The notes beneath the pieces were generated by a model. The model was not told where the DNA came from and did not search any database. It saw only the letters and a list, made by a program, of their open reading frames with translations. The position numbers were made by a program, and so were the translations under genes. A DNA stretch of 64,000 nt from Bdellovibrionales bacterium (GTDB lineage: Bacteria; Bdellovibrionota; Bdellovibrionia; Bdellovibrionales; UBA1609): positions 407,046 to 471,045 of the forward strand of contig JADJVA010000006.1 of assembly GCA_016716765.1 (NCBI GenBank). Direction: 5' to 3'. Each line of letters opens with the position of its first letter. Positions within the stretch are counted from its first letter, which is position 1. Shown piece by piece: positions 1-64,000 of the stretch.

Positions 1-16
1 GTCTTTAGATGATTTA

Positions 17-1774
17 ATGACAAAGTTTAATATTTTTACAAAAATGGTCTCTCCATTTGAAATGAATGGTGATATTGGTGGAAGTCTATGGTCAGTCGGT
101 TTCGTGGATACAGATTTATTACTTCCTAAGGATATTTGTTGGACCCCCGACCAAAAATTAAACACAAATTTAGTGCAGTTGCTAATTTTGAAATCGGTCG
201 CTATTAAAGCGCTCGGCCTAAAATTCAAATTTAATGATAGAGAACGGGTCGCACCTCGGCTGTATATTCTATCGAAAATGCCTCTTATCAATTCCTGGCT
301 TGACCAACAATTTCCACAATTCTTTGAATTTGAAAGACAAAGCTATTTGCAACTTGAGGTCTTCTTGCCTAGAAAAAATAGCTCTGTTTTGGCGTATTGG
401 CGAAAACAAATTTCTAGTCGAGCGATGACTTTGAATCTGGACTCTGAAGTTGGATTTAAAGATCTAATTAGTCAGCAAAAAAGAAACGATACAGTGCCAA
501 TCTATTTACACTCTTGTGTTCCGTTGCCGTATCGTGAGCTGAGCCTATCTTCTTCAGGCTCGATATCCTCATCGGACCGACCGAGTTCAGATAATAAAAC
601 TCAAAAAAAGCGTCGCCAAAAGGAGTTTGTAGAAGAAGCTGATTTAAGTAAACAAGGGCCAGCGAACCCTATTTTGCATAGCTTTGAGAAAATGGAGACT
701 GCTGATGACTACGACGGAGGCCGCCGTGTGGAATCCGGGGATGACGAACTTGATGCTCATAGCAACTCATTGGATGAGCTTGAACTAAACAGGCACACTT
801 CCGTCGGCGAGGCATCTTCGCTTTATCACCAAGACAGTCCTCAATTCAAATCACAAAATGCGAATTCAGATCAGAGCCATTTTTTCCAAAGTCACCAATA
901 TCACGAATGGAATTTTAGAGAAAATAGGTACTTAAAATCATTTTGCTCAGTATTTCCAATTCTGCCATGTGAGCTACAGGAAAGTGAAGGCTTCAAAAAA
1001 ATAGTCTTAATAAAATACAAGTTACTGATTGCCGAATGGAAAGCCAAAATTAATTCGATTGTAAATACTCCAAGATGGAAGAATAGATTAATCCATGGTT
1101 CCGAAATCGATTTGGATAGTATGATCAGATTGAAGCCAGAACTAAATCTTTTTTCAGGAAGGCCACGTGTTTTCTCAGAAAAGCGAAAAAATGAAAGTGA
1201 TATTTCGGTTTTGGTACTTGCTGATGTATCCTATTCCACAGACACTTGGATAAATGGCCAAAAAGTAATCGACATAATAAAAAATTCTATCGCAGTTGCT
1301 AGCTTTGTATTTGAGGATATCTTTGACAAGGTGAGTGTCGCCATTACCAGTAGTCAAACAAGAAAAAAAATTGAATATAGAGAGCTCAAAAAATTCGATG
1401 AAACTTGGATTCATTTTTTTCGACGGTCGCATGAAATAGTACCACACCAATACACTAGGCTGGGGCCTGCCATTCGGCACGCAATTAAAATTCTCTCAAT
1501 TGAAAATTCGACGAAGCCAATCCTTATTTTGATTACCGATGGTAAGCCAACCGATTTAGACCCCTACGAAGGCTCCTATGGCCAACAGGACGTTCGCAAA
1601 GCAATCGAAGAGGCAAAAAATAAAGGTATAAATGTACTTACACTAACTATTTCAGATTTTGACCCTGTTTCATTGAAAAGAACATTCGAACGCCCTTGTC
1701 CAATTAAAAATCCTGACGACTTTTGTCGCGAAACCTTTCAGTTTATTTGGAAACTGTGCCTGAAGGGTAAATAA
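17..1774 (+). CDS. VWA-domain protein, NorD/CbbO-like denitrification accessory factor (frame open to window start, may be 5'-partial)
   Basis: 585-aa ORF. C-terminal von Willebrand A signature with MIDAS-like DxSxS (VLVLADVSYSTD) and ILILITDGKPTD. Lies directly upstream of the nirK module. Confidence 0.55.
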   Translation: MTKFNIFTKMVSPFEMNGDIGGSLWSVGFVDTDLLLPKDICWTPDQKLNTNLVQLLILKSVAIKALGLKFKFNDRERVAPRLYILSKMPLINSWLDQQFPQFFEFERQSYLQLEVFLPRKNSSVLAYWRKQISSRAMTLNLDSEVGFKDLISQQKRNDTVPIYLHSCVPLPYRELSLSSSGSISSSDRPSSDNKTQKKRRQKEFVEEADLSKQGPANPILHSFEKMETADDYDGGRRVESGDDELDAHSNSLDELELNRHTSVGEASSLYHQDSPQFKSQNANSDQSHFFQSHQYHEWNFRENRYLKSFCSVFPILPCELQESEGFKKIVLIKYKLLIAEWKAKINSIVNTPRWKNRLIHGSEIDLDSMIRLKPELNLFSGRPRVFSEKRKNESDISVLVLADVSYSTDTWINGQKVIDIIKNSIAVASFVFEDIFDKVSVAITSSQTRKKIEYRELKKFDETWIHFFRRSHEIVPHQYTRLGPAIRHAIKILSIENSTKPILILITDGKPTDLDPYEGSYGQQDVRKAIEEAKNKGINVLTLTISDFDPVSLKRTFERPCPIKNPDDFCRETFQFIWKLCLKGK

Positions 1775-1795
1775 ATAGGTTATTTGCAAGTGCAT

Positions 1796-1838
1796 ATGAT
1801 TTATATCATATCGACATCCTAGAGAAACTCGGTACAAT
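1796..1838 (+). promoter_or_regulatory. FNR/Dnr/NnrR-type box ATGATTTATATCAT (1796-1809) plus TACAAT -10 hexamer (1833-1838) upstream of nirK
   Basis: TGAT-N4-ATCA core of the TTGAT-N4-ATCAA consensus, with symmetric arms. The box centre is about 30 nt upstream of the -10, which is class II FNR geometry. The nirK ATG lies about 30 nt downstream of the -10. Confidence 0.5.
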
Positions 1839-1870
1839 TTGCCCATATACACAAAATTACTGGAGTTTCT

Positions 1871-3285
1871 ATGAAAGAATACTTGCTTGCGGTCTCAATT
1901 TTACCATTTTTTATCGTCAGTAATCAGTCGTTTGCCGATAGTGCAAAAGGCGAAATTGCAACTCTGACAGCTCCGCCATTTGTGCCGCCGCCAATTACAA
2001 GAAAAACCTCTGCTAAATTGATTGTAAACCTTGAAGTGGTCGAAAAGAAAATGAAAATCGCTGATGGAGTAGATTACACGTTTTGGACCTATGGAGGAAC
2101 CGTTCCCGGAAGTTTTATTCGAGTCCGAGAGGGTGATTCTGTCGAATTTCACTTAAAAAATCATCCATCGTCTAAAATGCCACACAATATCGATTTACAT
2201 GCGGTTACTGGCCAAGGTGGAGGCGCAGGAGCGTCCTTTACTCTCCCAGGCCATGAAAGTGTCTTCTCATTTAAGGCAATTAACAAAGGACTCTACGTTT
2301 ATCACTGTGCGACTGCTCCGGTAGGAATGCATATAGCAAATGGTATGTATGGTTTGATTTTAGTAGAGCCAAAAGAGGGTCTGCCTAAGGTTGATCGCGA
2401 GTACTATGTTATGCAAGGCGACTTTTATACCAAAGGTAAATTCGGCAAACAGGGCTACCAACCTTTTGATATGGAAAAAGCAATTGACGAAAGACCGACT
2501 TATGTTGTTTTCAATGGATCAACCAGTTCAATGACCGGAGACAACGCTCTAAAAGCAAGAGTGGGCGAAACTATTCGTTTATTTGTCGGCAATGGCGGGC
2601 CAAATTTGGTTTCATCCTTTCATGTCATTGGAGAAATTTTTGATAAGGTCTATAAAGAAGGGGCATCTGAATTCAATACAAACGTTCAGACAACTTTAGT
2701 GCCTGCCGGTGGCTCAGCCATCGTTGAGTATAAAGTTGAAGTGCCAAGCAATCTCGTGCTTGTAGATCATAGTATATTTCGCACCTTTAATAAGGGTTCC
2801 CTGGGACTTATGAAAGTCGAAGGCGCAGAAAATTTGGAAATATATTCTGGTAAAACAGCAGACAATGTCTATTTGCCTGAAGGCGGTGCCATTCAAAAAG
2901 TGACTGACAAGGAAATTGTCAGTGTGGCGGCAACGCTTGAAGATCAGATTAAGTTTGGAAGAAATATTTACCAGCAGAACTGCGCCGCCTGCCACCAAGC
3001 AGATGGCAAAGGTATTCCTGGAGCATTTCCCCCATTGGCATCCGCAGATTATTTCAATGCGGATTGGAAGCGTGCCATTGATGTCGTTAAAAACGGGAAA
3101 ACTGGCGCGATCACTGTAAATGGAACACCCTATAACGGTGTTATGCCATCGCTAGGGCTAAGTGAAGAGGACATTGCCAACGTGCTGACTTTTGTCTCTC
3201 ACTCTTGGGGAAATAAAAACGTGTGTTTAAGAAATCTGATGTTTCTGCGGTACAGCTAAAAAAAGAAAAAGCTGCGGAGCACTAG
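1871..3285 (+). CDS. nirK: Copper-containing nitrite reductase NirK with C-terminal class I cytochrome c domain (three-domain type); apparent 1-nt frameshift near the 3' end
   Basis: Cu-ligand motifs HNIDLHAV and [20 protein letters not shown]. Heme motif NCAACH with GVMPS. The listed ORF ends at 3259. A 1-nt correction in the A5 run 3215-3219 gives ...[26 protein letters not shown], with its stop at 3283-3285 abutting the next ATG. Confidence 0.9.
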
Positions 3286-4050
3286 ATGAGCTTGCTAATC
3301 AGTAGTTTTTTAATAATTGCTTTTACAACAAGCTCATTAAAAGCTTCTGAATTAGTAACGGTTCCAAAGGGAAAGGTTGAGGCCATATGGCTATCACCAG
3401 TTTCAAAAAAGGCAAAAGTAAAATCGAATAAAGTTATAATTGCGGTCGACGCCTTTAGAACTCAAATCTATCCAGTAACAGTTACGCAATTTAGAGAATT
3501 TCTTGGAATACATCCGGAGTGGTCTAAAAGCAATACCTCCTCGTTATTCAAAGACGACTACTATCTGCGTGATCTTGAAACAGCTCCAGAAAAAGCACCG
3601 GTCACATTTGTTACCTGGTTTGCTGCAAGAGCTTATTGTGAGTCGTATGGACTTCGATTGCCAACAATTAACGAATGGGAATATGCCGCGGCTGCATCGG
3701 AGTCAAATAGGAATGCTAATCGTGAAGAAAAATTTTTGCGACGTATTCTGAATTGGTACGGCGAACCTCAGGGTGAGCGACTCAAAGATGTGGGCAGCAT
3801 CTATAAAAATGTTTACGGCATCTGGGATATGCACGGATTAATTTGGGAATGGGTTGATGATTTCAACTCTAGCTTTGTAACCGGAGAGAGCCGTGAGGAT
3901 AGCTCTTTTAATAAGGATATGTTTTGCGGGGCAGGAGCGCTTTCGTCAGCAGACAAAGAAAACTATGCTGCGTTTATGCGATTCGCATTCAGATCAGGTC
4001 TCAAAGGTAAAAGTGCCGTTTGGAATTTGGGATTTAGATGTGTCCGATAG
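3286..4050 (+). CDS. nirV: Formylglycine-generating-enzyme (SUMF1) family protein, NirV-like
   Basis: Signal peptide. FGE-fold motifs WEWVDDF and LGFRCVR. Sits immediately downstream of nirK, as nirV does in other denitrifiers. Confidence 0.7.
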   Translation: MSLLISSFLIIAFTTSSLKASELVTVPKGKVEAIWLSPVSKKAKVKSNKVIIAVDAFRTQIYPVTVTQFREFLGIHPEWSKSNTSSLFKDDYYLRDLETAPEKAPVTFVTWFAARAYCESYGLRLPTINEWEYAAAASESNRNANREEKFLRRILNWYGEPQGERLKDVGSIYKNVYGIWDMHGLIWEWVDDFNSSFVTGESREDSSFNKDMFCGAGALSSADKENYAAFMRFAFRSGLKGKSAVWNLGFRCVR

Positions 4051-4058
4051 GGGGTTTT

Positions 4059-4643
4059 ATGTATCTATTTAATTTAGTAAAAAAAATTTCAATCTTTTTG
4101 ATGTTTTCGCTTGTCGCACAAAACGCTGTTGCGGAATCGTTATACGATCTTAAAACAAGCTGGCGGGACACAGAAAATAATAGAACGGATGTATCTATCG
4201 CAAAAGGATCTTATACGATCATCGCGATGGTTTACACAGGATGTGCACACGCCTGCCCGCTGACAATTTCAAAAATTATGGAAATTGAAAAAGATTTTTC
4301 AAAGGCCAAGTTTACAGAGCTGAAAATTGTCCTTGCGTAATTTGATGTAAAGAATGATCGGCCTCAAAGACTTAAGAAATACCAAGCCGAAAGAAAGCTA
4401 AACCCCGATCAATGGAAGTTTTTATCTGCCGAGACTGAGGACGATGCTCGCAAGCTCGCCGTCACTTTGGGAATCAGCTATAAGGATATAGGTGATGGTG
4501 ATTTTTCTCACAGTAATTTAATTACTTTATTAGATCCAAGCGGAAAAATATTAGCGTCAATAAATAGTCTAAACGCAAACACTGAGCCGCTAATTAAGGG
4601 CCTACAAGATTCTTTAAATAAGACACCAAAAAGTAAATTATGA
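4059..4643 (+). pseudogene. SCO1/SenC family copper chaperone interrupted by an in-frame TAA (4338-4340)
   Basis: Signal peptide and CxxxC motif (YTGCAHACP). After the TAA the same frame continues FDVKNDRPQRLKKYQ...DFSHSNLITLLDPSGKI, the conserved SCO1 C-terminal half. Its stop overlaps the nnrS start (ATGA). Confidence 0.75.
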
Positions 4644-5764
4644 GCTCGACGAAAAACGAAGACAGAATAGAACCTTATATTTTGCTGTTTCCCACTGGAT
4701 GCCTACTGGGTTTTCTTGGTCTCATTTTCTGGGTCTTCTTTCAGTTTGGCTGGATACAGTTCTATCCTCGCGAACCACACGGTAATTTGATGTTTTTTGG
4801 TTTTTTATGGTCTTTTGTCGCCGGTTTTTTAATGACGGCCATACCAAAAATGACTTCAACGTCTCCCTCGAAATTAGGCGAAACCTCTGTTGCAATCTCT
4901 CTTATTTTTGTTCAGATAATTCTTAATGTCAGAAATCTTACCGATGTCTCCGCCATGGTTTTTCTATTACAAAATATTTTTCTTCTGTTCTTTATCGTGC
5001 GACGATTTCTAGTTAATCGAAAGGTCCCATTTTTTGGTTTTATTTTCTTACCCACTGCATTCATTCAGTCATTTTTAGGTGTCGTATTGTTTTTTATCTA
5101 CAGAGATCGCAGTTTTTTTCTCCTGCTTGCAGGCGAAGCGTTTATTTTGAACTTGATATTGGGCCTTGGCAGTAGACTGATACCAGTCATATCTAGATTA
5201 CCAAACGCATTGCTGCCAAATGAAAGTTCAAGTTCTGAAAGTTTTGTTTGGCCATTGATTACTTTACTATTAGTTAATTTAGGTTACTGGTGTGAAGTTT
5301 TAGGTTTTAGAGAATTAGGAGTCAGTCTTAGAATTCTCGGGATGATCTTCGCGGCCGTAAAATTACTTAAACTGTTCGCAATGCCTGTAACCTGGTCTTA
5401 TGTTGGTGTTGGATTAAAAATATCAGCTGCAATGCTAATTGTGGGACAGGTTTTTAGTTTGTCCTTCTTTAACAGTATACTTGCAGGCCAACACCTTATT
5501 TACATAGGTGGTTTTTCAATAACTACTTTACTTGTGGCAACGAGAGTGATTCTAGCCCATGGTGGTCAAAGTCTAAATTATGAAATTTCCTCAAAACGGT
5601 TGATATCCATCGTAATGCTCATTTTACTGTCAGCGCTCCTGCGGTTTTTTGTACGAAATGATGTCTCAAATTCCTTTATAAGTATCTCAGCACTGATTTT
5701 TATTTTTGGGCTCGCGCTTTGGGCAGTTCTACTTCGAGGGTTTCCCAAGCGGCACTCAATTTAA
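4640..5764 (+). CDS. nnrS: NnrS family membrane protein (NO-response heme/copper protein)
   Basis: 374 aa, about 12 TM helices. N-terminal PREPHGNLMFFGFLWSFVAGFLMTAIPKMT pattern typical of NnrS. Located in the nirK context. Confidence 0.7.
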   Translation: MSSTKNEDRIEPYILLFPTGCLLGFLGLIFWVFFQFGWIQFYPREPHGNLMFFGFLWSFVAGFLMTAIPKMTSTSPSKLGETSVAISLIFVQIILNVRNLTDVSAMVFLLQNIFLLFFIVRRFLVNRKVPFFGFIFLPTAFIQSFLGVVLFFIYRDRSFFLLLAGEAFILNLILGLGSRLIPVISRLPNALLPNESSSSESFVWPLITLLLVNLGYWCEVLGFRELGVSLRILGMIFAAVKLLKLFAMPVTWSYVGVGLKISAAMLIVGQVFSLSFFNSILAGQHLIYIGGFSITTLLVATRVILAHGGQSLNYEISSKRLISIVMLILLSALLRFFVRNDVSNSFISISALIFIFGLALWAVLLRGFPKRHSI

Positions 5765-5882
5765 TTATCATGATCGGTTATTTCAACCGACTGTCTGAGT
5801 CCAGCGCGTCTACCAATTCCACCACAGGGCCATTTAAAACTTCTTATTCAATTTCCAAATCACTCTTTTGAGTCACATGAGA

Positions 5883-6497
5883 CTAGGCATAGCCAAGAAC
5901 GCCGAGTTGTCGAAGCTGGTGTTTCAGGCTGAGCGGGTTGTGATAGTGAAGAGCAAGGAAATTGAGATCCAAGGCCGATTTTACGTTATCTAGATTGTCA
6001 TCAATAAAAAGACACTGCTCCGCCTTGAGTTGGAATTGGTTGAGCAGGCGATGAAATATTTCAGGATCAGGTTTTATGACTTTTTCTTTTCCAGAAAGAA
6101 TGACTCCGTCAAATTCCTTGAGAAAATCAAAACGTTCCTCTGCAATGGGAAATGTTTGGTTTGACCAGTTGCTGAGCGCGTAGATTTTAAAGTCATTGTG
6201 ATTTTTGAAGTAACGAAAGATCTCAACAACGGGTGAAATTTCTCCCTTTAACATTTGTGGCCATCTCTCCCAGTACATCTGGATTTCTCTGGCGTATTGG
6301 GGGTATTCGAGACAGCGCTCAGAAATAGCGCTCTCAAATGAAAGTCCCGCATCTAGCCGTAAGTTCCACTCAGGAGAACAAACGTATTGGAGAAAGTACT
6401 CCATTTCGTCTTCTGATTTAAAGACGTTACGGTAAAGGTAGCGTGGGTTCCAGTCGACCAGGACGCCCCCAAGATCAAAGACGATATTACGGACCAT
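5883..6497 (-). CDS. HAD-superfamily hydrolase (subfamily IA variant 3-like)
   Basis: Motif I VFDLGGVLVDW and a C-terminal FIDDN motif. The ORF extends to 6533, but the Met at 6497 gives the typical short N-terminus. Confidence 0.7.
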   Translation of the reverse strand: MVRNIVFDLGGVLVDWNPRYLYRNVFKSEDEMEYFLQYVCSPEWNLRLDAGLSFESAISERCLEYPQYAREIQMYWERWPQMLKGEISPVVEIFRYFKNHNDFKIYALSNWSNQTFPIAEERFDFLKEFDGVILSGKEKVIKPDPEIFHRLLNQFQLKAEQCLFIDDNLDNVKSALDLNFLALHYHNPLSLKHQLRQLGVLGYA

Positions 6498-6745
6498 GGT
6501 CTGGAGCCTACCACTTGTATTGGCTTGGGCCAAGAATCCAGGAAAAAAAGGGCTCAGATAATTATTGCAGCGCTCTATATGGCCCTCTCTTCCTACTTTG
6601 GTCCAGAATCGTTATTAACATTTTATTAAGGTCTTTGAAGTACCGACATAGCCTTCAAGAAGAATGGCTAGAGAAGACAGGGAGACAGAAACCAAAACGG
6701 CAAGCTCGAGAGAGCTTAGTAGAACTGAAGAAAAGCGAAAATGAG

Positions 6746-7399
6746 ATGCACAAGATGAAGATTTTAAACCTCAGTTTTATCTCGGAAGCTGCAAAGGTCA
6801 GTTTGATTTTCGCATGCATTCAATTGACAGCTTGTACAACGAGTATGCTGACCGTGCAGACCTCACCCGAAGGGGCCGATGTGTACGTTGTTTATCCGGG
6901 ACAACAGCCCTCTCGTTTGGGCAAGACTCCTTTGAGCATGGACAGTTATCCTCTCTCATCGCAGCCGGGAGATTCGTTAAAATTGATTGTTGAGAAAGAG
7001 GGGTTTCGTGCTGAGCATTACTTAGTTCCAAAGACGGTCTTTGCAGCGAGCATCCGTCTCGATATCGAAATGAGGGAGAGCAAATTGCCGGCAGCATGTA
7101 CGGATCAAGACGCAGCCGTCGAAGAGGTCGCTCGATCCGTGGCTCAGGCCCAGTCTCATATTCAGGCTAAAATGTATGATAACGCACTTCGAATTTTAAA
7201 AAATCTCAATGATAAATTCCCCAACTCTAGCGTTGTTTACGATCTGATGGGGAACACTCACTATCTGATGAAGGACTTGGAGAAAGCCCTTAGTTCGTAT
7301 GAAAAATCACTGAGACTCAGTCCAAACAATAGTGAAACACAAAGAATGGTGGCCAAATTGAAACAGATATATTCCATTCGTTCTCCGGCGGGTAATTAG
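6746..7399 (+). CDS. Lipoprotein with PEGA domain and C-terminal TPR repeats
   Basis: Lipobox IQLTAC. PEGA-like TVQTSPEGADVYV...LGKTPL. TPR-like YDNALRILKNL...YEKSLRLSPNN. The ORF's upstream extension to 6443 overlaps the divergent HAD gene, so the start is set at 6746. Confidence 0.65.
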   Translation: MHKMKILNLSFISEAAKVSLIFACIQLTACTTSMLTVQTSPEGADVYVVYPGQQPSRLGKTPLSMDSYPLSSQPGDSLKLIVEKEGFRAEHYLVPKTVFAASIRLDIEMRESKLPAACTDQDAAVEEVARSVAQAQSHIQAKMYDNALRILKNLNDKFPNSSVVYDLMGNTHYLMKDLEKALSSYEKSLRLSPNNSETQRMVAKLKQIYSIRSPAGN

Positions 7400-7401
7400 C
7401 C

Positions 7402-8199
7402 ATGTTTTACCTCGTCGGACTCATTATAGCGACTTCCAGTGTGGTGGCTGTTGTTGTTCATCTTCAGCAGGCCTACAATAGCTATTGGGACTTTGTGGCC
7501 TTTGCGATGGTGCTAGGCGGAACCATGGCTGTAGCAACAATTATTGCACCCTGGGATATCTACCGCGATTTTGTACGAAACCTGAAGCGACTGTTCGTCT
7601 ACGTGGCACCATCACAGAGAGAGTTTCTGCAACTGTGTCTCGATATTATTTCTAAGCATAAGAATGGTCTAAAGGACTTTAAGGTTGATCCGTCTCGTTT
7701 GGAACAGAGAATTCTTCGCGATGGACTGGAGCTGATCTCACTTGGGTTTAATCCAGACAAAATAGAAATCATTTTAAAGGAAAGAGTCTATCAAGCAAAT
7801 GAGCGAAATTTTAGGGTCAGTGCCATGGTTCGCTCCTTGGCAAAATATCCACCAGCTTTTGGTCTTGCTGGTACAGTTTTCGGTCTGGTGCATCTGATGC
7901 GCGGAGTTTCAGAGGGAATGAATGCAAAAGAGACAGGTATTCGGATGGCGATTGCCCTCGTTGCGACACTTTACGGACTGATGGTAGCCAACTTATTCGT
8001 GAATCCGGCGGGAGAATTGATGAATCGGTTTGCGAAGATGGACGAGGTTCTTGCGGAAATTGCAATTCAGGCCGTTCTTTTGGCAGCAGACGGCACTCCG
8101 GTTCTAGAGGCGCAGGAAATGTTAAATTCCTTTGTTGATACGGATCAGAGAATCGACTTAACCTCGATTGCAGAAATCCCGAACGCAGGCGCCGCGTGA
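7402..8199 (+). CDS. motA: MotA/PomA-type stator proton-channel protein
   Basis: 265 aa, 4 TM helices. PPAFGLAGTVFGLV and ALVATLYGLMVANLFVNP motifs of the MotA/TolQ/ExbB family. Starts 2 nt after the preceding stop. Confidence 0.85.
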   Translation: MFYLVGLIIATSSVVAVVVHLQQAYNSYWDFVAFAMVLGGTMAVATIIAPWDIYRDFVRNLKRLFVYVAPSQREFLQLCLDIISKHKNGLKDFKVDPSRLEQRILRDGLELISLGFNPDKIEIILKERVYQANERNFRVSAMVRSLAKYPPAFGLAGTVFGLVHLMRGVSEGMNAKETGIRMAIALVATLYGLMVANLFVNPAGELMNRFAKMDEVLAEIAIQAVLLAADGTPVLEAQEMLNSFVDTDQRIDLTSIAEIPNAGAA

Positions 8200-8218
8200 G
8201 AGCAGGACAGAAGGAGCC

Positions 8219-8947
8219 ATGAGAGCAATCAGTCGAAATTTACATAGAGCTCACGAAGAAATCGATACAGAAGGGACGTGGGCGATCAGTTACGGAGATA
8301 TGGTAACTCTACTCCTGAGCTTCTTTGTTCTCTATTTTACGGTGGATCAAAAAGCCGATCAAGCACAGCACCTTCAAGATTCCCTTATGGCGAGTTTAAA
8401 AAGCCTTTCTGAAGAGGACAAACCCATCGATAAGAGTTCATATAAGTTGCATATTGGAGAGGAAAAATCGACAGAAATTGACCAAAAAATAATTGATCGA
8501 TTGGGCGCCAAAGTTCACCAAGTGGGACAGAAGATTGTCATCGAATTTCCCGGTGTTTCTTTCTTTGATATTGGAAAAATTGATTTGCGTTCAGATGGAG
8601 TTAGGATGCTGAGTGAGTTTGTAACGGCCTATCTCCCCTTTGCGGGAAAATACAGTTTGGGCGTTCACTCCTTTACAGATACTCGACAGGTATTGAGAAC
8701 AAAAAATCGGCGATTCAATGATAACCTTGAACTTTCAGCCTTGCGGTCGGTCGCCGCGATGAGGGTCTTGCAATCGAGGGGAATTCCCCTTCATGCAATG
8801 AGGATCAGCGGATTGGGTGAATTGGAGGTCACGTCGGAACAACTCAAGGCGTCTGGGGTCAATCTCTTGAGTGGAGATCCCAGAGACCTCGCTCGAAAGG
8901 TTGTATTGGTTGTTGAGCCTGCTGTCGAACGTGGAGGTAAGGGGTGA
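8219..8947 (+). CDS. motB: MotB-type stator protein with OmpA-like peptidoglycan-binding domain
   Basis: AAGGAG RBS before the ATG at 8219. N-terminal TM WAISYGDMVTLLLSFFVLYF with the conserved Asp. OmpA-like C-terminus (NDNLELSALRSVAAMRVL). Confidence 0.85.
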   Translation: MRAISRNLHRAHEEIDTEGTWAISYGDMVTLLLSFFVLYFTVDQKADQAQHLQDSLMASLKSLSEEDKPIDKSSYKLHIGEEKSTEIDQKIIDRLGAKVHQVGQKIVIEFPGVSFFDIGKIDLRSDGVRMLSEFVTAYLPFAGKYSLGVHSFTDTRQVLRTKNRRFNDNLELSALRSVAAMRVLQSRGIPLHAMRISGLGELEVTSEQLKASGVNLLSGDPRDLARKVVLVVEPAVERGGKG

Positions 8948-10710
8948 AAAAATCGTTTCTTATGTCACTTCTCTTGTTATCTCTTTTTCCTCTTACTGTG
9001 ATGATTCCGTCGGGCGTTTGGGCTCAGAACGACACTCGTCACCCGCGGGTGGCCGAGCTGGAAGACCAGTATAAAAGACAAGCCATGGATTTTCTGAAAT
9101 CTCGATTTCCTCATCTGCCGTTTTCAGTTGTTGTCAGCATTGATCCTCTGAGACGAGTTTCGGCTGACAATTATCAGGCGAAACAGGAGGCTTTACCCTA
9201 TTATTTACTACAAGATGAAGAAATTCGGGATGAGTGGGATGATCCCAATGCAACGCTGTATGTGCTGAGCAGGCGAATAAAATCTGTTCAAGTTTCTGTT
9301 TCAGTGCCTTCAACGGTTGCGGATGAGGAGCTTTCCGAAATCAAGGAGACTCTCATTTCTTCATTGAGGCTTGTTCCAGCCAGAGATAAGATTGAAATTT
9401 TGAAGCGTTCCTGGTCAGGCCTACCCAATTTTTCAGTTTATGCGGGGATTGGTTTGGCGGCCATTCTTATTTTTCTCCTTGGGCTTTATGCAATTACCCG
9501 CATGTCCTTGCGTCGGATGACTCGTGCGTTTAGTGAGTTGCAGACATCTTTGGGGTCAAAAAACAATCAAGCCTCTGTCAGTCCTCCGCCCGTGGTGTCG
9601 ATGGTCGAAGATAATAAGAACAATGGACAGAGTGGGGGTGATTTTCGATTTACGGATCCGATTAAGATCAGAGAGGTCATCGCAGGGCGAGTTCATGAGC
9701 TACTCTATTCGGATGAGTTTCCTCGTCTAGAGGACATTGTAAGCTTGGATCGGTTTGCACAAAATGATTCTCGTTCAACCGGAGCCCTGATCTCTGAATT
9801 TCCTCTCGATATGCAGCGTCGGCTATTTTCGCTTGGAAGGGGAGAATACTGGATGGAGTCCTTTATCGAGCCAGGAGAGTTGGTTCCCCAGTGTTTGGAA
9901 ATACTTGAGCGTCTCTGTCGAGTTCATAAATCAAAAAGAGGGAAGGAATGGGAGGCCTTGCTGATACAAGTTTGGCGAATGGACGAGTTAACAAGAGTGA
10001 GGTTTTTGCGGACAATTGATCAAGATGAATCAATGGCCATAGTTCATTCGATGCCAAAAAATGTTTCGGTGCCAACGGCACGTCAGGCCTTTCCGGGAAG
10101 TTGGGGTGCTGTCTTAGATCCTCAATTTCGTCCCGCTAAGATCACGGCAGAGCGAATCATGCAAATCGGCGAAAAGGCGATGGAGATTTTGCCTCCGGTG
10201 CCGTTTGAGATACTTGAAACATACAGGCAGGAAAAGGATCTCATCGCTTATCTCAATGTCTCTGATGTGGCTGCAGAGAGAGACATTTATCGAGCCTCCC
10301 CAGAAACGGCGATGATTCATCGAATAAGACCTCCCTTTTATCGTGTTGTGCAAGATGATAAGGCCTATATGGAGCAATTCGTTAACATGATTAGTTTAGA
10401 CGACTGGGCTTTGTCTCTGTTTAACGTGAGTCGAACTGAACGGGCAAATATAGATCGGCACTTTTCAAATAAGCAAAAATTCATATTTATTGAGAAATTG
10501 AAAGCACTTGATTCAAGAAACCCTGAGCTTCGCCAGATAGGATTGATCAGGGAGAGGATTGCCAGAAGTTATGCGGATTATAAAAAGGGAATAGAGCTCA
10601 ACCAAAAGGTTGGAGACATCGCGAGAAATCAGGAAATTGAGCCAGACTCTCAGGCTGAATCTGAAGCCAAGCAGAATGACAGTGGGGATACGGAAGAGAA
10701 TGTCGCCTAA
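8944..10710 (+). CDS. Membrane-anchored protein: signal peptide, periplasmic domain, one TM helix, cytoplasmic FliG/MgtE-N-like helical domain
   Basis: GTG start overlaps the motB stop (GTGA). Signal peptide; TM FSVYAGIGLAAILIFLLGLYAI. C-terminal DDWALSLFNVSRTERANIDRHFSNKQKFIFIEKLKAL resembles the FliG_C pattern. The family call is by eye only. Confidence 0.6.
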   Translation: MKKSFLMSLLLLSLFPLTVMIPSGVWAQNDTRHPRVAELEDQYKRQAMDFLKSRFPHLPFSVVVSIDPLRRVSADNYQAKQEALPYYLLQDEEIRDEWDDPNATLYVLSRRIKSVQVSVSVPSTVADEELSEIKETLISSLRLVPARDKIEILKRSWSGLPNFSVYAGIGLAAILIFLLGLYAITRMSLRRMTRAFSELQTSLGSKNNQASVSPPPVVSMVEDNKNNGQSGGDFRFTDPIKIREVIAGRVHELLYSDEFPRLEDIVSLDRFAQNDSRSTGALISEFPLDMQRRLFSLGRGEYWMESFIEPGELVPQCLEILERLCRVHKSKRGKEWEALLIQVWRMDELTRVRFLRTIDQDESMAIVHSMPKNVSVPTARQAFPGSWGAVLDPQFRPAKITAERIMQIGEKAMEILPPVPFEILETYRQEKDLIAYLNVSDVAAERDIYRASPETAMIHRIRPPFYRVVQDDKAYMEQFVNMISLDDWALSLFNVSRTERANIDRHFSNKQKFIFIEKLKALDSRNPELRQIGLIRERIARSYADYKKGIELNQKVGDIARNQEIEPDSQAESEAKQNDSGDTEENVA

Positions 10711-11280
10711 AATTGGAAAATTCAGAAAATCAATTTGGATTTCCGTTTGCCTCGTAGCCGCGATGGCTTTCTCGACTCAGAAAGCTCGGGCGACAAAGAT
10801 AGACGTGATGACAGGGTATTACAGCATAACGGCCGAAACGGCCACAGCCAGCAGCGAAATTTCAAATTTTGGACTCTATCGAATTAACTATATGATCTCG
10901 CTGCTCCCAAAAATGGAATTGATTGTTGGCTACAGTTTAATGATGAGCGACATTTTGGGGGCGACTTGGGCTTCGGGATCGACGGCTCTTTTGTTTATTA
11001 TCCGATCAGCACGAGTTGGAGGATACAGGCCGCCGTCGACAACGCCAAAATGAGTATTGACGGATTATGGAGACCCTATATGGGAATGGGCTTTTCCCAG
11101 AGACAGTTTCAATCAGTGCAGAGCACCTACGCCGGCTTTTCGTTTAACTTGGGAGTTGAGAGATCATTAGCTAGAGCCTTCGATTTAAAGGGAGAAGTTC
11201 GCTATCTTTTTTTGCAAGGCACTCGCGATTCTACTGCGACCGAATTGTCTGCAGTCGCTGGTGTCGTATTCTCCTTTTGA
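10700..11280 (+). pseudogene. Small outer-membrane beta-barrel protein, frameshifted in a G-run (10957-10961)
   Basis: Signal peptide VAAMAFSTQKARA. Alternating beta-strand pattern with a C-terminal ...AGVVFSF. Two overlapping ORFs (10610..11053 and 10966..11280) join if one G is added. The start overlaps the upstream gene by 11 nt. Confidence 0.65.
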
Positions 11281-11568
11281 GATGATGCTTTCAAGACATA
11301 TCTCAAATTGATTTTTTTGATATAACAAGAAATCTCCGGGCTGGAATGACTCGGTCTGATTCAGTTTATCCAACTGAGGCATATTTGTGAGTGAATATTC
11401 AGTCAAGAAATGTCGATTAAGGGTGTAGAATGGTCCAATGATGAGAAAATGGAATGCATTTGTAGCTTGAGGCTCATTTGTTATGACCCGAACTTAGACC
11501 TTTGAATTGCACCTGAGCTTTGATCAGGGTCTGGAAGAGAAGAATCGGTTATCTTTTGGAGATTTGTT

Positions 11569-13071
11569 ATGGCGAATTTCAAATGGAAGAAAGATGTTCA
11601 TGCGGCACTCATTGTGTTGAGGTCGGATTTTGTATGTTTGGATCTGAGTTCATCTTTCAGGTCATTTTTAGTTTGGTTCACTCTTGCCTTGTTGACTATT
11701 TCTCTTTCGAGTTGCAAGAAAAACAATAAGGCTTTCGATTTTCTTGAAGAGGAGCCGTCTATCTCGGCTGGCGAGGTTGATATTGTTGGATACACTCCTG
11801 AAGATGATCCGGTTGTGGTCGCAGAAGGAAAGTCAACCACATTTGCGGTTTCTCTTGGGCCCACGGCCGGAAATGAAGTTACCTACGTCTGGAAGCTAGA
11901 TGATGTTGAGGTGGCCACTGGCTCAAATCCATTCTATGTTTTGAATGGATCCTCACTCACTTCGGGTTCCCATTCGCTTGTTGTCGAGGCGCGGAATACC
12001 AAATACGGAGCTTCCAAGACCTTCAATGTCCGCAAGAATGCTGCTCCAACTTTAACATTGACGACTCCCGGTGCCACTGGAAATTCTGTCAACGTGAACG
12101 GATCGATCAGTTTTTCTATTCAGGCCGCTGATTCAGATGGAGATTCCCTCTCTTATACTTGGAAACTCAACGGAGTCGAAGCGCCGAGTGTCTTTGCGGT
12201 CACAAGTTCGACCACAACCTCGACAGCCATTTTTTCTCCAACTCTGACTCAAGTTGGTTCAGGTACTATTAAAGTTGAAGTCTACGATGGACATGATACC
12301 ACCTCTTATTCTTGGGGAATCGACGTCGTAAACCCCATCACTGCAGTTATCAACAGCTACAGTCCGACGACCGCGCTCGTTATTGTGACTTCAACTGGGA
12401 GTGTTGACTTTAGCATCAGTGCAACAGCAAAAACTCCAACAATTTATAGTTGGAAACTTGATGGTGTGGCGGTAGGAACGGCGACGAATCTCTACACCTT
12501 AACAGGAGCCGGATTAACTGTTGGGACTCACACATTGATCGCGAAGGTCGAGGATTCAGACAGCTCAGATACCCATACCTTTTCGATCAAGCGCAATGCT
12601 GCCCCTGTTCTTTCTAATCCTTTGGCAACGCCCAGCTCCCAGGTTATTAATTATGGCTCTCAAATGACCATCACTATCGATGGCACAGATGCCAATTCAG
12701 ATGCTCTCAATTACACTTGGACTTTAAACGGTAATCCCAGTGCCACACTTTCAGCAAGTAATACGGCAACAGGGAGTCAGGTGATTTTTCAGCCAAATGT
12801 TTCGCTAACAGGAGATCATACGATTTCGGTCTCAGTGACTGACAGCACCGAGGTCGCAAACTATTCCTGGAATGTGAGTGCCAATCGTTTTACGGATGCC
12901 TGCAATCAGTTGACGTCTGGAAAAATTTGCACCTTGGTGGGAGTTCCTTCGGGTGGTTCCGGCTTAAATTCGGTCGATGACCAAACCAAGCAAAAAATCT
13001 ATTTTCGAGATGTGATCGATGATGGGTCTGGAAATTGGGTGTATGCGGATAGTCATAATAATGCCATTTAG
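11569..13071 (+). CDS. Surface protein, N-terminal part: lipoprotein-like signal and four Ig-like (PKD/Big-type) repeats
   Basis: Repeat signatures TYVWKLDD, SYTWKLNG, IYSWKLDG and NYTWTLNG at a period of about 90-100 aa. Ends at the TAG at 13069-13071, which is in frame with the next ORF. Confidence 0.75.
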   Translation: MANFKWKKDVHAALIVLRSDFVCLDLSSSFRSFLVWFTLALLTISLSSCKKNNKAFDFLEEEPSISAGEVDIVGYTPEDDPVVVAEGKSTTFAVSLGPTAGNEVTYVWKLDDVEVATGSNPFYVLNGSSLTSGSHSLVVEARNTKYGASKTFNVRKNAAPTLTLTTPGATGNSVNVNGSISFSIQAADSDGDSLSYTWKLNGVEAPSVFAVTSSTTTSTAIFSPTLTQVGSGTIKVEVYDGHDTTSYSWGIDVVNPITAVINSYSPTTALVIVTSTGSVDFSISATAKTPTIYSWKLDGVAVGTATNLYTLTGAGLTVGTHTLIAKVEDSDSSDTHTFSIKRNAAPVLSNPLATPSSQVINYGSQMTITIDGTDANSDALNYTWTLNGNPSATLSASNTATGSQVIFQPNVSLTGDHTISVSVTDSTEVANYSWNVSANRFTDACNQLTSGKICTLVGVPSGGSGLNSVDDQTKQKIYFRDVIDDGSGNWVYADSHNNAI

Positions 13072-13104
13072 TTTTATAACCGTTCAGGATCGAATATTGT
13101 TCGC

Positions 13105-15255
13105 TTGGAAAAGACAATTCCGACTGGTACAACAGTCATGATTATGAACAACGGTGCTATTGGTCGAACGGATGACTTCAGTACGTACAACAACTTTAAA
13201 TTGTACAATCCCAGCGGCATTGCCTATGATGCGGCAAATGATCGCCTTTTTATTGCTGATATCAGCAGCAACCGCGTCGTCAAAGTAGATTCATCAGGAG
13301 TGGGATCGACTCTCCTTGGAACCTTGGGAACCGGTCAGGGAGGCGTAACAAACAGTCAAGATACGGCCGGGACGACGCACGTCTGCGGGAGTCCTCGTGA
13401 TTTGGTGTACATCAATCCGGATGTCTATGTGACTTGTTCTCAATCTAATTCGATTAAGATGGTGAATGCGAATACCGGGCTAGCTCGGGTTGTGGTCGGC
13501 ACAGTGACATCCGGGTCAACAGCTGCTGGCAATGGAGAAGGAACAGCGGGGAGCGGGGCTGGAACAGCTCAAGTCAATGCTCCGCAAGGAATAGAAAAGG
13601 ACTCTTTGGGCAATCTCTATTGGACCGAGGTTGGATCGGGCAATGATTGTCGATTGAGAGTCTGGAATCGAACTGCTGGTACAATAAACTTTTTTAACTC
13701 AACGGTCTCGGTGCTTTCTGGAGAGACGGCGACTTTGGCGGGATCGTCCACCAATTGCACCTATGTGGGCGGAGCTCGTGCAGCCATTCGATTGGGCCAG
13801 GTTTACGGATTAGGAGTTCATGAATCCGGTGGAGTGGTTCAGGGGTTCTTCTTGCCGAGCTATAACTATCATCGCGTGATGTATATTAATAATTTAAATT
13901 CGAGCCAGGTTCATGGTGGAACGACAGTCAATGCCCTTGAGGGTGCTACCGTGATCGGAGATGGAACGGCTTCCTACAATGGAGATGGCGCTCTTGGAAA
14001 CCTCATTCGCGTTTACTACCCCTTTAATATGTCGATGACTGCGACGGGCAATGATGTCCTCCTCGCGGACTACTCCAATCTGCGAGTGCGGCGAATGACC
14101 TTGGCCTCAGGCTTGGTGTCGACCGATGTGGGTGCTGGTCGGTTGCGCTATGGGCTTGTGGGTGGCTCCGATGAAAGTGCAAGCGAAACGGTCCTCAATT
14201 TGCCTTATGATATGTCAATCGATGCCGGCAATAATAAGCTTTATTTTACCGACAGCGGAAACTACCGCATTCGTCAGGTCGATTTGATTACGGGCTTGGT
14301 GTCGACAATTATTGGAGAAGGGAATGCTGGCGATGGGAATATTCAAAACGAGGATCCGACAAATGTGAGGATGCGTGATCCGCGTGGAGTGATTCCATTT
14401 GGTGATCACTTGTTGTATTCAGATGCCACATCTGGGAATTGCGTTGTGCGTGCGTATAATCGAGCTGCCACCGCACAAAGTATTTTTGGCGTGACAATAA
14501 ATCCATTAAAGGTATCAACTATTGCCGGAAACACAATTGCGGGGTGTGCGACATTTCAAGGAGGCGGAGGGGCAGCCACCAATGCGCGGCTTCGCAATCC
14601 TGAAGGCATTGTTTCAGATGGGACAAATCTTTTTATCGCGGACAGTGCCGATGATTGTATTTTAAAAGTTTCCTCAGCTGGAATTATCAGTTCTTATCTG
14701 GGCACTTGCAATTCCGGAGGCTATGGTGAGGGTCCATTGGCAGGTATCACTTTAAACGACCCCACCTCCATCGTTTTTGATCCGAGCTATCCGGGTACGG
14801 GTAACTTCTTTTTTGTCGATCAGACCAATGTAGGAACGGCGAGAATCCGATATGCAAACTACACGGGTGCTCAAGTCACGATTGCAGGAGTTGCTGTCAA
14901 CGCCAATAGCGCAAATACCATTTTTGCCGAGACGGGGACTCCTCGACTTTATGGAATTGCGGCCTTTTCGAGTCAGCTGTGTTATTCATCTGGTCATACA
15001 AATGGTCTGAATGGCAATCACAATGTCATTTGTCGAGATCGAAACTCTGGCCTTGCACCGGTCACACTCAGGGCTGGGTCCAACCTAGGCGATGTCAAAG
15101 GCTCTGGTGGTCCCCTGCACTATGAGCATGAAGGCGTTGATGCTTTCCAGGCTCTCTTGAATAGACCAGGAGGATTGGCTTTTGATGCATCGGGAAACCT
15201 CTATATTATTGAGCGAAATAATTCCTTGATTCGCAAAGTAAAACGTTGGTTTTGA
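13105..15255 (+). CDS. Surface protein, C-terminal part: NHL-repeat beta-propeller region (same frame as 11569..13071)
   Basis: Repeated NHL-like units (NPSGIAYDAANDRLFIADISSNRVVKV, LYFTDSGNYRIRQVD, NLFIADSADDCILKV, NLYIIERNNSLIRKV). The frame is open from 13072. Confidence 0.75.
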   Translation: MEKTIPTGTTVMIMNNGAIGRTDDFSTYNNFKLYNPSGIAYDAANDRLFIADISSNRVVKVDSSGVGSTLLGTLGTGQGGVTNSQDTAGTTHVCGSPRDLVYINPDVYVTCSQSNSIKMVNANTGLARVVVGTVTSGSTAAGNGEGTAGSGAGTAQVNAPQGIEKDSLGNLYWTEVGSGNDCRLRVWNRTAGTINFFNSTVSVLSGETATLAGSSTNCTYVGGARAAIRLGQVYGLGVHESGGVVQGFFLPSYNYHRVMYINNLNSSQVHGGTTVNALEGATVIGDGTASYNGDGALGNLIRVYYPFNMSMTATGNDVLLADYSNLRVRRMTLASGLVSTDVGAGRLRYGLVGGSDESASETVLNLPYDMSIDAGNNKLYFTDSGNYRIRQVDLITGLVSTIIGEGNAGDGNIQNEDPTNVRMRDPRGVIPFGDHLLYSDATSGNCVVRAYNRAATAQSIFGVTINPLKVSTIAGNTIAGCATFQGGGGAATNARLRNPEGIVSDGTNLFIADSADDCILKVSSAGIISSYLGTCNSGGYGEGPLAGITLNDPTSIVFDPSYPGTGNFFFVDQTNVGTARIRYANYTGAQVTIAGVAVNANSANTIFAETGTPRLYGIAAFSSQLCYSSGHTNGLNGNHNVICRDRNSGLAPVTLRAGSNLGDVKGSGGPLHYEHEGVDAFQALLNRPGGLAFDASGNLYIIERNNSLIRKVKRWF

Positions 15256-15285
15256 TTCGTGGTTTTGATCATTGGTTTTGATCTG
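15247..15285 (+). repeat. Three perfect direct copies of TGGTTTTGAT at a 13-bp period
   Basis: TGGTTTTGATtcgTGGTTTTGATcatTGGTTTTGATctg. The first copy overlaps the stop of the upstream gene. The array lies about 50 nt upstream of the M16 peptidase start. Confidence 0.9.
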
Positions 15286-15332
15286 TGAGCCCAACGTCTA
15301 AAACGGAGAGTGATTGGGATGATGGGTAAAGA

Positions 15333-17369
15333 GTGAGCCATGTTCTTCTCAGTATTTTTTTCTTGGGTCTCGCTTGTCTTGCTTCAGCTGAAGAAGAATC
15401 GCCATCTTATTTAGATGATCCCTATAGCCAGATTGAATTCTTCGTCCTCGAGAATGGCTTAGAGGTGATCCTCGCGCCCGAATCGGCAGCTCGAACTGTG
15501 AAGGTCTACTATGAAGTTGACGTCGGTTATGGATCCGAAGACGCCCAGAACCTGGGGGTTTCCCATCTTCTGGAGCATGCCCTATTTAGGCACCCAGATC
15601 TTTCATCAAATATGTCCTTTCTTGATGTCATCCAAGAAATGGGAGGACAGGGTAACGGAATTACTTCGAAACTGACGACCTCGTATTTTGCGACGGTACC
15701 TAGCAAGAAAGTGACTTGGACAATTCAGACCTTTGCAAAAATGATGTTGGGTAGAAAAATTCAAAGGAAGGACTTGGAGAAGTCGCGTCGTGAGGTCCAA
15801 TTGGAAATAGGGGAAGCCAATCCGGTGACTTCGATTCTTGGATTCGACGCGGCCAAATGGCTCACTCTTCCTTACCTTAAAGCTCCGGAATTCTATGAGT
15901 ACAACTTCGGCATGGATATTGGTAAGACCTCCTTTACCGAAGAAGAAAATCGATTGTCCAACCAAAAAATCAGATTGGACCAGGTTCAGGATCGCTATGA
16001 TCGCTATTATTACCCTGGAAATTCTAGACTTTATGTTGCTGGAACCTTTGATCCGACGAAGATCAAGGAAGTATTGCGAGCTTCTTGGGGCTCATTTTCA
16101 TCAAGTTTCAAACATGAGTTAAGGCCTACACAGACTCCCCAGCCGCGGGGTAAACCTCATGTCATCCACGACATAACCTCTGACAACGTCCCAGGCCTTC
16201 AGGTGGGTACTCTGCTTTACGATTTGACCTATTTAGAGGAAGTTGCCGTTAATATTTACATCAATTTTATGGCTAGTGAATTGATGAAGGAAATAAGAAA
16301 TCAGAGGGGACAAACCTATACTGTTGTTCCGCGATACTACACGGAGTCTGGAGTTGGCTTTGCGAGTGTTGAGCTTGAGGCACATCGGGCTGACTATGAA
16401 GACATTGAATCAAGGGTTCGATCAATCTTTATGAGCATTGCCGAAAGAGGACTTTCTGGTGCTGAGTTCGAAAGTGCGCGTGCAGCCTATTTGAAGCAGC
16501 TCAGTTTAGTTGAATCTGACAGTGAATCTCTCTATTCCCTTTCTGCAGCCTGGAGAGAGTTGCGAAACCGTTACGGAACGGATATTATTTCCCCTTACGC
16601 CATGGTCCGAGATTTGACAACAGAGCAAATGAATGAAGCCCTAAAAAAACATTTCCAACCGCAGCGTCGTCTTGAGATACTGGATTCAGCAAATATTCTT
16701 TTTCGATACGATGATTGGGTTTTTGGTTTCATTGTTTTTCTCATTGGGCTGGCCGCGATGAGATGGATCACATTAAAGCCATTCAACCACAATGAGTTGA
16801 GGTGGGTTCGGAAGGTTCGATATCCTGGCTTAAAGCTTGTTGAGCTCTCTGCTCTGGCTCTCTCTGCATTTCTGTTTGATCATGCGAAATATGTTCTGGA
16901 ACAAATAATTCCAGAATTGATCGATCTGCGTCAGGTGATGATTTTTAATGGATACCTTTTGCCCTGGACGGAATCTTTGGCAGCCGTCGTGATCTTGATT
17001 GCCACGTTTAGCGCCTATCCACGAAAGCTGATGGTGGTGAACCATTCCTTGCTTGTGAAAAGTTTGACGTTTTATTCCTATCGCATTGCGTTTGAGGATG
17101 TCGAAGGAGTTGAAGGGGTATTGTATTTGAAGCACATTGTGTCTTGGAAAAACCTGAAGGAATTAGGTTGGCGACACTATATTTTTCATCCATTTGTTTG
17201 GGAGCCAGCTCTGTTGGTTCGGACGAAACAGAAGTCCTATGTTTTTAGTATCAAAGAGGGGAATGAAGCTGCAAAAGAATTGAGAGAACTCATCGATGAT
17301 TTTAGGAAGACTAATTTGTTCGAAAATAAGCCAATACTTTTTCCTTTGCCTCAGATGAAGCTGCGTTAG
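15333..17369 (+). CDS. M16 (pitrilysin/insulinase) family zinc peptidase with C-terminal membrane-spanning extension
   Basis: GTG start and signal peptide. HxxEH motif (VSHLLEHALF). The C-terminal ~220 aa carry about 3 TM helices. Confidence 0.8.
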   Translation: MSHVLLSIFFLGLACLASAEEESPSYLDDPYSQIEFFVLENGLEVILAPESAARTVKVYYEVDVGYGSEDAQNLGVSHLLEHALFRHPDLSSNMSFLDVIQEMGGQGNGITSKLTTSYFATVPSKKVTWTIQTFAKMMLGRKIQRKDLEKSRREVQLEIGEANPVTSILGFDAAKWLTLPYLKAPEFYEYNFGMDIGKTSFTEEENRLSNQKIRLDQVQDRYDRYYYPGNSRLYVAGTFDPTKIKEVLRASWGSFSSSFKHELRPTQTPQPRGKPHVIHDITSDNVPGLQVGTLLYDLTYLEEVAVNIYINFMASELMKEIRNQRGQTYTVVPRYYTESGVGFASVELEAHRADYEDIESRVRSIFMSIAERGLSGAEFESARAAYLKQLSLVESDSESLYSLSAAWRELRNRYGTDIISPYAMVRDLTTEQMNEALKKHFQPQRRLEILDSANILFRYDDWVFGFIVFLIGLAAMRWITLKPFNHNELRWVRKVRYPGLKLVELSALALSAFLFDHAKYVLEQIIPELIDLRQVMIFNGYLLPWTESLAAVVILIATFSAYPRKLMVVNHSLLVKSLTFYSYRIAFEDVEGVEGVLYLKHIVSWKNLKELGWRHYIFHPFVWEPALLVRTKQKSYVFSIKEGNEAAKELRELIDDFRKTNLFENKPILFPLPQMKLR

Positions 17370-17393
17370 GAAGAATGACAAATTGAGGATACT

Positions 17394-18419
17394 GTGAATT
17401 TAATTTTTTTGATGATTCTTTTTGGTATTTCAACTATCTCATGGGCAGCAGAATCAGGAGGTCGAATGACCAAGGGTAAATACAAAGAGGTTCCATCCAG
17501 GGAAGAATTGAAAAAGCGCCTGACCCCTGAACAATATTTCGTCACCCAAGAGGACGGAACGGAACCTCCGTTTGAGAATGCCTATTGGAATAAAAAAGAC
17601 GATGGCATTTATGTCGATGTTGTGACCGGCGAGCCCTTGTTTAGCTCTCTCAATAAATATGATTCTGGGACCGGATGGCCCAGTTTTGATCGAGCTCTGG
17701 TCGAATCAGAAATTGTCAAAAAGGAGGATCGCAAGTTTTTTTCTAAAAGAACAGAGGTTAGATCAAGATATGCGAATTCTCATCTTGGTCATGTGTTTGA
17801 CGATGGTCCAGCGTCCACAGGGCGTCGCTATTGTATCAATTCAGCGGCTCTCAGGTTTGTATCCATCGAGAGAATGAAAGAAGAGGGCTACGGTGAGTTC
17901 TTGTTTCTTTTTGCCGAAAAAAAAGGGTGGAAATTGGCTACTTTGGCAGGGGGGTGTTTTTGGGGAGTGGAAGAGCTGATTCGAAAAATTCCAGGAGTCA
18001 TTGAAACTCAGGTGGGATATAGCGGGGGTGATCTGAAAAATCCTGTTTACGATATTGTAAAGATGGGTAAGAGTAATCACGCTGAGGCGGTTCAAATTTT
18101 ATTTGATCCAAAAAAGTTAGCCTATGAAGAAATTTTGCTTCAGTTCTTCAAACTTCATGATCCAACGACCTTAAATCAACAGGGCAATGACAAAGGAACG
18201 CAGTATCGTTCTGCGATTTTTTACGCTGATGGTGAACAAAAAAAGATTGCTGAGGCTGTAAAGTCTCGAGTTGATAAATCTGGAAAATGGAAAAGTCCTG
18301 TTGTGACTCAAATAGTTTCGTACAGAGATTTTTGGCGCGCCGAAGATGTGCATCAAAAATATTTAGAAAAAAATCCCCAGGGTTATACCTGCCACTTTGT
18401 TCGAGATATCAGTTTTTGA
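17394..18419 (+). CDS. msrAB: Secreted bifunctional methionine sulfoxide reductase MsrB-MsrA
   Basis: MsrB motifs GTGWPSF and RYCINSAAL. MsrA motif [10 protein letters not shown]-terminal signal peptide. Confidence 0.9.
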
Positions 18420-18666
18420 TTCTCAATAAAAGCGTATCATAACGAGCGAGCCAGAAATTCAAATTCTCGTTTCGAGTCAAAATATAATATAAAAAGGGAA
18501 AGAATGAGATATGTCAGGCAAACTGACACTGACTAAAAACTGTCACATGTGGAGGCATTAGACAAGTGTCCAGTCGGCATACGCCATGCAATAGGTTAGA
18601 ATGGAACTGATTGGAGTTAATCAGTTAAGGGGGAGCGGCGTGGCGATCACAAATTGGTCCATTGGG

Positions 18667-20787
18667 ATGAAAAATAGATTTAAGAGTCAGTTGCTCAAAT
18701 ATCGTACACTTCGGCTACAGAAATATACGTTGATGGTCTCATTAACTTTGTTGATCGTTCTATTTCAGAACTGTGATCCAGCTGGAGTTCCTATCGGAAG
18801 TGCGCCACATGGTGATGGATTTGTCGATAGTGCGAGCGGAAATGGCAATGGAAGCGGCAACAATCCACCCGGAGGAAATAGCACGCCGCCACCCGGAGGC
18901 GGCACACCACCACCTGGCGGCGGCACACCACCACCAGTTGTGACGGGCAACCCTCCCCCGCCTAATCCAACTGGGATTGCTTTAGCAGCAAATACAGTTA
19001 ATAGCATTTCTTTGACTTGGACTGCGGGAGGAGGAAGCACGGTCGCCTATCGGGTGGCTTATCAGGAAGGAACAACAGCTCCGGCAAATTGTGGGAGCGG
19101 GACGGTGCTCTCAGTTAATTCCACAGTTGGCTTGGCTGCCAATTTGACAAGAGCTAAGCAATACTCTTTTCGAGTTTGTGCCGTAAATGGCAATACGACT
19201 CCAGATATGTCTTCCGGAATCACCTATACGACCGGTACGAGGTGTTTTCAGAATCCAGCTCCCACAATTGTGCAGGACACTTTTGCGAGTTTTTCTTTTC
19301 CGATGGGAATGGGTCCGCTCTCAGGCACGGCTACGAATATTCCGCAAGTCGCTGTGACGGGAACAAATGCTGGAGGACCCTACGATCTAAATCAGACTTA
19401 TTCGCTTCGATGCACAACTTCTGTCAATAATATTATCGACGTTGATTGTGCAGATAATAACGGAACCAATTTTAATAATAATGCGGCAAACATCCGATTT
19501 CAGCAGCCAGCGAATAGTCAATGTCAACCGACAGGTCCCGTCACAGTGACAATGGTCGCTCGAGATGAGTGTGGTGCTGAGTCCCCTGCAAAAACAATTG
19601 TCGTAAACGTGACAAACGAGTGTCTTCCAGAGGCAAAAGTTGTAGCTGTAGAAAAGGCACAGAATGATCAGTTTGGAAGTCAGGTGGCCATTGACGGTGA
19701 CTACGCAGTTGTCGTTGAAACGGGTGACAGTGAAGGCGGTGACGGGGCTGGAGCTGCGAATGTCTTTTTTTACAATGGCACCAGTTGGATTTTTCAGCAA
19801 AAATTGATTCCTACAGAAGCCGCAGTGAGCGATAACATGAAGAGCGTTGCCATTAGCGGAAGTAGAATCGTTTTGGGGAGTCCCTATCACCCCACCGCTG
19901 GAGTTGGAGCCGTCTTTGTTTTTGATCGCTCTGGCTCTACTTGGACACAAACCGCCAAGATCACTCCATCTCAACCTAACGTGCAAGATGTGGGTGACCT
20001 TTTTGGATACTCCGTGGCTCTTTCGGGCAATCAGTTGGTGGTCGGGGCACCTTGGGATAACAACGTTGAAACAGCAGGATCAAAATTGGCCTACGCGGGT
20101 GCCGTTTATGTCTACAACTTGTCAGGTGGCGCATGGGTTCAAGATGGAAGCAAAGTTGTCGTTAGTGGAAATACCGGACGCAATGAATTTGGAGCAAGTG
20201 TTGCAATAGGCACGAATTACATTGTGGTCGGCGCACCTCACAATGAGACGTTCAAGGGAAATGGCAATGGCAAGGCGTACGTGTTGAAAAAGCCTGCCAC
20301 GAACTGGACAGTTTCTCAGACCTTAGAGTCTTCAAATAAAAAAGCCGGAGATATGTTTGGAATTTCGGTGAAGACTGATGGGACGCGGATCGCTGTTGGG
20401 GCCATCTTTGCCACAGGGCGGGCTGGTCAAACCTCGTCGGGAGCCGCTTACATCTTCGAAAATACGGGTAGCTGGGTTCAAACTGCATCAATTGGCGCAA
20501 GTGATGTGGCAAATGGAGATCGTTTTGGAGTTTCAATTGCTCTAGCTGGAGATGATTTACTTATTGGCTCTCACTGGGATGATTCAAAAACTGGCGCTGT
20601 TTATCACTATCGACGCAGTGGCGCTAGCTGGACTCAGAGTTTTAAAATTATGTCGCGTGACAGAGCTCTCAACGATGAGTTTGGAAGTTCGGTTGCTATG
20701 TCTAACCGTCGAGCTATTTGCGGCAGTCGTTTGGATGATGGAGCGGCCGAAAATATTGGAGCGGCCTACATTGTCAATCTCAAATGA
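18667..20787 (+). CDS. Lipoprotein with Pro/Gly-rich linker, fibronectin-III-like domain and FG-GAP beta-propeller repeats
   Basis: Lipobox LFQNC. Repeated FG-GAP-like units (FGSQVAIDGDYAVV, FGYSVALSGNQLVVGAP, FGASVAIGTNYIVVGAP, FGVSIALAGDDLLIGS). The ORF opens at 18601, but the Met at 18667 precedes the signal peptide. Confidence 0.75.
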   Translation: MKNRFKSQLLKYRTLRLQKYTLMVSLTLLIVLFQNCDPAGVPIGSAPHGDGFVDSASGNGNGSGNNPPGGNSTPPPGGGTPPPGGGTPPPVVTGNPPPPNPTGIALAANTVNSISLTWTAGGGSTVAYRVAYQEGTTAPANCGSGTVLSVNSTVGLAANLTRAKQYSFRVCAVNGNTTPDMSSGITYTTGTRCFQNPAPTIVQDTFASFSFPMGMGPLSGTATNIPQVAVTGTNAGGPYDLNQTYSLRCTTSVNNIIDVDCADNNGTNFNNNAANIRFQQPANSQCQPTGPVTVTMVARDECGAESPAKTIVVNVTNECLPEAKVVAVEKAQNDQFGSQVAIDGDYAVVVETGDSEGGDGAGAANVFFYNGTSWIFQQKLIPTEAAVSDNMKSVAISGSRIVLGSPYHPTAGVGAVFVFDRSGSTWTQTAKITPSQPNVQDVGDLFGYSVALSGNQLVVGAPWDNNVETAGSKLAYAGAVYVYNLSGGAWVQDGSKVVVSGNTGRNEFGASVAIGTNYIVVGAPHNETFKGNGNGKAYVLKKPATNWTVSQTLESSNKKAGDMFGISVKTDGTRIAVGAIFATGRAGQTSSGAAYIFENTGSWVQTASIGASDVANGDRFGVSIALAGDDLLIGSHWDDSKTGAVYHYRRSGASWTQSFKIMSRDRALNDEFGSSVAMSNRRAICGSRLDDGAAENIGAAYIVNLK
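18883..18936 (+). repeat. In-frame 21-bp tandem repeat encoding TPPPGGG (about 2.6 copies)
   Basis: acgccgccacccggaggcggc / acaccaccacctggcggcggc / acaccaccacca. Confidence 0.85.
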
Positions 20788-20859
20788 CTGTGCTGGCGGG
20801 TTGAGGTCTGAAGAATGTTTCGAATGCTGAGATTTTTTGGGAACAAGAGGGGTAAGAGA

Positions 20860-22959
20860 ATGAGTCAAAGGAATATAAAATTGAAAAGTAGCCAGATAAT
20901 ATTAGGCCTATCTTTCGCATTATCGCCATTGACCTCATTTGGACTTGCTGTTGACGGCTCAGAGGAATTTCCAGGTCAGCGGGCCGGAATCGTGGCTCTT
21001 TATGAATTCAATGATACAACAGGTCCTGTTCTTGATACTTCCGGCGTTGGCACCCCTTTGAATTTAACGATTGATTCTCCCGCATCTGTCATTCGTTCTG
21101 GAGGAGCCCTTGATATTGAAGCGCCAACCTTGATTCATTCAGGCGGGCCGGCCACAAAGATCATAGATGCCTGCAAAGCATCCAATGAATTGACCATTGA
21201 AGCCTGGGTTGAGAATAATCAGGATCGTCCGCCCCGTCCGAAGCCCGTGAGAATTGTCACGCTATCAAATAAGGCGGGAAATGCCGCAGATCAACTTTCA
21301 TCCACCAATCGAAACTTTTTCTTAGGGCAAGATTATATAGATTCAAATCGATTTCATGGGGTTGTGAGAACGTCTGGAAGTCGTGACGGAGCAGAAGTTA
21401 TTACTGAGCAAGGAGTTTCTGCATTTAAGAAACTCCAACACGTCTTTTTCTCTCGTGATGCTTCTGGTGTTACCCGTCTTTATGTGAGCGATGAGTATGG
21501 GGTCAATATATTGCGGGAGACAGTTCTGAGCAATGAGACAAGGGGAACCTTTACCAACTGGGACAATGGAATGATATTGGGTATTGGAAATGAAATTTCA
21601 TATCTTGATCCAGCTGCACGTGCTGATGCAGTTGAAACAAAATTCAAAACAGAAGAGAGAGCTTGGCTTGGGAAGATTCATCTCCTCGCTATATATTGTC
21701 GAGCGCTCACACCTAAGGACATTAGCGGAGATGCGGCACCAGGGAATAAAGTGTATCCTGCTTACAAGCCTGTGCCTGGAGATCCTATTACCGAAGGCAG
21801 AAAAAAGGCGATTTTGCTCTATAAGCGTTTAGCTGGAGTGAGCACTTCAATAGACAATCCAATCGTGAGGGAGATGGGTCAACGGATAGATGCTCAAGAC
21901 ATGATTGGCGCGGCTGATTTGGCCTCTCAAGAAGCTGATTTTTATAATATTACAGTTCGTGACTTTGCTGGTCGAATGTCAACACGCGATGAAACGGTCA
22001 ATGCTCCTCTGAGCGACTTTGTTGCAACAGTGATTGGCGTCACTCGCGATGATATCAATGCGAAGCAATTGTTGACAGGTAACTTCACTTATCAGGGGGA
22101 TCCTCGTAAGGCGGCCGTCGTGCGAAATACTTTGGACGATATTGTCACTACTAACAATCATTATGACGCCCTGTCGAGCGGAAATTTTGATTTAAAAAGA
22201 GTATTAGTTAAAGTTGATGGACAAAAAATTTATAATGGTGCTGGTGGGGTAGTAGACAATCCTGATCCAGCTGGAGTGTTGACGAGTCGCGCTTTTCTCC
22301 AAGCGCATGCATCGGCTGGAACCAATCGACGCATCGTCCAGTATTCCTTTAAGGTTTTTCTCTGCAATGATATTGAGGGATGGGCAGATTCTAAGCAGTC
22401 AGATAACTGGGTTGGGCGTGATGTCGATCGTTTCCCAGGGGGAGATACGGCCCAGTATTCGTCCAAATGTGCTGCTTGTCACAGCGTGATGGATTCTCTG
22501 AGAAACGCTTTTTCTCGTTATGACTTTTCAAATGATGTTATTAAGTACGCCTCTATCATGCCTGATGGAAATGGCGACAGTCGGGAAACGATGGAGGAAA
22601 GTCCATCGGGAATTTCAGCTAAAATGAATCGCAATGCAGATACCTTTCCTGGTGGATTTCCATCATCCGGAGACAGCTTTATTAATTACATACGGTCGGG
22701 TGCCAACAAATCCTACTTTGATTGGGGATCAAAGGTATCTGGTTCTGGAGCTTCAGAATTCGGTTTGATGTTAAGTGAATCAGGAGCATTTCCGCGTTGC
22801 TTGGCTCGCAGAGTTTTTCGCTCAGTATGTAAGCGCGATCCAGTGAGTTTTGAAGAGGACATGTTAAAAAATGCGGCGAGATCCTTTACGGAAGCGAATT
22901 ACAGTCTCAGGGAATTATTTAAGCGCATTGCGATCAGCAGAGAATGTTTGGGCCAATAA
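20860..22959 (+). CDS. Secreted LamG-like plus DUF1588/DUF1585-like protein with a CxxCH motif (planctomycete PSD-type family)
   Basis: Signal peptide. LamG-like NELTIEAWVEN...HVFFSRDASGVTRLYV. AGVLTSRAFLQAHASAGTNRRIVQ (DUF1588-like). KCAACHSVMDSLRNAFSRYD. C-terminal ANYSLRELFKRIAISRE (DUF1585-like). Confidence 0.6.
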   Translation: MSQRNIKLKSSQIILGLSFALSPLTSFGLAVDGSEEFPGQRAGIVALYEFNDTTGPVLDTSGVGTPLNLTIDSPASVIRSGGALDIEAPTLIHSGGPATKIIDACKASNELTIEAWVENNQDRPPRPKPVRIVTLSNKAGNAADQLSSTNRNFFLGQDYIDSNRFHGVVRTSGSRDGAEVITEQGVSAFKKLQHVFFSRDASGVTRLYVSDEYGVNILRETVLSNETRGTFTNWDNGMILGIGNEISYLDPAARADAVETKFKTEERAWLGKIHLLAIYCRALTPKDISGDAAPGNKVYPAYKPVPGDPITEGRKKAILLYKRLAGVSTSIDNPIVREMGQRIDAQDMIGAADLASQEADFYNITVRDFAGRMSTRDETVNAPLSDFVATVIGVTRDDINAKQLLTGNFTYQGDPRKAAVVRNTLDDIVTTNNHYDALSSGNFDLKRVLVKVDGQKIYNGAGGVVDNPDPAGVLTSRAFLQAHASAGTNRRIVQYSFKVFLCNDIEGWADSKQSDNWVGRDVDRFPGGDTAQYSSKCAACHSVMDSLRNAFSRYDFSNDVIKYASIMPDGNGDSRETMEESPSGISAKMNRNADTFPGGFPSSGDSFINYIRSGANKSYFDWGSKVSGSGASEFGLMLSESGAFPRCLARRVFRSVCKRDPVSFEEDMLKNAARSFTEANYSLRELFKRIAISRECLGQ

Positions 22960-23000
22960 TTGAATATTAAATATTAAACGAATGAACAGGGGAGAATAGA

Positions 23001-23693
23001 ATGTCTGTTAAAATAAAAGGAAAAATCAGAATTTTCTCGGTGGTGATTGGGCTCTTTATGACAATGGTGTTTGTCGGTCACGGTTGCAGTGATCTCTTGG
23101 GACGAAGTTCAAACAAGGACACAGCGTCAAGTGGACCCGCTAGTGATGAAAATCAGGATTTCGATGTGATTCCTGGTGAAAGAACGGTATCGACCGTTTA
23201 TGCGAAGCAAATATTGGACAATATGACTTCCTGCTCAGGAATAGGAACACCTAGCGTTTCGACTGTTCAGGAATGGACTCAGCGGTTGGGCACCATTTCA
23301 GAATATGGCTACGCGACTTCGATTTCAGGACCAATGATGATGGGGATCGTGGCAATTGCTGGGGAAATTTGTAATGACTTAGTTTCTTTAGAAACACCAA
23401 AGCCAGATGTTCAACGAATTATCTTTGACGGAATTGATTTTACTCGGGGACCTTCTTCGGTATCAAGTGGGGCGATTCGTTTGGTGGTCAACCGACTGGC
23501 CCGAAGTTGTTGGCAACGTGACAACATTACGAGTCTCGGACCTCAGGGGGAGCCCAGCGAGACAGATGTAATCGATACTGCTTATCGAGATATTGTTCAG
23601 GCCGGAACAGGTGATACACCAGCACAAACAAGAGCTGGTATGTTGGCTGTATGCACGGGGATGTTATCTAGTTTAAGCGCAGTTGAATTTTAA
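23001..23693 (+). CDS. Lipoprotein, DUF1595/DUF1592-like fragment-type protein
   Basis: Lipobox VGHGC. The C-terminal pattern RLVVNRLARSCWQRD...MLAVCTGMLSSLSAVEF resembles the PSD family. Assignment is weak. Confidence 0.4.
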   Translation: MSVKIKGKIRIFSVVIGLFMTMVFVGHGCSDLLGRSSNKDTASSGPASDENQDFDVIPGERTVSTVYAKQILDNMTSCSGIGTPSVSTVQEWTQRLGTISEYGYATSISGPMMMGIVAIAGEICNDLVSLETPKPDVQRIIFDGIDFTRGPSSVSSGAIRLVVNRLARSCWQRDNITSLGPQGEPSETDVIDTAYRDIVQAGTGDTPAQTRAGMLAVCTGMLSSLSAVEF

Positions 23694-23722
23694 AATTGAA
23701 AAAATGAAAGTTGAGGATTTTT

Positions 23723-25201
23723 ATGAGCAAATTGAGCAAAAAAGATAGATTTAAGATCATTGAAATGGAAGAAAGAAACCCAGAGCTGAAGGAACGCAAT
23801 ACCGTTTCTCGGAACTATGTTCAGCAGCACGGGAAACCAATGTCGCGAAGGGAGCTTTTGGCTTCAGGAATGATGCACTTTGGTGCCGCGATGACTCTTC
23901 CTTCCATCTATAACGTGTTGGCAAACAATGGGGTGGCTCAAGCGGCCGAGTTAGTTTGTTCAAAGGGAGGGAATACAGATCTTGCAGCACTCGTCACTCT
24001 CAGTCTGTCGGGGGGAGCGGGGTTGTCTGGAAATTGGGTTCCTCACGATGCCGGTGGACAATTACTTCCATCATACAATCGATTGGGTATGGGAGCCACT
24101 TCCCAACTGAATGTGGACCGCAGCGAGTTTGGTGGTGGACCTTTTGTAGCGACGAGCCAACTCTTGGCCGGTATTCGAACAACTTCTACTCCGGGAACAA
24201 GAGATAAAACATCATTTGTTGGAGTTTGTGTCACATCTCAAGATGACTCAGGCAACAACAAGTTTGACGTGACTGGAATGGCAGCCAAATCAGGGCTCGA
24301 GGGAAGCCTCCTGAAAAACCTGGGTACTCAACAGACCGAAACTGGAACAAAACATGCTTATGCTTTTGTGCAGCCGCCGACTCCGTTGGTAGTGAGCCAA
24401 TACAACGACATTACAAGTGCTCTGGGAGTAGCGGGAAGTTTGAATGCGCTAAGTACGACCCAAAAAGGCCGTCTTTTTAAGATGGTTGAAGATTTGAGCA
24501 CCACTCAAGCCCGCCAGATTGCTCAGTATTCAGGTGGAAGTAAGTTGGGCGATTTGATTAGGTGTGCGACTGGTCAAAACAAGGAACTCATGAGCAATTC
24601 AGATCCTGGCACGAGTCCTCTTAGCAATGCCGCTATCGCTGGTGTTTGGGGATTAAATGCCAACACTGCAACCAACAACAGGGACTTTGTTTTTGGGGCC
24701 ATGGTTTACAATGCGCTCAAAGGCAATTGTGGATCAGTCAATCTTGAGCTTGGGGGCTATGACTATCATGGTAATCCACGGGCTACCACTGATGGGCGTG
24801 ATCTTCAGGCAGGTCAAGTCATCGGTCGAATATTAGAGTCATTTGCAGCGATGGGCAAACCAGGAATGGTCTATGTTTGTTCGGATGGAGCAGTGGGTTC
24901 TGTGGTGTCTGATACCTCAAGTGCGCAATTTACAAGTGATCGTGGTGGAGGCGGTAGTGCATTAATGTTTGCCTATCATCCAACTGGACGTCCTGTAACG
25001 AGTGCCTTCCAGTTGGGTCATTTCACAGAGGGACAGCAGGCCAATGATCGCCACTTTGTTGGGGGAAGTCCTCAGGTCGCTGCGGCCTCCGTGTTTGCAA
25101 ATTACCTCTCTCTCAGTGGTCGACTGAACTTATTTGACACAAGATTATTGACCAACGAACAACTGAATGAAGCTGTTAAAATTTTCAAACCAGTAGGGTG
25201 A
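23723..25201 (+). CDS. Tat-signal protein, DUF1501/DUF1552-like (sulfatase-fold partner of PSD/PSCyt proteins)
   Basis: Twin-arginine-like MSRRELLASGMMHFGAAMTLP. GGYDYHGN and TSDRGGGG motifs resemble DUF1501. Confidence 0.5.
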   Translation: MSKLSKKDRFKIIEMEERNPELKERNTVSRNYVQQHGKPMSRRELLASGMMHFGAAMTLPSIYNVLANNGVAQAAELVCSKGGNTDLAALVTLSLSGGAGLSGNWVPHDAGGQLLPSYNRLGMGATSQLNVDRSEFGGGPFVATSQLLAGIRTTSTPGTRDKTSFVGVCVTSQDDSGNNKFDVTGMAAKSGLEGSLLKNLGTQQTETGTKHAYAFVQPPTPLVVSQYNDITSALGVAGSLNALSTTQKGRLFKMVEDLSTTQARQIAQYSGGSKLGDLIRCATGQNKELMSNSDPGTSPLSNAAIAGVWGLNANTATNNRDFVFGAMVYNALKGNCGSVNLELGGYDYHGNPRATTDGRDLQAGQVIGRILESFAAMGKPGMVYVCSDGAVGSVVSDTSSAQFTSDRGGGGSALMFAYHPTGRPVTSAFQLGHFTEGQQANDRHFVGGSPQVAAASVFANYLSLSGRLNLFDTRLLTNEQLNEAVKIFKPVG

Positions 25202-25205
25202 GTTT

Positions 25206-26792
25206 ATGTGGATGAAGGGACGTTTACTTGCGGTAATTGGGATAATTGGAGTTCTGCCTCTGTTCTATAACAATTGCTCTCCCTCTCATGAGAACTCTGG
25301 GGGCGCTAGCTCTCAGAGTAAGAATGGGTGCAGCGATATGTCGGAATTGTTTAGCCGAACCTACCATCCCTTCGTTAAGCAACATTGCGCCACCTGTCAT
25401 GTGCCAGGTGGCCTTGGAAAGGGCACTTTTGCTGACTCCAATTTGACTGTTGCCTGGCGTTCGTTTGAAGTAACCGGCTTTTCTAAAATATCAGAATATT
25501 CCGTAAATCCCTCTCATCAATCTCCCTACACAGGTCCACAGCATGAGGCAGAGATTTCTCAGCTTCGTGAAACCTGGGTCAAAGGGATTGAGGAGACAGA
25601 ACGAAACTGCAAAGATGGTGTCCCAATTGATGACACGGAGGACGATGGCCCTCGCATTCGGACCAAGAGCAAGGGAATCAACGCTAACTTTGCAACGGGT
25701 CAGGCTGTGACTTTGTCCTGGGGTCTTGATCGGGAGCTGATCGCAGATGATGGGATGACTTTGCCCTCGTTGCCCGGAGCACTTTTTGAAGTGAAGGTCA
25801 GTGTGCAAGACGTCTTGGGAATAAAGTCCTATCTTATTTCGGAGCCACGAATCCGTGGATCCTCGGTAGATATTGAAGTGAAGAGTATTCGATTTTCAGT
25901 CAATGGCAAGAGCCTTTCTGGCAATCTGACTTTTAATGCAGTAAATGAGGCCATCAGGGCAGGAACAAATGTCTTATTATCAGCTGGTACCAATGTTGCG
26001 CCGATTAAAGTGAGTTATTCGGATGTCATCGCAGTATCTTTTGGAAGTCTTGAAATTCCATCGGAGCCGATCCCTCCTCCGTCCGCAGGTCCGCAAGTAG
26101 CTTTCTCAGTGGCAGCTTCATCTGTTGTCGAGTCGGCTGGCTTGGCGACGGTGAGAGTGAACCTTTCGCAGCCGTCGGCGAAGTACATCACGGTGACTAT
26201 TCGCGTGAATGGCCAGACGACATCCTCAGCGCTTTGCTGTATCGATAACTTTACAAACGAGGAACAGGAGAATATCAGCATCAATCGCTTTGATTGGGAC
26301 TACAAAGTGAAGGCTTATTCAGTCGTTATACCTCCCGGCGAGACTTTCAAGAATTTTGAGATTGATATTGGAAATGATCAGAGAGATGAGGGAGCTAGCG
26401 AAACGCTAGTGCTTGATTTGGATGCGATTGGTACTGTTAATGCGGTCGTGGGATCAGTAGGCCGCCACACTTTAACATTGCAAGACGATGACGATCCTTA
26501 TACTGGAGCGGCCTTGACGATGACTCAACTTTTGCGTCCAGGAGGAATTCTTTATGTGAATTGCCTGGGCTGCCATAACTCTGTAAACAATGAGGGTGGG
26601 TACGACATTACGGATTGGCAGGGTCTAATTGATAACCGTATCTTGATACCCTATGATGTCAACAGCAAGGCTTTTGTGCGAATGAATAGCAGGGTTGCGG
26701 GCTTGCCACCCATGCCTTTTACAGGCTTGCTTGAAACAGAGAAGAGAAGGGCCGTGCAGGACTGGATTATGGCTGGCGCACAAAACAACTAG
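25206..26792 (+). CDS. Lipoprotein with two CxxCH motifs (C-terminal one PSCyt1-like) and a Calx-beta-like domain
   Basis: Lipobox FYNNC. Heme motifs CATCH and CLGCH. Calx-beta-like VAFSVAASSVVESAGLATVRVNLSQPSAKYITVTIRVNG. C-terminal ...PPMPFTGLLETEKRRAVQDWIMAGA. Confidence 0.6.
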   Translation: MWMKGRLLAVIGIIGVLPLFYNNCSPSHENSGGASSQSKNGCSDMSELFSRTYHPFVKQHCATCHVPGGLGKGTFADSNLTVAWRSFEVTGFSKISEYSVNPSHQSPYTGPQHEAEISQLRETWVKGIEETERNCKDGVPIDDTEDDGPRIRTKSKGINANFATGQAVTLSWGLDRELIADDGMTLPSLPGALFEVKVSVQDVLGIKSYLISEPRIRGSSVDIEVKSIRFSVNGKSLSGNLTFNAVNEAIRAGTNVLLSAGTNVAPIKVSYSDVIAVSFGSLEIPSEPIPPPSAGPQVAFSVAASSVVESAGLATVRVNLSQPSAKYITVTIRVNGQTTSSALCCIDNFTNEEQENISINRFDWDYKVKAYSVVIPPGETFKNFEIDIGNDQRDEGASETLVLDLDAIGTVNAVVGSVGRHTLTLQDDDDPYTGAALTMTQLLRPGGILYVNCLGCHNSVNNEGGYDITDWQGLIDNRILIPYDVNSKAFVRMNSRVAGLPPMPFTGLLETEKRRAVQDWIMAGAQNN

Positions 26793-28169
26793 TTATTGAG
26801 ATTGGACGGCTTCTTCGTACAATCTGGTAAGAAAGTATATAAGTGACTCGGTGGCCATCTGTTTGGTCATTTTGTAGTGTGCCGACATTAACTGAGAAAC
26901 TGCATTGATGCTTCTGTGACCATCAATTGCAGTGAGAACTTCGAATTGAAATCGACTTTGGTTTGAAACCGAATCGAGATATCCTTCTTTTGGAATGGGA
27001 AGGTCATAATTTTCTAGCCAGGACGGAAGATAAGAGTACTTTCCGGGATCCTTTCCCTTTCTCATTTTGCAGGCTCTGAAGGCCCAGATTTTTTCTTGTC
27101 GCCAGTGGCCGCTGTGAGGAGACTGAAGATAGGGGAGGCTTCGTTCCTGCCACTCGAGAATATCGAATCCCGCATTCGTGAGCAATTCCTGGATTTCAGT
27201 GGGAGAATAGTGGATGGACTCAAGACCATAGCCAAAGCCAAGAGGGCCCAGGTTAATCCATTCTCCCTTCATTCTCAGCGAGTAGTTCATTCGACGTGCC
27301 AGTGTTTTCAAGTCAATGGGAACGATATCCACAAACCAGGGAGTCAAGATGGCCTCCAGGGACTCTCTTTTTACCGGTAAATTGAGAGCATCAGCAAAAA
27401 GAAATGAGAGGTTACCAGCTCGGCCAAGCGGATTTCTGAGAGTCTGAAGAGCGCATGTGGCTTCAAGTGAGACGGGTGAAATGGGAAACTCAAAATAATC
27501 TAGCGCTTTTTGTTGTTGCATAGCCTGAGCAACGAACATCAACAGGGGGTTGATATCGACAGATGTAAGACTCCATTCTGGGTGTTGATGGGCCAATTCA
27601 AACCCAAGTCGCCCAGCACCTCCACCAAGGATAACAAGTTGACTCCATGAGGATTGGTCCGGTGGCGTTATTGAGTCAAAAATCTGTATGGTCTCAGTGA
27701 GTTCGTTGTTTTCCCACGCCCAATCTCGAAATAGAAGATCCATATAAGTGCGAGGCCCTTGCTTCGTTGGTATCTTATTGGGAGTCTCGGGTAGAGACGA
27801 TCGATGATCAGGCTGAGTCTTGTTGTTAAAGAGTGGATCCAATAATGAAGTCATTTGGTGAAGGTTGTGTTCCATGCCTTTCGCCATGAGTTCAAGTCGC
27901 CTTATAGTTGAGGCTTGAAGGTCGACGCTTCGCAATTGCGTGTTCAAGGAAGAGACTTTCTGTTTGAGGTAAGAAAGATAGGAGCCGCATTTGCTCATCC
28001 ACTGTGTTCGAACCGATTCGGGCGAAGAGAAGAGCCACGGAATTTCGTTGAGAAAAGGAAAGGCGGTTGAGCAAGATGCGCATTGCCAAACACTTTCCTT
28101 TGTCAGATCTAGGTTACTTGCACCGCAACTGGGGCAGATGAGGGCTGAGTACAATGAGGGCACGTCCAC
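26793..28169 (-). CDS. Zn-ribbon + class I SAM methyltransferase (N2227/carnosine N-methyltransferase-like) + C-terminal PqqD-like domain
   Basis: GTG start with an AGGAG RBS. CPSCGA...CASC zinc ribbon. SAM-binding VILGGGAGRLGFELA. ILTPWFVDIVPIDLKTLARRMNYSLRMKGEWINLGPLGF resembles N2227. C-terminal FEVLTAIDGHRSINAVSQLMSAHYKMTKQMATESLIYFLTRLYE resembles PqqD/RRE. Confidence 0.6.
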   Translation of the reverse strand: MDVPSLYSALICPSCGASNLDLTKESVWQCASCSTAFPFLNEIPWLFSSPESVRTQWMSKCGSYLSYLKQKVSSLNTQLRSVDLQASTIRRLELMAKGMEHNLHQMTSLLDPLFNNKTQPDHRSSLPETPNKIPTKQGPRTYMDLLFRDWAWENNELTETIQIFDSITPPDQSSWSQLVILGGGAGRLGFELAHQHPEWSLTSVDINPLLMFVAQAMQQQKALDYFEFPISPVSLEATCALQTLRNPLGRAGNLSFLFADALNLPVKRESLEAILTPWFVDIVPIDLKTLARRMNYSLRMKGEWINLGPLGFGYGLESIHYSPTEIQELLTNAGFDILEWQERSLPYLQSPHSGHWRQEKIWAFRACKMRKGKDPGKYSYLPSWLENYDLPIPKEGYLDSVSNQSRFQFEVLTAIDGHRSINAVSQLMSAHYKMTKQMATESLIYFLTRLYEEAVQSQ

Positions 28170-28231
28170 TGGAGGCTCCTTCGACCAGATGATCGACTTT
28201 GAAGGCTAGAATTTAGTCCTTGGAAACTAGA

Positions 28232-28256
28232 TTAAAAATAGACTGCCCCTTGGGCA
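28232..28256 (-). terminator. Putative rho-independent terminator after the diheme lipoprotein gene
   Basis: On the minus strand, TGCCC-aag-GGGCA is followed by gtcTATTTTTA. The stem is short. Confidence 0.4.
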
Positions 28257-28293
28257 ATCCAAATCTGTGTCAAAATGGGATATAAAGAAAAAA

Positions 28294-28944
28294 CTAGATG
28301 CTTCCAAGATAGGTTGCGATGGCTTGAATTTGAGTGGCATTGAGCTGGCCGCCAAGGCCCATCATCGTTGGAACAGAGCCTATTGCATTGGTTATTTGAG
28401 CGGCCGTGCGGCCTTTTTTTGTGCTAGCTGCGCCAACGCCATGGCAAGAGGAGCAATAGGTGTTATAGAGGACTGTGCCCGAGGGGGCTACAGGCGGCGG
28501 AGGTGGAGTTCCCCCCGGGGTGTTCGGATTGTCAGGCGTCGCGAGGGGGTTTCCGCCCCCAAGAACAATAATCCAGTCTCGGACGAGGCTGGTCTCTGAC
28601 GAGGAGAGTGGTTCCTGTCCTTTTGGCATAGATCCATCAATGATGCTGGTGAAAATTGGGGAGTTTTGGGGGGCACCAGGCAGGATCCAGCCATTTGTGG
28701 TCATGTCTTCAATATTCAATATATCTGGAATAGGCGTTGTCTCAGTCGAAGTAGGATTGTGGCAACTCGAGCATCTATTTTGAAGCACGCTTAAGGCTCC
28801 GGTCGTAATGCGTTCATTGCTCAGCGAGTTTTCATCGACGCTTATTAGCTCGGAATCATGTTTGGACATGCAATTTTGGAATGACAAAATAATCAACGTC
28901 AAAGAAAAAATCCAGGTGTATTTTGATCTAATAAATGAACCCAT
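28294..28944 (-). CDS. Lipoprotein with an N-terminal PSCyt1-like CxxCH domain and a C-terminal class I cytochrome c domain
   Basis: Lipobox SFQNC. CSSCHNP...GAPQNSPIFTSIIDGSMPKG...LVRDWI. Pro-rich linker. CSSCHGVGA...MMGLGGQLNATQIQAIATYL. Confidence 0.65.
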   Translation of the reverse strand: MGSFIRSKYTWIFSLTLIILSFQNCMSKHDSELISVDENSLSNERITTGALSVLQNRCSSCHNPTSTETTPIPDILNIEDMTTNGWILPGAPQNSPIFTSIIDGSMPKGQEPLSSSETSLVRDWIIVLGGGNPLATPDNPNTPGGTPPPPPVAPSGTVLYNTYCSSCHGVGAASTKKGRTAAQITNAIGSVPTMMGLGGQLNATQIQAIATYLGSI

Positions 28945-29211
28945 TTTCGATTCTCCCCTGATTCAGAAAGTTCGTCCCTCTCGTTGCGGATAGCATCTGC
29001 TGCGACTATTTCAGTATGAGCGACAAAGAGCTCATTCCAAAGCCGCCAAATTGAGGCTTGTTCAGGGTGAGACACATTTTCTGTAGATAGTACTTTTGAG
29101 ACAGTGGAGTTCAATCTGCTGCAACAATTGTTTAGAACGTAGACACGAGTGCGGAAGGTGCGGATTATATATTTTTCTGGAGTTATATTTCTCTGTCTGC
29201 GATAATTAGAT

Positions 29212-29628
29212 ATGTGCAATCAGTGGCTAAAATGGACTAAGATTTTTTCAATCATTTTTCTTTCAAGTGCAATGGTCGGTCTATTCCAGAATTGTGCAAA
29301 ATCGAATTCGCAAAAAAGCCAGGAACATGCCTCGGGTGAGGCTGATGTTGGACCAATGTGTGGCATTGAAGGATTCTCCTATCTTCATAAAAACTACTTT
29401 CTCGTTCACTGTTCAAGCTGTCATGCCAAGTCTGGGTTTGCTTTTCCGGCCTTTGCCGATGCGGATGTCACTTCTTCTTTTCAATGGGCCACGTCAATCA
29501 CTGCGAAATCTCTTTGGGATTCCTCCACCAACAATAAGTTTTGCGGTGAAGAATGCAGTCTCAAGCCATCCGATCCACTTTATGGTCACTTGCAGAATTG
29601 GCTAAAAAGTGAAAATTCTTGCGATTAG
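29212..29628 (+). CDS. Small lipoprotein with a single CxxCH motif
   Basis: Lipobox LFQNC. HCSSCHAKSGFAFPAFADAD is paralogous to the N-terminal module of the 25206..26792 product. Confidence 0.55.
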   Translation: MCNQWLKWTKIFSIIFLSSAMVGLFQNCAKSNSQKSQEHASGEADVGPMCGIEGFSYLHKNYFLVHCSSCHAKSGFAFPAFADADVTSSFQWATSITAKSLWDSSTNNKFCGEECSLKPSDPLYGHLQNWLKSENSCD

Positions 29629-29672
29629 ATCTTCCAATTTAAATCTCGTGGGCCAGTTTATTCTGTTTTTAC

Positions 29673-30038
29673 TCAATATTTTAATAGCCGCTGTAAAAAG
29701 CAAACTTTGCTATCTGAAGAAATCAGGCTCTTGTGAGGAGTAAGGAGTTCAATTGCTTGATTCAATTCAAGCTTTACAACCAGCTTAATATTCTTGTGAC
29801 TTTCATCTGTTTCATTGTGCCAATTCCAGAGACCACTTCCTTCCTTTCGTGGACCCAAATTATCCAGAATAGCCAAATTTTCTGACTTCAGAATGGACTC
29901 AAAGGCACTGGTTTTCAGGCCCAAACCAAAGGGTGAGGATGTTTCAAACGCTAAATATTTAAGGCGATATATTTTGTTGGATAAATTCCCATCTTTGTCT
30001 AAATTTTCAATTTCATCTAAGGACATGGGAAGTATCAC
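29673..30038 (-). CDS. Hypothetical protein (121 aa)
   Basis: ORF whose start overlaps the upstream gene's stop (ATGA). No recognisable motif. Confidence 0.4.
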   Translation of the reverse strand: MILPMSLDEIENLDKDGNLSNKIYRLKYLAFETSSPFGLGLKTSAFESILKSENLAILDNLGPRKEGSGLWNWHNETDESHKNIKLVVKLELNQAIELLTPHKSLISSDSKVCFLQRLLKY

Positions 30039-31357
30039 TAAGTTCGAATTATCAGAAAATGAAAATTGAAAAAAGGACAGAGCCCATTCGAGGTCTTCCT
30101 AATTTTCGAATACAAATCCAACATTTGGCAGTTCGAGGCCATGACAATGGACCTCGCTTCAATATTGCGCTGAACATAAGCTGAGAAATTGTACGGAAAG
30201 GAGTTTGTTAGGAAATTGGTCGTTTTATCATCTGGTGACCAATTGCCGCTCAAAGGTATCAAATCTTCACGAGATGCTATTTCTTCAGTTTGCTCCCCCC
30301 TCGGTCGATCCTTTTCGGTGGGCTGGAGTCTGCGCCTAAAGCTCCCTTCGCAGATATCGTGCTTAGAAAAGAACATGCGCAAACCTAACTGGACACTGCC
30401 GTAGTCTGGCACAAAAAAACTGTTCTCGTCAGCTGTTAGATTGGAAAAGCTCAGGAACTCTGGAAAGGAAAGAACTCTTTCAAGGAGAAAGCCTTTTTCT
30501 TTACGATCCATTGCTTGATTGCCGAACTCATGAATTTTCAATCCAATACTGGACAATCTGCTTTCGCTACCATTTTTTTGAATTCTTTCGGTTTCGACAG
30601 CACAATCAACTTCAATTTTCATTTTGGACAAATCACAGCTTTTGCGGTCTAATTCAAAATTGAGTATGTCTATAAACCATTTCCAATATGCTGTTGATCT
30701 GATTTTCTCAGGGCACTGACTCCAAACAACACCAAGCCGTGGCTTTTGAACTTTTTCAGATCGAGGATCGCCTCCCTTGGGGCCGCCAGATATCGCAGAA
30801 TATGTTGATGCATTCAAGAGCTCAGAAGCTTCAGGGGGGTTCCAAAGACCAAGCTCTTGAAGGCGCTCGCTCACGAGCAGACAAGGCTCAGCTTTGTCTG
30901 CGATCTTTGAGGGGTTCAGCTGAAATTCAAGGCAAAACCGGTTGAAGGCATTGAGTATTTCGATTTGAGTTTCTCTCAAGGCCTCGTGTCTTAATTGAAC
31001 AAAAGGTAAATCTCGCGAATTTGGATAAATCCTCCTGCTCTCCTGAGCGCAGCGTTCAGTGAGGTTTTCTACTGGCTGCTGAGGCACACACACCTCACCA
31101 AAAATTTTTCCACAGCGAAAAGAAGAGAAGCTCTTGTCGCACTCTCTGCCCCTCAAAGCACATTTCTTCGAATCCACGCTGGACCTCATCACTCCGCCAA
31201 TCCAACAAGTATGTGTGGTTTCAATTCGATGAGCTTGCCTTTCGAGTCCTAAAGCGATTAAGTCCCAGGCCATGAAACCTACTATAAGACAAGCTGCGAG
31301 AATGCAGCGGCAATGAATGATGTGAGTAATATTTAAATGTCTTTTAAGATCATTCAA
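30038..31357 (-). CDS. Hypothetical membrane-anchored Cys-rich protein (439 aa)
   Basis: N-terminal TM ILAACLIVGFMAWDLIALGL. No recognisable family motif. Confidence 0.45.
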   Translation of the reverse strand: MNDLKRHLNITHIIHCRCILAACLIVGFMAWDLIALGLERQAHRIETTHTCWIGGVMRSSVDSKKCALRGRECDKSFSSFRCGKIFGEVCVPQQPVENLTERCAQESRRIYPNSRDLPFVQLRHEALRETQIEILNAFNRFCLEFQLNPSKIADKAEPCLLVSERLQELGLWNPPEASELLNASTYSAISGGPKGGDPRSEKVQKPRLGVVWSQCPEKIRSTAYWKWFIDILNFELDRKSCDLSKMKIEVDCAVETERIQKNGSESRLSSIGLKIHEFGNQAMDRKEKGFLLERVLSFPEFLSFSNLTADENSFFVPDYGSVQLGLRMFFSKHDICEGSFRRRLQPTEKDRPRGEQTEEIASREDLIPLSGNWSPDDKTTNFLTNSFPYNFSAYVQRNIEARSIVMASNCQMLDLYSKIRKTSNGLCPFFNFHFLIIRT

Positions 31358-31557
31358 TTCGAACTTCCTTTGTTTTTAGAACATAACGAAGCATAGAAAC
31401 ACAGGGGCCGCCACAATGGGGGCGGTTATAGCACAAAATAAACTTTGTAGGAGTGTCGATTGAAAATTATATAGAGTGAAATGAGGAGCTTTGTTTAGGG
31501 AATTGAGTCCTCCGCACCATTTGAGGCGTAGGACTCATCCTGGTTGTGATCGATCAA

Positions 31558-31792
31558 TTAACCGCAGAAATCTTTTAGATTTTTATAGAGCTCAACTCCG
31601 TTTTGGGCTGGTGCCACAACGGTCCTGTACTGTGATTGAATTCGAGCAGAATTTTTACAACTCATAACTTCAGTGAGGCCGTCGACATATTCACCTTCGC
31701 CAGAAGCTAATTCTTGCTTTAGGTTTGAATAGTTGTTGATGACGTAGTTAGCGGCTTCTTGCTCGTTGGCTGCAAAAGAAAGTTGCTTACAT
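31558..31792 (-). pseudogene. DUF3015-like gene, 3' fragment (split by IS3 insertion)
   Basis: Minus-strand frame reads CKQLSFAANEQEAANYVINNYSNLKQELASGEGEYVDGLTEVMSC...FCG*. It joins in frame to the 5' fragment at 33044..33235 once the IS and one TSD copy are removed. Confidence 0.65.
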
Positions 31793-31858
31793 TAGAGTTC
31801 CCCAATAATAGTGGACAGTTTTCTTCGAGCGGTTTAATCAAACCGATAGGAGATAACA

Positions 31859-32119
31859 ATGAGTTCAAAGAGAAGGGCTTTTTCACAAGAGTATAAGGCC
31901 GAAGCCGTTGATTTGGCTGAGAAAATTGGCACAACAAAGGCCTCGGAAGATCTAGGTATAAATCCGGCAAATATTCGTCGATGGAAAATGGAGACTCAAT
32001 CAGGTCGCACCGCTCGCAGCGGTGCGAAAACCTATGAAGAACTGGAGTTTGAGGTTCGAGAACTCAGAAAGGAAAATGAGTACCTGAACAAAGTCAGCGA
32101 TGTTCTAAAAAAAGCCTAG
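31859..32119 (+). CDS. IS3-family transposase OrfA (HTH)
   Basis: FSQEYKAEAVDLAEKIGTTKASEDLGINPANIRRWK with a leucine-zipper-like tail. A7 run at the 3' end (slippery-site position). Confidence 0.8.
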   Translation: MSSKRRAFSQEYKAEAVDLAEKIGTTKASEDLGINPANIRRWKMETQSGRTARSGAKTYEELEFEVRELRKENEYLNKVSDVLKKA

Positions 32120-32152
32120 GATTATATCAAAGGATCAAATGAGAAATTCCAA

Positions 32153-33014
32153 ATGATTTTCGATCTTTCAAATGAAGTTCCTATCATCCGGCTATGCAGA
32201 CACTTTGGAGTGAGTACCAGCGGGTATTACCAGTGGAAAAAGAATGGCCAGTTGAAATCCATGGCGAGAAAAATGGAAATCTGCAAGAAAATTGAGGAGA
32301 TTTTCAACGTGAGTAAAAGTACTTATGGGTCACCTAGGATCTTTCATGAGCTGAGAAGCGAGGGGTTCTCTGTAAGTGAAAATACTGTCGCGAAGTATAT
32401 GAGGGAGATGGGATTGGATGCCAGGTTAAAGAAGAAATATCGAGTGAGAACGACTAATTCGAACCACGAGGGTCCAATTGCTCCACGAGTTTTCAGGATC
32501 GAGGATGATCTGCCTAAAGAGTCTAATCAGGTTTTGGCCGGAGATATAACCTATCTAAGATTTGGATCTCGCTTTTTCTATCTGGCCATAGTTCTCGATG
32601 TTTGTACCCGAAAGTTGTGGGTTGGTCGGTCACTGACAGTTTGGAAACCACCGGAGTCTTAAATGCTCTGCGGATGGCGTTGGCTAATTGCAGAAATAGG
32701 GCGAACATCGTCTTCCACTCGGACCGCGGAATTCAGTACGCGAGCAAATTATTTTGGCTTTGCTGAACAAAATAATGTGATTCCGAGCATGAGTCGCAAG
32801 GGGAAACTGTTACGATAATTCGATTGTTGAGAGTTGGTTCAAGTCATTCAAGTCTGAGTGGCTTTACCGTCATGACTACAAAACAGAAGCGGAGCTGAGA
32901 ACCTTGGTTTTTGAGTATATTGAAATCTGGTACAACAAAAAGAGATTGCATTCATCACTTGGCTATCAGAGTCCTTTAGAGTATGAGTCAACACTAAATG
33001 TAAATGCCGCCTGA
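32153..33014 (+). pseudogene. IS3-family transposase OrfB (DDE integrase core), with at least 3 frameshifts
   Basis: Pieces in three frames: AGDITYLRF...LAIVLDVCTRK / VVGWSVTDSLETTGVLNAL...IVFHSDRGIQYAS / NCYDNSIVESWFKSFKSEW...LHSSLGYQSPLEYE. Confidence 0.8.
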
Positions 33015-33043
33015 GAAACTATCCACTTTTTCTGGGGAATTCC

Positions 33044-33235
33044 ACATCCAATGGTTCCGGTCGTCATGCCGAACGCTGGAGGAACAAACATATTTGTCGT
33101 TCCACGAGTTGTGGTACCAATCATGGTTTCTGAATCAGTTACTTCCCAGCCAAGTCCACATCCGTCCATGGTATCTTTCGCCTGGCTCACCAAAGGGAAG
33201 GCCAACATGATTGCCCCGATAATAATACTGCGCAT
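33044..33235 (-). pseudogene. DUF3015-like gene, 5' fragment (split by IS3 insertion)
   Basis: Signal peptide plus DGCGLGWEV...FGMTTGTIGC. The listed ORF (32966..33235) runs on into IS sequence. Confidence 0.65.
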
Positions 33236-33299
33236 AAGTTCCTCCTTAAGGAATTGTTATTTTTGTATATTAGATACTGTATCTATTCATAACGAGGAA

Positions 33300-35321
33300 T
33301 CAACGGAAATAAGAGATCCATTCAACTCGAATTTCAAACCAAGCGCGCCGATTGAGAGAATGATCGTAGTTCAAAATTGTAGCTTGGCGGAGCTCTTGAT
33401 TTCGGGCTACCGCAAGGGAGTGCTCGACTCGAAATTCATAATCGCGAGCGTTCAGGTTCCAATTTTTTGAATTCCAGAGGATCCTCCCCAGAAGTCGAAT
33501 CTTATAGGGGGCAGAGGGGTTCCAGAGCCATCCGCTTTCTATGCCGGGACGCAGGCGAAATCCACGCGGCAATCTCGAATGTGCTTCCATACGGGCTAGA
33601 CCGAGCGAGTACAGTCGATGGGTCACACCCCCAAGGGAGAGTCCATAGCCGCCTTCGAAACTTCCAACAAGGCAATCCTGACATTCTATTCCCTTTTCTG
33701 TTTCGAAAGCCCAGCGGAGGCGCCAAGAGGGGCTGAGATTAAATTGATTGAGAGGGAAGAGAGAGGTGGAAGAAATCAATCCAAGCTCTTGAATTTTAAT
33801 CGTTTTTTGATCTAATTGGAGCTCTATCCAGGGAAACTCAATCTCTGAAAAAGGAGAGAAGCCTAAATCACTTCCCATGAGATCATGGTAAGCAGATCGA
33901 ATTTTAATTCTCCCAAAGCTGCGAGGCTCAGCCATAGTTCCAGACAGAGAATTGAGGTTTCCCGCACTGGTATGTACGGAATAGGAATCATGGCCGAGGT
34001 CAGTTTGTGACTGTAAATATCTGCTTGGTATTTGGGCTTCAGGAGTTTTTTGAGGATCGCGAGAGCGCAGCAATAGAAGTTTGTTTTCGAGTTTCTGATC
34101 TTCTTCGGACCATTTTTTTTTCTTTTTGGCCTTTAGGTACAGCATAGACAATAGGCCAGTATCGAGAACCTCAGAAGAGAATTGCCTTTCAAAATCGTGT
34201 TCAATCTGAGGTGTTACAAGCTCTTGATAATCCATCTGTTCGCTTTCGGACAGAAGATCATATCGGAGTTCCAACTGATGAAAAAGGGAGGGGCGAAAGT
34301 GAACCTCGCGCACAACTCCGGGGACGGCCTTTATCTGTTTGATCGTCTCGCCTGGTATGACATAAATCCGATGTTGAGTGATCTCCCAATCGGTTCGAAC
34401 AGCCTCAATCGCTCGAAGAATTTGGTAGGAGCAATTTTTGTCAAAAAAATAGTATTTAAAGTGGGAGTTAATTTCAAGCTCCCAAAGGTGTCCAATCAGG
34501 CGATTGGTTTCGATTGCGGTCAGATTTAGGTCATATTCCCATAGGTCACGGCTTTCTGAATTGATGTATTCATTAACTTTTTTGTAGTAGGGTTCGGTTG
34601 ACCAAATTCCGCGATAGCCTCCAAATACTCCCATGTACATAAAAGCAAGGAGATTTGAATCTGGAGGAGTCCATGCAGCAAAATTCACTCCAGTATCAAG
34701 AAGCGCATTTGTTCGCTTTGATCGAATTTTTAAAAAGGTATGTCCAAACATGCTGGCTGGATTGTTTGGATAAGCGCTAGAAAAAACAAGGCTCACTCCG
34801 GTCGGATCTTGGAATCGATTAAGAAAATTCTTAAAAAGAGGGCATTCAACCTCTTGAATTTTAAGTTGAAAGGTGTCTCGAAGTAAACGAAACCTCTCCG
34901 GAAAAGCGCACTGAGGGTGGAGCTTGAGATCCGTCAATTTCAGATCTTGATCAAAGGCCTTGATTGAGGCAATGAGCTCCGCCAAAGGGTTGACCTTGCC
35001 ATCTTGTGCGAAAAAAAAACCAGATCCATCCAGTTCGCTACGATACCCGCCCCGATAAGGGAGATAGTGTACGGCGCGCAACCATGGGGCTGATTGAGCG
35101 AACTGGTCGAGTAGCGCCGACGCAGCGGGAGACGACAGGGCAAATTCAGTTTCACCCGGCTTCTTAAATTCGTTCCTGGTCTGTGGAGTTGCGGATAATA
35201 ACACCAGGAAACTGAAACACAAAATAAAACTATTCGCGAACAACTTCAGTTGTAACAGTGGACCCCTGGTCCTGCCAGTTAACTCTCGAAATCTTTTCAT
35301 CTTGCAGTTCGATGGCTTCAT
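33300..35321 (-). CDS. DUF4105-domain protein (Lnb N-terminal-like periplasmic domain); true start probably near 35243
   Basis: ASMFGHTFLKIRSKR motif typical of DUF4105. Signal peptide LFANSFILCFSFLVLLSA. The longest ORF overlaps the upstream gene, so a TTG/CTG start near 35243 is likely. Confidence 0.6.
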   Translation of the reverse strand: MKPSNCKMKRFRELTGRTRGPLLQLKLFANSFILCFSFLVLLSATPQTRNEFKKPGETEFALSSPAASALLDQFAQSAPWLRAVHYLPYRGGYRSELDGSGFFFAQDGKVNPLAELIASIKAFDQDLKLTDLKLHPQCAFPERFRLLRDTFQLKIQEVECPLFKNFLNRFQDPTGVSLVFSSAYPNNPASMFGHTFLKIRSKRTNALLDTGVNFAAWTPPDSNLLAFMYMGVFGGYRGIWSTEPYYKKVNEYINSESRDLWEYDLNLTAIETNRLIGHLWELEINSHFKYYFFDKNCSYQILRAIEAVRTDWEITQHRIYVIPGETIKQIKAVPGVVREVHFRPSLFHQLELRYDLLSESEQMDYQELVTPQIEHDFERQFSSEVLDTGLLSMLYLKAKKKKKWSEEDQKLENKLLLLRSRDPQKTPEAQIPSRYLQSQTDLGHDSYSVHTSAGNLNSLSGTMAEPRSFGRIKIRSAYHDLMGSDLGFSPFSEIEFPWIELQLDQKTIKIQELGLISSTSLFPLNQFNLSPSWRLRWAFETEKGIECQDCLVGSFEGGYGLSLGGVTHRLYSLGLARMEAHSRLPRGFRLRPGIESGWLWNPSAPYKIRLLGRILWNSKNWNLNARDYEFRVEHSLAVARNQELRQATILNYDHSLNRRAWFEIRVEWISYFR

Positions 35322-35610
35322 TATTGAGGCTCTTCTTAGCTAGGCGCAAGGCATCCGCTCGAAATAGGGCGCGCTGTGCGGTTGTGGGCATGGCCAAATA
35401 AAACCAGCAACTGCCTCCCAGGCCTATTGCGGTGATTATACAGAGCGGTTTAATTGCGCCCTCAATAGGGTAACTCTTTTCCACCTTCACAACTTCGCTT
35501 TGACCTTTTGAGTTGGTCATCTTGCCCTCGTACCCCAAGCGAATTGTCGCGCAGCTTGTGAACGAAAAAACAAGAAGACTCAAAGTAATGGATTCAAAAA
35601 CTGACTTCAC
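35230..35610 (-). CDS. Small lipoprotein (126 aa)
   Basis: Lipobox FSFTSC plus one additional hydrophobic segment. No family recognised. Confidence 0.5.
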   Translation of the reverse strand: MKSVFESITLSLLVFSFTSCATIRLGYEGKMTNSKGQSEVVKVEKSYPIEGAIKPLCIITAIGLGGSCWFYLAMPTTAQRALFRADALRLAKKSLNNEAIELQDEKISRVNWQDQGSTVTTEVVRE

Positions 35611-35657
35611 TATTCCTCCCTTGCAAGAGCCCCCAATCTAGTGAATTCTTTTTTGTT

Positions 35658-36536
35658 ATGAAAGATAAAAAAACATTTTTTTTAATTCTGCGCTTTGGCA
35701 TGCTCATTTTTTTGACAAACCTTGGTTGTTCGAACCTTTTGTACTATCCGACGCGATCGCTTTATGTGGACATGAACAAGTTGAACCCCTTGCCTAAAGA
35801 TGTGTCCTTTGAAATTGAAAAAGGACAGAGCATTCGCGGTTGGTATTTTCAATCTAAAAGCATTCGTCCTCGATCAGTCGTAGTATTTTTTCATGGCAAT
35901 GGACAGAATCGTTCTTCCCACTTTTATTCACTCTATTGGTTGCTCAAAGAGGGTCATGATTTGGCTATTTTCGATTATCCTGGATATGGACAGACAGAGG
36001 GTCAGCCATCTCCTCAGAATACCGTAAAAACAGCCATGGGTGCCATAAACTATGTGCGCAGATTAAAGCCAGAACTTCCCATGATTGTTTACGGCCATAG
36101 CCTCGGCGGGGCGATCGCCATGCGGGCGATTTGGGAGTTGCGATCGGAATTTCTGCCAAAAATTCTCATGGTAGATAGTTCCTTTGTGTCCTATCAAAAG
36201 ACGGCACGGGCGATCATGGCCAAATCTCCATGGACATGGGCGTTCCAGCCCTTTTCGACTTTCTTGTTTAGCGATGAGTGGGCTCCAAGTCATCGAGTTT
36301 CTGATCTGGCCGGAACCAAAATCATTGTCATTCACTCGAAGAAAGATGAGATCATTCCGTTCTCAATGGGCAAAGAAGTTTTTGAGGCAGCCTCCTTTCC
36401 AAAAGAATTCTGGCAAAAGGAAGCTGGCGGTCACAACGAGACCTTTTCTGATCCAGAAGGTGCAATGCTCAAGGGGAGGCTGCTCAATTTACTTTCTGAG
36501 TCCATAAAAAAATGGACTTCCAGTTTGCCTGAATGA
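35658..36536 (+). CDS. Alpha/beta hydrolase (prolyl-oligopeptidase/BAAT-like serine hydrolase)
   Basis: Nucleophile elbow GHSLGG, HGNGQN oxyanion region, C-terminal GGHN. Confidence 0.75.
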   Translation: MKDKKTFFLILRFGMLIFLTNLGCSNLLYYPTRSLYVDMNKLNPLPKDVSFEIEKGQSIRGWYFQSKSIRPRSVVVFFHGNGQNRSSHFYSLYWLLKEGHDLAIFDYPGYGQTEGQPSPQNTVKTAMGAINYVRRLKPELPMIVYGHSLGGAIAMRAIWELRSEFLPKILMVDSSFVSYQKTARAIMAKSPWTWAFQPFSTFLFSDEWAPSHRVSDLAGTKIIVIHSKKDEIIPFSMGKEVFEAASFPKEFWQKEAGGHNETFSDPEGAMLKGRLLNLLSESIKKWTSSLPE

Positions 36537-36568
36537 GATCCGATTAATTCATTTTCGCTGGCCAAGGT

Positions 36569-36593
36569 CCCCTCCTAGAAACCCTAGAGGGGG
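36569..36593 (+). terminator. Possible hairpin terminator after the hydrolase gene
   Basis: CCCCTCCTAG-aaacc-CTAGAGGGGG imperfect stem followed by TTG. The T-tract is weak. Confidence 0.3.
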
Positions 36594-36838
36594 TTGTCCC
36601 GTGACAATTATCGTCTCTTTTTTGACAAAACTTCAGACTAACAATGTCTGCGTCGTTTTGTAGGTTTGCACTCATTATGGGCTATCCATGAGCAGCGACA
36701 GCTAAATTCGACACCCCGAAGGGGTCCAATTGACTAGGCACCGGGATTTGCAAAATGAACGAGGCCCACTCGCGCAGTGGTTTAATTGGGAGTCTCAGGC
36801 CGCAAGGGAGTGTTTTTGTGACCAAAGAATTATGTGGG

Positions 36839-37756
36839 ATGAAAAGAGATAAATTGATGAATGGAAGGTCTAGAAAAGTCTCATTTCTGAGAATGATTTG
36901 CGCCATCATGATTTTTGCCTTGATGTTTGGCAGCCCGCTGGAAAGCGGAGCGCGTGACTCGATCTCTCAAGGAGCACAGGAATCTTCTGTATTAAATGCC
37001 AAATTGACGACAGGCATATCCGAGAAGGACCTGACCTCTGGCTTTTTGACTGAGCCTGCGGATCTACCAGATGTTAAGTTGGAAAATGGAGAGCAGGTCA
37101 GACTCCGTTTGAAAAGTCAAATCGAGCTCCTTTTGTCGCCTCCAGATTTAAGCTTGTCGCCGGAATATCTTAATCTAGATCCCAACTTAAAACAGAAATT
37201 TAACACCAAGCGGTTGGGGATACTGAGGGCTCTTGCAGGCGTTCTATCTAAAGGACGCTTTGTTTTTGGATTGCATGGTTTTGTTAAAGGAAAATACCAT
37301 CAAATTCGAAATCGAGATCAATCTAAAAATGCCGGGGAAAATTTAACAGATATTTTTCCGAGCAATCAGAGGCGTTCGTTGGGAGAACATGGACTTGCTA
37401 TAGTTAGAGATATTGTTGGTGCCGTTGACAAATTTCTCTTTTCTCAAGTGAATCTTCTTATCGAATCAAACGAAGTTGGTTTTGTTATGGGGCTCGCTCC
37501 CATTCTTGAAGCAGGGGCAGCGAAATGGGGTTTTGGTGGGGCGCCCCTATCTGTTTATTTAAGTGTGGGGTACAACTCCCAAGAGAATAGTTATGTTATT
37601 GATATTGCGAGAGGGAGCGAATCATTTGAAAATGCAATGTCTGTCTTTGCTATTGGAGGGCTCAATATACAGACTGGCGTGTATTTGCTTTCCAGCAAGT
37701 CCGAGAGGGATTGGCCGATTCGGCTTGAGTTGACCCACCCAATTCAAAGAAGCTGA
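36839..37756 (+). CDS. Hypothetical secreted protein, 3' end replaced by IS21-like terminal sequence
   Basis: Signal peptide ICAIMIFALMFGSPLESGA. The last ~9 codons (LTHPIQRS*) lie inside the IS terminal repeat that starts at 37731. Confidence 0.45.
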   Translation: MKRDKLMNGRSRKVSFLRMICAIMIFALMFGSPLESGARDSISQGAQESSVLNAKLTTGISEKDLTSGFLTEPADLPDVKLENGEQVRLRLKSQIELLLSPPDLSLSPEYLNLDPNLKQKFNTKRLGILRALAGVLSKGRFVFGLHGFVKGKYHQIRNRDQSKNAGENLTDIFPSNQRRSLGEHGLAIVRDIVGAVDKFLFSQVNLLIESNEVGFVMGLAPILEAGAAKWGFGGAPLSVYLSVGYNSQENSYVIDIARGSESFENAMSVFAIGGLNIQTGVYLLSSKSERDWPIRLELTHPIQRS

Positions 37757-37815
37757 CCCACCCAATTCGGATGAGCTGACCCAGGCGTTTCGGGAATTGA
37801 CCCACCTATATTCGA
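37731..37815 (+). repeat. Iterated about 21-23-bp terminal repeats of the IS21-like element
   Basis: tgacccacccaattcaaagaagc / tgacccacccaattcggatgagc / tgacccaggcgtttcgggaat / tgacccacctatattcgac. Confidence 0.85.
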
Positions 37816-40049
37816 CTTGACACTGGAGTCATAAATCCAGGCAGCGACTAAATCTTCAATCCCTGGCACCTATCCTTAAACAAAGGAGGGTTCCGACTCA
37901 ACGGAGAACTTCAGTTGCCATGCAAAATCAAATTTTAGAACTTCACACTCAAGGCCGCAGCATCCGCAAGTTGCGCAGGCCCTTAAGATCGCCAGGAATA
38001 CCGTCAGAGCTTGCATCAGAGACTCAGGTCCACCATCATCAGTCCCCTCGGTAGTGGGTTTCACAGAGCCAGCCTGTCCCAATCAACTGGGAATTTATCG
38101 CGACCGAGTTCAACAAAGGTGTCCCTCTTAAAATTCTTCACAAAGAACACGCCATCGAAGTCATGACCTATATGATTTTCTATCATCGTTTCAGACGGCG
38201 ATTCCCAAAAACCGCAGGTGACAATCAGACTTCAACACAATCCCGGCGAAAAAAATCTTCTTCGATTTTCAGATGGGATTTCAATCACGATCCAAGGACT
38301 CAAGCTAAGATTAAAACTCAACTTTCGTCGGAACCTTGCCTGGAGTTCATACACCGTCGGTGAGTTTACCTTCGGACAAAAGCAACCTGAGTTCTTCAGA
38401 GCCATTGAAACTCATTCATCAAACTCGGTGGCACCCCAAAGTACGCAGTCGTTGACAATCTTAAGCCCGGCGTCACAAGAGCCCATATCTATGATCCCGA
38501 CACCAACCAGTCCTTCATTGAGTTCAGCAACCATCATGGATTTGCCGTCTCCCAGCAAGGCCTCGACGGCCCAAAGATAAAGCCGCGGTGGAAGGCGCAA
38601 TCGGCATTATACAAAACAATTCTTCAACGAAGTCGAGATCAAATCTTTTATTCAATATTTGATCTCAATCAAGATTTCAAAAAATCTCAACGAACTCACT
38701 CTGCACCCATGAAGGATCATGATGGAATTTCAAGAGAGGATAGATTCGAAAATGAAAGACCCTTTTGCAAACTGTAAACCCCAATTCATTTGAACTCTCC
38801 GTCTGGAAGACCTGTAAGGTTCATCCAGATTGCCATATTCAAGTCGATTCCAAATTCTACCCGTCCCGCATCAGTTTGTCGGCACCACGGTCAAAGCCCG
38901 AATCAAAATAAATACCGTCGAGATATACTGCGGATTCAGATTCAATGCAATCCACGCAAAGTAAAATCCCAACAGGGCCTCCACCATCGACGCCCACTAC
39001 CCAGAACACCAAGTCGCCACCGCCCGATTCAAGTGGCCTCGGCCTCAGGCAAGCGCAAAATATCGGATCCAAAACTTTTGAACTCTTCAAAATTTCTCCG
39101 TGATCCTTATCCCCGCTCAAAGGGGCTCAGGGCATCCTCAGGTTAGTTCACAAAAATGAAGTCTCAAAGGCTGATCTCGAGCGCGGCGACACAAGCCCTT
39201 ATTTTCAATAAAACCCAGTTCAATTTCATCAGGCCGGCTCTCCACAAAGTAGGAGGTACAAGACCACGCATCATTAAACCTGAACGAGATCCCAATTTAA
39301 TTTATCTACATAACAACAAGGAACCTTAATATGGAAGCCAGGCAATCGCCTATGACCTTAGATTTTCGATTCACCAAACGCTGGTCTCAAGAAGCTGTAG
39401 TAATCTGCATCCTCGAGTTTTGTCCCTCATCCTCAGGATGAGAAAACTTGCGAGATCGTCTATCAAATCTCTTACCAGACGAGCGAGTTCAGACACCAGC
39501 GGACTTCGAAGATTGGGACATGAGTTTGACAGGACTGACAAAGTAAAACTCAAGGAGCTTTCGGTTCTATCATTTTTAAAAATAAAGAGAACTTGATCAC
39601 GGGGCAGCCATTGGCAATCACACTCGGGAGAAAGATTTGCCAAGAAAACTTGTGGCCTTTTCCGTAAACCCAGTTTGAAGAAGTTCTCGCAGCCAGAAGC
39701 TCGGGCAAGATGATTGGATTTCCAGACTCAATTCCCAAGTGCTTATCCTGATGATTTTGGACCAGGCAATATTCGCAGAAGAAGCCAATGTACTGTTGAC
39801 CTCAAGCGCGGGCCAGAAAAGGACCTGTCATCTCACTCCCAGATTGATCCCAAGGTTGGTAGAAGACCCAGTCATTGCCAAGCCATGGGAAGGATCAACC
39901 CCAGCCAGAGAATAATCTCAAGGGGGTTTCCGAAAAACAATCAGCTTCCCAGAGGAAAAAACTGTGGAAATCTGCTAGCTCGTTTATTTAGCAGTTCTGT
40001 CGCCGCCGGGTGGGTCAATTCACCGAATCGGGTGGGTCAATAAGTCTGA
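37731..40049 (+). mobile_element. Decayed IS21-family element (istA and istB both riddled with stops and frameshifts)
   Basis: Multiple TGACCCACC-type terminal repeats at the left end, with inverted copies at the right end (GGTGGGTCA at 40018-40049). IstA relics QALKIARNTVRACIR and VVDNLKPGVTRAHIYDPDTNQSFIEFSNHHGFAVSP / ARPRRPKDKAAVEGAIGIIQ (about 38440-38620). IstB-like relics at about 39200-39990. Confidence 0.75.
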
Positions 40050-40441
40050 ATCGTGCAAGGGATCACCAAGTACGATCTGGTACGACCTTCTATCCTCCAG
40101 TTGCTCCTATGTACGTTAAAGTTACAAAATCAGGCGATTATGCGAGTTTAGGAATGAGCACAACCTTCCCTCCTTTTGGTGGCGATCTATTCACCTGGAC
40201 AAATAAGGAGTCTCGAGTCTCTGTGGTGAGAGTTAGGATTTCGAAATACATTCCTGGCTTTGTTCGTTGGACTTGGGGAGGAATTCCAGATCTGGGAATT
40301 GTATGGCAGAAAGTCGGCAACGCAGTGGCAGAACTCAAATCTCGTTCTCAAATAAAGGATCGATTGAAGAACTCATCCCTTTCTTCTTCTGGTTTGTGTC
40401 GCCAAACTGTTGTTGGGGGTAGATTTGCGGATATTCAGTGA
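40010..40441 (+). CDS. Hypothetical ORF; the part after 40049 may be the 3' remainder of the gene interrupted by the IS21-like element
   Basis: Same frame modulo 3 as 36839..37756. No motif recognised. Confidence 0.3.
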   Translation: MGQFTESGGSISLNRARDHQVRSGTTFYPPVAPMYVKVTKSGDYASLGMSTTFPPFGGDLFTWTNKESRVSVVRVRISKYIPGFVRWTWGGIPDLGIVWQKVGNAVAELKSRSQIKDRLKNSSLSSSGLCRQTVVGGRFADIQ

Positions 40442-40529
40442 ATTAGAATCATCTTTGAGATTGTTAAGATACTTTTTTATGGTCGGAACAGAAGAATTTC
40501 CATAGTAAAATGAAAAATTGTATCAGTCC

Positions 40530-42099
40530 TTAAGGCCACACAATCGGAAGAGCGCCGCTCAAAGCTAATTGCTGTACAGTCTTCCGATCTACTTTCCCAC
40601 TTGTAACAGATGGAAACGGAGAAAGGAAAAGTATCTTGCGCGGGACAGTCACGGGAGGTATTTCATGGGCCATAGACACCAGACATTCTTCCAATTGTGA
40701 TTTTTCCATTCGTTGATCGATGACTCCGATCACTTGGGCGGGAGATAGGCGACTGTCTGAGAAGACAATCAGAGCGATGCCCTGAGAGATCTTTGAGAAG
40801 TGATACTCAATTTCTTCAGCTTCTATTCTGATTCCTGCAATTTTGAGCTGCCAGTCCGTGCGTCCAAGAAAAATGATTTGCCCCTTGCCGTTTCGACTGA
40901 CCAAATCTCCAGTGCGGTACCATAATTGAAGATTGTTTCTCCACCGAATAAATTTTTTTTGTGTGTCTGGGACATTTTCGAAATATTCCTTTGCTAACTG
41001 CGGCCCGGAAATCATCAGTTCTCCACGATTCTCGACATCTTTGATTTCGTTCAACTCTTCATCTACGATGGAGAACTGGTGATCGGTGTAGCAATTCCCG
41101 ATAGGAATTCGTGAATCTTCCTGCTCAATATCTGGGATAACATATCGAAAGACATTCACAGTTGCTTCGATGGGGCCATAAAGGTTTTCGATTTGTGAGT
41201 TTTGAGCGCAGCTTTTCCAGCGGCGACAAACTTCCTTGTCGAGTGATTCGCCCGTAAATGTCGTGTATCGGAGAGATGGAAGAGAATCGGAAGTAAGATC
41301 TATTCCTCTTTGAAAATTGAGGTGGACTAAGGTGGGAACTGATGACCAATAGGTGATGGCATTTCTGGAAATGAAATTGGCAATATCGAATTTGTAACTA
41401 TCGAGTAAGGGGTAGAGAACAGCGCCATTCACAAGTGCTAAAAATATATCACTCAGGGATGGATCAAAACTCAAGCCAAACGTCTGTGAAATTCGATCCT
41501 TGTGATCAATCAGATAATTTGGGAGGAAATTAGCAAGAAAGCTTGAGAAGTTTCCTCGTGTAATGCCAACACATTTTGGCTGTCCAGTACTTCCAGATGT
41601 GAAGAGGTAGTAGCAAAATTTATTGTGATCCTCATTTTTAATATCCACACTTTCAATATCCACGGCGTTGATTGATCTCAAAATACCTTGGTCTGCCAAT
41701 TTGATAATTGAAAAGTCACTTCTGTGTTCATCAAAGAATGCAGCATGCCGTTCGTCAAGGGGCGTGCAGGAAACAATGCTTTTGACTTGGAGCCTTTTAG
41801 CAAACCCCTAGATGTGACAAGGATTTGGATTTGTAGATGGGGATGAAGGGGCGATGAAAGAGCATGCAAGCGATCACCGAAACATTTGCATCGACACGTT
41901 TTTCGCCGTAAATTCCTATGGATTCATTTGAAGAGGTGTTCTCGGTAAGAAAACTTGCCAGTTGGAGGACTCTTTTGGTGAACTCTCCGTAACTGAGAGA
42001 GCTGGAGCTCTTGTGTTCAGAAATGACGACAGCAGGACTCTCGGCCGTTTTTGTTCCATTCTCAAGTATCATTCTGAGGTATGTGGTTAAGCTCGTCAT
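40530..42099 (-). pseudogene. AMP-dependent adenylation enzyme (DltA/ANL-superfamily-like), split over three frames
   Basis: Core motif YYLFTSGSTGQPKCVGITRGN. Also YRTGDLV and a C-terminal GKVDRK. The N-terminal 100 aa (41797..42099) and a middle piece (41678..41869) are in other frames, with one break at a G4 run. Confidence 0.75.
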
Positions 42100-42113
42100 T
42101 GAGAATCCTCTGG

Positions 42114-43035
42114 TTACGAGGCAATACGAAGAAGGTAGGGATAAATGTAAATTTCAATAACTGGAAAGATCATGGCGATCAAAAGGTGGTTAACTACGAT
42201 CGATGCCCATTGAAAGATTGGACGAGGGTATCTCCTTAGCAAATTGCTCCACAATGTTGCTCCAATAATGATTAAGATGAGCCAGAGGCCTGCCCAGGAA
42301 GTAGAAAATAACAAACTAGAAAGTAAATTCAAAGGCGGCGCTCTCAGCTCTGGGACAAGAAGCGAATAGAATGAGCGAATGAAAATTTCTTGAAAGAGCA
42401 TCATGTGAATGATGACCAACACAAAGGAAACGAGAACTGCAAGAGTATAGTTTCGAAAAAGGCGGTACAAGGGAAGGTAAATATGTCGGAAAAAGAACCT
42501 GTAGAGGTAGGTTGAACCTCGTTGCCAGGTCTCCATTGGTGTTTTGGCGAGGATCATAAAATAAGTGGGGTCGGGACAGTTGACTCCAAACAAGCGCGAC
42601 ATCCCAACCAATTGGCTAAAGCTGGCGATGAGAAAAAGAATGAAATAGGTGTAGTGCCCCAGAGTGGCTGCGAATCCTTGAGCATGAAGAGAAGCCAATA
42701 GGTTCTTTTCCAGAAATGCGATAGCAAAGAGAAATGCCCCGGTGTAACAATTCCAAATTCCTTTCCACCAGAGTTTCTTTTGTTCCACCTTTTCCAAACA
42801 AAAAGTGGTTTCTTCAGGCCACAAAGTACTCCAGGCGAAATTGGTTGGGACGAAGGCAAAATCCTCCTTCGCGGGAAGATTGACCGCCAATACCCAGTAG
42901 ACAACAAAGAGAAGATACATCTGAGGGTGGAGGATCCAAAATAGTTTGAGAACCTGAGAATTATTTTTTGTGGCCGCTTCGTGAGCAAGTAAATAGCCGA
43001 TGGCCAGAAAGAATACGATAAAGAGGGGAGCTCCA
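42114..43035 (-). pseudogene. MBOAT-family (DltB/AlgI-like) membrane acyltransferase, 5'-truncated by an IS fragment
   Basis: Multi-TM. TPMETWQRGSTYLYRFFFRHIYLPL aligns to the MBOAT FWRRWH...RDY.Y.PL region, but RGS replaces RWH. Only about 305 aa remain, and the ORF's first codons derive from IS orfB sequence. Confidence 0.55.
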
Positions 43036-43690
43036 CTTTTTTCTCTTCCTGCGTCCAATCTGAAGCTTTAGTTTTTGATAAATCCGACGCGATCGTTTGT
43101 GGTTGAGATCAGATATTTCCCTCTTGAGAAGAACAAATAGCCGCGGGTGACCGAACCTTCTATGCTCTGTCGCTAGCTCCGACAATCGCGACGCCAGAGG
43201 CTGGTCTCCATTCTCTTTTGGATTATAATACAAGGTGGTGATGGGAAGGCCCAGCAGACAGCTGGTTCGAGCCTTGGAGACCTCGTATTTTTTCAACAAG
43301 GTATGAGGCCTCCGTTCTCTTGTCGCTGGACCTCACCACTTTTTTGAGTTCACATCCTTCAACATGACGATGTCGAGAGCCTGGTCCGCCACGATCCTTT
43401 TTTAGGCGCGTATTCTCCATCTCCAGGTCTTTCAGCCGTCTGGCGTCGGTCACGTCCATACCACCAAAACGCTTCTTCCAATGGTAGAGAGTCTGAATCG
43501 TCACGCCCATCTCGCGCGACACCTCTTTTGCTGGCGATCCCGTCTCCAGTTTTTTTACTGCAGAAATTATTTGTTCCTCGCTAAATCTCTTCTTCATTTG
43601 GTGCTCCTTTACCGGACTCTGCCGGGGGTTATTACGCACCATGACTCAAGATGCAAGGCCTACAGTTTTAAGGGCCAACCGCCTATAGGG
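43035..43690 (-). mobile_element. Truncated IS3-family (IS407/IS2-like) element: orfA plus about 95 codons of orfB; outer boundary approximate
   Basis: MKKRFSEEQIISAVKKLETGSPAKEVSREMGVTIQTLYHWKKRFGGMDVTDARRLKDLEMENTRLK. A AAA AAG slippery motif (TCAAAAAAGTGG). OrfB start YEVSKARTSCLLGLPITTLYY...FGHPRLFVLLKRE...NHKRSRRIYQKLKLQIGRRKRKK, then an abrupt junction. Confidence 0.75.
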
Positions 43691-43890
43691 TAGCAAAAAT
43701 TGACTTGTTCGCTGTTATGCTCTAAAGCCATCTAACATATTGTTTTTTAAAAGAAATTTCTCCATCAGAAGTGGGCTGTTTAACTTCTATACAGCAATGG
43801 CCTGCCAAATCAAAAATAATTACATTTCAAGTGGCACTCCGATTGCAATATCAAGTTTACGAAGAACTATGTCTTCTTTGGAGGCTCAAA

Positions 43891-45372
43891 ATGCTAAAAA
43901 AAATTTTCTCATTCACACTGGTGCTTGCCTTTATTTACAGTGCCTATGCTGCTTCCGAAGGAACGACATACATTGCTGTACTTGATTCTCCTGTTGACTA
44001 TCAACATCCAGAAATAAGTGCAGTTTTAGATGAGGAGCTATTAAAGGAAGCAAAAATAGTAGATGAAAAGGGACAGGAAAAGTCATGGTATGATTTGAAT
44101 TTAGAAGCTAAAGCAGAGTTTGAAAAAAGATTAAATAAAAAACAATATGCCGAACAAGTTCAGTTTTTAGATTCAATCCACATGATGTTGGGTGGAAATA
44201 TACCATCAGATAAAGCTCTTGCGACTCTTTCAGCTGTTGCAAAGGGTGCGATTAAGTATATTTTTTCACCCAAGTTTCGTTCTGGTTTAAATGTCGTTGG
44301 AACTTACCTTCATGGTACTCATGTTGCTGGAATTGCAATGCGATCTCTTACCAATGTTCGGCTGATTAACTTTCCTCTCATTACTCCATCAAAACAACTA
44401 ACTATTTCAGATATTTTAAAGTTTGATCCAGCCAAGCAACGAGAAGACTTGAGAAGACATCTAGACCAAATTAGCCAAGTTTTAAAGCAACAAAATATAC
44501 GAGTTGTGAATTTGTCAGTTGGTACATCTGGTGAAATCGCCTTCAAATCTGCAAAAAATAGGTCGACTTTCTTCCAAAAACTTTTTTTAAGGGGTAAAAT
44601 TAAAGAAATGGCCGAACAAGGAGCAAAAATTTTTGCAGAAGAAATGAGAGGGTTTTTTAAAGCCAACCCCGAATCAGTCTTCGTTCTCGCTGCTGGAAAT
44701 GAAAAAAGAGATTTGCGAAAAATTGGTGACCACACAGCTAATATTGAGGCAGGTAACTTAATCAAGGTGGCTGCCATAGACGGTAAAGGAAAGATTGCTT
44801 CGTTTTCAAATAGATCGTCGTCGTATGTTGACATTGCTGCTATTGGCACAGGAGTAACAAGTGCATTGGTCGGTGGAAGTGAAATGCATATGTCGGGCAC
44901 ATCACAAGCTGCTCCAAGTGTTGCAAATACACTAGCAAGAATATTTGAATCAAACCCCCAAATGTCATCAGCTGATGCAATTGAAGCACTATATTCTCGG
45001 TACACAACCAGTGATTCAACATTAGCTGATATGGTGGCTAATGGAAGAGTTTTAAAATCTAGCCCCGAGACCGAAAGGTTTAGTGCCGAAAAAGCTACTT
45101 ACGAATTAACAGGACAAGTTTCTCAGAGCGAAATCAGCAGGGTTATTATGCAATACTCACAGCAGGTAGTAGAAAAAAGATTATCGTCATTGGATTTAAC
45201 AATTATGAAGGGTGGAGTTGAAGCTCTGACCATTAATATCAAGAATGCCAACGGCAAAATAGATGTTTCAATCGTCGAAATTCCAACTGCAGCAGATGGA
45301 ACACCAAAAGTGGCAAGGCATTCAGCTTCATCAAGTGCGAAATCTTGTCAGGCTTTATTTTTAGGTCTATAG
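43891..45372 (+). CDS. Secreted subtilisin-like (S8) serine protease
   Basis: GGAGG RBS. Signal peptide MLKKIFSFTLVLAFIYSAYA. Catalytic-triad motifs VLDSPVD (D), HGTHVAGIA (H) and MSGTSQAAPSVAN (S). Confidence 0.85.
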   Translation: MLKKIFSFTLVLAFIYSAYAASEGTTYIAVLDSPVDYQHPEISAVLDEELLKEAKIVDEKGQEKSWYDLNLEAKAEFEKRLNKKQYAEQVQFLDSIHMMLGGNIPSDKALATLSAVAKGAIKYIFSPKFRSGLNVVGTYLHGTHVAGIAMRSLTNVRLINFPLITPSKQLTISDILKFDPAKQREDLRRHLDQISQVLKQQNIRVVNLSVGTSGEIAFKSAKNRSTFFQKLFLRGKIKEMAEQGAKIFAEEMRGFFKANPESVFVLAAGNEKRDLRKIGDHTANIEAGNLIKVAAIDGKGKIASFSNRSSSYVDIAAIGTGVTSALVGGSEMHMSGTSQAAPSVANTLARIFESNPQMSSADAIEALYSRYTTSDSTLADMVANGRVLKSSPETERFSAEKATYELTGQVSQSEISRVIMQYSQQVVEKRLSSLDLTIMKGGVEALTINIKNANGKIDVSIVEIPTAADGTPKVARHSASSSAKSCQALFLGL

Positions 45373-45406
45373 GATATGAAAATTAAACTTTGCAGGCGAC
45401 TGCAAG

Positions 45407-45595
45407 CTATTCGACTTTTTGTTTTTTTAAAATTTTCTCAAGTAAGTCGTCGTCAAAGTCATTGAACACAAAATCCAAAATTTCATTAAGATGCTCTCTA
45501 ATTGCTTCATGAACAGATGGCATATCGCCTTCGTTTTCATGATAAATAAGGGCCAGTTTTGGCAAGATGCCTTCAACCTCGGCACTGATATTCAT
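45407..45595 (-). CDS. Small acidic protein (62 aa)
   Basis: The ATG overlaps (ATGA) the stop of a 27-codon Lys-rich ORF (45592..45675), which itself starts 2 nt after the XRE gene stop. Confidence 0.4.
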   Translation of the reverse strand: MNISAEVEGILPKLALIYHENEGDMPSVHEAIREHLNEILDFVFNDFDDDLLEKILKKQKVE

Positions 45596-45677
45596 GGTCT
45601 CAAAGGGGAGAAATCTTGGGGATCTTTAAAAACTGCCTTAGCTTTTTTCTTAGTTTTAATTTTTTTCTTTGCCATAA

Positions 45678-45953
45678 TCACCTCTTCTTTTTTCTATCTT
45701 CAATCAATTCACAAATTGGGACATCTAAAATCAATGCGAGTTTAAGAAGCATTTCAAAGCCGAGGGTTTGGCTTTTTTTAATGCGAGCTACATTTGAGGG
45801 GTGAGCGATACCGAGGCCACTTGATACCTCTGAATAGCTTAGCCCCTTTTTTTGAATAGCCTCATCAACGATAAGGCGAGGCATTTTATAGCCTCGCTTG
45901 GCATATTCTTTCTCAAGCTCTTTAAGGGGATCCTTTTTTTCTTTCTTAATCAT
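45678..45953 (-). CDS. XRE-family helix-turn-helix transcriptional regulator
   Basis: GLSYSEVSSGLGIAHPSNVARIKKSQTLGFEMLLKLALILDVPICELI, the Cro/C1-type HTH pattern. Confidence 0.75.
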   Translation of the reverse strand: MIKKEKKDPLKELEKEYAKRGYKMPRLIVDEAIQKKGLSYSEVSSGLGIAHPSNVARIKKSQTLGFEMLLKLALILDVPICELIEDRKKKR

Positions 45954-46105
45954 CTATCCGATCCATTCCAATACAATTTTATCGGCTTCTTATGCCGATA
46001 TCATAAATATACTGGCTTTAAAAAACAATGCCTTTAAAAGTAATACTTTTATTGACCTATACTATGCATTGCATTAGGATCTAAGTATAGCCAGGAGGCT
46101 CATTT

Positions 46106-47128
46106 ATGAAATCCAAGTTCTTAAAAACAATAAGTGCCTTGTTTGTTCTGGTTTTAACAGCTTGTGGAGGTGCTGGAGGTGGATCTGCCACTAATAGCAG
46201 TGAACCGAGCCCTGACCCTGTGCCAATTGATGGTGATGCCTCCAATGGGCTTAATGAGTACTATTATTTTAGTAAGGACGATCCGAGAAATATTTCTTTA
46301 ACTGCATCCATGCCGAAGAGTTCAACCATTGGAGTTGAAAATCAGTTTTTTATTCAGATAACAGAATCATCTACTGCCGATATGAACATTGGCTTATTCG
46401 CCCCAAAGTGTTTGCTTGGGGCGACGACCAACAGCTATGCAATGGTTTTAATCTCAGGTGATGGCCCAAGTCTTGTTTCTCTAAGAACTCAATCATCGGC
46501 CATTGAAATCGAGGAGCTTTCCTATGACAATAACCTCAATCAGAAAAAAGGCGAAGGGGTGCAAGTTCTTGCAGGCGACTGCAACGAAGGCATATTTTTA
46601 TCCGACGATACAACCACTGTTGTAATTGCCAACGATGCTGTGGCCATCGTGACCGATGGCTCAGGCAATATCTATGTGGGCTTAAATAAAAATATGTCTT
46701 TCAATTCTTTGCAAAACACCCCGATTCAGGTGTCCTCGGAGACTACTTCATTCAATGAAGCACCGATCAATTCGTATCATTTTTGGCAAAGCAATGCTCC
46801 TTTGCTAGGAGTGACGAATCAATCAAGCAGTGGTGGGTATTTTGATAATGGGCAATTTTTTGGAATGTATCATGGTGCTGTTGAAACAGCCTTCGGCAAT
46901 GGCCAAGCCAATTTAGTTTTAAATACATCCACAAATATTGAATCGCATCACACTGTTGTAAAAGGCCAAGGTTCCTATTTTGCCAGAGAACTGCGAGGCA
47001 CATCTGGTGTTATCAATGGGCGAACTATTTTCTTTGGCTCAATGAGTGGCTTGTGCATCAACACTCAAGGTAGCTATACCGAATGTTTTGGTGTCGATGC
47101 CTTTGTGGTCGCATCGGAACAGGAGTGA
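46106..47128 (+). CDS. Lipoprotein of unknown function (340 aa)
   Basis: AGGAGG RBS. Lipobox LVLTAC followed by GGAGGGS. Confidence 0.55.
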   Translation: MKSKFLKTISALFVLVLTACGGAGGGSATNSSEPSPDPVPIDGDASNGLNEYYYFSKDDPRNISLTASMPKSSTIGVENQFFIQITESSTADMNIGLFAPKCLLGATTNSYAMVLISGDGPSLVSLRTQSSAIEIEELSYDNNLNQKKGEGVQVLAGDCNEGIFLSDDTTTVVIANDAVAIVTDGSGNIYVGLNKNMSFNSLQNTPIQVSSETTSFNEAPINSYHFWQSNAPLLGVTNQSSSGGYFDNGQFFGMYHGAVETAFGNGQANLVLNTSTNIESHHTVVKGQGSYFARELRGTSGVINGRTIFFGSMSGLCINTQGSYTECFGVDAFVVASEQE

Positions 47129-47131
47129 TTT

Positions 47132-47710
47132 ATGAGTACATCTGCAAACACAGTTGCATTTTTAATTTTGACTGCCCCTGTTTGGATTTTTGTTGTGGGT
47201 CTTCCGATGGCTTGTTGTTGGATGGTTGGAAAAAAGTTGATCGGATTGCTGAGAAAGCTCAGACTTGCACCTCGACCCAAATTATCCAAAGAGGATCGTA
47301 TTTGTCTCATGCGACAAGAGCTAAGGGACTACGATACTGAAATGTCGGGCTTTAATCCGATGAAATACAACTACTCAATTTTTGAGTTATTCCCGAAGCA
47401 ACCCGAATTGGAAGTCGTAAATCAGTGGAGAAAAAAGATTTTTTCCCTTTCGGATTTAAAAGATGGACCGAATGAGAAAACTGAAAAAATTAAATTTTGG
47501 TATTCTATATTTTTAGCGATGGCCTTGATGAGGGTTGATATGAAGAAGCAAAAAATTTGGACTTCGGAGAAAGAGCAATTGTGGTTGGGTTTTCCCTATA
47601 GACCAAAGGCCATGAGAGAAGTTGATCCGATATATTTTGAAACAGTAAGGGAGAAGTACTTGGGCAATCATCTTGAAAACAGAGAGCCAAGCAACAAATT
47701 GGCCTGTTAA
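47132..47710 (+). CDS. Membrane protein of unknown function (192 aa)
   Basis: Starts 3 nt after the upstream stop. N-terminal hydrophobic hairpin AFLILTAPVWIFVVGLPMACCWMVG. Confidence 0.5.
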   Translation: MSTSANTVAFLILTAPVWIFVVGLPMACCWMVGKKLIGLLRKLRLAPRPKLSKEDRICLMRQELRDYDTEMSGFNPMKYNYSIFELFPKQPELEVVNQWRKKIFSLSDLKDGPNEKTEKIKFWYSIFLAMALMRVDMKKQKIWTSEKEQLWLGFPYRPKAMREVDPIYFETVREKYLGNHLENREPSNKLAC

Positions 47711-47821
47711 TGGCCCTAAAACTGCTTTGGTCGGGATCGTTATGTCATCGACTTGACATTGGTCTGACCCGATCATAGGTCTGAGTTTAAATTTTAGAAA
47801 AATATGACGAAAAGATAGGCG

Positions 47822-49174
47822 ATGGAATCTAGGATAAGGGGCTTACAATTTCACTGGCGAGAGGGAAAGCATTTTGATGCTCTCAGGGCACAGCTTTATG
47901 ACAAAAAGAATCGGAAAACAATGTGGATTAGTGCTAAGACCCATGAAGTTTTAAAACAGATCAACGATTACTTAAGGCATAAGAAATTAAGTCAGAGTGG
48001 TGCCATCAGCGATCCACACTTCATAGCTTTAAAAGAAAAATTTGCAGAGGATATAAAAAAGCAATTTGGTCTAGAGTCATATTTGGCTAAAAAACGAGTT
48101 GAGTTAAAAACCAAAGAGTTTGATTTTGGAGTTTTTCTCGATTTGTTTTTTAAGCAAAAATCACAAACTACTGCTGTGGCCAATTCGTACTTGAGCTGGC
48201 TTAATTTTTTCTGGATGCCACTTTTGAGAGAAAAATATGGTTGCGAGCATCCAAGTCAGTTCATCAATTTTGAAGGATTTATTGAGGATGATATTCGCCA
48301 AGCCAAAACAAAACTTGGAAAGCCTTATTCGCCACATACTTATTCGGGCTTAACTTCGGCATTCAATGAGTTCATGAAGTTTTTGAAAAAGAAGAAAGTC
48401 ATCAACCCTGAAGAATTTTTTCTTGTTTATGTTGAGACCGATACTTTAGAGCAAGAGAAGCGAGGCAAAACAGTCAGCAATCGTGGCAAGGACTATTATA
48501 AATCCGAAGAAATTTATGAGATAAAGAAAAAAATTGATTTGACTTATCCAGTGAGTGGCAAGCTCTCGGATTCTGAATTAAAAGAAAATAAAAAATGGAA
48601 GTTGCGAGCCTATGCGATTTTGCTTGGTTGCTGTATGGGCCTGCGACGAGGAAATATAGTCGGCCTTAAAGCTGAAGATTTGCACCCAGAAAATCAAGTG
48701 CCTTATCTGATCACGAGCGACAACATTGTCGTCGGTCACTCAAGGGCTGAAAAAGGAGCTTTGAAATTAGAAAACTCAACCAAAACTTTCAAGGGGCGAG
48801 TGGAGTTGCCATTCATCCAGCCTGATGTAGACATCTTGGTTGAGCTTGCAATGTACATTAAAGCCGAAGTTAAAAAGGGCTACATCCTAACTGGTGGTAG
48901 CCAAACAGGGACGATTTTTCCTGATAGCTTTAATGCTTTTTGGAGAAAAATAGCTGAGCGAGCAAAATTCAGATATGTGCATCCTCATGGCTTCAAGCAT
49001 GGTTATGCAAGCCGAGGGGCTGTAAAACTTGGCGAATGGTACAACAACTCAGTTTATTTTTTGCACAGATGCTGTATGCACTCCAAATTTGAAACCACCC
49101 AGAATTATATTAAGAGCAGTGTTAAGGATGGCTTCATTGATGAGTTTAAGTTTTTAAAGAAAAAATCTAAATAG
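47822..49174 (+). CDS. Tyrosine recombinase / phage-type integrase
   Basis: C-terminal catalytic-domain pattern GLRRGNIVGLK ... HPHGFKHGYAS ... CMHSKFETTQNYI (Tyr nucleophile). Adjacent to the 3' end of tRNA-Ala. Confidence 0.8.
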   Translation: MESRIRGLQFHWREGKHFDALRAQLYDKKNRKTMWISAKTHEVLKQINDYLRHKKLSQSGAISDPHFIALKEKFAEDIKKQFGLESYLAKKRVELKTKEFDFGVFLDLFFKQKSQTTAVANSYLSWLNFFWMPLLREKYGCEHPSQFINFEGFIEDDIRQAKTKLGKPYSPHTYSGLTSAFNEFMKFLKKKKVINPEEFFLVYVETDTLEQEKRGKTVSNRGKDYYKSEEIYEIKKKIDLTYPVSGKLSDSELKENKKWKLRAYAILLGCCMGLRRGNIVGLKAEDLHPENQVPYLITSDNIVVGHSRAEKGALKLENSTKTFKGRVELPFIQPDVDILVELAMYIKAEVKKGYILTGGSQTGTIFPDSFNAFWRKIAERAKFRYVHPHGFKHGYASRGAVKLGEWYNNSVYFLHRCCMHSKFETTQNYIKSSVKDGFIDEFKFLKKKSK

Positions 49175-49294
49175 ACTGATCGACAAGAGCTTTTAGAATG
49201 TTGGCTTCGGGTCTTTGCTTTTTTCGCAAGCTGATTAAAAAATCTTTTTGTTCAAGCAAGTTGTGTGGACAGCGATATTCATTCAAAAAAGAAA

Positions 49295-49370
49295 TGGTGG
49301 ACCTGACAGGGATTGAACCTGCGACCTGATGACTGCCAGCCATCCGCTCTCCCAGCTGAGCTACAGGCCC
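49295..49370 (-). tRNA. tRNA-Ala (anticodon GGC), CCA encoded
   Basis: GGGCCTGTAGCTCAGCTGGGAGAGCGGATGGCTGGCAGTCATCAGGTCGCAGGTTCAATCCCTGTCAGGTCCACCA folds as a cloverleaf. It has the G3:U70 Ala identity pair, a U33-GGC-A37 anticodon loop and a GTTCAATCC T-loop. Confidence 0.9.
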
Positions 49371-49487
49371 ATTTTGTCTTGAATTGATACTTACCACTCT
49401 ACCACTTTTCATTGCACCGATAATTCCTACCTAAAAAACCTTTATTACATTAGCCACTTACAAACGAGCCATTGGGAGACCTTAATA

Positions 49488-49525
49488 ATGCCATGCTTCC
49501 GCTCTCCCAACTGAGCTACAGGCCC
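49488..49525 (-). pseudogene. Orphan 5' half of a tRNA-Ala(GGC) gene (acceptor 5' strand through anticodon loop)
   Basis: GGGCCTGTAGCTCAGTTGGGAGAGCGGAAGCATGGCAT. The first 30 nt match the intact tRNA with one mismatch. Similarity ends right after the anticodon loop, and no T-arm follows. Confidence 0.75.
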
Positions 49526-49680
49526 ACTTTTACAAATCTTCAAATTTACAATTCTTCAAAGAAATTATTGAGGATCATTTCTAGCTCTTCTGGCCAATGG
49601 TGGCAAGTAATAATTTTGTTGAAAAACTCAATACTTAGGGGATCTAATAGGACCTAAATGAATCTTGGGGAGGAGCCGAT

Positions 49681-50195
49681 ATGATAGATAGGACAGCGAT
49701 TCTGAAGAAGTCTATGAGACTTATTGCCGTATTATTTGTTTGCCTTGCTAGTTGTTTGCAAGGGCAGGCGAAGAATCTGACGAACCGTCTTGGTGTTGGT
49801 TATGCCGATCAGTTGCGGAGGAGCTGCCCAGTCTTGCGGTAAGATATTACCCAAATCAGAATCTCGGTTTGTCTGCCTCACTTGGAGTCGATACTCATAA
49901 GGACAGTTCACGGTTTGGATTTATGGCACGAGTTCATCGGGTGATATTTATGGAAGACAATTTGAATTTTTACATGGGAGCCGGGGCGGGAATTTTGAGC
50001 GTTGAACTGGCAGGAGCAACCAACTCTGGATTTGAGGTCAGTGGATTTTTTGGTTCTGAATTTTTCCTTCCCGGATTGGATTCCTTGGCATTTATTTTTG
50101 AGGCTGGAGTTGGAGTCACTTCAATTTCGAGTGAAATTCGTTTTCGAACAATGGGGAATAGTCCAATCAAGGCAGGAATGGTCTTTTATTTTTAA
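49681..50195 (+). pseudogene. Small outer-membrane beta-barrel protein, frameshifted near 49800-49812
   Basis: GGAGGAG RBS. Signal/lipobox LFVCLASC. GVGYADQ (frame 1) continues as AEELPSLAVRYYPNQNLGLSASLGV...KAGMVFYF (frame of ORF 49752..50195). Terminal Phe. Confidence 0.6.
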
Positions 50196-50220
50196 CTTGC
50201 AAAAAGATGAAGGGGAAGAA

Positions 50221-50604
50221 ATGTCAAAGCGTATCATTGAAACCAAGTCAGCGCCAGCGCCTGTGGGGCCTTACTCGCAAGCTGTTGAAATCGGAGATAC
50301 TCTATATTGTTCGGGGCAAATTGCGATTGATCCGACGAATGGAGAGGTGTTAACCGGAGATGTCAAGACTCAGACAGAGAGAGTGATGAAAAACATAGAG
50401 GCCGTGTTAGCAGCGGCGAGTTTGAATTTTTCCAATGTGGTAAAAACCACAATTTATTTAATCAATATGGCCGATTTTGCCCAGGTGAACGAAGTCTACG
50501 GCAGGTATTTTAAATCCTCGCCGCCCGCCAGATCAACGGTGGCCGTATCAGGTTTGCCAAAGGGAGTCAGTGTGGAGATCGAAGTTCTGGCAAAAAGGTC
50601 CTGA
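50221..50604 (+). CDS. ridA: RidA/YjgF family reactive-intermediate deaminase
   Basis: APAPVGPYSQAVEIGDTLYCSGQIAIDP...ARSTVAVSGLPKGVSVEIEV. The upstream part of ORF 50002.. is read-through of the preceding gene region. Confidence 0.9.
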   Translation: MSKRIIETKSAPAPVGPYSQAVEIGDTLYCSGQIAIDPTNGEVLTGDVKTQTERVMKNIEAVLAAASLNFSNVVKTTIYLINMADFAQVNEVYGRYFKSSPPARSTVAVSGLPKGVSVEIEVLAKRS

Positions 50605-50610
50605 GCGAGG

Positions 50611-51171
50611 GTGCGACTGCAAAGGGGAATTCTTTTTGCTGGTGTATTTATTTCTGGCTTAGGGGCCTGGGCCTTCTATGAAGAATCGCTCAAGATTTCT
50701 CGACAAACGGTGACCAGTTGGGAAGAGGATCACGCGGCGGATTGCGCAGTTGTCTTGACTGGGGGTGCCGGGCGTGTCCGCGAGGGTTTTGATCTTTTGG
50801 CTCATAAAAAAATTAAGAAATTGGTTATATCTGGGGTCTATCCTCATGCGACTCTGCGGGAGATTTTTCCTCAGTGGCCATATTATGGCGTTCTGGACCA
50901 GCGGAATATCATTTTAGAAAAAAGATCTGGCACAACTTACGGGAATGCTCAGCAGAGCTTGCCATTGATCGAGGCTCTGCATTGCAGGGACTTGATTTTA
51001 ATTACCTCAAGAATTCATATGTATCGTTCTATGAGAATTTTTTCGTCTGTATTTCCGGAGTCTTTTCCAATTTATCCCCGGTCCATCGTGCAGGGTAGCT
51101 ATGAGACGCCTTTTCCAGAACTAGCCATCGAGGTTTTTAAATCTCTTTTTTATTCGCTTTGGGCCTACTAA
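50611..51171 (+). CDS. DUF218 (YdcF/ElyC-like) domain protein
   Basis: N-terminal TM; AVVLTGGAGRVREGFDLL...LVISG pattern. Confidence 0.6.
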   Translation: MRLQRGILFAGVFISGLGAWAFYEESLKISRQTVTSWEEDHAADCAVVLTGGAGRVREGFDLLAHKKIKKLVISGVYPHATLREIFPQWPYYGVLDQRNIILEKRSGTTYGNAQQSLPLIEALHCRDLILITSRIHMYRSMRIFSSVFPESFPIYPRSIVQGSYETPFPELAIEVFKSLFYSLWAY

Positions 51172-51251
51172 AGGCCAGCAGGCCTCATCTTTCTCAAAGT
51201 CCTGTTTAGTTGAGTTTTATCAAGCTCAAGGCAGAGGTCTCCGATTTGTAA

Positions 51252-52109
51252 TTGGAACATTTGGAGAAGAGAATGGCTCAAATCGCAACCTATTTGGTTG
51301 GACAGATAGATTCACTCGGCGAGTGGTTTTTAAATATCGGCAAATACACTTTTAGAGTGTTCATCATGATCTATCTTGCCGTTCGTGCTGCCGTTTATGA
51401 TCAAGCCCAAGGGATTCGAACAATCGTGAGCGTTATTTCTGCTCAGATCTATTTCACAGGAGTTCAGGCGCTTCCGCTCATTTCAGTTTTGGCTCTTGCC
51501 TCAGGTGGCATTGTTATCATGCAATCGAATATGCAGCTGAGTTTATTGGGTGGCAATGACATGATTGGAAACCTTCTCGTCATTATTATCGTGAGGGAAA
51601 TCTCACCTCTGTTAACTGCGCTCGTCGTGATTGCAAGAAGCGGAACGGCCGTTGCCTCTGAACTCGGAAACATGAAGGTTAATAGAGAGACCGATGCCCT
51701 GGAAGTTATGGGGATCAATCCTCTCAGTTACATTGTCTTTCCTCGTCTCTTGGGTGGAATTTTAAGCGTTCTAGGACTATCTTTTTACTTTATTGTTGTT
51801 GCCCTTCTAGGCGGATTTTTAGTCACATCTCTTGTACATGATTTACCATTTATATTTTATTCGGAGTCCCTGGCGCAAGCATTCACGGGGGAGGATGTCT
51901 TACTATTTTTGGCAAAAAACACGTTTAGTGGAGCGATCATTTTTGTTGTTTGTTGTTACCAGGGGATGCTGGTTCAGAGTGGTCCAGAGGAAGTTCCTCA
52001 GTTTACGACAAAAGCTGTTGTAAATAGCATAATTTATGTGACTGTTTTTAACTTGGGGACCACAACCTTATTTTATCTCAATCAATTGAGAAAGTTGGGA
52101 GTGTTTTAA
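51252..52109 (+). CDS. mlaE: MlaE-family ABC transporter permease
   Basis: REISPLLTALVVIARSGTAVASELGNMKVNRETDALEVMGINP signature. Confidence 0.85.
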   Translation: MEHLEKRMAQIATYLVGQIDSLGEWFLNIGKYTFRVFIMIYLAVRAAVYDQAQGIRTIVSVISAQIYFTGVQALPLISVLALASGGIVIMQSNMQLSLLGGNDMIGNLLVIIIVREISPLLTALVVIARSGTAVASELGNMKVNRETDALEVMGINPLSYIVFPRLLGGILSVLGLSFYFIVVALLGGFLVTSLVHDLPFIFYSESLAQAFTGEDVLLFLAKNTFSGAIIFVVCCYQGMLVQSGPEEVPQFTTKAVVNSIIYVTVFNLGTTTLFYLNQLRKLGVF

Positions 52110-52110
52110 T

Positions 52111-52851
52111 TTGGAGATCTCCAAAAGAATAGAAAGAATTTCTTTTGATGATTTGTCATTTTCGTTTGGTTCTTCGCACAAACCTTTATTTATTGGGATG
52201 GATTTTGAGTTTCAAAAGGGCGAATCATATTGGATAAAGGGTGTTCCCGGAAGTGGAAAATCAACGCTTTTAAAATTGTTAGTTGGACTGGTTCAGGCAA
52301 CTGCAGGCGATATGACGATAAATGGGGACGGTTTTCGACAGATGAGCTTTGAAGAATTTCTTCCCTACCGAAAGCAGATTGGGTACAGTTTTGACCTCGG
52401 AGGTCTCATCTCGAACTGCACTCTGTTCGATAACCTCATGTTGCCACTGACCTATCATCACTTTATGCCTCCCGAGGAGGCGAGATCATGGGTTCACCAA
52501 TTGGCAGAAGAATTTGAAATATCTCCAGTATTACACTTGCGACCCAGTCGCGTTTCGGGAAGCAACAAGAAAGCAACAATAGTGGCTCGCTCTTTAGTGA
52601 TGAAACCTAGAGTTTTGCTTCTGGACGATCCCACAACTGGAATATCGGGTTCAAGAGTATCAAAGTTGGCAGAAGTCATTCATGATGGCAGAATGAACGG
52701 CCAAATTGATTTTGTTATTTTTGTATCGGAAGACATGCCTTTTGTGAGGAAAATTGCAACTCGCACAATTGAGATTAAGGATCAACGAATTCATCAGACA
52801 GAAGCTGTGCAATCTGGATTCATTATTGTAGAAAAGAAGAGGGTCACGTGA
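52111..52851 (+). CDS. mlaF: ABC transporter ATP-binding protein (MlaF-like, divergent signature motif)
   Basis: TTG start. Walker A GVPGSGKST, Walker B VLLLDDPTTG. The signature motif is degenerate (VSGSNKK). Confidence 0.75.
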   Translation: MEISKRIERISFDDLSFSFGSSHKPLFIGMDFEFQKGESYWIKGVPGSGKSTLLKLLVGLVQATAGDMTINGDGFRQMSFEEFLPYRKQIGYSFDLGGLISNCTLFDNLMLPLTYHHFMPPEEARSWVHQLAEEFEISPVLHLRPSRVSGSNKKATIVARSLVMKPRVLLLDDPTTGISGSRVSKLAEVIHDGRMNGQIDFVIFVSEDMPFVRKIATRTIEIKDQRIHQTEAVQSGFIIVEKKRVT

Positions 52852-53840
52852 TCGTTAAACTCACTCGGTACGAAAGGATGGCTGGTCTTTTTCTGGTAGG
52901 GGCTATCGTCGGGTCCATTGCTGTAACGATTGGTGTTGCCGCAAAAAAAGGATGGTTCTCAAGAAAGATCTATTACGAAACAAATTTGGATAATGCTGAG
53001 GGGATACATCCTGGCACGATGGTTCAAGTATCAGGTCTGCGGGCCGGAGAGGTGAGTGAAGTCGAGCTCCTAAGTAACGAGCAGGTGATGGTGAAATTTA
53101 GGGTTCTTGAGAAGTTTTCAATGCGTGTGAGAGGAGACAGCCGGATTCAGGTGGTAAGGCCCTTTTTGATTGGAGAGAAGGTGTTGGATTTGTCAGTTGG
53201 ATCAGATGAATCTCCGGAAATCCATGAGGGAGGGCGCGTGCCGTCCCGTCCTTCCGTCGACTTGATGGATCTGGTTTCAGGAAAGAGAATGAACGAATTT
53301 CTAGGGGGCATAAGTGGCTTTGTTGAAAGCTTTCGAATTCTGAGTCGGGCTTTCGCTGATCCACGGAGATCAGAGGCCTTTGTTAATACAATGGATCGGA
53401 TAGAGCCCCTTGTTGTCAATATGAATGCCATGTCACTTGGTGTAACAAAGATGACTCAGGCCCTCAATCGAGAGGGACGAATGGAGCTAATGGCAGGAGG
53501 TTTGGCGGATTTGACCAACGAGCTCAAAGTAATTCTTCCCGATCTCACCAGAGAAGCACCTCAAATTGGAAAGCAATTGGGTCAGTTTGTGTCGAGCATG
53601 ACTGTTCTGGCCAAAGAATTTGAGGTTCTTGCCCCGGCTCTTCGTGAGCTGGCGCCTGATCTTCCTCAAACAAGTCGGCGAGCAGTCGAAGCCTTAAATG
53701 AGGCTGTTGTTCTTTTGAAAGCCATGCAGAAATCCTTTTTTCTGCGTGGAAGTGTGAAAGAAGTCATCGAGGAGGAAAAGCAGAGGTCTCCCTCTTCAGA
53801 TTCGGATTCAGATGTGAATTCCGGTTCCGGAAAGAAATAA
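52848..53840 (+). CDS. mlaD: MlaD/MCE-domain protein
   Basis: GTGA overlap with the upstream gene. N-terminal TM. MCE pattern GIHPGTMVQVSGLRAGEVSEVEL. Helical C-terminal region. Confidence 0.8.
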   Translation: MIVKLTRYERMAGLFLVGAIVGSIAVTIGVAAKKGWFSRKIYYETNLDNAEGIHPGTMVQVSGLRAGEVSEVELLSNEQVMVKFRVLEKFSMRVRGDSRIQVVRPFLIGEKVLDLSVGSDESPEIHEGGRVPSRPSVDLMDLVSGKRMNEFLGGISGFVESFRILSRAFADPRRSEAFVNTMDRIEPLVVNMNAMSLGVTKMTQALNREGRMELMAGGLADLTNELKVILPDLTREAPQIGKQLGQFVSSMTVLAKEFEVLAPALRELAPDLPQTSRRAVEALNEAVVLLKAMQKSFFLRGSVKEVIEEEKQRSPSSDSDSDVNSGSGKK

Positions 53841-53903
53841 ATTTAATTCATTTCACTGCTCATTGATTGAGTTTCTATCGACATCAGATATGATACGAAC
53901 CCA

Positions 53904-55193
53904 ATGACGATTCAATTTTTCTTGCGATATTTATTTTCAAAGAGGGCAGGGGCGCTTATTAGGATCATTTCCTGGATATGTGTGTTTGGAATTGGTCTCG
54001 GGGTGATGTCCTTGATTGTCGTTTTGAGTGTTATGAATGGATTTAATGGAACGATACGAGATCGATTGCTCGCAGTGGATCCTCACTTGGTTGTTGGGTC
54101 GATTGTTTCCGAAAATAGAGATTCAACCGAGATTCGAAACTCCCTGGCTGAATTACAAAGTGAATTCGGGCAAATACGGAGCGTGGATACGGATTTGGTA
54201 GAAAGCCAAGATGTGATTTTGAAAACGCTCGATGGAACCTTTGGCGGTGCCATAGCCAAGGGGATGGATGTGGGCGACTTACAAAATATCCTTGTTAGCG
54301 TTCAGAAAGTGGGCCAAAGACACAAGGGTCACTATGGAGAAGAGATAGAAGTCAGAGATTCAGAAGAGGGTGTAGGAGGGGTTAAAGAACTTGCTCGTCT
54401 GGGCCCGAAGGAAGTCATTTTGGGGGCTGATTTGGCTCGCTCTCTTCGGATTCTTGAAGGAGATCAGATCATGGTGATACCTCCTGAATCTTTGTTGAAG
54501 CCGAAAGGAGAAGCTCTAGTTTATGAAACAGTCACTGTAAAGGCTCTTCTCAATTCGCGAGTGGCCGACATAGACAGCAAATTTATGTTTTATCACCTGG
54601 GACAGACTTTGGGACAATTCAAGAAGTCGGCGAGCAGAGAGATCAATCTTGAACTGCGTTTTAAAGATCCAGGCGATCATGTTCTTTATGAAGGTGACCT
54701 TCACAAGAGGGGATTTCGAACCTCCAATTGGATTGAGCGCAATGAGGCTCTTTTTTTCGCTCTAAAGATGGAGAAATTGGCGATGACAATATTTCTTGCT
54801 TTGAGCGCATTGATTACCTGCTTTTCTATCATTACCGTTTTGGTTCTCTTGTTGACTCAAAAGCGACGTGATCTGGGTATCCTGATGGCTATGGGATTGA
54901 GTCAGACGAGAACGAGATGGATATTTACGCGTGTTGGTATGATTTTAAGTTTGACCGGAATGCTGAGTGGACTGGGTTTGGGTCTTGGTTTGTGTTGGGT
55001 GTTGGACAAATACCCCATCGATCTATTGCCTGATATCTACTATGATTCATCGATTCCAGTGCTCGTCACACGAGAATTGGTTTACTTTGTCATATTTGTT
55101 TCGGTGATCGTGGCTTTTGTCAGTTCTTATTTTCCCGCTCGGGCCAATACGGTAAAATGGCCCGCATTAGCACTCAGACGTGGAACCAAATAA
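53904..55193 (+). CDS. LolC/LolE-type (FtsX-like) lipoprotein-releasing system permease
   Basis: 429 aa. N-terminal TM, a large periplasmic MacB-like domain, then a C-terminal 3-TM FtsX domain. Confidence 0.75.
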   Translation: MTIQFFLRYLFSKRAGALIRIISWICVFGIGLGVMSLIVVLSVMNGFNGTIRDRLLAVDPHLVVGSIVSENRDSTEIRNSLAELQSEFGQIRSVDTDLVESQDVILKTLDGTFGGAIAKGMDVGDLQNILVSVQKVGQRHKGHYGEEIEVRDSEEGVGGVKELARLGPKEVILGADLARSLRILEGDQIMVIPPESLLKPKGEALVYETVTVKALLNSRVADIDSKFMFYHLGQTLGQFKKSASREINLELRFKDPGDHVLYEGDLHKRGFRTSNWIERNEALFFALKMEKLAMTIFLALSALITCFSIITVLVLLLTQKRRDLGILMAMGLSQTRTRWIFTRVGMILSLTGMLSGLGLGLGLCWVLDKYPIDLLPDIYYDSSIPVLVTRELVYFVIFVSVIVAFVSSYFPARANTVKWPALALRRGTK

Positions 55194-55257
55194 CAGCTCT
55201 GAAACAACTTCTGGAGCACGTTATTGCCTTTAACGGAGACTCTTAAAAGTTGAGCTA

Positions 55258-55734
55258 CTACCCTGGACATGCAAAAAAATCGCCACCCAACTCTTTTATA
55301 TTGTCCCATTTAATGGGGGTATTCTGAAATTTTTCCGGACACTCTTTGTCCATGGAGCATACGATCTCCTTTTCAATATTTTTACTAGAGTCAGTGAAAT
55401 CTAAAACAATGTATGGAATTTTAATCTTGCAGGATATTCTGTCAGGTCCACTCTTGCCCTTCGGTAAAAGTGCAGCAATATAACTCTCCTCTTCTATTCT
55501 TATTGATCCAATCCGTACACTATCAGCAAACTCGGACAAAACTTCTAGTGAGGGACAAGGATCCGACAGGTACCCCTTCAACTCTTGCAATTGGTCGCGG
55601 GAGGATTCACTTTGAAGCACCATCTCGATGGACTTCGAGATTTGGGAAGCGTCAATGCATACGTAGGCCTGACTGCAAAGGGAGCCAGCGGTAAAAAAAA
55701 CCAATACAATTAATCGATTTAGATTTTGAGTCAT
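55258..55734 (-). CDS. Hypothetical secreted protein
   Basis: AAGGAG-like RBS before the Met at 55734. Signal peptide LIVLVFFTAGSLCSQA. Confidence 0.45.
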   Translation of the reverse strand: MTQNLNRLIVLVFFTAGSLCSQAYVCIDASQISKSIEMVLQSESSRDQLQELKGYLSDPCPSLEVLSEFADSVRIGSIRIEEESYIAALLPKGKSGPDRISCKIKIPYIVLDFTDSSKNIEKEIVCSMDKECPEKFQNTPIKWDNIKELGGDFFACPG

Positions 55735-55807
55735 GAATTTCTCCTTTTCGACCATTATATTAAAACATTTTAAACTAGCGACGCAGGACGTCCTAATACG
55801 CAATGCA

Positions 55808-56164
55808 TTATTTAATGTCAAGCATTATATTTCGATCTGTCGTGGATGGTAGGGGGTCAACAGCGAACTTGGATTCAACAAATGCATACAAGGGATCAAA
55901 TGCCAGCTCCTGTATAATTCCATTTTCGAAAGTCATAAATATAATTGGGCTCTGGGAAAAGTTTTGTGATGAGTAGAGCTGCTCTTTTTGAGGCGGATTT
56001 TTATCGGGAATTTCAAGCAATGTCTGAAATGATGGGATGCTTGCTGGATCCAAGCCAGGAGTGATGATTTGTCGATTTTCTATGTCTGCCAAGGCTTTTG
56101 CATTTTCGTAGCCCCCCGGCTTGAAAGATCCAAGGCTCGGTATTGGGCCAAACCCTGCAAGCAA
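55808..56164 (-). CDS. Hypothetical protein (118 aa)
   Basis: ORF only; no motif recognised. Confidence 0.35.
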   Translation of the reverse strand: MLAGFGPIPSLGSFKPGGYENAKALADIENRQIITPGLDPASIPSFQTLLEIPDKNPPQKEQLYSSQNFSQSPIIFMTFENGIIQELAFDPLYAFVESKFAVDPLPSTTDRNIMLDIK

Positions 56165-56176
56165 GGCTTAGGGCTT

Positions 56177-57025
56177 CTAAACGGAGACTTCAAAATCTCT
56201 GAGCACTTTCGTTAGAGATGTCTTCTTGTCTGTTGATTCGGAACGTTGCCCTATTATCAATGCGGCAGGAACTCCAAATTGGCCAGCTGGAAATTCCTTC
56301 ATGGTCGTTCCTGGAATGACAACAGAATTTTTGGGCACTCTTCCTTTGGTGATCTTTGGATTCTTTTCGGTCACGTCGATGATTTTCGTAGAGGCTGTGA
56401 TAGTCACTCCCGCACCCAGAACGGCTCCCTCTTCAATGACAGCTCCTTCAACAATAATGCAGCGGCTGCCCACAAACACGTTATCCTCTATGATGACGGG
56501 ATTAGCTTGGATCGGCTCCAAGACTCCGCCTATACCAACTCCACCAGAGAGGTGTACATTGGCTCCGATTTGTGCGCAGGAGCCAACCGTCGCCCAAGTA
56601 TCTATCATCGTTCCTGGACCAACCCAGGCTCCGATATTCACGTAAGAGGGCATGAGTATGGCGCCAGGGCTGACAAAAGATCCCTTTCGAACGAGAGCAT
56701 GAGGAACAACTCTGACGCCCTCAGTCCCCCGCCATTTTTTTAATGGTATCTTGTCCACAAAACTGAATTCGCCAAGTTCAATCAATTTCATTTTATTGAT
56801 TTTAAAATACAGCAAAATGGCTTGCTTGAGCCACTGTTGAGTCACCCACTCAGAACCTTGTTTTGTGCAAATTCTCTGATCGCCCGAATCGAGGCCATCG
56901 ATTGCATATTGGATCGCATCTACGACATCCTTTTCGATGTCCTCATTTGTTTTGATAGATCCCAATTCATCAAAGGCCAATTGAATGAGTTCTTTTGCAT
57001 GTTCTGTTTGACTGTCCCTGTTCAT
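56177..57025 (-). CDS. dapD: 2,3,4,5-tetrahydropyridine-2,6-dicarboxylate N-succinyltransferase
   Basis: Left-handed beta-helix hexapeptide repeats (GANVHLSGGVGIGGVLEPIQANPVIIEDNVFVGSRCIIVEGAVIEEGAVLGAGV). RBS before the Met at 57025. Confidence 0.85.
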   Translation of the reverse strand: MNRDSQTEHAKELIQLAFDELGSIKTNEDIEKDVVDAIQYAIDGLDSGDQRICTKQGSEWVTQQWLKQAILLYFKINKMKLIELGEFSFVDKIPLKKWRGTEGVRVVPHALVRKGSFVSPGAILMPSYVNIGAWVGPGTMIDTWATVGSCAQIGANVHLSGGVGIGGVLEPIQANPVIIEDNVFVGSRCIIVEGAVIEEGAVLGAGVTITASTKIIDVTEKNPKITKGRVPKNSVVIPGTTMKEFPAGQFGVPAALIIGQRSESTDKKTSLTKVLRDFEVSV

Positions 57026-57165
57026 GAAATAATTCCTTGTTAGCCGTCGAAGCGCATTGAAAAATGCCTTTCTAAAATTTTCATCATACCTACCAGAGAT
57101 CAGCATCGATTAAAATACTAAATATAATAAATAAAGATTTGGAGGAGTCGCAGGAGTTTGGAATA

Positions 57166-57816
57166 TCAAACTTCGAGAACCTTGAGTCCTTCCAGAATGG
57201 CGGGGACGTGAATCTGCACTACGCTCTTATGGTTGAGTCCGCGTTCTATCTCGTAGGTGAGTGTTGGCATATTGCGTTCTAGGCCACAATAGGTGCCGAG
57301 GCAACCTGGAGTTGGGTAGCCAATGCTATCTTGAATTTCGTAACCTGTCAGTCGAGAGATGACTTCGGCTATATTCCTGCAATCTCCGTTTACGTTGAGC
57401 ATTGGCTTCCAGGAATGCAGGCTGAGAATGAAAACGGGTTGGTTCCTCTCGATCCATCCAGTGAGCGCTTGGTTCTCGAGTTCGCTGTTTGCGGCGTTCC
57501 CGGGAAAATAGCGGGGATTTTCAACGGCAGCTGTCCAGTCTTGAGTGGGGAGATTGCGATTGAGATCGACCCCATTGGAATTTTGCCGTTGACCACTGAG
57601 AATACCGTCGACATTAAACAAAGGCACAATGGTGAGCCGCAGGCATGGCACTGAGCCTTTGGCGAGTCTTCCGAGGAGAGCCGAGGCAGCAACGGTTCCT
57701 TCGCTTTCGTCGCCGTGCACGCCCCCTAAAATCAACACATTCGGGCCTCCTTGGCCAACTTGATATCCGATAATTGGCAGATTCAATTCCGATTGACCAA
57801 ATATAAAACTTTTCAC
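57166..57816 (-). CDS. M14-family zinc carboxypeptidase/amidase (MpaA / succinylglutamate desuccinylase-like)
   Basis: GGVHGDESEG zinc-binding HxxE motif plus a SLHSW second-His region. Confidence 0.65.
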   Translation of the reverse strand: MKSFIFGQSELNLPIIGYQVGQGGPNVLILGGVHGDESEGTVAASALLGRLAKGSVPCLRLTIVPLFNVDGILSGQRQNSNGVDLNRNLPTQDWTAAVENPRYFPGNAANSELENQALTGWIERNQPVFILSLHSWKPMLNVNGDCRNIAEVISRLTGYEIQDSIGYPTPGCLGTYCGLERNMPTLTYEIERGLNHKSVVQIHVPAILEGLKVLEV

Positions 57817-57847
57817 TTCTAGTTTCCTCGTGATAGGTTAGGGGCCC

Positions 57848-59077
57848 ATGAAAACTCACTCATCCATTATGGTCAAGAAGTTCGGTGGCACCTCAGTTGG
57901 CTCAATTGAAAGAATTGAGGCAGTTGCAGACCGTGTGTTAGCTGATATGAAGGCTGGACAAAAGCCAATTGTGGTCGCAAGTGCTATGTCGGGAGAAACC
58001 AACAGGCTGGTTAAGTTGGCCAACGACATTGATCCCTCTTATCGGGGGCCAGCCTATGACATGCTCGTTTCTTCGGGGGAGCAGGTTTCTATTGCGCTGC
58101 TTGCAATTGCATTGAAGAAGCGAGGTGCCAAAGCCGCGCCTTTGCTTGCGCACCAACTGGGGATACAAACGGACTCTATTTTTTCAAAGGCCCGTATCAC
58201 GAATGTGGATGGTCAAAAGCTTCTTGGTTTGTTGGAATCCTCAGTCGTTCCGATTGTCGCCGGTTTTCAGGGCGTTACAGTAGGACATCAAATAACTACA
58301 TTAGGTAGAGGCGGGGGAGATACGACGGCCTTGGCTCTTGCGGCAGCTGTTGGTTTGGATGTCTGTGAAATCTATACAGATGTTCCGGCTATATTTACTG
58401 CTGATCCGCGTTTGGTGCCGATGGCTCGCGAAATAGACGTGTTGAGTTTTGAAGAAATGATGGAAATGGCTACTTTGGGCTCTAAAGTTTTGCATTTTCG
58501 AAGCGTTGAAATAGCGGCCAAATATAATGTGAAAATCCACCTGAGGTCTGCTTTTGAAGCTCGAGAGGGGACCTGGGTGGTGCCAGAAGGAGAGAAAATG
58601 GAAACTCCAGTTGTATCTTCAATAACTCACGATGCCTCTGTGGTCGTATTAAAGCTTTTTCCGGTTCCGTTTGGAGCAAAGTTTTTGGCAGATCTTTTTG
58701 AAAAGCTCGCAGAAAGAGGAGTCGTGGTCGATATCATCACTCAGAGTCAAAATGAAGAGGGGCAAAGAGTTGCATTTTCAGTTCCCGAAGATGATTTGAA
58801 CATGGCGCTGGAAGTGGTGGTGTCTGTCGTCGGTCCTAAAACTCAAGTGGTTCCTATGAGAGGAATGGCCAAGCTTTCGGCTGTTGGAGTGGGTATGGCG
58901 AATCATCCTGGCGTGGCCTCAAGGTATTTTCGAATTCTTGATAAAGTGAATGTACCTGTTCATCTTGTAACGACTTCTGACATTAAAATCAGTGCTGTCA
59001 TTGAGCGGGAGAAGTTGGGAGAAGCCGCTAGGGCCTTGCATACTGAATTTGGTTTGGACCGCGAGGCGAGTGTTTGA
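57848..59077 (+). CDS. lysC: Aspartate kinase
   Basis: VKKFGGTSVGS N-terminus, GRGGGDTTA, two C-terminal ACT domains. Confidence 0.9.
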   Translation: MKTHSSIMVKKFGGTSVGSIERIEAVADRVLADMKAGQKPIVVASAMSGETNRLVKLANDIDPSYRGPAYDMLVSSGEQVSIALLAIALKKRGAKAAPLLAHQLGIQTDSIFSKARITNVDGQKLLGLLESSVVPIVAGFQGVTVGHQITTLGRGGGDTTALALAAAVGLDVCEIYTDVPAIFTADPRLVPMAREIDVLSFEEMMEMATLGSKVLHFRSVEIAAKYNVKIHLRSAFEAREGTWVVPEGEKMETPVVSSITHDASVVVLKLFPVPFGAKFLADLFEKLAERGVVVDIITQSQNEEGQRVAFSVPEDDLNMALEVVVSVVGPKTQVVPMRGMAKLSAVGVGMANHPGVASRYFRILDKVNVPVHLVTTSDIKISAVIEREKLGEAARALHTEFGLDREASV

Positions 59078-59102
59078 AGGGGAAGAATCGCTAAGGAGAG
59101 GG

Positions 59103-60325
59103 ATGGACTTTTTTTATCGTAACAACGAGCTTGGTTTTCTATCAGGAAAAGTTTTTTTTTCGCTAAATGATATTGCTTCCAGAGCAAAGCGACCGGTGTA
59201 TGTCTATCATTTAGATTCTATCCTTCAGCGCTATCAGCGTTTCGTTGATGCCTTTCAGGGGGAAGTGCTCGTATGTTATGCCGTCAAAGCGAACTCACAT
59301 CCTGTTTTGTTAAGGGTATTGGCTCAAAAAGGGGCTGGCGCTGATGTTGTTTCTGGAGGCGAAATAAAGTTGGCTCTGTCCTGCGGGTTCCCTGGGAGTC
59401 GAATGGTTTTTTCCGGAGTCGGAAAAGAAAAATACGAAATTCAATTGGCCCTTGAAAATAGAATCAAGCAGATCAACGTTGAGAGTCCCTCAGAATTGAG
59501 GCGAATCGGACAGGTCGCACGGTCAATGGGACTTCAGGCCAATGTGGCCTTCCGATTGAATCCTGATGTGAATCCGGACACTCATCCCTATATTCGAACA
59601 GGATTTAGGGAAAACAAATTTGGAATGGATGAAAGTTTTATCTTGGAATTAAAGAAAATTTTGAACGAGTACTCTCGAGAACTGAAGCTCGTAGGGCTTA
59701 GTTTGCACATAGGGTCTCAGATTCGTGACTTAGGCCCTATCGAAGAGGCCGTGCGAAAATCTTTGCCATTGTTTAAATCATTGCGTGAGTCCGGTCATCC
59801 TCTAAATGGTTTTGATGTGGGCGGAGGATTGGGTATTGATTATCATCAAGACAATGAGAGCTCAGAAATTGAAAATGTGAAGGTCTATGCTCAAACAATG
59901 AGAGGCCTTTTGAAACCCCTCGGGTGTGAAGTGCTCTGCGAGCCCGGAAGGATTTTAGTTGCCGGTGCAGGGGTGTTGTTGACAGAAGTGCAGTATATCA
60001 AGGAAACGCCCTATAAGCGCTTTGCTATTGTCAACACGGGGATGCATCACTTGCTGCGTCCCGCTCTTTATGAAGCCTATCACCGAATCCTTCCTCTCAA
60101 GGAGGGCAGGGTCCAAAGGGAAGAAATAAAAACTTACGATGTCGTAGGTCCCATCTGCGAATCAGCTGACGTGATAGGCTTCGAAAGGGAGTTGCCGGAG
60201 CTGAAAGAAGGCGACTATTTGGCTAATATGGATACGGGGCCTATGGAGCGGTGATGGCTTCCCACTATAACAGCCATGAGCTTCCCCTTGAATGGGTCTA
60301 TCATAACGGTGAGGAGCTTCATTGA
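59103..60325 (+). CDS. lysA: Diaminopimelate decarboxylase; 1-nt frameshift in the G4 run 60236-60239 near the 3' end
   Basis: YAVKANSHP (PLP Lys) and GGGLGIDY motifs. After ...GDYLANMDTG the conserved AYGAVMASHYNSHELPLEWVY... continues in the +1 frame to a TGA at 60323-60325. Confidence 0.85.
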
Positions 60326-60909
60326 TGAGGACCTTTTTAGGTATTTTTGGTCGTGGCTTGGTGGCTTTGCTGCCAACTTTTTTGTCGGTCTATATTTTAA
60401 TTCGTTTTTTTCAATGGGCAGATAACATCATTCATGGTCTATTGGCTCTGCTTCTTCCGGACAGTTTTTACATTCCCGGTATGGGGATTGTCTTTGGAGT
60501 TTTATTTATATTTATCCTGGGCCTTTCCCTTTCTCATTATTTGGGAACAAAGCTCATCAATTACTTGATCGTCTTTTTCGTCAGGTCCCATTGGTAAAGA
60601 GCATTTACATCGCCATTCAAGATCTGACGGATTATTTCTCTCCGGAAAAGGCGCAGGTGGAGATGGACAAGTCGTTGCGGTGAAGTGGCCCGACTCGGGC
60701 GCTCAAGCAATAGGATTGGTGACACGGAGTGATTTGTCGGGGCTTCCAAATGGTTTGGACAGAGAGGGCAGAGTGGCTGTTTTTTTCCCGATGAGTTACC
60801 AGATGGGGGGCTTTACCCTATTTCTTCCCAAGACTTGGCTAACTCCGCTTGATATGAAGGTAGAGACGGTCATGCGTTCAGCGCTCACGGGTTGGATAAA
60901 AAGAAGTAG
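60325..60909 (+). pseudogene. DUF502-family membrane protein, at least 2-3 frameshifts; 3' end approximate
   Basis: N-terminal 2-TM part (60325..60597). Then RLFRQVPLVKSIYIAIQDLTDYF in a second frame, and GDGQVVAVKWPDSGAQAIGLVTRS...FFPMSYQMGGFTLFLPKTWLTPLDM in a third. Confidence 0.6.
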
Positions 60910-60910
60910 C

Positions 60911-61770
60911 TTAAAAATTCCTTATTTGGTCGAGATTGGAAATGTCCGAAGCTGTGAGATTTACATGCGTGAATTTGGTGGCTTTAAATGGATGCAATAT
61001 TTTTTCAGCTGTGAATTGAATGTGTTGGTCAAGATCGGTATTGAGTATCTCGATTTTTCCGGAGCCCGCGGGGTTCGCTTTCAGTTTGCCTTCGTTCATG
61101 TCGCTCATTATCTCGCGCTAATTGCCTTCCCAGAATCGACGAGAGTCACTCCGCCGCCCATAACCTTTGCAATGGATTCTTTCAAAATGGGGTAGTGAGT
61201 GCAGCCAAGAATGAGTGTGTCGATTCCCTGCGTAGCTATGGGGCTCAGATAGCGATGGATCACGAGATTGGTAAGGGGATCTTGAACCCATCCCTCTTCA
61301 ACGAGAGGGACCAGAGCGGACAGGCTTGTTGAAATACTTTTGTGCGTGGATCGAGTTCATGAAGGGCGCGGACGTAAGCCCCTCGGTTGACAGTGGCTCT
61401 CATGGCAATGACGCCAATACTGAGAGTTTGTGAGATTTTATAGGCTGTACGCGCTCCCGGTCCGCCGACCTCGTAAAGAGTCACTGCGATTTTTCTTTCG
61501 AGATCCAGCACGCTTGAGGCGGAGTTGCAAGCGACCACGATGTCTTTTACCTTGCAGCTCAAAAGAAACTGAATGTTTTGTTCCACGTAATGACGAATCG
61601 TCAGCGGCGATTTTGTTCCGTAAAGGAAGCCTTGCAGAGTCTCCCAAATAAAGGGAAATTTTCTTTAGGAAATCTTCAGCCAAAGACTTGAGCACAGTGA
61701 GGCCACCGACTCCAGAGTCAAAAACGGCAATTGGAAATTCAGCCCTATCAGAAGCTTCAAGAAACATCAT
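60911..61770 (-). pseudogene. murI: Glutamate racemase, at least 3 frameshifts as sequenced
   Basis: IAVFDSGVGGLTVLK, then YGTKSPLTIRHYVEQNIQFLLSCKVKDIVVACNSASS, then DTLILGCTHYPILKESI, then a C-terminal KIEILNTDLDQHIQFTAEKIL. These lie in different frames. One break is a TT/TTT run. Confidence 0.8.
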
Positions 61771-61809
61771 TTGAGTTTACCTGATTTAGTCGCACAGGTC
61801 AGCACAAAG

Positions 61810-61836
61810 AAAAAAGCCTCCTCGGAGAGAGGAGGC
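61810..61836 (-). terminator. Rho-independent terminator downstream of the IMPDH/GMP-reductase-family gene
   Basis: On the minus strand, GCCTCCTC-tctcc-GAGGAGGC is followed by TTTTTTC. Confidence 0.7.
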
Positions 61837-62025
61837 TAAAACGAAAATGAGGCTATTGGACCAACGGACTGGACTCCAACAACACCCCTTCAGAAAACAC
61901 GGAACGGAATCAACAAAGGAAAAACGGCTAAGAAGAATAGATCAAAAAACCTCGCCAAATAAGCCTAGAAAAAGCAAAGTCATTGGTCAAAGGCAGATTG
62001 ATCTGACCGACGTCAGCGGTTGAAT

Positions 62026-63066
<1,041 letters not shown>

Positions 63067-64000
63067 GTCGGGGACTCCTTATCAGGTAGTTTGTTGTTGA
63101 GATATTTTTTTGACTTTTTATCTGGAGAGAAAAGATGAAATAAAAACGGAATAAAGTAGCTCGTGACGAGAAAGTCAATCCTCACGTGAGGAACTGAAAA
63201 ACAGGATGGGCCAACCATGGGAATATTTTGCTATTCATTTTGAAGAAGTTCTGCAGAGAAGCTTGCCACAAGTAGGGGCCGTTAGAATCCAAAAGACTCC
63301 TTTGGTGAGATCGTTTGATTTAGCGTTGAGTCCCACCTCACCATTTTATATACTCGGGGTCAAATAGAACGACGAAGGGCAGCGAAGAAGTAGCGAATTT
63401 GTTTGTACCATACACCGGGGACAAGAAACAAAATCACTCACATCAAATATGCCCAGTCATACGAAAGGCCCTCAACCAAGCAGGGGCCAGCTGTGTTGAG
63501 AAACTATTTTGGCCCATTCCTGATAGGGGCGCTGGTTCTGCCAATCATCAAGCCTTATCGGAAGGAGGAGGGTCAACACAAACTCACTGTAATCGAAGTT
63601 ATCAGCTGACCAAGTGGAGCAGTGATTTGCTCGACGCCCCCTCTCGAGGCAACCTTAATGCAAAAATCAAAATATTGATTCAATAGTTCGGAGAGTATCC
63701 CACAAGGGAGAAGAACTCCGTACGAGGACTTGATGAGAAGTACATAGGATCTATTCGAGTGCAAAGGCCTCTTTGTCATGGGGGTATTCCTCCTGAAGGA
63801 GCGGATTTAGAGGATCACGGTTGACAATTGAGCCACCTAAATTTGGATTTGTCAAAAAAGCCTAATTTTGTTCAAATTTTGAGCTTTTCTCCTGGTTTTT
63901 CACCTTATTTTCGATTGACAGCGAAGCCTCAGACGTTCACTTTATTGAAGCGGCGAAATAAAGTTTGTAGTCAGTAAGGCCCCGGTGGCAAAATAGAGTA

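Follow-up and report, generated by a model that had tools for sequence, protein, structure and literature searches.

The six genes described here look like a miniature rotary machine set apart from the flagellum and undescribed before, for which we infer rotation and torque transfer. They lie together in a 64,000-nucleotide stretch of DNA from a Bdellovibrionales bacterium, hereafter the window, and we found no description of such a module in the literature. The best explanation, to which we give about an even chance, is an autonomous rotor-stator module derived from the flagellum, that is, a duplicated and stripped-down motor core coupled to outer-envelope partners, made up of six genes and specific to Bdellovibrionota. 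The genes and the parts of their products discussed below are as follows.

6746..7399, + strand: g1, outer-envelope lipoprotein of 217 aa with a lipobox (Cys30), a PEGA-like beta-sandwich and 2-3 TPR repeats
7402..8199, + strand: MotA-like stator A subunit of 265 aa, 4 TM, flagellar type (PF01618, 9.1e-19)
8219..8947, + strand: MotB-like stator B subunit of 242 aa, with a TM helix carrying Asp27, a plug and an OmpA-like peptidoglycan-binding domain
8297-8299, + strand: MotB Asp27 codon
8944..10710, + strand: g4, 588-aa FliF(RBM3)-like and FliG-like fusion, presumed rotor subunit
9040..9408, + strand: g4 periplasmic domain (residues 33-155), alpha-beta-beta-alpha-beta ring-building-motif (RBM) fold in the model
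9229-9246, + strand: motif D96-E97-W98-D99-D100-P101, within an insertion of the periplasmic domain
9421..9501, + strand: g4 TM helix, a hydrophobic stretch at about residues 160-186 (helix 163-205 in the model)
9556-9657, + strand: g4 disordered linker of about 35 aa (pLDDT <50, residues 205-234)
9658..10638, + strand: g4 cytoplasmic FliG-like region (residues 239-565, model pLDDT 95.5)
10462-10515, + strand: torque-helix-like segment of g4 (residues 507-524)
10700..11280, + strand: g5, small outer-membrane beta-barrel, about 190-193 aa in relatives, frameshifted in the window
11569..15255, + strand: g6, giant lipoprotein of about 1226 aa if read through, with Ig/PKD-like and NHL beta-propeller repeats

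A compact cluster of this kind is common to many predatory Bdellovibrio-like bacteria. The first four ORFs and their junctions were re-found as a sequence-only reading of this DNA had placed them: g1 and MotA are 2 nt apart (7399/7402), 19 nt that include GAAGGAG separate MotA from the MotB start at 8219, MotB and g4 share GTGA at 8944-8947, and g4 and g5 overlap by 11 nt at 10700-10710. The co-conservation of the five genes from g1 to g5 was borne out, the order g1-MotA-MotB-g4-g5 being kept on one strand in 50 Bdellovibrionota (GTDB) species; most gene ends in these relatives overlap or abut, and most junctions are overlaps of -4 or -1 nt. Purifying selection on the six genes is strong throughout, with dN/dS between 0.02 and 0.16, except for an 84-codon N-terminal piece of g5 (0.36). 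Given the gene order kept in 50 species and the low dN/dS, the cassette is real and conserved, and its arrangement is far beyond chance.

The earlier description of a self-contained five-gene cassette proved too narrow: the unit runs past 11280 and includes g6 as a sixth conserved gene. The g6 product matched Ig_3, PKD, Big_9, NHL and TEN_NHL in Pfam. In the window its gene is broken at 13069-13071 by an in-frame TAG, where the closest relative has TGG, and the two resulting ORFs correspond, one after the other, to single proteins of 1226-1330 aa encoded next to the cassette in 27 loci. Where at least 3 kb of flank was available on both sides, g6 adjoined the cassette in 18/23 loci, at either cassette end. 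For g5, an intact barrel gene stands in the relatives (a single ORF in 28/28; PF13505 OMP_b-brl in 13/28 homologues, best 9e-9), and the protein has ...VVFSF at its C-terminus; in the window, the barrel previously proposed as the fifth gene is not one ORF. Its span of 581 nt is not a multiple of 3, and it is split into two ORFs in different frames (10700-11053 and 10966-11280) by a 1-nt deletion after 10956, as seen in the alignment to the 92%-identical relative L051. That relative has single-base indels of its own, elsewhere in g1, MotA and g6, a pattern typical of assembly errors. The reading that the genes are a decaying, non-functional remnant in this genome, or fortuitously adjacent, can point to the frameshift and the in-frame TAG; we regard it as very improbable, because the low dN/dS also holds downstream of both lesions (0.36 being confined to the g5 piece upstream of the frameshift), the indels follow an assembly-error pattern, and synteny extends over 50 species.

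We then turn to g4. Its product begins with a signal peptide and a periplasmic domain, which a single TM helix and a disordered linker connect to a cytoplasmic part of FliG length. Its family has 240 representatives in 1.84e9 proteins, all of about 550-600 aa. A Pfam search of the window copy returned no match, FliG_C included, whereas 21/44 family members matched FliG_C (best E 6e-8); FliG_N, FliG_M and YscJ_FliF were not detected in g4. The full-length model (pLDDT 81.8) had FliG and the FliF MS-ring as its top PDB matches in Foldseek, with E-values of only about 1e-2. The periplasmic domain matched FliF RBM3/S-ring entries (Foldseek prob 1.0, TMt 0.41-0.48), and in its DEWDDP loop D96-D99 are invariant and D100 and P101 are conserved at >=90%. 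The 13 best PDB matches of the cytoplasmic part were all FliG, in keeping with the FliG-like end first suspected from the sequence. Its C-terminal bundle superposed on FliG_C with TM 0.77-0.81 and rmsd 1.6-1.9 Å (8ucs_H, TMt 0.77, rmsd 1.6 Å; 1qc7_B, TMt 0.81), and hhalign gave E 2e-4 and a probability of 45% for the FliG-like region. The torque-helix-like segment has conserved K510, K512, E517, K520 and D523; by HMM alignment to 1qc7, the equivalent of E. coli R281 is K/R510 in 44/44 g4 sequences, and that of D288 is E/D517 in 33/44. Because the periplasmic part resembles RBM3 of the FliF MS-ring, g4 is, as modelled, a natural mini-FliF-FliG fusion.

On the evidence of profile matches, MotA and MotB are of the flagellar type, not the Tol/Exb type. 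The best NCBIfam matches of MotA were the MotC/MotP/PomA/MotA families (1e-26 to 1e-21, all below equivalog cutoffs), compared with 1e-3 to 1e-2 for TolQ/ExbB, and its PDB matches were MotA/PomA only. MotB matched MotB_plug (1.5e-9) and OmpA (2.9e-4) in Pfam, MotD as top NCBIfam family (2e-18), and MotB structures 6ysl and 3khn in the PDB; Asp27, SYGDM and DNLELSALR are kept across 47 homologues. The canonical stator anticipated earlier holds for the subunit type, Asp and OmpA-like C-terminus, but not for the charges that contact FliG: the MotA segment equivalent to PomA R88/K89/E96/E97 is variable, with indels across the family, the canonical R90/E98-type charges are not conserved in cassette MotA proteins, and the net charge of this loop showed no compensating pattern with that of the g4 helix (rho -0.21, p 0.21). 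The g1 product is a PEGA/TPR lipoprotein as proposed, with TPR_2 at 3.6e-8, PEGA at 2.7e-3 (below cutoff), and a lipobox Cys30 that is invariant in 38 homologues. PDB profiles gave generic TPR matches only. A weak YbgF/CpoB-like TPR match (1.6e-4) was seen in the family searches, and g1 was found in every locus whose contig extends far enough.

Flagellar or chemotaxis families were absent from ORFs of at least 120 aa between 17 and 31357 of the window and from ORFs sampled as far as 55 kb. The earlier statement that fli, flg and che genes are missing for over 10 kb in both directions agrees with the ORFs examined downstream; upstream, this distance exceeds the window, which holds only 6.7 kb there. 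Across loci, the genes flanking the cassette vary, the 126 nearest flanking ORFs include no recurring flagellar family, and none of about 47 cassette loci adjoins flagellar genes. The neighbours of the MotAB pair within the cassette are constant partners, which speaks against a flagellar stator paralogue among unrelated genes.

The FliG fold, the co-conservation and the constant non-flagellar neighbours support the proposed compact stator plus rotor-like module, and the RBM3-like domain strengthens it, with rotation itself an extrapolation. By homology, MotA and MotB would form a flagellar-type ion-driven stator unit on a peptidoglycan anchor. To judge from its fold, g4 may oligomerise through the FliF-RBM3-like periplasmic domain into an inner-membrane ring, from which the FliG-like domains would hang beneath the membrane by a flexible linker, much as the FliF C-terminal tail holds FliG. 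Stators would push against the helix with conserved charges in the FliG_C-like bundle, so that the ring is turned or stressed. More speculatively, the periplasmic face with its DEWDDP loop could relay motion or force to g1, g5 and g6, and the output could be a surface adhesin moved or tensioned in the prey-seeking attack phase. Engineered fusions of FliF to FliG build rings, and in Salmonella rotation occurs with a FliF-FliG fusion-deletion (PMC6079021, PMC10941966, PMC9389320). Counting against an autonomous rotor-stator module are the lack of a rod-like part to take rotation through peptidoglycan, the variable MotA segment, the disrupted g5 and g6 of the window, promoter motifs shared with the flagellar regulon, and the modest Foldseek and hhalign scores of g4.

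Those motifs bear on whether the cassette instead serves the real flagellar motor as an accessory, an extra stator set with a periplasmic and outer-membrane scaffold functionally like FlgP/FlgO/PflA/PflB, in which g4 at the flagellar base would recruit, park or tune stators. We consider this possible, if on the unlikely side. Flagellar disks and cages are built from parts such as a lipoprotein, an outer-membrane barrel and a TPR protein, which the cassette's own would suit, and its stator is flagellar-type. Genomes of Bdellovibrio-like predators (BALO) carry 1-4 motAB pairs, and the three of the model strain HD100 all feed one flagellum (PMC11323537). A FliA/sigma-28-type motif was present 32-51 nt upstream of g1 in 16/43 loci (4% background, p 4e-12), and such motifs in many relatives tie the cassette to the flagellum's regulon; however, FliA drives about two thirds of attack-phase genes in Bdellovibrio, many of them non-flagellar (PMC3627812), so this promoter is not specific evidence. 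HD100 makes a working sheathed flagellum and appears to be without g4, and the cassette is therefore not a general flagellar requirement. The absence of cassettes beside flagellar genes and of the canonical MotA charges also argues against an accessory, as does the lack of any sequence relation of g1 and g5 (generic TPR and OMP_b-brl families only) to FlgP, FlgO, FlgT or PflA/B; to our knowledge, known motor architecture offers no position for a FliG that is anchored in the membrane and carries a ring-building domain itself.

Rather improbable, in our estimation, is a non-rotary transducer of force or signal, in which the stator, instead of spinning a ring, may pull or displace single g4 molecules by way of the FliG-like domain and so alter the periplasmic domain and its partners, much as Tol-Pal or Ton energises processes at the outer membrane; or g4 may be a FliG decoy or clutch tethered to the membrane for its stator. 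The envelope-spanning set (the TPR lipoprotein with its weak YbgF/CpoB-like match, the OmpA-like peptidoglycan binder, the barrel), the missing axial rod and canonical charge pairs, and the long disordered linker would suit it. Yet the RBM fold serves to build rings in FliF, in SctJ/SctD of type III secretion and in SpoIIIAG of sporulation, we know of FliG_C only in rotors, MotA does not resemble TolQ/ExbB, and a TolA/TonB-like periplasm-spanning partner is missing; for a decoy, three conserved envelope partners would be needless.

Compared with known systems, the cassette resembles the anti-phage system Zorya (ZorAB) in having a MotAB-like pair that is not in a flagellar setting, and its MotB has generic ZorB matches (2.6e-12); its MotA, in contrast, has neither a ZorA match nor the long ZorA tail, and ZorC/D/E are absent. 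Tol-Pal and ExbBD-TonB likewise span the envelope with an OmpA-like peptidoglycan binder and a TPR protein, whereas cassette MotA reaches 1e-26 to flagellar families and only 1e-3 to TolQ/ExbB, and TolA/TonB, TolB and TonB-box partners are missing. High-torque scaffolds (FlgP/FlgO/FlgT in Vibrio; FlgP/FlgQ/PflA/PflB in Campylobacter) also combine a lipoprotein, TPR and outer-membrane proteins with MotAB-type stators; they encircle a complete flagellum, no sequence relationship to the cassette proteins was detected, and we know of none that includes a FliG-like membrane protein. In the gliding machineries GldLM/T9SS and Agl-Glt, too, an ion-driven motor of 5:2 type in the inner membrane is coupled across the envelope to components of the outer membrane and to a large adhesin on the cell surface (PMC9389320, PMC8986121). 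Their force exits through the B-type subunit or periplasmic TolA-like partners and their A subunits are GldL-/TolQ-like, whereas the cassette has a flagellar-type A subunit whose partner is a cytoplasmic FliG-like domain. The flagellar motor core (MotA5B2, FliF MS-ring, FliG) shares the flagellar-type stator with plug, conserved Asp and peptidoglycan anchor and, in g4, the RBM3-like domain, TM helix, flexible tail, and FliG-length region with its FliG_C-like bundle and charged helix. The cassette differs in lacking FliM/FliN, export gate, rod, hook, filament and RBM1/RBM2, in its unconserved MotA contact charges, in never lying within flagellar gene clusters, and in an N-terminal segment of g4 that resembles a cleavable signal peptide and not TM1; it adds a constant PEGA/TPR lipoprotein, small outer-membrane barrel and giant Ig/NHL lipoprotein. 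Engineered or spontaneous FliF-FliG fusions of Salmonella and Vibrio have the same 1:1 FliF:FliG ratio as g4, and the laboratory fusions are functional (PMC6079021, PMC9389320).

The genes of the cassette, and the sixth conserved partner that follows them, lie in the window as follows:

6746-7399, + strand: g1, a PEGA/TPR lipoprotein
7402-8199, + strand: MotA
8219-8947, + strand: MotB
8944-10710, + strand: g4, a 588-aa protein with a FliF(RBM3)-like domain, a transmembrane helix, a linker and a FliG-like region
10700-11053 and 10966-11280, + strand: two pieces of g5, a small outer-membrane beta-barrel, placed in different frames by ORF calling
11569-15255: g6, a giant Ig/PKD and NHL lipoprotein, interrupted by TAG at 13069-13071

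The sequence-only reading had described five coupled same-strand genes. The first four were found at its coordinates and intact, and its junctions were exact (a 2-nt gap, a 19-nt gap with GAAGGAG, a GTGA overlap and an 11-nt overlap); g5, however, is broken in the window, its 581 nt (10700-11280) being spread over two frames. Other seemingly split ORF pairs in the window are 49752-50195 with 50002-50604, and 57848-59077 with 58992-60254.

We characterized the stator proteins by Pfam, NCBIfam and PDB searches. MotA, with four transmembrane helices, matched PF01618 (MotA_ExbB) at 9e-19 (67.9 bits, cutoff 22.9), and its motifs PPAFGLxGTVxGL and ATxYGL are kept in 44 homologues. MotB matched MotB_plug at 1.5e-9 (37.7 bits, cutoff 24) and PDB entry 3khn (MotB-C) at 9e-7, while its OmpA-like C-terminus scored 21.5 bits, under the OmpA cutoff of 27.2. 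The ion-binding Asp of MotB is D27, and SYGD27M is shared by 85% or more of 47 sequences; across 47 homologues, plug region and peptidoglycan-binding motif DNLELSALR are likewise kept. These results bear out the earlier identification of a stator pair, each subunit having the hallmarks of a 5:2 ion-driven motor (four transmembrane helices and MotA_ExbB in one, an Asp-bearing transmembrane helix and a peptidoglycan-binding domain in the other). The only solved-structure relatives of the pair in the PDB were flagellar MotA/PomA and MotB. Full-length MotA matched the flagellar MotC/MotP/PomA/MotA families of NCBIfam at 1e-26 to 1e-21 and full-length MotB matched MotD at 2e-18, whereas TolQ/ExbB reached only 1.6e-3 to 1.5e-2 against MotA. 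Judged by these scores, MotA and MotB are closer to flagellar stators than to TolQR, ExbBD or AglRQS. Both stay under the NCBIfam equivalog cutoffs of the named flagellar stators, with best scores of 93 bits against 237 for MotA and 66.8 against 283 for MotB.

The window copy of g4 has no Pfam or NCBIfam match. Pfam FliG_C matches 21 of 44 members of the g4 family (best 6e-8), the window copy not among them; MgtE_N occurs in 3 of the 44, and neither FliG_N nor FliG_M is among the family matches listed. Against PDB sequences, the family profile returned only 1qc7 (T. maritima FliG_C), at E 0.11, in an alignment that sets K510 opposite E. coli R281 and E517 opposite D288. The same register was given by hhalign of g4 against a FliG_C alignment (E 2e-4, probability 45%), a profile-profile comparison that covered the FliG C-domain only, with a FliG set consisting mostly of FliG_C fragments of ~100 aa. 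Charges recur along the putative torque helix: K/R510 in 44/44 members, K/R512 in 40/44, E/D517 in 33/44, K/R520 in 39/44 and D/E523 in 42/44.

The full-length AlphaFold2 model of g4 has a pLDDT of 81.8, and its cytoplasmic region of ~330 residues is all-helical; modelled alone, the cytoplasmic part reached a pLDDT of 95.5 and a pTM of 0.85. Through Foldseek searches with this model, the 13 best PDB matches were all FliG. The FliG_C domain superposed on g4 with a TMt of 0.77 (rmsd 1.6 Å) for 8ucs_H, a FliG fragment solved in complex with a MotAB stator, and of 0.81 (rmsd 1.9 Å) for 1qc7_B. For full g4 the top matches were flagellar rotor proteins only, with probabilities up to 1.0: FliG (C-ring subunits, MC and full-length crystals) and FliF RBM3/S-ring entries. 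Global E-values were modest (~1e-2), as expected of a flexible multi-domain protein, and alignments to MC and full-length FliG ran over 220-350 columns at probabilities of 0.8-1.0 with a global TM of only 0.2-0.4. Family matches, hhalign and superposition together support the FliG-like cytoplasmic end that had been proposed for g4.

The remainder of g4 was divided as follows:

N-terminal hydrophobic segment: ends in an A-x-A-type site (VWA|Q across the family), from the model and the family alignment
Residues 33-155: periplasmic domain, alpha-beta-beta-alpha-beta, RBM3-type in the AlphaFold2 model
Middle: one transmembrane helix followed by a disordered linker of ~35 residues in the AlphaFold2 model

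FliF RBM3/S-ring entries match the periplasmic domain at a Foldseek probability of 1.0 with a modest TMt of 0.41-0.48. RBM1, RBM2 and Pfam YscJ_FliF are all absent from g4, which has one transmembrane helix instead of two and ~125 periplasmic residues only. Inserted between its first two RBM strands is an acidic loop, D96-E97-W98-D99-D100-P101 (window 9229-9246), in which D96-D99 are invariant and 90% or more of 44 homologues keep D100 and P101; this DEWDDP motif has no known counterpart. The description that best fits sequence and model is that g4 is a natural mini-FliF with RBM3 alone, joined via a transmembrane helix and a linker to a rotor domain resembling FliG. FliF-FliG fusions made in the laboratory do assemble rings, and one fusion-deletion rotates (PMC6079021, PMC10941966, PMC9389320). 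Searched exhaustively by HMM, 1.84 billion representative proteins yielded 240 members of the g4 family, nearly all of 550-600 aa, and no genuine FliG or FliF at E ≤ 1e-3, so that g4 forms a discrete family, which sequence alone does not join to FliG or FliF. Homology and modelling establish the stator identity of MotAB and the FliG_C and RBM folds predicted for g4.

The partner g1 is a lipoprotein (Cys30 invariant in 38 homologues) with TPR repeats and a sub-threshold Pfam PEGA match, and 13 of 28 g5 homologues match PF13505 (OMP_b-brl, small outer-membrane beta-barrel). No link of g1 or g5 to FlgP, FlgO, FlgT or PflA/B emerged, their profiles giving generic TPR and OMP_b-brl matches only against PDB and Pfam. 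Homologues of g6, 1,000-2,200 aa in length, are lipoproteins with Ig/PKD-like repeats and NHL beta-propellers. In 27 loci the gene is the immediate neighbour of the cassette, either ahead of g1 or behind g5; of the 23 loci flanked by 3 kb or more at each end, 18 show it in such a place. The g6 N-termini carry F-[GSA]-x-[ILF]-[LED] 4-11 residues after the lipidated Cys in 21 of 23 loci (C-KKNNKA-FDFLE in the window, 11700-11740), a possible peptide for docking or sorting.

Scanning one genome per GTDB species with a degenerate pattern gave 50 cassette loci, nearly all labelled Bdellovibrionota, which confirms the co-conservation of the five genes in related genomes. Wherever the contig allows, g1, MotA, MotB, g4 and g5 keep a constant order and orientation, and the junctions in relatives are mostly -4 or -1 nt overlaps. 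The absence of flagellar genes for more than 10 kb on either side, claimed earlier, stood in part: the window ORFs tested, between 17 and 55193, contain no flagellar or chemotaxis Pfam family, but the upstream side extends over only 6.7 kb in the window. Around ~47 loci, the 126 nearest flanking ORFs had no recurrent family in common, the most frequent occurring in only 3 of them, and the 25 families listed (13 recurrent) included no flagellar one. The one neighbour that does recur is g6. FliM/FliN was found neither in the window nor in the relatives' flanks. Upstream of the cassette in this Bdellovibrionales genome is a denitrification-type cluster at 1871-5764, and a repeat protein lies downstream:

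1871-3259: NirK-like multicopper oxidase fused to cytochrome c
3286-4050: FGE-sulfatase/NirV-like protein
4038-4340: short ORF
4640-5764: NnrS
18601-20787: large fn3/FG-GAP repeat protein, outside the cluster

After the last of these come four ORFs on the same strand, 230-714 aa long (20815-26792), with no Pfam match at 1e-5.

We then examined regulation, using the attack-phase FliA consensus of Bdellovibrio, TTAAG-N16-CCGATA (PMC3627812). With up to 2 mismatches and within 150 nt upstream of g1, the motif occurs in 16 of 43 loci against a background of 4% (p 4e-12), mostly 32-51 nt from the start codon. Upstream of the window g1 there is no correctly spaced FliA promoter, only TTAAG-N12-CCGACA at ~6626-6648, and a sigma-70 and terminator scan of the window stayed at background level. 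In HD100, the model B. bacteriovorus strain, roughly two thirds of attack-phase genes are under FliA control, and many of these are non-flagellar (PMC3627812); the motif therefore suggests attack-phase expression of the cassette rather than flagellum membership.

The proposal of a compact stator plus rotor-like module had staked itself on the fold of g4, the co-conservation of the genes and the unrelatedness of their neighbours; it came through on each and can now be sharpened. The most likely reading, at about even odds, is that the cassette is a flagellum-derived yet autonomous rotor-stator module, in which MotAB acts on a g4 ring coupled to envelope partners. Peptidoglycan-anchored MotAB units would act on a ring of FliF(RBM3)-FliG fusion subunits (g4), and the periplasmic face of that ring would couple to g1, g5 and g6. 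Ring formation, stator-rotor contact, rotation and output are what we infer here. A bolder version is possible, though we hold it only tentatively: an autonomous, flagellum-independent rotary nanomachine whose own stators would spin the g4 ring with no secretion apparatus or rod, putting work into the outer-envelope partners and g6 during attack phase.

Among the alternatives, decay or chance adjacency would be in keeping with the broken genes of the window, and we regard it as very improbable. The g5 break amounts to a single base absent after 10956 in the alignment to L051 (GCA_016714165.1), a 92%-identical relative, and g5 is a single ORF of ~190 aa in all 28 related loci in which its two halves can be detected. 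At the in-frame TAG that cuts g6, L051 has TGG; L051 in turn carries its own, different single-base indels in g1, MotA and g6 (equivalent to window 6970, 8013 and 12438). Since each copy is hit at other places, the lesions do not look like decay but like errors of assembly or very recent changes. Across all six genes dN/dS between the window and L051 is 0.02-0.16, with one exception of 0.36 in the 84-codon N-terminal piece of g5, and lesions and low dN/dS together look like the pattern expected of error-prone assemblies.

A flagellar accessory, adding a further stator set together with scaffolds and a protein for parking stators, is unlikely but carries real weight. Genomes of Bdellovibrio-like predatory bacteria (BALOs) have 1 to 4 motAB pairs, and the three pairs of HD100 (Bd0144/5, Bd3021/0 and Bd3254/3) are treated as flagellar (PMC11323537); on the other side stand the FliG-like fusion protein and the flanks free of flagellar families. 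A non-rotary force transducer or clutch is a more doubtful reading still. The FliG-contacting charges of MotA (E. coli R90/E98; PomA R88/K89/E96/E97) show no conservation across the 44 cassette MotAs, in an alignment with a PomA reference whose register matches the HMMER alignment to 6ysf. The segment aligned to the FliG contact (residues 84-99, window numbering) is variable and gapped, conservation falling instead on D107, G108 and E110, and across 37 species no signal of charge compensation linked the MotA loop to the helix of g4. Any MotA-g4 contact would thus not be canonical; the charges recurring in the putative torque helix of g4 favour a rotor.

An attempt to equate the cassette with HD100 MotAB1, MotAB2 or MotAB3 gave no support, two protein searches and the cluster look-ups turning up no HD100 g4 orthologue. 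With the window g4 and the g4 of strain Bd5 as queries, the matches came exclusively from MAGs, Logan assemblies and a small number of further isolates (CKG001, HM001), with no HD100-type protein among them. Judging by this absence of matches, HD100 probably lacks the cassette, which would explain why the system has gone unstudied. Cultured carriers are Bdellovibrio sp. CKG001 and HM001 and 'B. bacteriovorus' strain Bd5, whose annotations for the genes read merely motility protein A, MotB and hypothetical proteins. The chance that the cassette is a genuinely new envelope machine is substantial, and the cassette may point to an unrecognised one expressed by predatory bacteria in their prey-hunting phase. 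Annotation is affected too, since in BALO genomes such MotAB pairs are at present taken for additional flagellar stators. If the rotary nanomachine is real, g4 would be the first FliG-type rotor outside the flagellum, and with MotAB a natural minimal rotor-stator pair, either a stripped-down derivative or a window on the interface without type III export. MS-ring and rotor fused in one protein of 560-600 aa, in a set that lacks export apparatus, rod and switch, would make a minimal natural rotor-stator system that could make the stator-rotor interface much easier for structural and biophysical study. It also bears on how the torque-generating core can evolve or be put to new use independently of type III secretion.

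Known ion-driven systems were compared with the cassette. Tol-Pal and Ton were rejected: MotA is not of the TolQ/ExbB type, and the cassette has no TolA-, TonB- or TolB-like gene. Zorya was rejected as well, PADLOC giving no match for MotA, g1 or g4 and only generic ZorB matches for MotB; Zorya combines a ZorA whose cytoplasmic tail is long with ZorC/D or ZorE, which the cassette does not show. We found no description in the literature of a FliG-like partner for non-flagellar MotAB, or of this Bdellovibrio cluster, and reviews of 5:2 motors describe FliG coupling for the flagellum only (PMC9389320). FliG is soluble, is encoded with fliF and fliM/fliN and tops the C-ring, whereas g4 is membrane-anchored and belongs to a distinct family. 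To our knowledge, the flagellar rotor is the only known role of FliG, and the flagellar stator the only known role of flagellar-type MotAB. The cassette is classified as a putative flagellar-type rotor-stator re-used outside the flagellum.

Follow-up and report, generated by a model that had tools for sequence, protein, structure and literature searches.

The flagellar rotor core is built from two polypeptides, FliF and FliG, and is driven by stator units of the composition MotA5B2. FliG is a separate soluble protein encoded in the flagellar cluster beside fliF and fliH. To our knowledge chlamydiae do not carry MotAB. A natural single-chain FliF–FliG fusion of about 330 aa has been described in the Chlamydiaceae outside of a complete flagellar system (Bergeron 2016, PeerJ, PMC4768692). 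It comprises an RBM2-like domain and one further RBM, two TM helices and only the middle domain of FliG, and was discussed in relation to the injectisome (SctQ) (PMC4768692). Engineered or spontaneous FliF–FliG fusions in Salmonella and Vibrio consist of full-length FliF and FliG inside a normal flagellum. Engineered fusions are reported to assemble rings (PMC6079021, PMC10941966), and the covalent linkage to be compatible with membrane ring assembly (PMC6079021, PMC10941966, PMC11481574).

MotA/MotB-family motors also operate outside the flagellum. TolQR, ExbBD, AglRQS, GldLM and ZorAB are non-flagellar 5:2 ion-driven motors, and some are coupled to partners in the envelope (TPR and beta-propeller proteins in Tol-Pal, surface adhesins in GldLM). 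As a rule, the B subunits of these motors have neither the MotB plug nor the expanded OmpA-type domain (PMC12505986). By contrast with the flagellar motor, none of them is known to use a FliG-like torque acceptor.

Here we describe a 588-residue membrane protein, probably a natural fusion in which the C-terminal half of FliF, with the last of its ring-building domains, is joined to a FliG-like torque protein. It is encoded in a 64,000 nt stretch of a Bdellovibrionales bacterium genome, in the following called the window. In contrast to the Salmonella and Vibrio fusions it is natural, truncated, highly diverged and located in a separate operon. It shares with the chlamydial protein the natural single-chain FliF–FliG arrangement and the shortened periplasmic region; compared by description (PMC4768692), however, the proteins of the present family have RBM3 and a full FliG-like region with the torque domain, and they come with a dedicated stator. 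We found no description in the literature of a FliF–FliG fusion operon with its own stator, and the stator-less chlamydial fusion is the nearest known case.

The fusion gene and its operon

The genes of the operon and the adjoining surface lipoprotein gene are arranged in the window as follows:

6746–7399, plus strand: PEGA and TPR lipoprotein, first gene of the operon, 217 aa from ATG 6746 (Pfam TPR_2 8.9e-8, TPR_1, weak PEGA)
7402–8199, plus strand: MotA-type stator A subunit, 265 aa, of the short PomA/MotP-like flagellar kind, ending in -AA (PF01618, MotA_ExbB, 9.1e-19)
8219–8947, plus strand: MotB-type stator B subunit with plug, essential Asp (SYGDM) and OmpA-like peptidoglycan-binding domain
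8944–10710, plus strand: putative FliF (RBM3, TM2 and C-terminal helix)–FliG fusion protein, 588 aa, GTG start
10700–11280, plus strand: small outer-membrane beta-barrel-like protein of about 190 aa, last gene of the operon (signal peptide, NQRQFQS motif, C-terminal Phe)
11569–15255, plus strand: giant PKD/Ig and NHL-repeat lipoprotein, lipobox LSSC (Pfam Ig_3, PKD, Big_9, NHL, TEN_NHL)

The order TPR–MotA–MotB–fusion–small barrel, on one strand and with overlapping stops and starts, is found in every one of the approximately 45 loci that are long enough, and the fusion gene lies in this fixed operon in about 50 Bdellovibrionota genomes. In the window its GTG start overlaps the stop codon of the upstream motB-like gene by 4 nt. 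The PEGA-TPR gene is located directly upstream of motA in every locus reaching far enough, and the PEGA and TPR pattern recurs in the homologues. Based on the lipobox LTAC with Thr as the +2 residue, its product is predicted to be anchored in the outer membrane, and it may act as a stator or envelope scaffold. The small-barrel gene directly follows the fusion gene in about 45 loci; OMP_b-brl (PF13505) was found in three of four homologues of its product (2–6e-4) and is also precomputed for the product of the related locus L068. Homologues of the PKD/NHL giant (1000–2700 aa) adjoin the operon in about 38 of 55 loci, on either side or strand, and in strain Bd5 the TPR gene lies 8 nt beyond the end of the giant gene.

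The family is small, and its architecture is uniform. An exhaustive profile search returned 241 clusters among 1.84 billion representatives, and all clusters listed have the fusion architecture. When comparing the fusion gene with that of a 92%-identical relative we obtained a dN/dS of 0.083. The gene is thus under strong purifying selection and represents a functional coding sequence rather than a chance ORF. The periplasmic ring-building part is nearly frozen (pN 0.003 vs pS 0.35).

Two genes of the cluster are interrupted in the window: the small-barrel gene is broken by a 1-nt deletion near 10953 (located against L068), and an in-frame TAG at 13069–13071 interrupts the PKD/NHL gene, where L068 has TGG. 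These breaks would fit a real family of which the window holds a copy in a decaying, non-functional cluster. We regard this as very improbable, since no break affects the fusion gene, motA, motB or the TPR gene, the dN/dS given above speaks against decay, and the relative’s assembly carries different single-base breaks in other genes of the cluster, a pattern typical of long-read indel errors.

Domain architecture of the fusion protein

The protein consists of a signal peptide, one periplasmic domain, one TM helix, a disordered linker and an all-helical cytoplasmic part, in this order. Within the coding sequence we distinguish the following features:

8944–9024, plus strand: signal peptide, residues 1–27 (from the sequence, with A-x-A|Q-type sites across the family alignment)
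9040–9423, plus strand: periplasmic FliF-RBM3-like ring-building domain, residues 33–160, alpha-beta-[insertion]-beta-alpha-beta (domain model, Foldseek, hhalign)
9148–9276, plus strand: 43-residue insertion, residues 69–111, at the position of the FliF beta-collar, with an invariant or near-invariant LP...DEWDDP motif
9430–9498, plus strand: transmembrane helix, residues 163–185, which aligns with TM2 of FliF and has a positively charged flank on its cytoplasmic side
9649–9708, plus strand: helix DPIKIREVIAGRVHELL, residues 236–255, collinear with the FliG-binding C-terminal helix of FliF (DPRVVALVIRQW in E. coli; hhalign)
9745–10593, plus strand: FliG-like cytoplasmic region, residues 268–550, covering part of FliG_N, FliG_M and FliG_C (hhalign, Foldseek, Pfam)
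10462–10512, plus strand: predicted torque helix FSNKQKFIFIEKLKALD, residues 507–523, with a conserved charged ridge (hhalign, family conservation)
10594–10707, plus strand: acidic disordered tail with a conserved C-terminal -[AV]A dipeptide

An AlphaFold2 monomer model built with a 43-sequence alignment has a mean pLDDT of 84. Its periplasmic part is composed of a helix (34–54), a strand (61–68), the 43-residue insertion, a strand (112–122), a helix (127–140) and a strand (149–155), so that the modelled elements have the alpha-beta-beta-alpha-beta topology of a ring-building motif. The TM helix is followed in the model by a disordered linker (206–238) and an all-helical region (239–577). The likely site of signal peptidase I, as predicted from the sequence, is VWA|QN. 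Together with the A-x-A|Q sites across the family, the positively charged flank RMSLRRMTR after the TM helix fits an N-terminus in the periplasm and a C-terminus in the cytoplasm. The signal peptide, the single TM helix and the N-out/C-in topology put forward in the initial annotation agree with the model, the flank and these sites, and the peptides quoted there are all present in the translation (the N-terminus ...GVWA|QN, the periplasmic segments, the TM helix FSVYAGIGLAAILIFLLGLYAI at residues 163–184, RFLRTIDQDESMAIVHSMPKNVSVPTARQ at residues 352–380, and DDWALSLFNVSRTERANIDRHFSNKQKF... from residue 486).

The isolated periplasmic domain was modelled with a pLDDT of 86.4 and a pTM of 0.77. 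The top 15 PDB matches of this model in Foldseek are all FliF RBM3/S-ring chains (E 4.6e-4 to 2.6e-3, TMq 0.44–0.53), followed by OsmC-like folds. The ring-building motif suggested earlier holds as specifically FliF-RBM3-like; no EscJ or SpoIIIAG chain is among the 50 matches listed for the domain. When searching with the full model, FliG and FliF are essentially the only matches among the top 30. The Foldseek E-values for the fusion protein are modest (5e-4 to 1e-2), with TM-scores of about 0.5 at best. In profile–profile comparison (hhalign) the family profile is collinear with FliF over RBM3a, the collar position, RBM3b, TM2 and the C-terminal helix (P 7.5–8.4e-5); the spans on E. coli FliF are 234–474 (P 8.4e-5) and 373 to about 548. 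Swapped controls of this comparison were negative (P = 0.14 and 0.27). The hhalign probability of the FliF profile match is about 60%. YscJ_FliF is not among the Pfam families listed for any of the 43 family members. The helix at residues 236–255 is covered by one collinear alignment (query 104–250 to FliF columns 355–529, P 7.5e-5); when matched alone to the C-terminal helix of FliF it is not significant (P 0.27, short match).

The fusion protein differs from FliF in several respects. RBM1 and RBM2 are missing, and in the models the periplasmic part is one domain of about 130 residues. The long beta-collar of FliF RBM3, about 110 residues, is replaced by the 43-residue DEWDDP insertion, which is aligned opposite the collar region by hhalign and modelled in the monomer mostly as coil with low to moderate confidence. 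Residues P85, D96, E97, W98 and D99 of this insertion are invariant in the family alignment, and D100 and P101 are at least 90% conserved. The insertion is a candidate output or partner-binding surface, or a candidate mini-collar.

For the cytoplasmic part, FliG_C (PF01706) was found in 21 of 43 family members (best 6.1e-8, 33.3 bits compared to a gathering score of 23.3 bits), in all cases in the same C-terminal region and over profile positions of about 9–100 of 108. Against the profile of a 12-species FliG alignment, hhalign yields a Prob of 96.2% (P 2.7e-9) over 264 columns, corresponding to FliG 46–323 of 338, and the FliG C-terminal domain 1qc7 is the sole match of the family profile among PDB sequences. 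Foldseek aligns about 320 columns to full-length FliG chains with a probability of about 1.0; the low TM-scores (0.28–0.41) result from different domain orientations, and MC-domain FliG structures were also matched. The repeats resembling FliG_M and FliG_C that had been recognized in the initial annotation are both present: RFLRTIDQDE...ARQ falls on the FliG_M helices that follow the EHPQ position, and DDWALSLFNV...FIEKLKALD aligns to ALKGA...MSQRAADILRDDL (hhalign). Their extent had been underestimated, as the cytoplasmic part corresponds to about the whole of FliG (N-M-C). The search for conserved charges on the predicted torque helix was likewise positive. E/D509 is present in 79% of the family, K/R510 in 99%, K/R512 in 82%, E517 in 68%, K/R520 in 85% and D/E523 in 88%; K510 aligns to R281 and E517 to D288 of E. 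coli FliG, while the position of D289 is variable. Two motifs of FliG are absent according to the family alignment and hhalign: the EHPQR motif of FliG_M (FliM binding) lies opposite a VWRL segment or a gap, and the MFXF hinge (switching) is aligned to an invariant RPPFY.

Overall the protein shares with the flagellar rotor core the order of an RBM3-like domain, a TM helix, a C-terminal helix and FliG N-M-C-like domains, as well as the FliG_C profile match and the charged torque helix. It differs in that both parts are joined in one polypeptide, with the FliG part linked to a membrane-anchored periplasmic domain. Sequence identity to the rotor core is about 11%, and 10–15% for FliG and FliF. 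One could argue that the resemblance is convergent or coincidental and that the protein is an unrelated helical-repeat membrane protein. This low identity, the OsmC-like folds ranking after FliF in the domain search and the lack of any Pfam or NCBIfam match for the window protein as a single sequence would be in line with such an explanation. We nevertheless consider it extremely improbable: the Pfam HMM, the profile–profile comparison with its controls and the structure search agree independently on a collinear FliF then FliG arrangement, fliF and fliG likewise lie side by side in this order in the flagellar operons compared, and the fusion gene always adjoins a flagellar-type stator.

The stator genes and the flagellum

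The statement that the fusion gene is encoded next to its own stator was borne out, the upstream genes being assigned to MotA_ExbB (PF01618) and to MotB_plug plus OmpA. MotA of the operon gives full-length NCBIfam alignments to flagellar MotA/PomA/MotP (1.6e-26 to 1e-15), compared to 1.6e-3 for TolQ and 1.5e-2 for ExbB, and the family conserves the residues at the positions equivalent to Pro173 and Pro222 of E. coli. The region aligned to E. coli R90/E98 (residues 84–98) is variable and partly gapped, and these canonical charges appear not to be conserved, so that the rotor–stator interface is not assertable residue by residue. Conserved charges are located elsewhere (D107, E110, D/E119, K120, E127, R128). 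For motB the ORF list gives a TTG start at 8168; we took the ATG at 8219, in agreement with the gene call in L068. MotB_plug (PF13677) is matched with 1.6e-9 and 37.6 bits compared to a cut-off of 24, and OmpA is weak in the window protein and reaches 7.8e-8 in the homologue from Bd5. Conservation of at least 80% was seen for the Asp that corresponds to D32 of E. coli and for the TD...NLELSALR motif. The NCBIfam scores fall far short of the equivalog cut-offs; both subunits are therefore divergent members and not orthologues of a named stator. From these sequence features we classify the pair as a divergent stator of the flagellar type. It has the plug, the OmpA-like domain, the essential Asp and the conserved prolines in common with flagellar stators, and being of this kind differs from the stators of the non-flagellar 5:2 motors.

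Apart from the stator and fusion genes, no flagellar genes were found among the ORFs scanned in the window, the neighborhoods of the other loci being partly covered. FliF and FliG searches of the window and of 50 related loci detected neither a canonical fliF nor a canonical fliG, and FliM/N, export gate, rod and hook genes, as known from the flagellum, are not present near the fusion operon. A PADLOC search gave no signature of Zorya or another defence system beyond generic similarity of MotB to ZorB.

TPR proteins and pairs of outer-membrane barrels or lipoproteins serve as flagellar stator scaffolds in other lineages (MotX/Y, FlgO/P, PflA/B). The presence of similar partners in the operon would fit an accessory or alternative rotor part of an ordinary flagellum, either as an extra ring or as a second rotor type recruiting one MotAB set. 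Bdellovibrio-like organisms carry one to four motAB pairs in separate small clusters (PMC11323537), and a sigma-28-like -10 element is found upstream of the operon in 9 of 47 loci. The element is absent in most loci, however, and the operon is never located beside flagellar genes in the loci examined. Furthermore ring domain, TM helix and FliG-like part give the fusion protein a rotor logic that is complete in itself, RBM1/2 and the FliM-binding motif needed for C-ring integration are missing, and among the homologues returned by the searches none is named from HD100, a well-studied flagellated strain. An accessory role in the flagellum hence appears quite unlikely.

A proposed rotor–stator module and its possible output

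With a MotA/MotB of its own and no further flagellar genes, the conserved operon has the appearance of a stripped-down rotor–stator motor in non-flagellar use. We consider it probable that the fusion protein is part of a self-contained, flagellum-derived rotor–stator module with MotA/MotB, the PEGA-TPR lipoprotein and the small outer-membrane barrel as co-operonic partners. Of this reading, the analysis shows the homologies, the logic of the topology, the conservation of the operon and purifying selection; ring formation, rotation, its direction and the output are inferred. Most likely the module is ion-driven and non-switching, and it would rotate and deliver its output to the periplasm or outer membrane. 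Export apparatus, rod, hook and switch proteins are not encoded in it.

By homology to RBM3 and by analogy to the engineered fusion rings in the literature, we infer that the fusion protein forms a ring, and this ring would accept torque. The periplasmic RBM3 domains would oligomerise into an inner-membrane ring, resulting in a ring of FliG-like domains under the membrane. MotA5B2 units would be anchored to peptidoglycan by the OmpA-like domain of MotB, possibly positioned by the TPR lipoprotein, and ion flow through them would push the conserved charged helix (K510/E517/K520/D523) and thereby turn the ring. Since EHPQ and MFXF are replaced (VWRL and the invariant RPPFY) and no FliM or FliN is encoded in the operon, we propose that the motor would be unidirectional and unswitched. 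Work would be delivered in the periplasm, where the invariant DEWDDP loop occupies the FliF collar position. The targets would be outer-membrane partners, most plausibly, judging from gene neighborhood, the adjacent giant PKD/NHL surface lipoprotein. The module might thus serve surface movement, adhesion or prey contact, much as GldLM drives SprB.

A different use of the same components is conceivable, in which the fusion protein is a non-rotary transducer or stator dock. A membrane-tethered FliG mimic would recruit and un-plug the dedicated MotAB and no closed rotating ring would form, the power stroke being passed on to outer-membrane partners either as a conformational change (TolA/TonB-like) or laterally (rack-and-pinion). 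The gene set is loosely similar to Tol-Pal (motor A/B, inner-membrane-anchored transducer, TPR, NHL beta-propeller and outer-membrane partner), no axle or other obvious output element is encoded in the operon, the periplasmic part is a single small domain, and the apparent lack of the canonical MotA charges R90/E98 would also be compatible with this use. On the other hand, the periplasmic domain is extremely constrained and matches specifically RBM3, the ring-forming domain of FliF. Tol/Exb motors contact their transducers via TM helices and not via a FliG_C domain, and stator plug and OmpA-type features are reported to be typical of torque-generating flagellar stators (PMC12505986). Taken together a non-rotary function seems unlikely to us.

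Returning to rotation, a broader view, for which we would put the chances slightly below even, is that the operon encodes an autonomous non-flagellar rotary machine with a minimal FliF-RBM3/FliG ring, its own MotAB, outer-membrane partners and the PKD/NHL giant. It would constitute a device for motility, adhesion or prey contact that has so far gone unrecognised in predatory Bdellovibrionota. If this is true, the FliG–MotA torque interface would not be exclusive to flagella, and a rotor–stator core could do without a type III export apparatus and may once have arisen in its absence.

The C-termini of two products of the operon show a common feature. The fusion protein ends with -AA in 37 of 51 loci and with -VA in a further 6, compared to a background of 1%, and MotA ends with -AA in 33 of 51 loci.

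The fusion gene and its protein family

The GTG start codon of the fusion gene shares 4 nt with the stop codon of the upstream gene, and all peptides quoted in the initial annotation were found in the translation of its 588-residue ORF. Searched as a single sequence against Pfam and NCBIfam, the window protein gave no match; its FliG signal emerges only at the level of the family. About 60 close homologues share its length (550–600 aa). All carry hypothetical-protein annotations and, with few exceptions, they stem from metagenome-assembled genomes of Bdellovibrionales, Bdellovibrionaceae or the Bacteriovorax type. When 1.84 billion cluster representatives were searched exhaustively with the family profile, 241 proteins were found at E ≤ 1e-3, 220 of them at E ≤ 1e-10. 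Among the matches listed the fusion architecture, or fragments of it, was seen throughout, and no ordinary FliG occurred. The family is thus small and sharply delimited, and a full-text literature search found no description of it. The fusion gene is functional: in comparison with a relative of 92% identity its dN/dS is 0.083, and the periplasmic domain is almost invariant as protein (pN 0.003 versus pS 0.35).

The full-length monomer was modeled with AlphaFold2 from a 43-sequence alignment (mean pLDDT 84). Gene and protein comprise the following features:

8944..10710, + strand: fusion gene, 588 residues, GTG start
N-terminus: hydrophobic helix with an A-x-A|Q-type site at its end
residues 34–54: helix
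residues 61–68: strand
residues 69–111: insertion of 43 residues, low model confidence
residues 112–122: strand
residues 127–140: helix
residues 149–155: strand
from residue 163: long TM helix
residues 206–238: disordered linker between TM helix and helical region
residues 239–577: about 20 helices, followed by an acidic disordered tail

The alpha-beta-beta-alpha-beta order of these elements in the model is the topology of a ring-building motif. Since positive charges follow the TM helix, the N-terminal domain is predicted to be periplasmic and the C-terminal domain cytoplasmic, in line with the topology proposed initially. In the family alignment P85 and D96-E97-W98-D99 of the insertion are invariant and D100-P101 nearly so; R147-D148, at the start of the last periplasmic strand, is invariant as well. 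The cytoplasmic part contains the invariant residues W303, P371, P384/W387, E445, Y449 and R462/F465 and the near-invariant residues W488, N494, R500, K510 and R536.

Relationship to FliF and FliG

When the 43 aligned family members were scanned one by one with Pfam, 21 matched FliG_C (PF01706), all in one shared C-terminal region. The best match (6.1e-8, 33.3 bits) lies above the gathering score of 23.3 bits, which bears out the FliG_C assignment made by eye in the initial annotation. MgtE_N was weakly matched in three of the 43 members. The sole PDB sequence matched by the family profile was 1qc7, a FliG C-terminal domain (E 0.1). Against single E. coli sequences the profile was not significant (FliG E 0.23, FliF E 0.095), with the register being right. 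We therefore used multi-species alignments of FliG (12 species) and FliF (8 species), assembled from E. coli and megaplasmid/chromid records.

Residues 236–560 aligned with the 12-species FliG alignment at an hhalign probability of 96.2% (P = 2.7e-9) over 264 columns, corresponding to FliG positions 46–323 of 338. This stretch covers the end of FliG_N and all of FliG_M and FliG_C; it includes the FliG_M/FliG_C-like repeats claimed before and is wider than that claim. Both segments that had been aligned by eye fell into place: RFLRTIDQDESMAIVHSMPK...ARQ lies on the FliG_M helices after the EHPQ position, and DDWALSLFNV...FSNKQKFIFIEKLKALD on FliG ...LLIALKGA...MSQRAADILRDDL. On the predicted torque helix K/R510 (99% of the family) occupies the position of E. 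coli R281 and E517 (68%) that of D288; further charges are found at E/D509 (79%), K/R512 (82%), K/R520 (85%) and D/E523 (88%). Two hallmarks of FliG are not kept: the FliM-binding EHPQ of the EHPQR motif, opposite which the alignment has a VWRL segment, and the MFXF hinge, at whose aligned position an invariant RPPFY is found.

For the remainder of the protein, family residues 28–205 and positions 234–474 of E. coli FliF formed one collinear alignment (P = 8.4e-5) spanning RBM3a, the collar position, RBM3b and TM2. When the full-length family was used, the aligned stretch began in RBM3b, passed TM2 and the linker and reached into the C-terminal FliG-binding helix (P = 7.5e-5), where FliF DPRVVALVIRQW stands opposite family DPIKIREVIAGRV. 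The 43-residue DEWDDP insertion stands in place of FliF's roughly 110-residue beta-collar, and RBM1 and RBM2 are absent from the fusion protein.

A model of the isolated periplasmic domain (residues 30–162, 33-sequence alignment, pLDDT 86.4, pTM 0.77) was compared with PDB structures. The best 15 matches were all FliF MS-ring RBM3/S-ring chains of Salmonella and Vibrio (E 4.6e-4 to 2.6e-3, probability 0.99–1.0, query-normalised TM 0.44–0.53); OsmC/Ohr folds ranked after them. No chain of EscJ, PrgK or SpoIIIAG was present among the 50 matches listed. The ring-building motif is therefore specifically RBM3-like: the FliF resemblance noted initially was upheld, the likeness to EscJ and SpoIIIAG was not. 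With the full-length model the top 30 Foldseek matches were essentially FliG (8wiw, 3ajc, 3usw, 3hjl, 1lkv and 4fhr among others) and FliF alone, with E-values of 6e-3 to 0.2, probabilities mostly around 1.0 and low TM-scores, as expected for multi-domain proteins with differing domain orientations.

When the parts were swapped as controls, the periplasmic part gave P = 0.14 against FliG and the cytoplasmic part P = 0.27 against FliF. The description as a single-chain mini FliF/FliG thus holds, with FliF RBM3–TM2 and a FliG-like region in collinear order. We consider the homology to FliF RBM3/TM2 and to FliG very probable and a chance resemblance extremely improbable. The order of similarity, FliF C-terminal half and then FliG, equals the fliF–fliG gene order in most flagellar operons compared. 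A read-through fusion of fliF and fliG with an N-terminal deletion would yield such an arrangement.

The nearest natural precedent is the FliF–FliG fusion of Chlamydiaceae (PMC4768692), which differs in its size of about 330 aa, in having RBM2 and one further RBM, and in that FliG_M alone is fused. Engineered Salmonella and Vibrio FliF–FliG fusions are reported to assemble rings (PMC6079021, PMC10941966). In the strict sense the protein described here is neither FliG nor FliF, since features that define the two are lacking, namely the EHPQ motif, the MFXF hinge, RBM1/2, the long collar, separate polypeptides and a flagellar gene context. To our knowledge chlamydiae have no MotAB, and we know of no FliG-like partner for the non-flagellar 5:2 motors (Tol, Exb, Agl, Gld, Zor) and of no case of torque generation by FliG and MotA outside flagella.

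The operon, its stator genes and its distribution

The two genes upstream encode MotA and MotB. MotA (PF01618, 9e-19) aligned in full length to flagellar MotA/PomA/MotP models at 1e-26 to 1e-15, versus 1.6e-3 for TolQ and 1.5e-2 for ExbB. In MotB a plug was recognised (PF13677, above cut-off), together with an OmpA-like domain. Across the family, conservation extends to the essential Asp of MotB, the peptidoglycan-binding motif and the MotA positions Pro173 and Pro222. According to a recent survey (PMC12505986), three stator traits are specific to flagella: the plug, an expanded OmpA-type domain and an enlarged cytoplasmic domain of MotA. On the basis of the model matches, plug, OmpA-like domain and conserved residues the stator is of the flagellar kind in that sense, and the fusion gene does lie next to its own stator as first described. 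Charge complementarity between torque helix and MotA had been suggested as a check: charges of the torque helix are conserved, and the region aligned with the canonical MotA pair (E. coli R90/E98) is variable in the family. We class fusion and stator together as a variant of the flagellar rotor–stator core. A non-rotary device, in which these proteins would act as a TolA/TonB-like or rack-like transducer, we regard as unlikely.

A scan of the genome collection gave 50 loci, which is a lower bound because one peptide pattern was used. By record title nearly all belong to Bdellovibrionota (Bdellovibrionales, Pseudobdellovibrionaceae, Bacteriovoracaceae, Oligoflexales or Oligoflexia), and a few metagenome bins are labelled otherwise or generically. 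The only cultured strain found is represented by a complete genome bearing the name Bdellovibrio bacteriovorus strain Bd5 (NZ_CP168968.1). According to jackhmmer searches on the ORFs of all loci, the order PEGA-TPR protein, MotA, MotB, fusion protein, small protein (~185 aa) is kept in every locus long enough (about 45), on a single strand and frequently with 4-nt overlaps. Given its signal peptide, the Phe at its C-terminus and its weak matches to OMP_b-brl, the small protein is classed as outer-membrane barrel-like. A PKD/NHL-repeat protein of 1000–2700 residues adjoins the operon on either side in roughly 38 of 55 loci. In Bd5 (L021 4015-12234) its 1328-residue gene stops 8 nt before the TPR gene, forming a tight six-gene operon. 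Lipoboxes can be read in the window for the TPR protein (LTAC) and the downstream PKD/NHL protein (LSSC). The fusion is always accompanied by a flagellar-type stator and three envelope proteins.

Canonical fliF/fliG was found neither in the window nor in the 50 loci, the window ORFs scanned included no flagellar genes, and the operon lacks genes for an export gate, for rod, hook and filament, and for a switch. No HD100-named homologue was retrieved from a collection of 5.8 billion proteins, and the family is probably absent from B. bacteriovorus HD100. The stator phenotypes published for the three studied motAB pairs of HD100 (PMC11323537) should thus not be transferred to the operon. A role as accessory rotor of a normal flagellum is distinctly unlikely given the missing C-ring-binding features, the missing flagellar neighbours and the apparent absence from HD100. 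A Zorya-like defence system was rejected after a PADLOC search, which gave no ZorA, ZorC or ZorD signal, generic MotB/ZorB similarity alone, and no signature of any defence system.

Relative to the 90%-identical gene of L068, the close relative, the barrel gene of the window (10700-11280) has a 1-nt deletion near 10953 that leaves it in two frames (ORFs 10610-11053 and 10966-11280); the deletion is an indel of the assembly or else reflects recent inactivation. The PKD/NHL gene is interrupted by an in-frame TAG at 13069-13071, where L068 has TGG (Trp), so that it falls into the parts 11569-13071 and 13105-15255. In L068 this gene has a 1-nt deletion at another place, and the TPR and motA genes are called there in pieces. 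Such lesions could mean that the window carries a decaying copy, which we judge very unlikely: both are more probably assembly errors or recent lesions, the relative is broken at different places, and the fusion gene is strongly constrained.

Of 47 loci, 9 (among them L001, L027, L029, L031, L033, L047, L051 and L054) have a sigma-28-like -10 element (CCGATAA/T) upstream of the TPR gene; the element is absent elsewhere, including the window. A sigma-54 motif was found upstream of the operon in none of the 47.

A putative rotor–stator module

In the flagellar motor RBM3 domains build the S-ring, the rotating MotA pentamer pushes FliG_C, and MotB anchors to peptidoglycan with its plug opening on engagement. 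By analogy, copies of the fusion protein would assemble into a ring in the inner membrane, and the MotA5B2 units of the operon would drive the FliG-like domains of this ring in the cytoplasm. The observation made in the initial annotation is confirmed and its interpretation supported; ring formation and rotation we infer, and a working rotor–stator module appears to us somewhat the likelier case. Such a motor should not switch, since the FliM-binding motif, the hinge and a FliM/N gene are all missing. Its output would have to be periplasmic. The DEWDDP loop at the collar position is the only strongly conserved exposed element of the periplasmic part. Three proteins are candidates for partners: the outer-membrane barrel and two lipoproteins, the PEGA-TPR protein and the giant PKD/NHL protein. 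That the module moves or energises the PKD/NHL surface protein is a tentative suggestion.

Within an operon of five or six genes, a stator with plug and OmpA-type features is joined by a FliG-like partner of its own. A natural rotor consisting of one chain, with a dedicated stator and outside the flagellar system, would surprise specialists. Should the module rotate, rotor and stator would form a core separable from the rest of the flagellum, which bears directly on whether the rotor or the secretion system came first in the evolution of flagellar motor assembly. It would supply a very small single-polypeptide rotor for torque studies, without C-ring or export machinery, and would serve as a minimal model for a modular origin of the flagellar motor. 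For predatory bacteria it points to a machine of the cell envelope by which surface proteins may be driven. Because the cultured Bd5 genome carries the operon, genetics and cryo-ET are feasible.

The cytoplasmic C-termini of both MotA and the fusion protein are -Ala-Ala-COOH, in 33 and 37 of 51 loci respectively (window 8191-8196 and 10702-10707), with -VA, -AS or -SA in most of the remaining loci and a background of 1% for -AA among other ORFs of the same loci. A disordered tail, polar or acidic, precedes the dipeptide in each of the two proteins. The ending resembles a ClpX recognition tail of the ssrA type or a docking motif common to both, which would suggest co-regulated turnover of rotor and stator.

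Near the operon, window 18601-20787 encodes a further putative surface protein of 728 aa, in which repeats come after a low-complexity linker rich in Pro, Gly and Thr (PPPGGGTPPPGGGTPPP). At 20815-26792 four ORFs follow one another on the + strand (714, 230, 496 and 528 aa); Pfam was essentially blank for them except for a weak Laminin_G_3 match in the 714-aa ORF, which has a CAACH motif. Upstream of the operon, a cluster at 1871-5764 resembles nitrogen-oxide metabolism genes. Its products are a protein of 462 aa (1871-3259) that has a CxxCH haem motif at its C-terminal end, a protein of 254 aa (3286-4050) and a membrane protein (4640-5764) that Pfam, applied to this last member, assigns to the NnrS family (PF05940, 1.2e-24).
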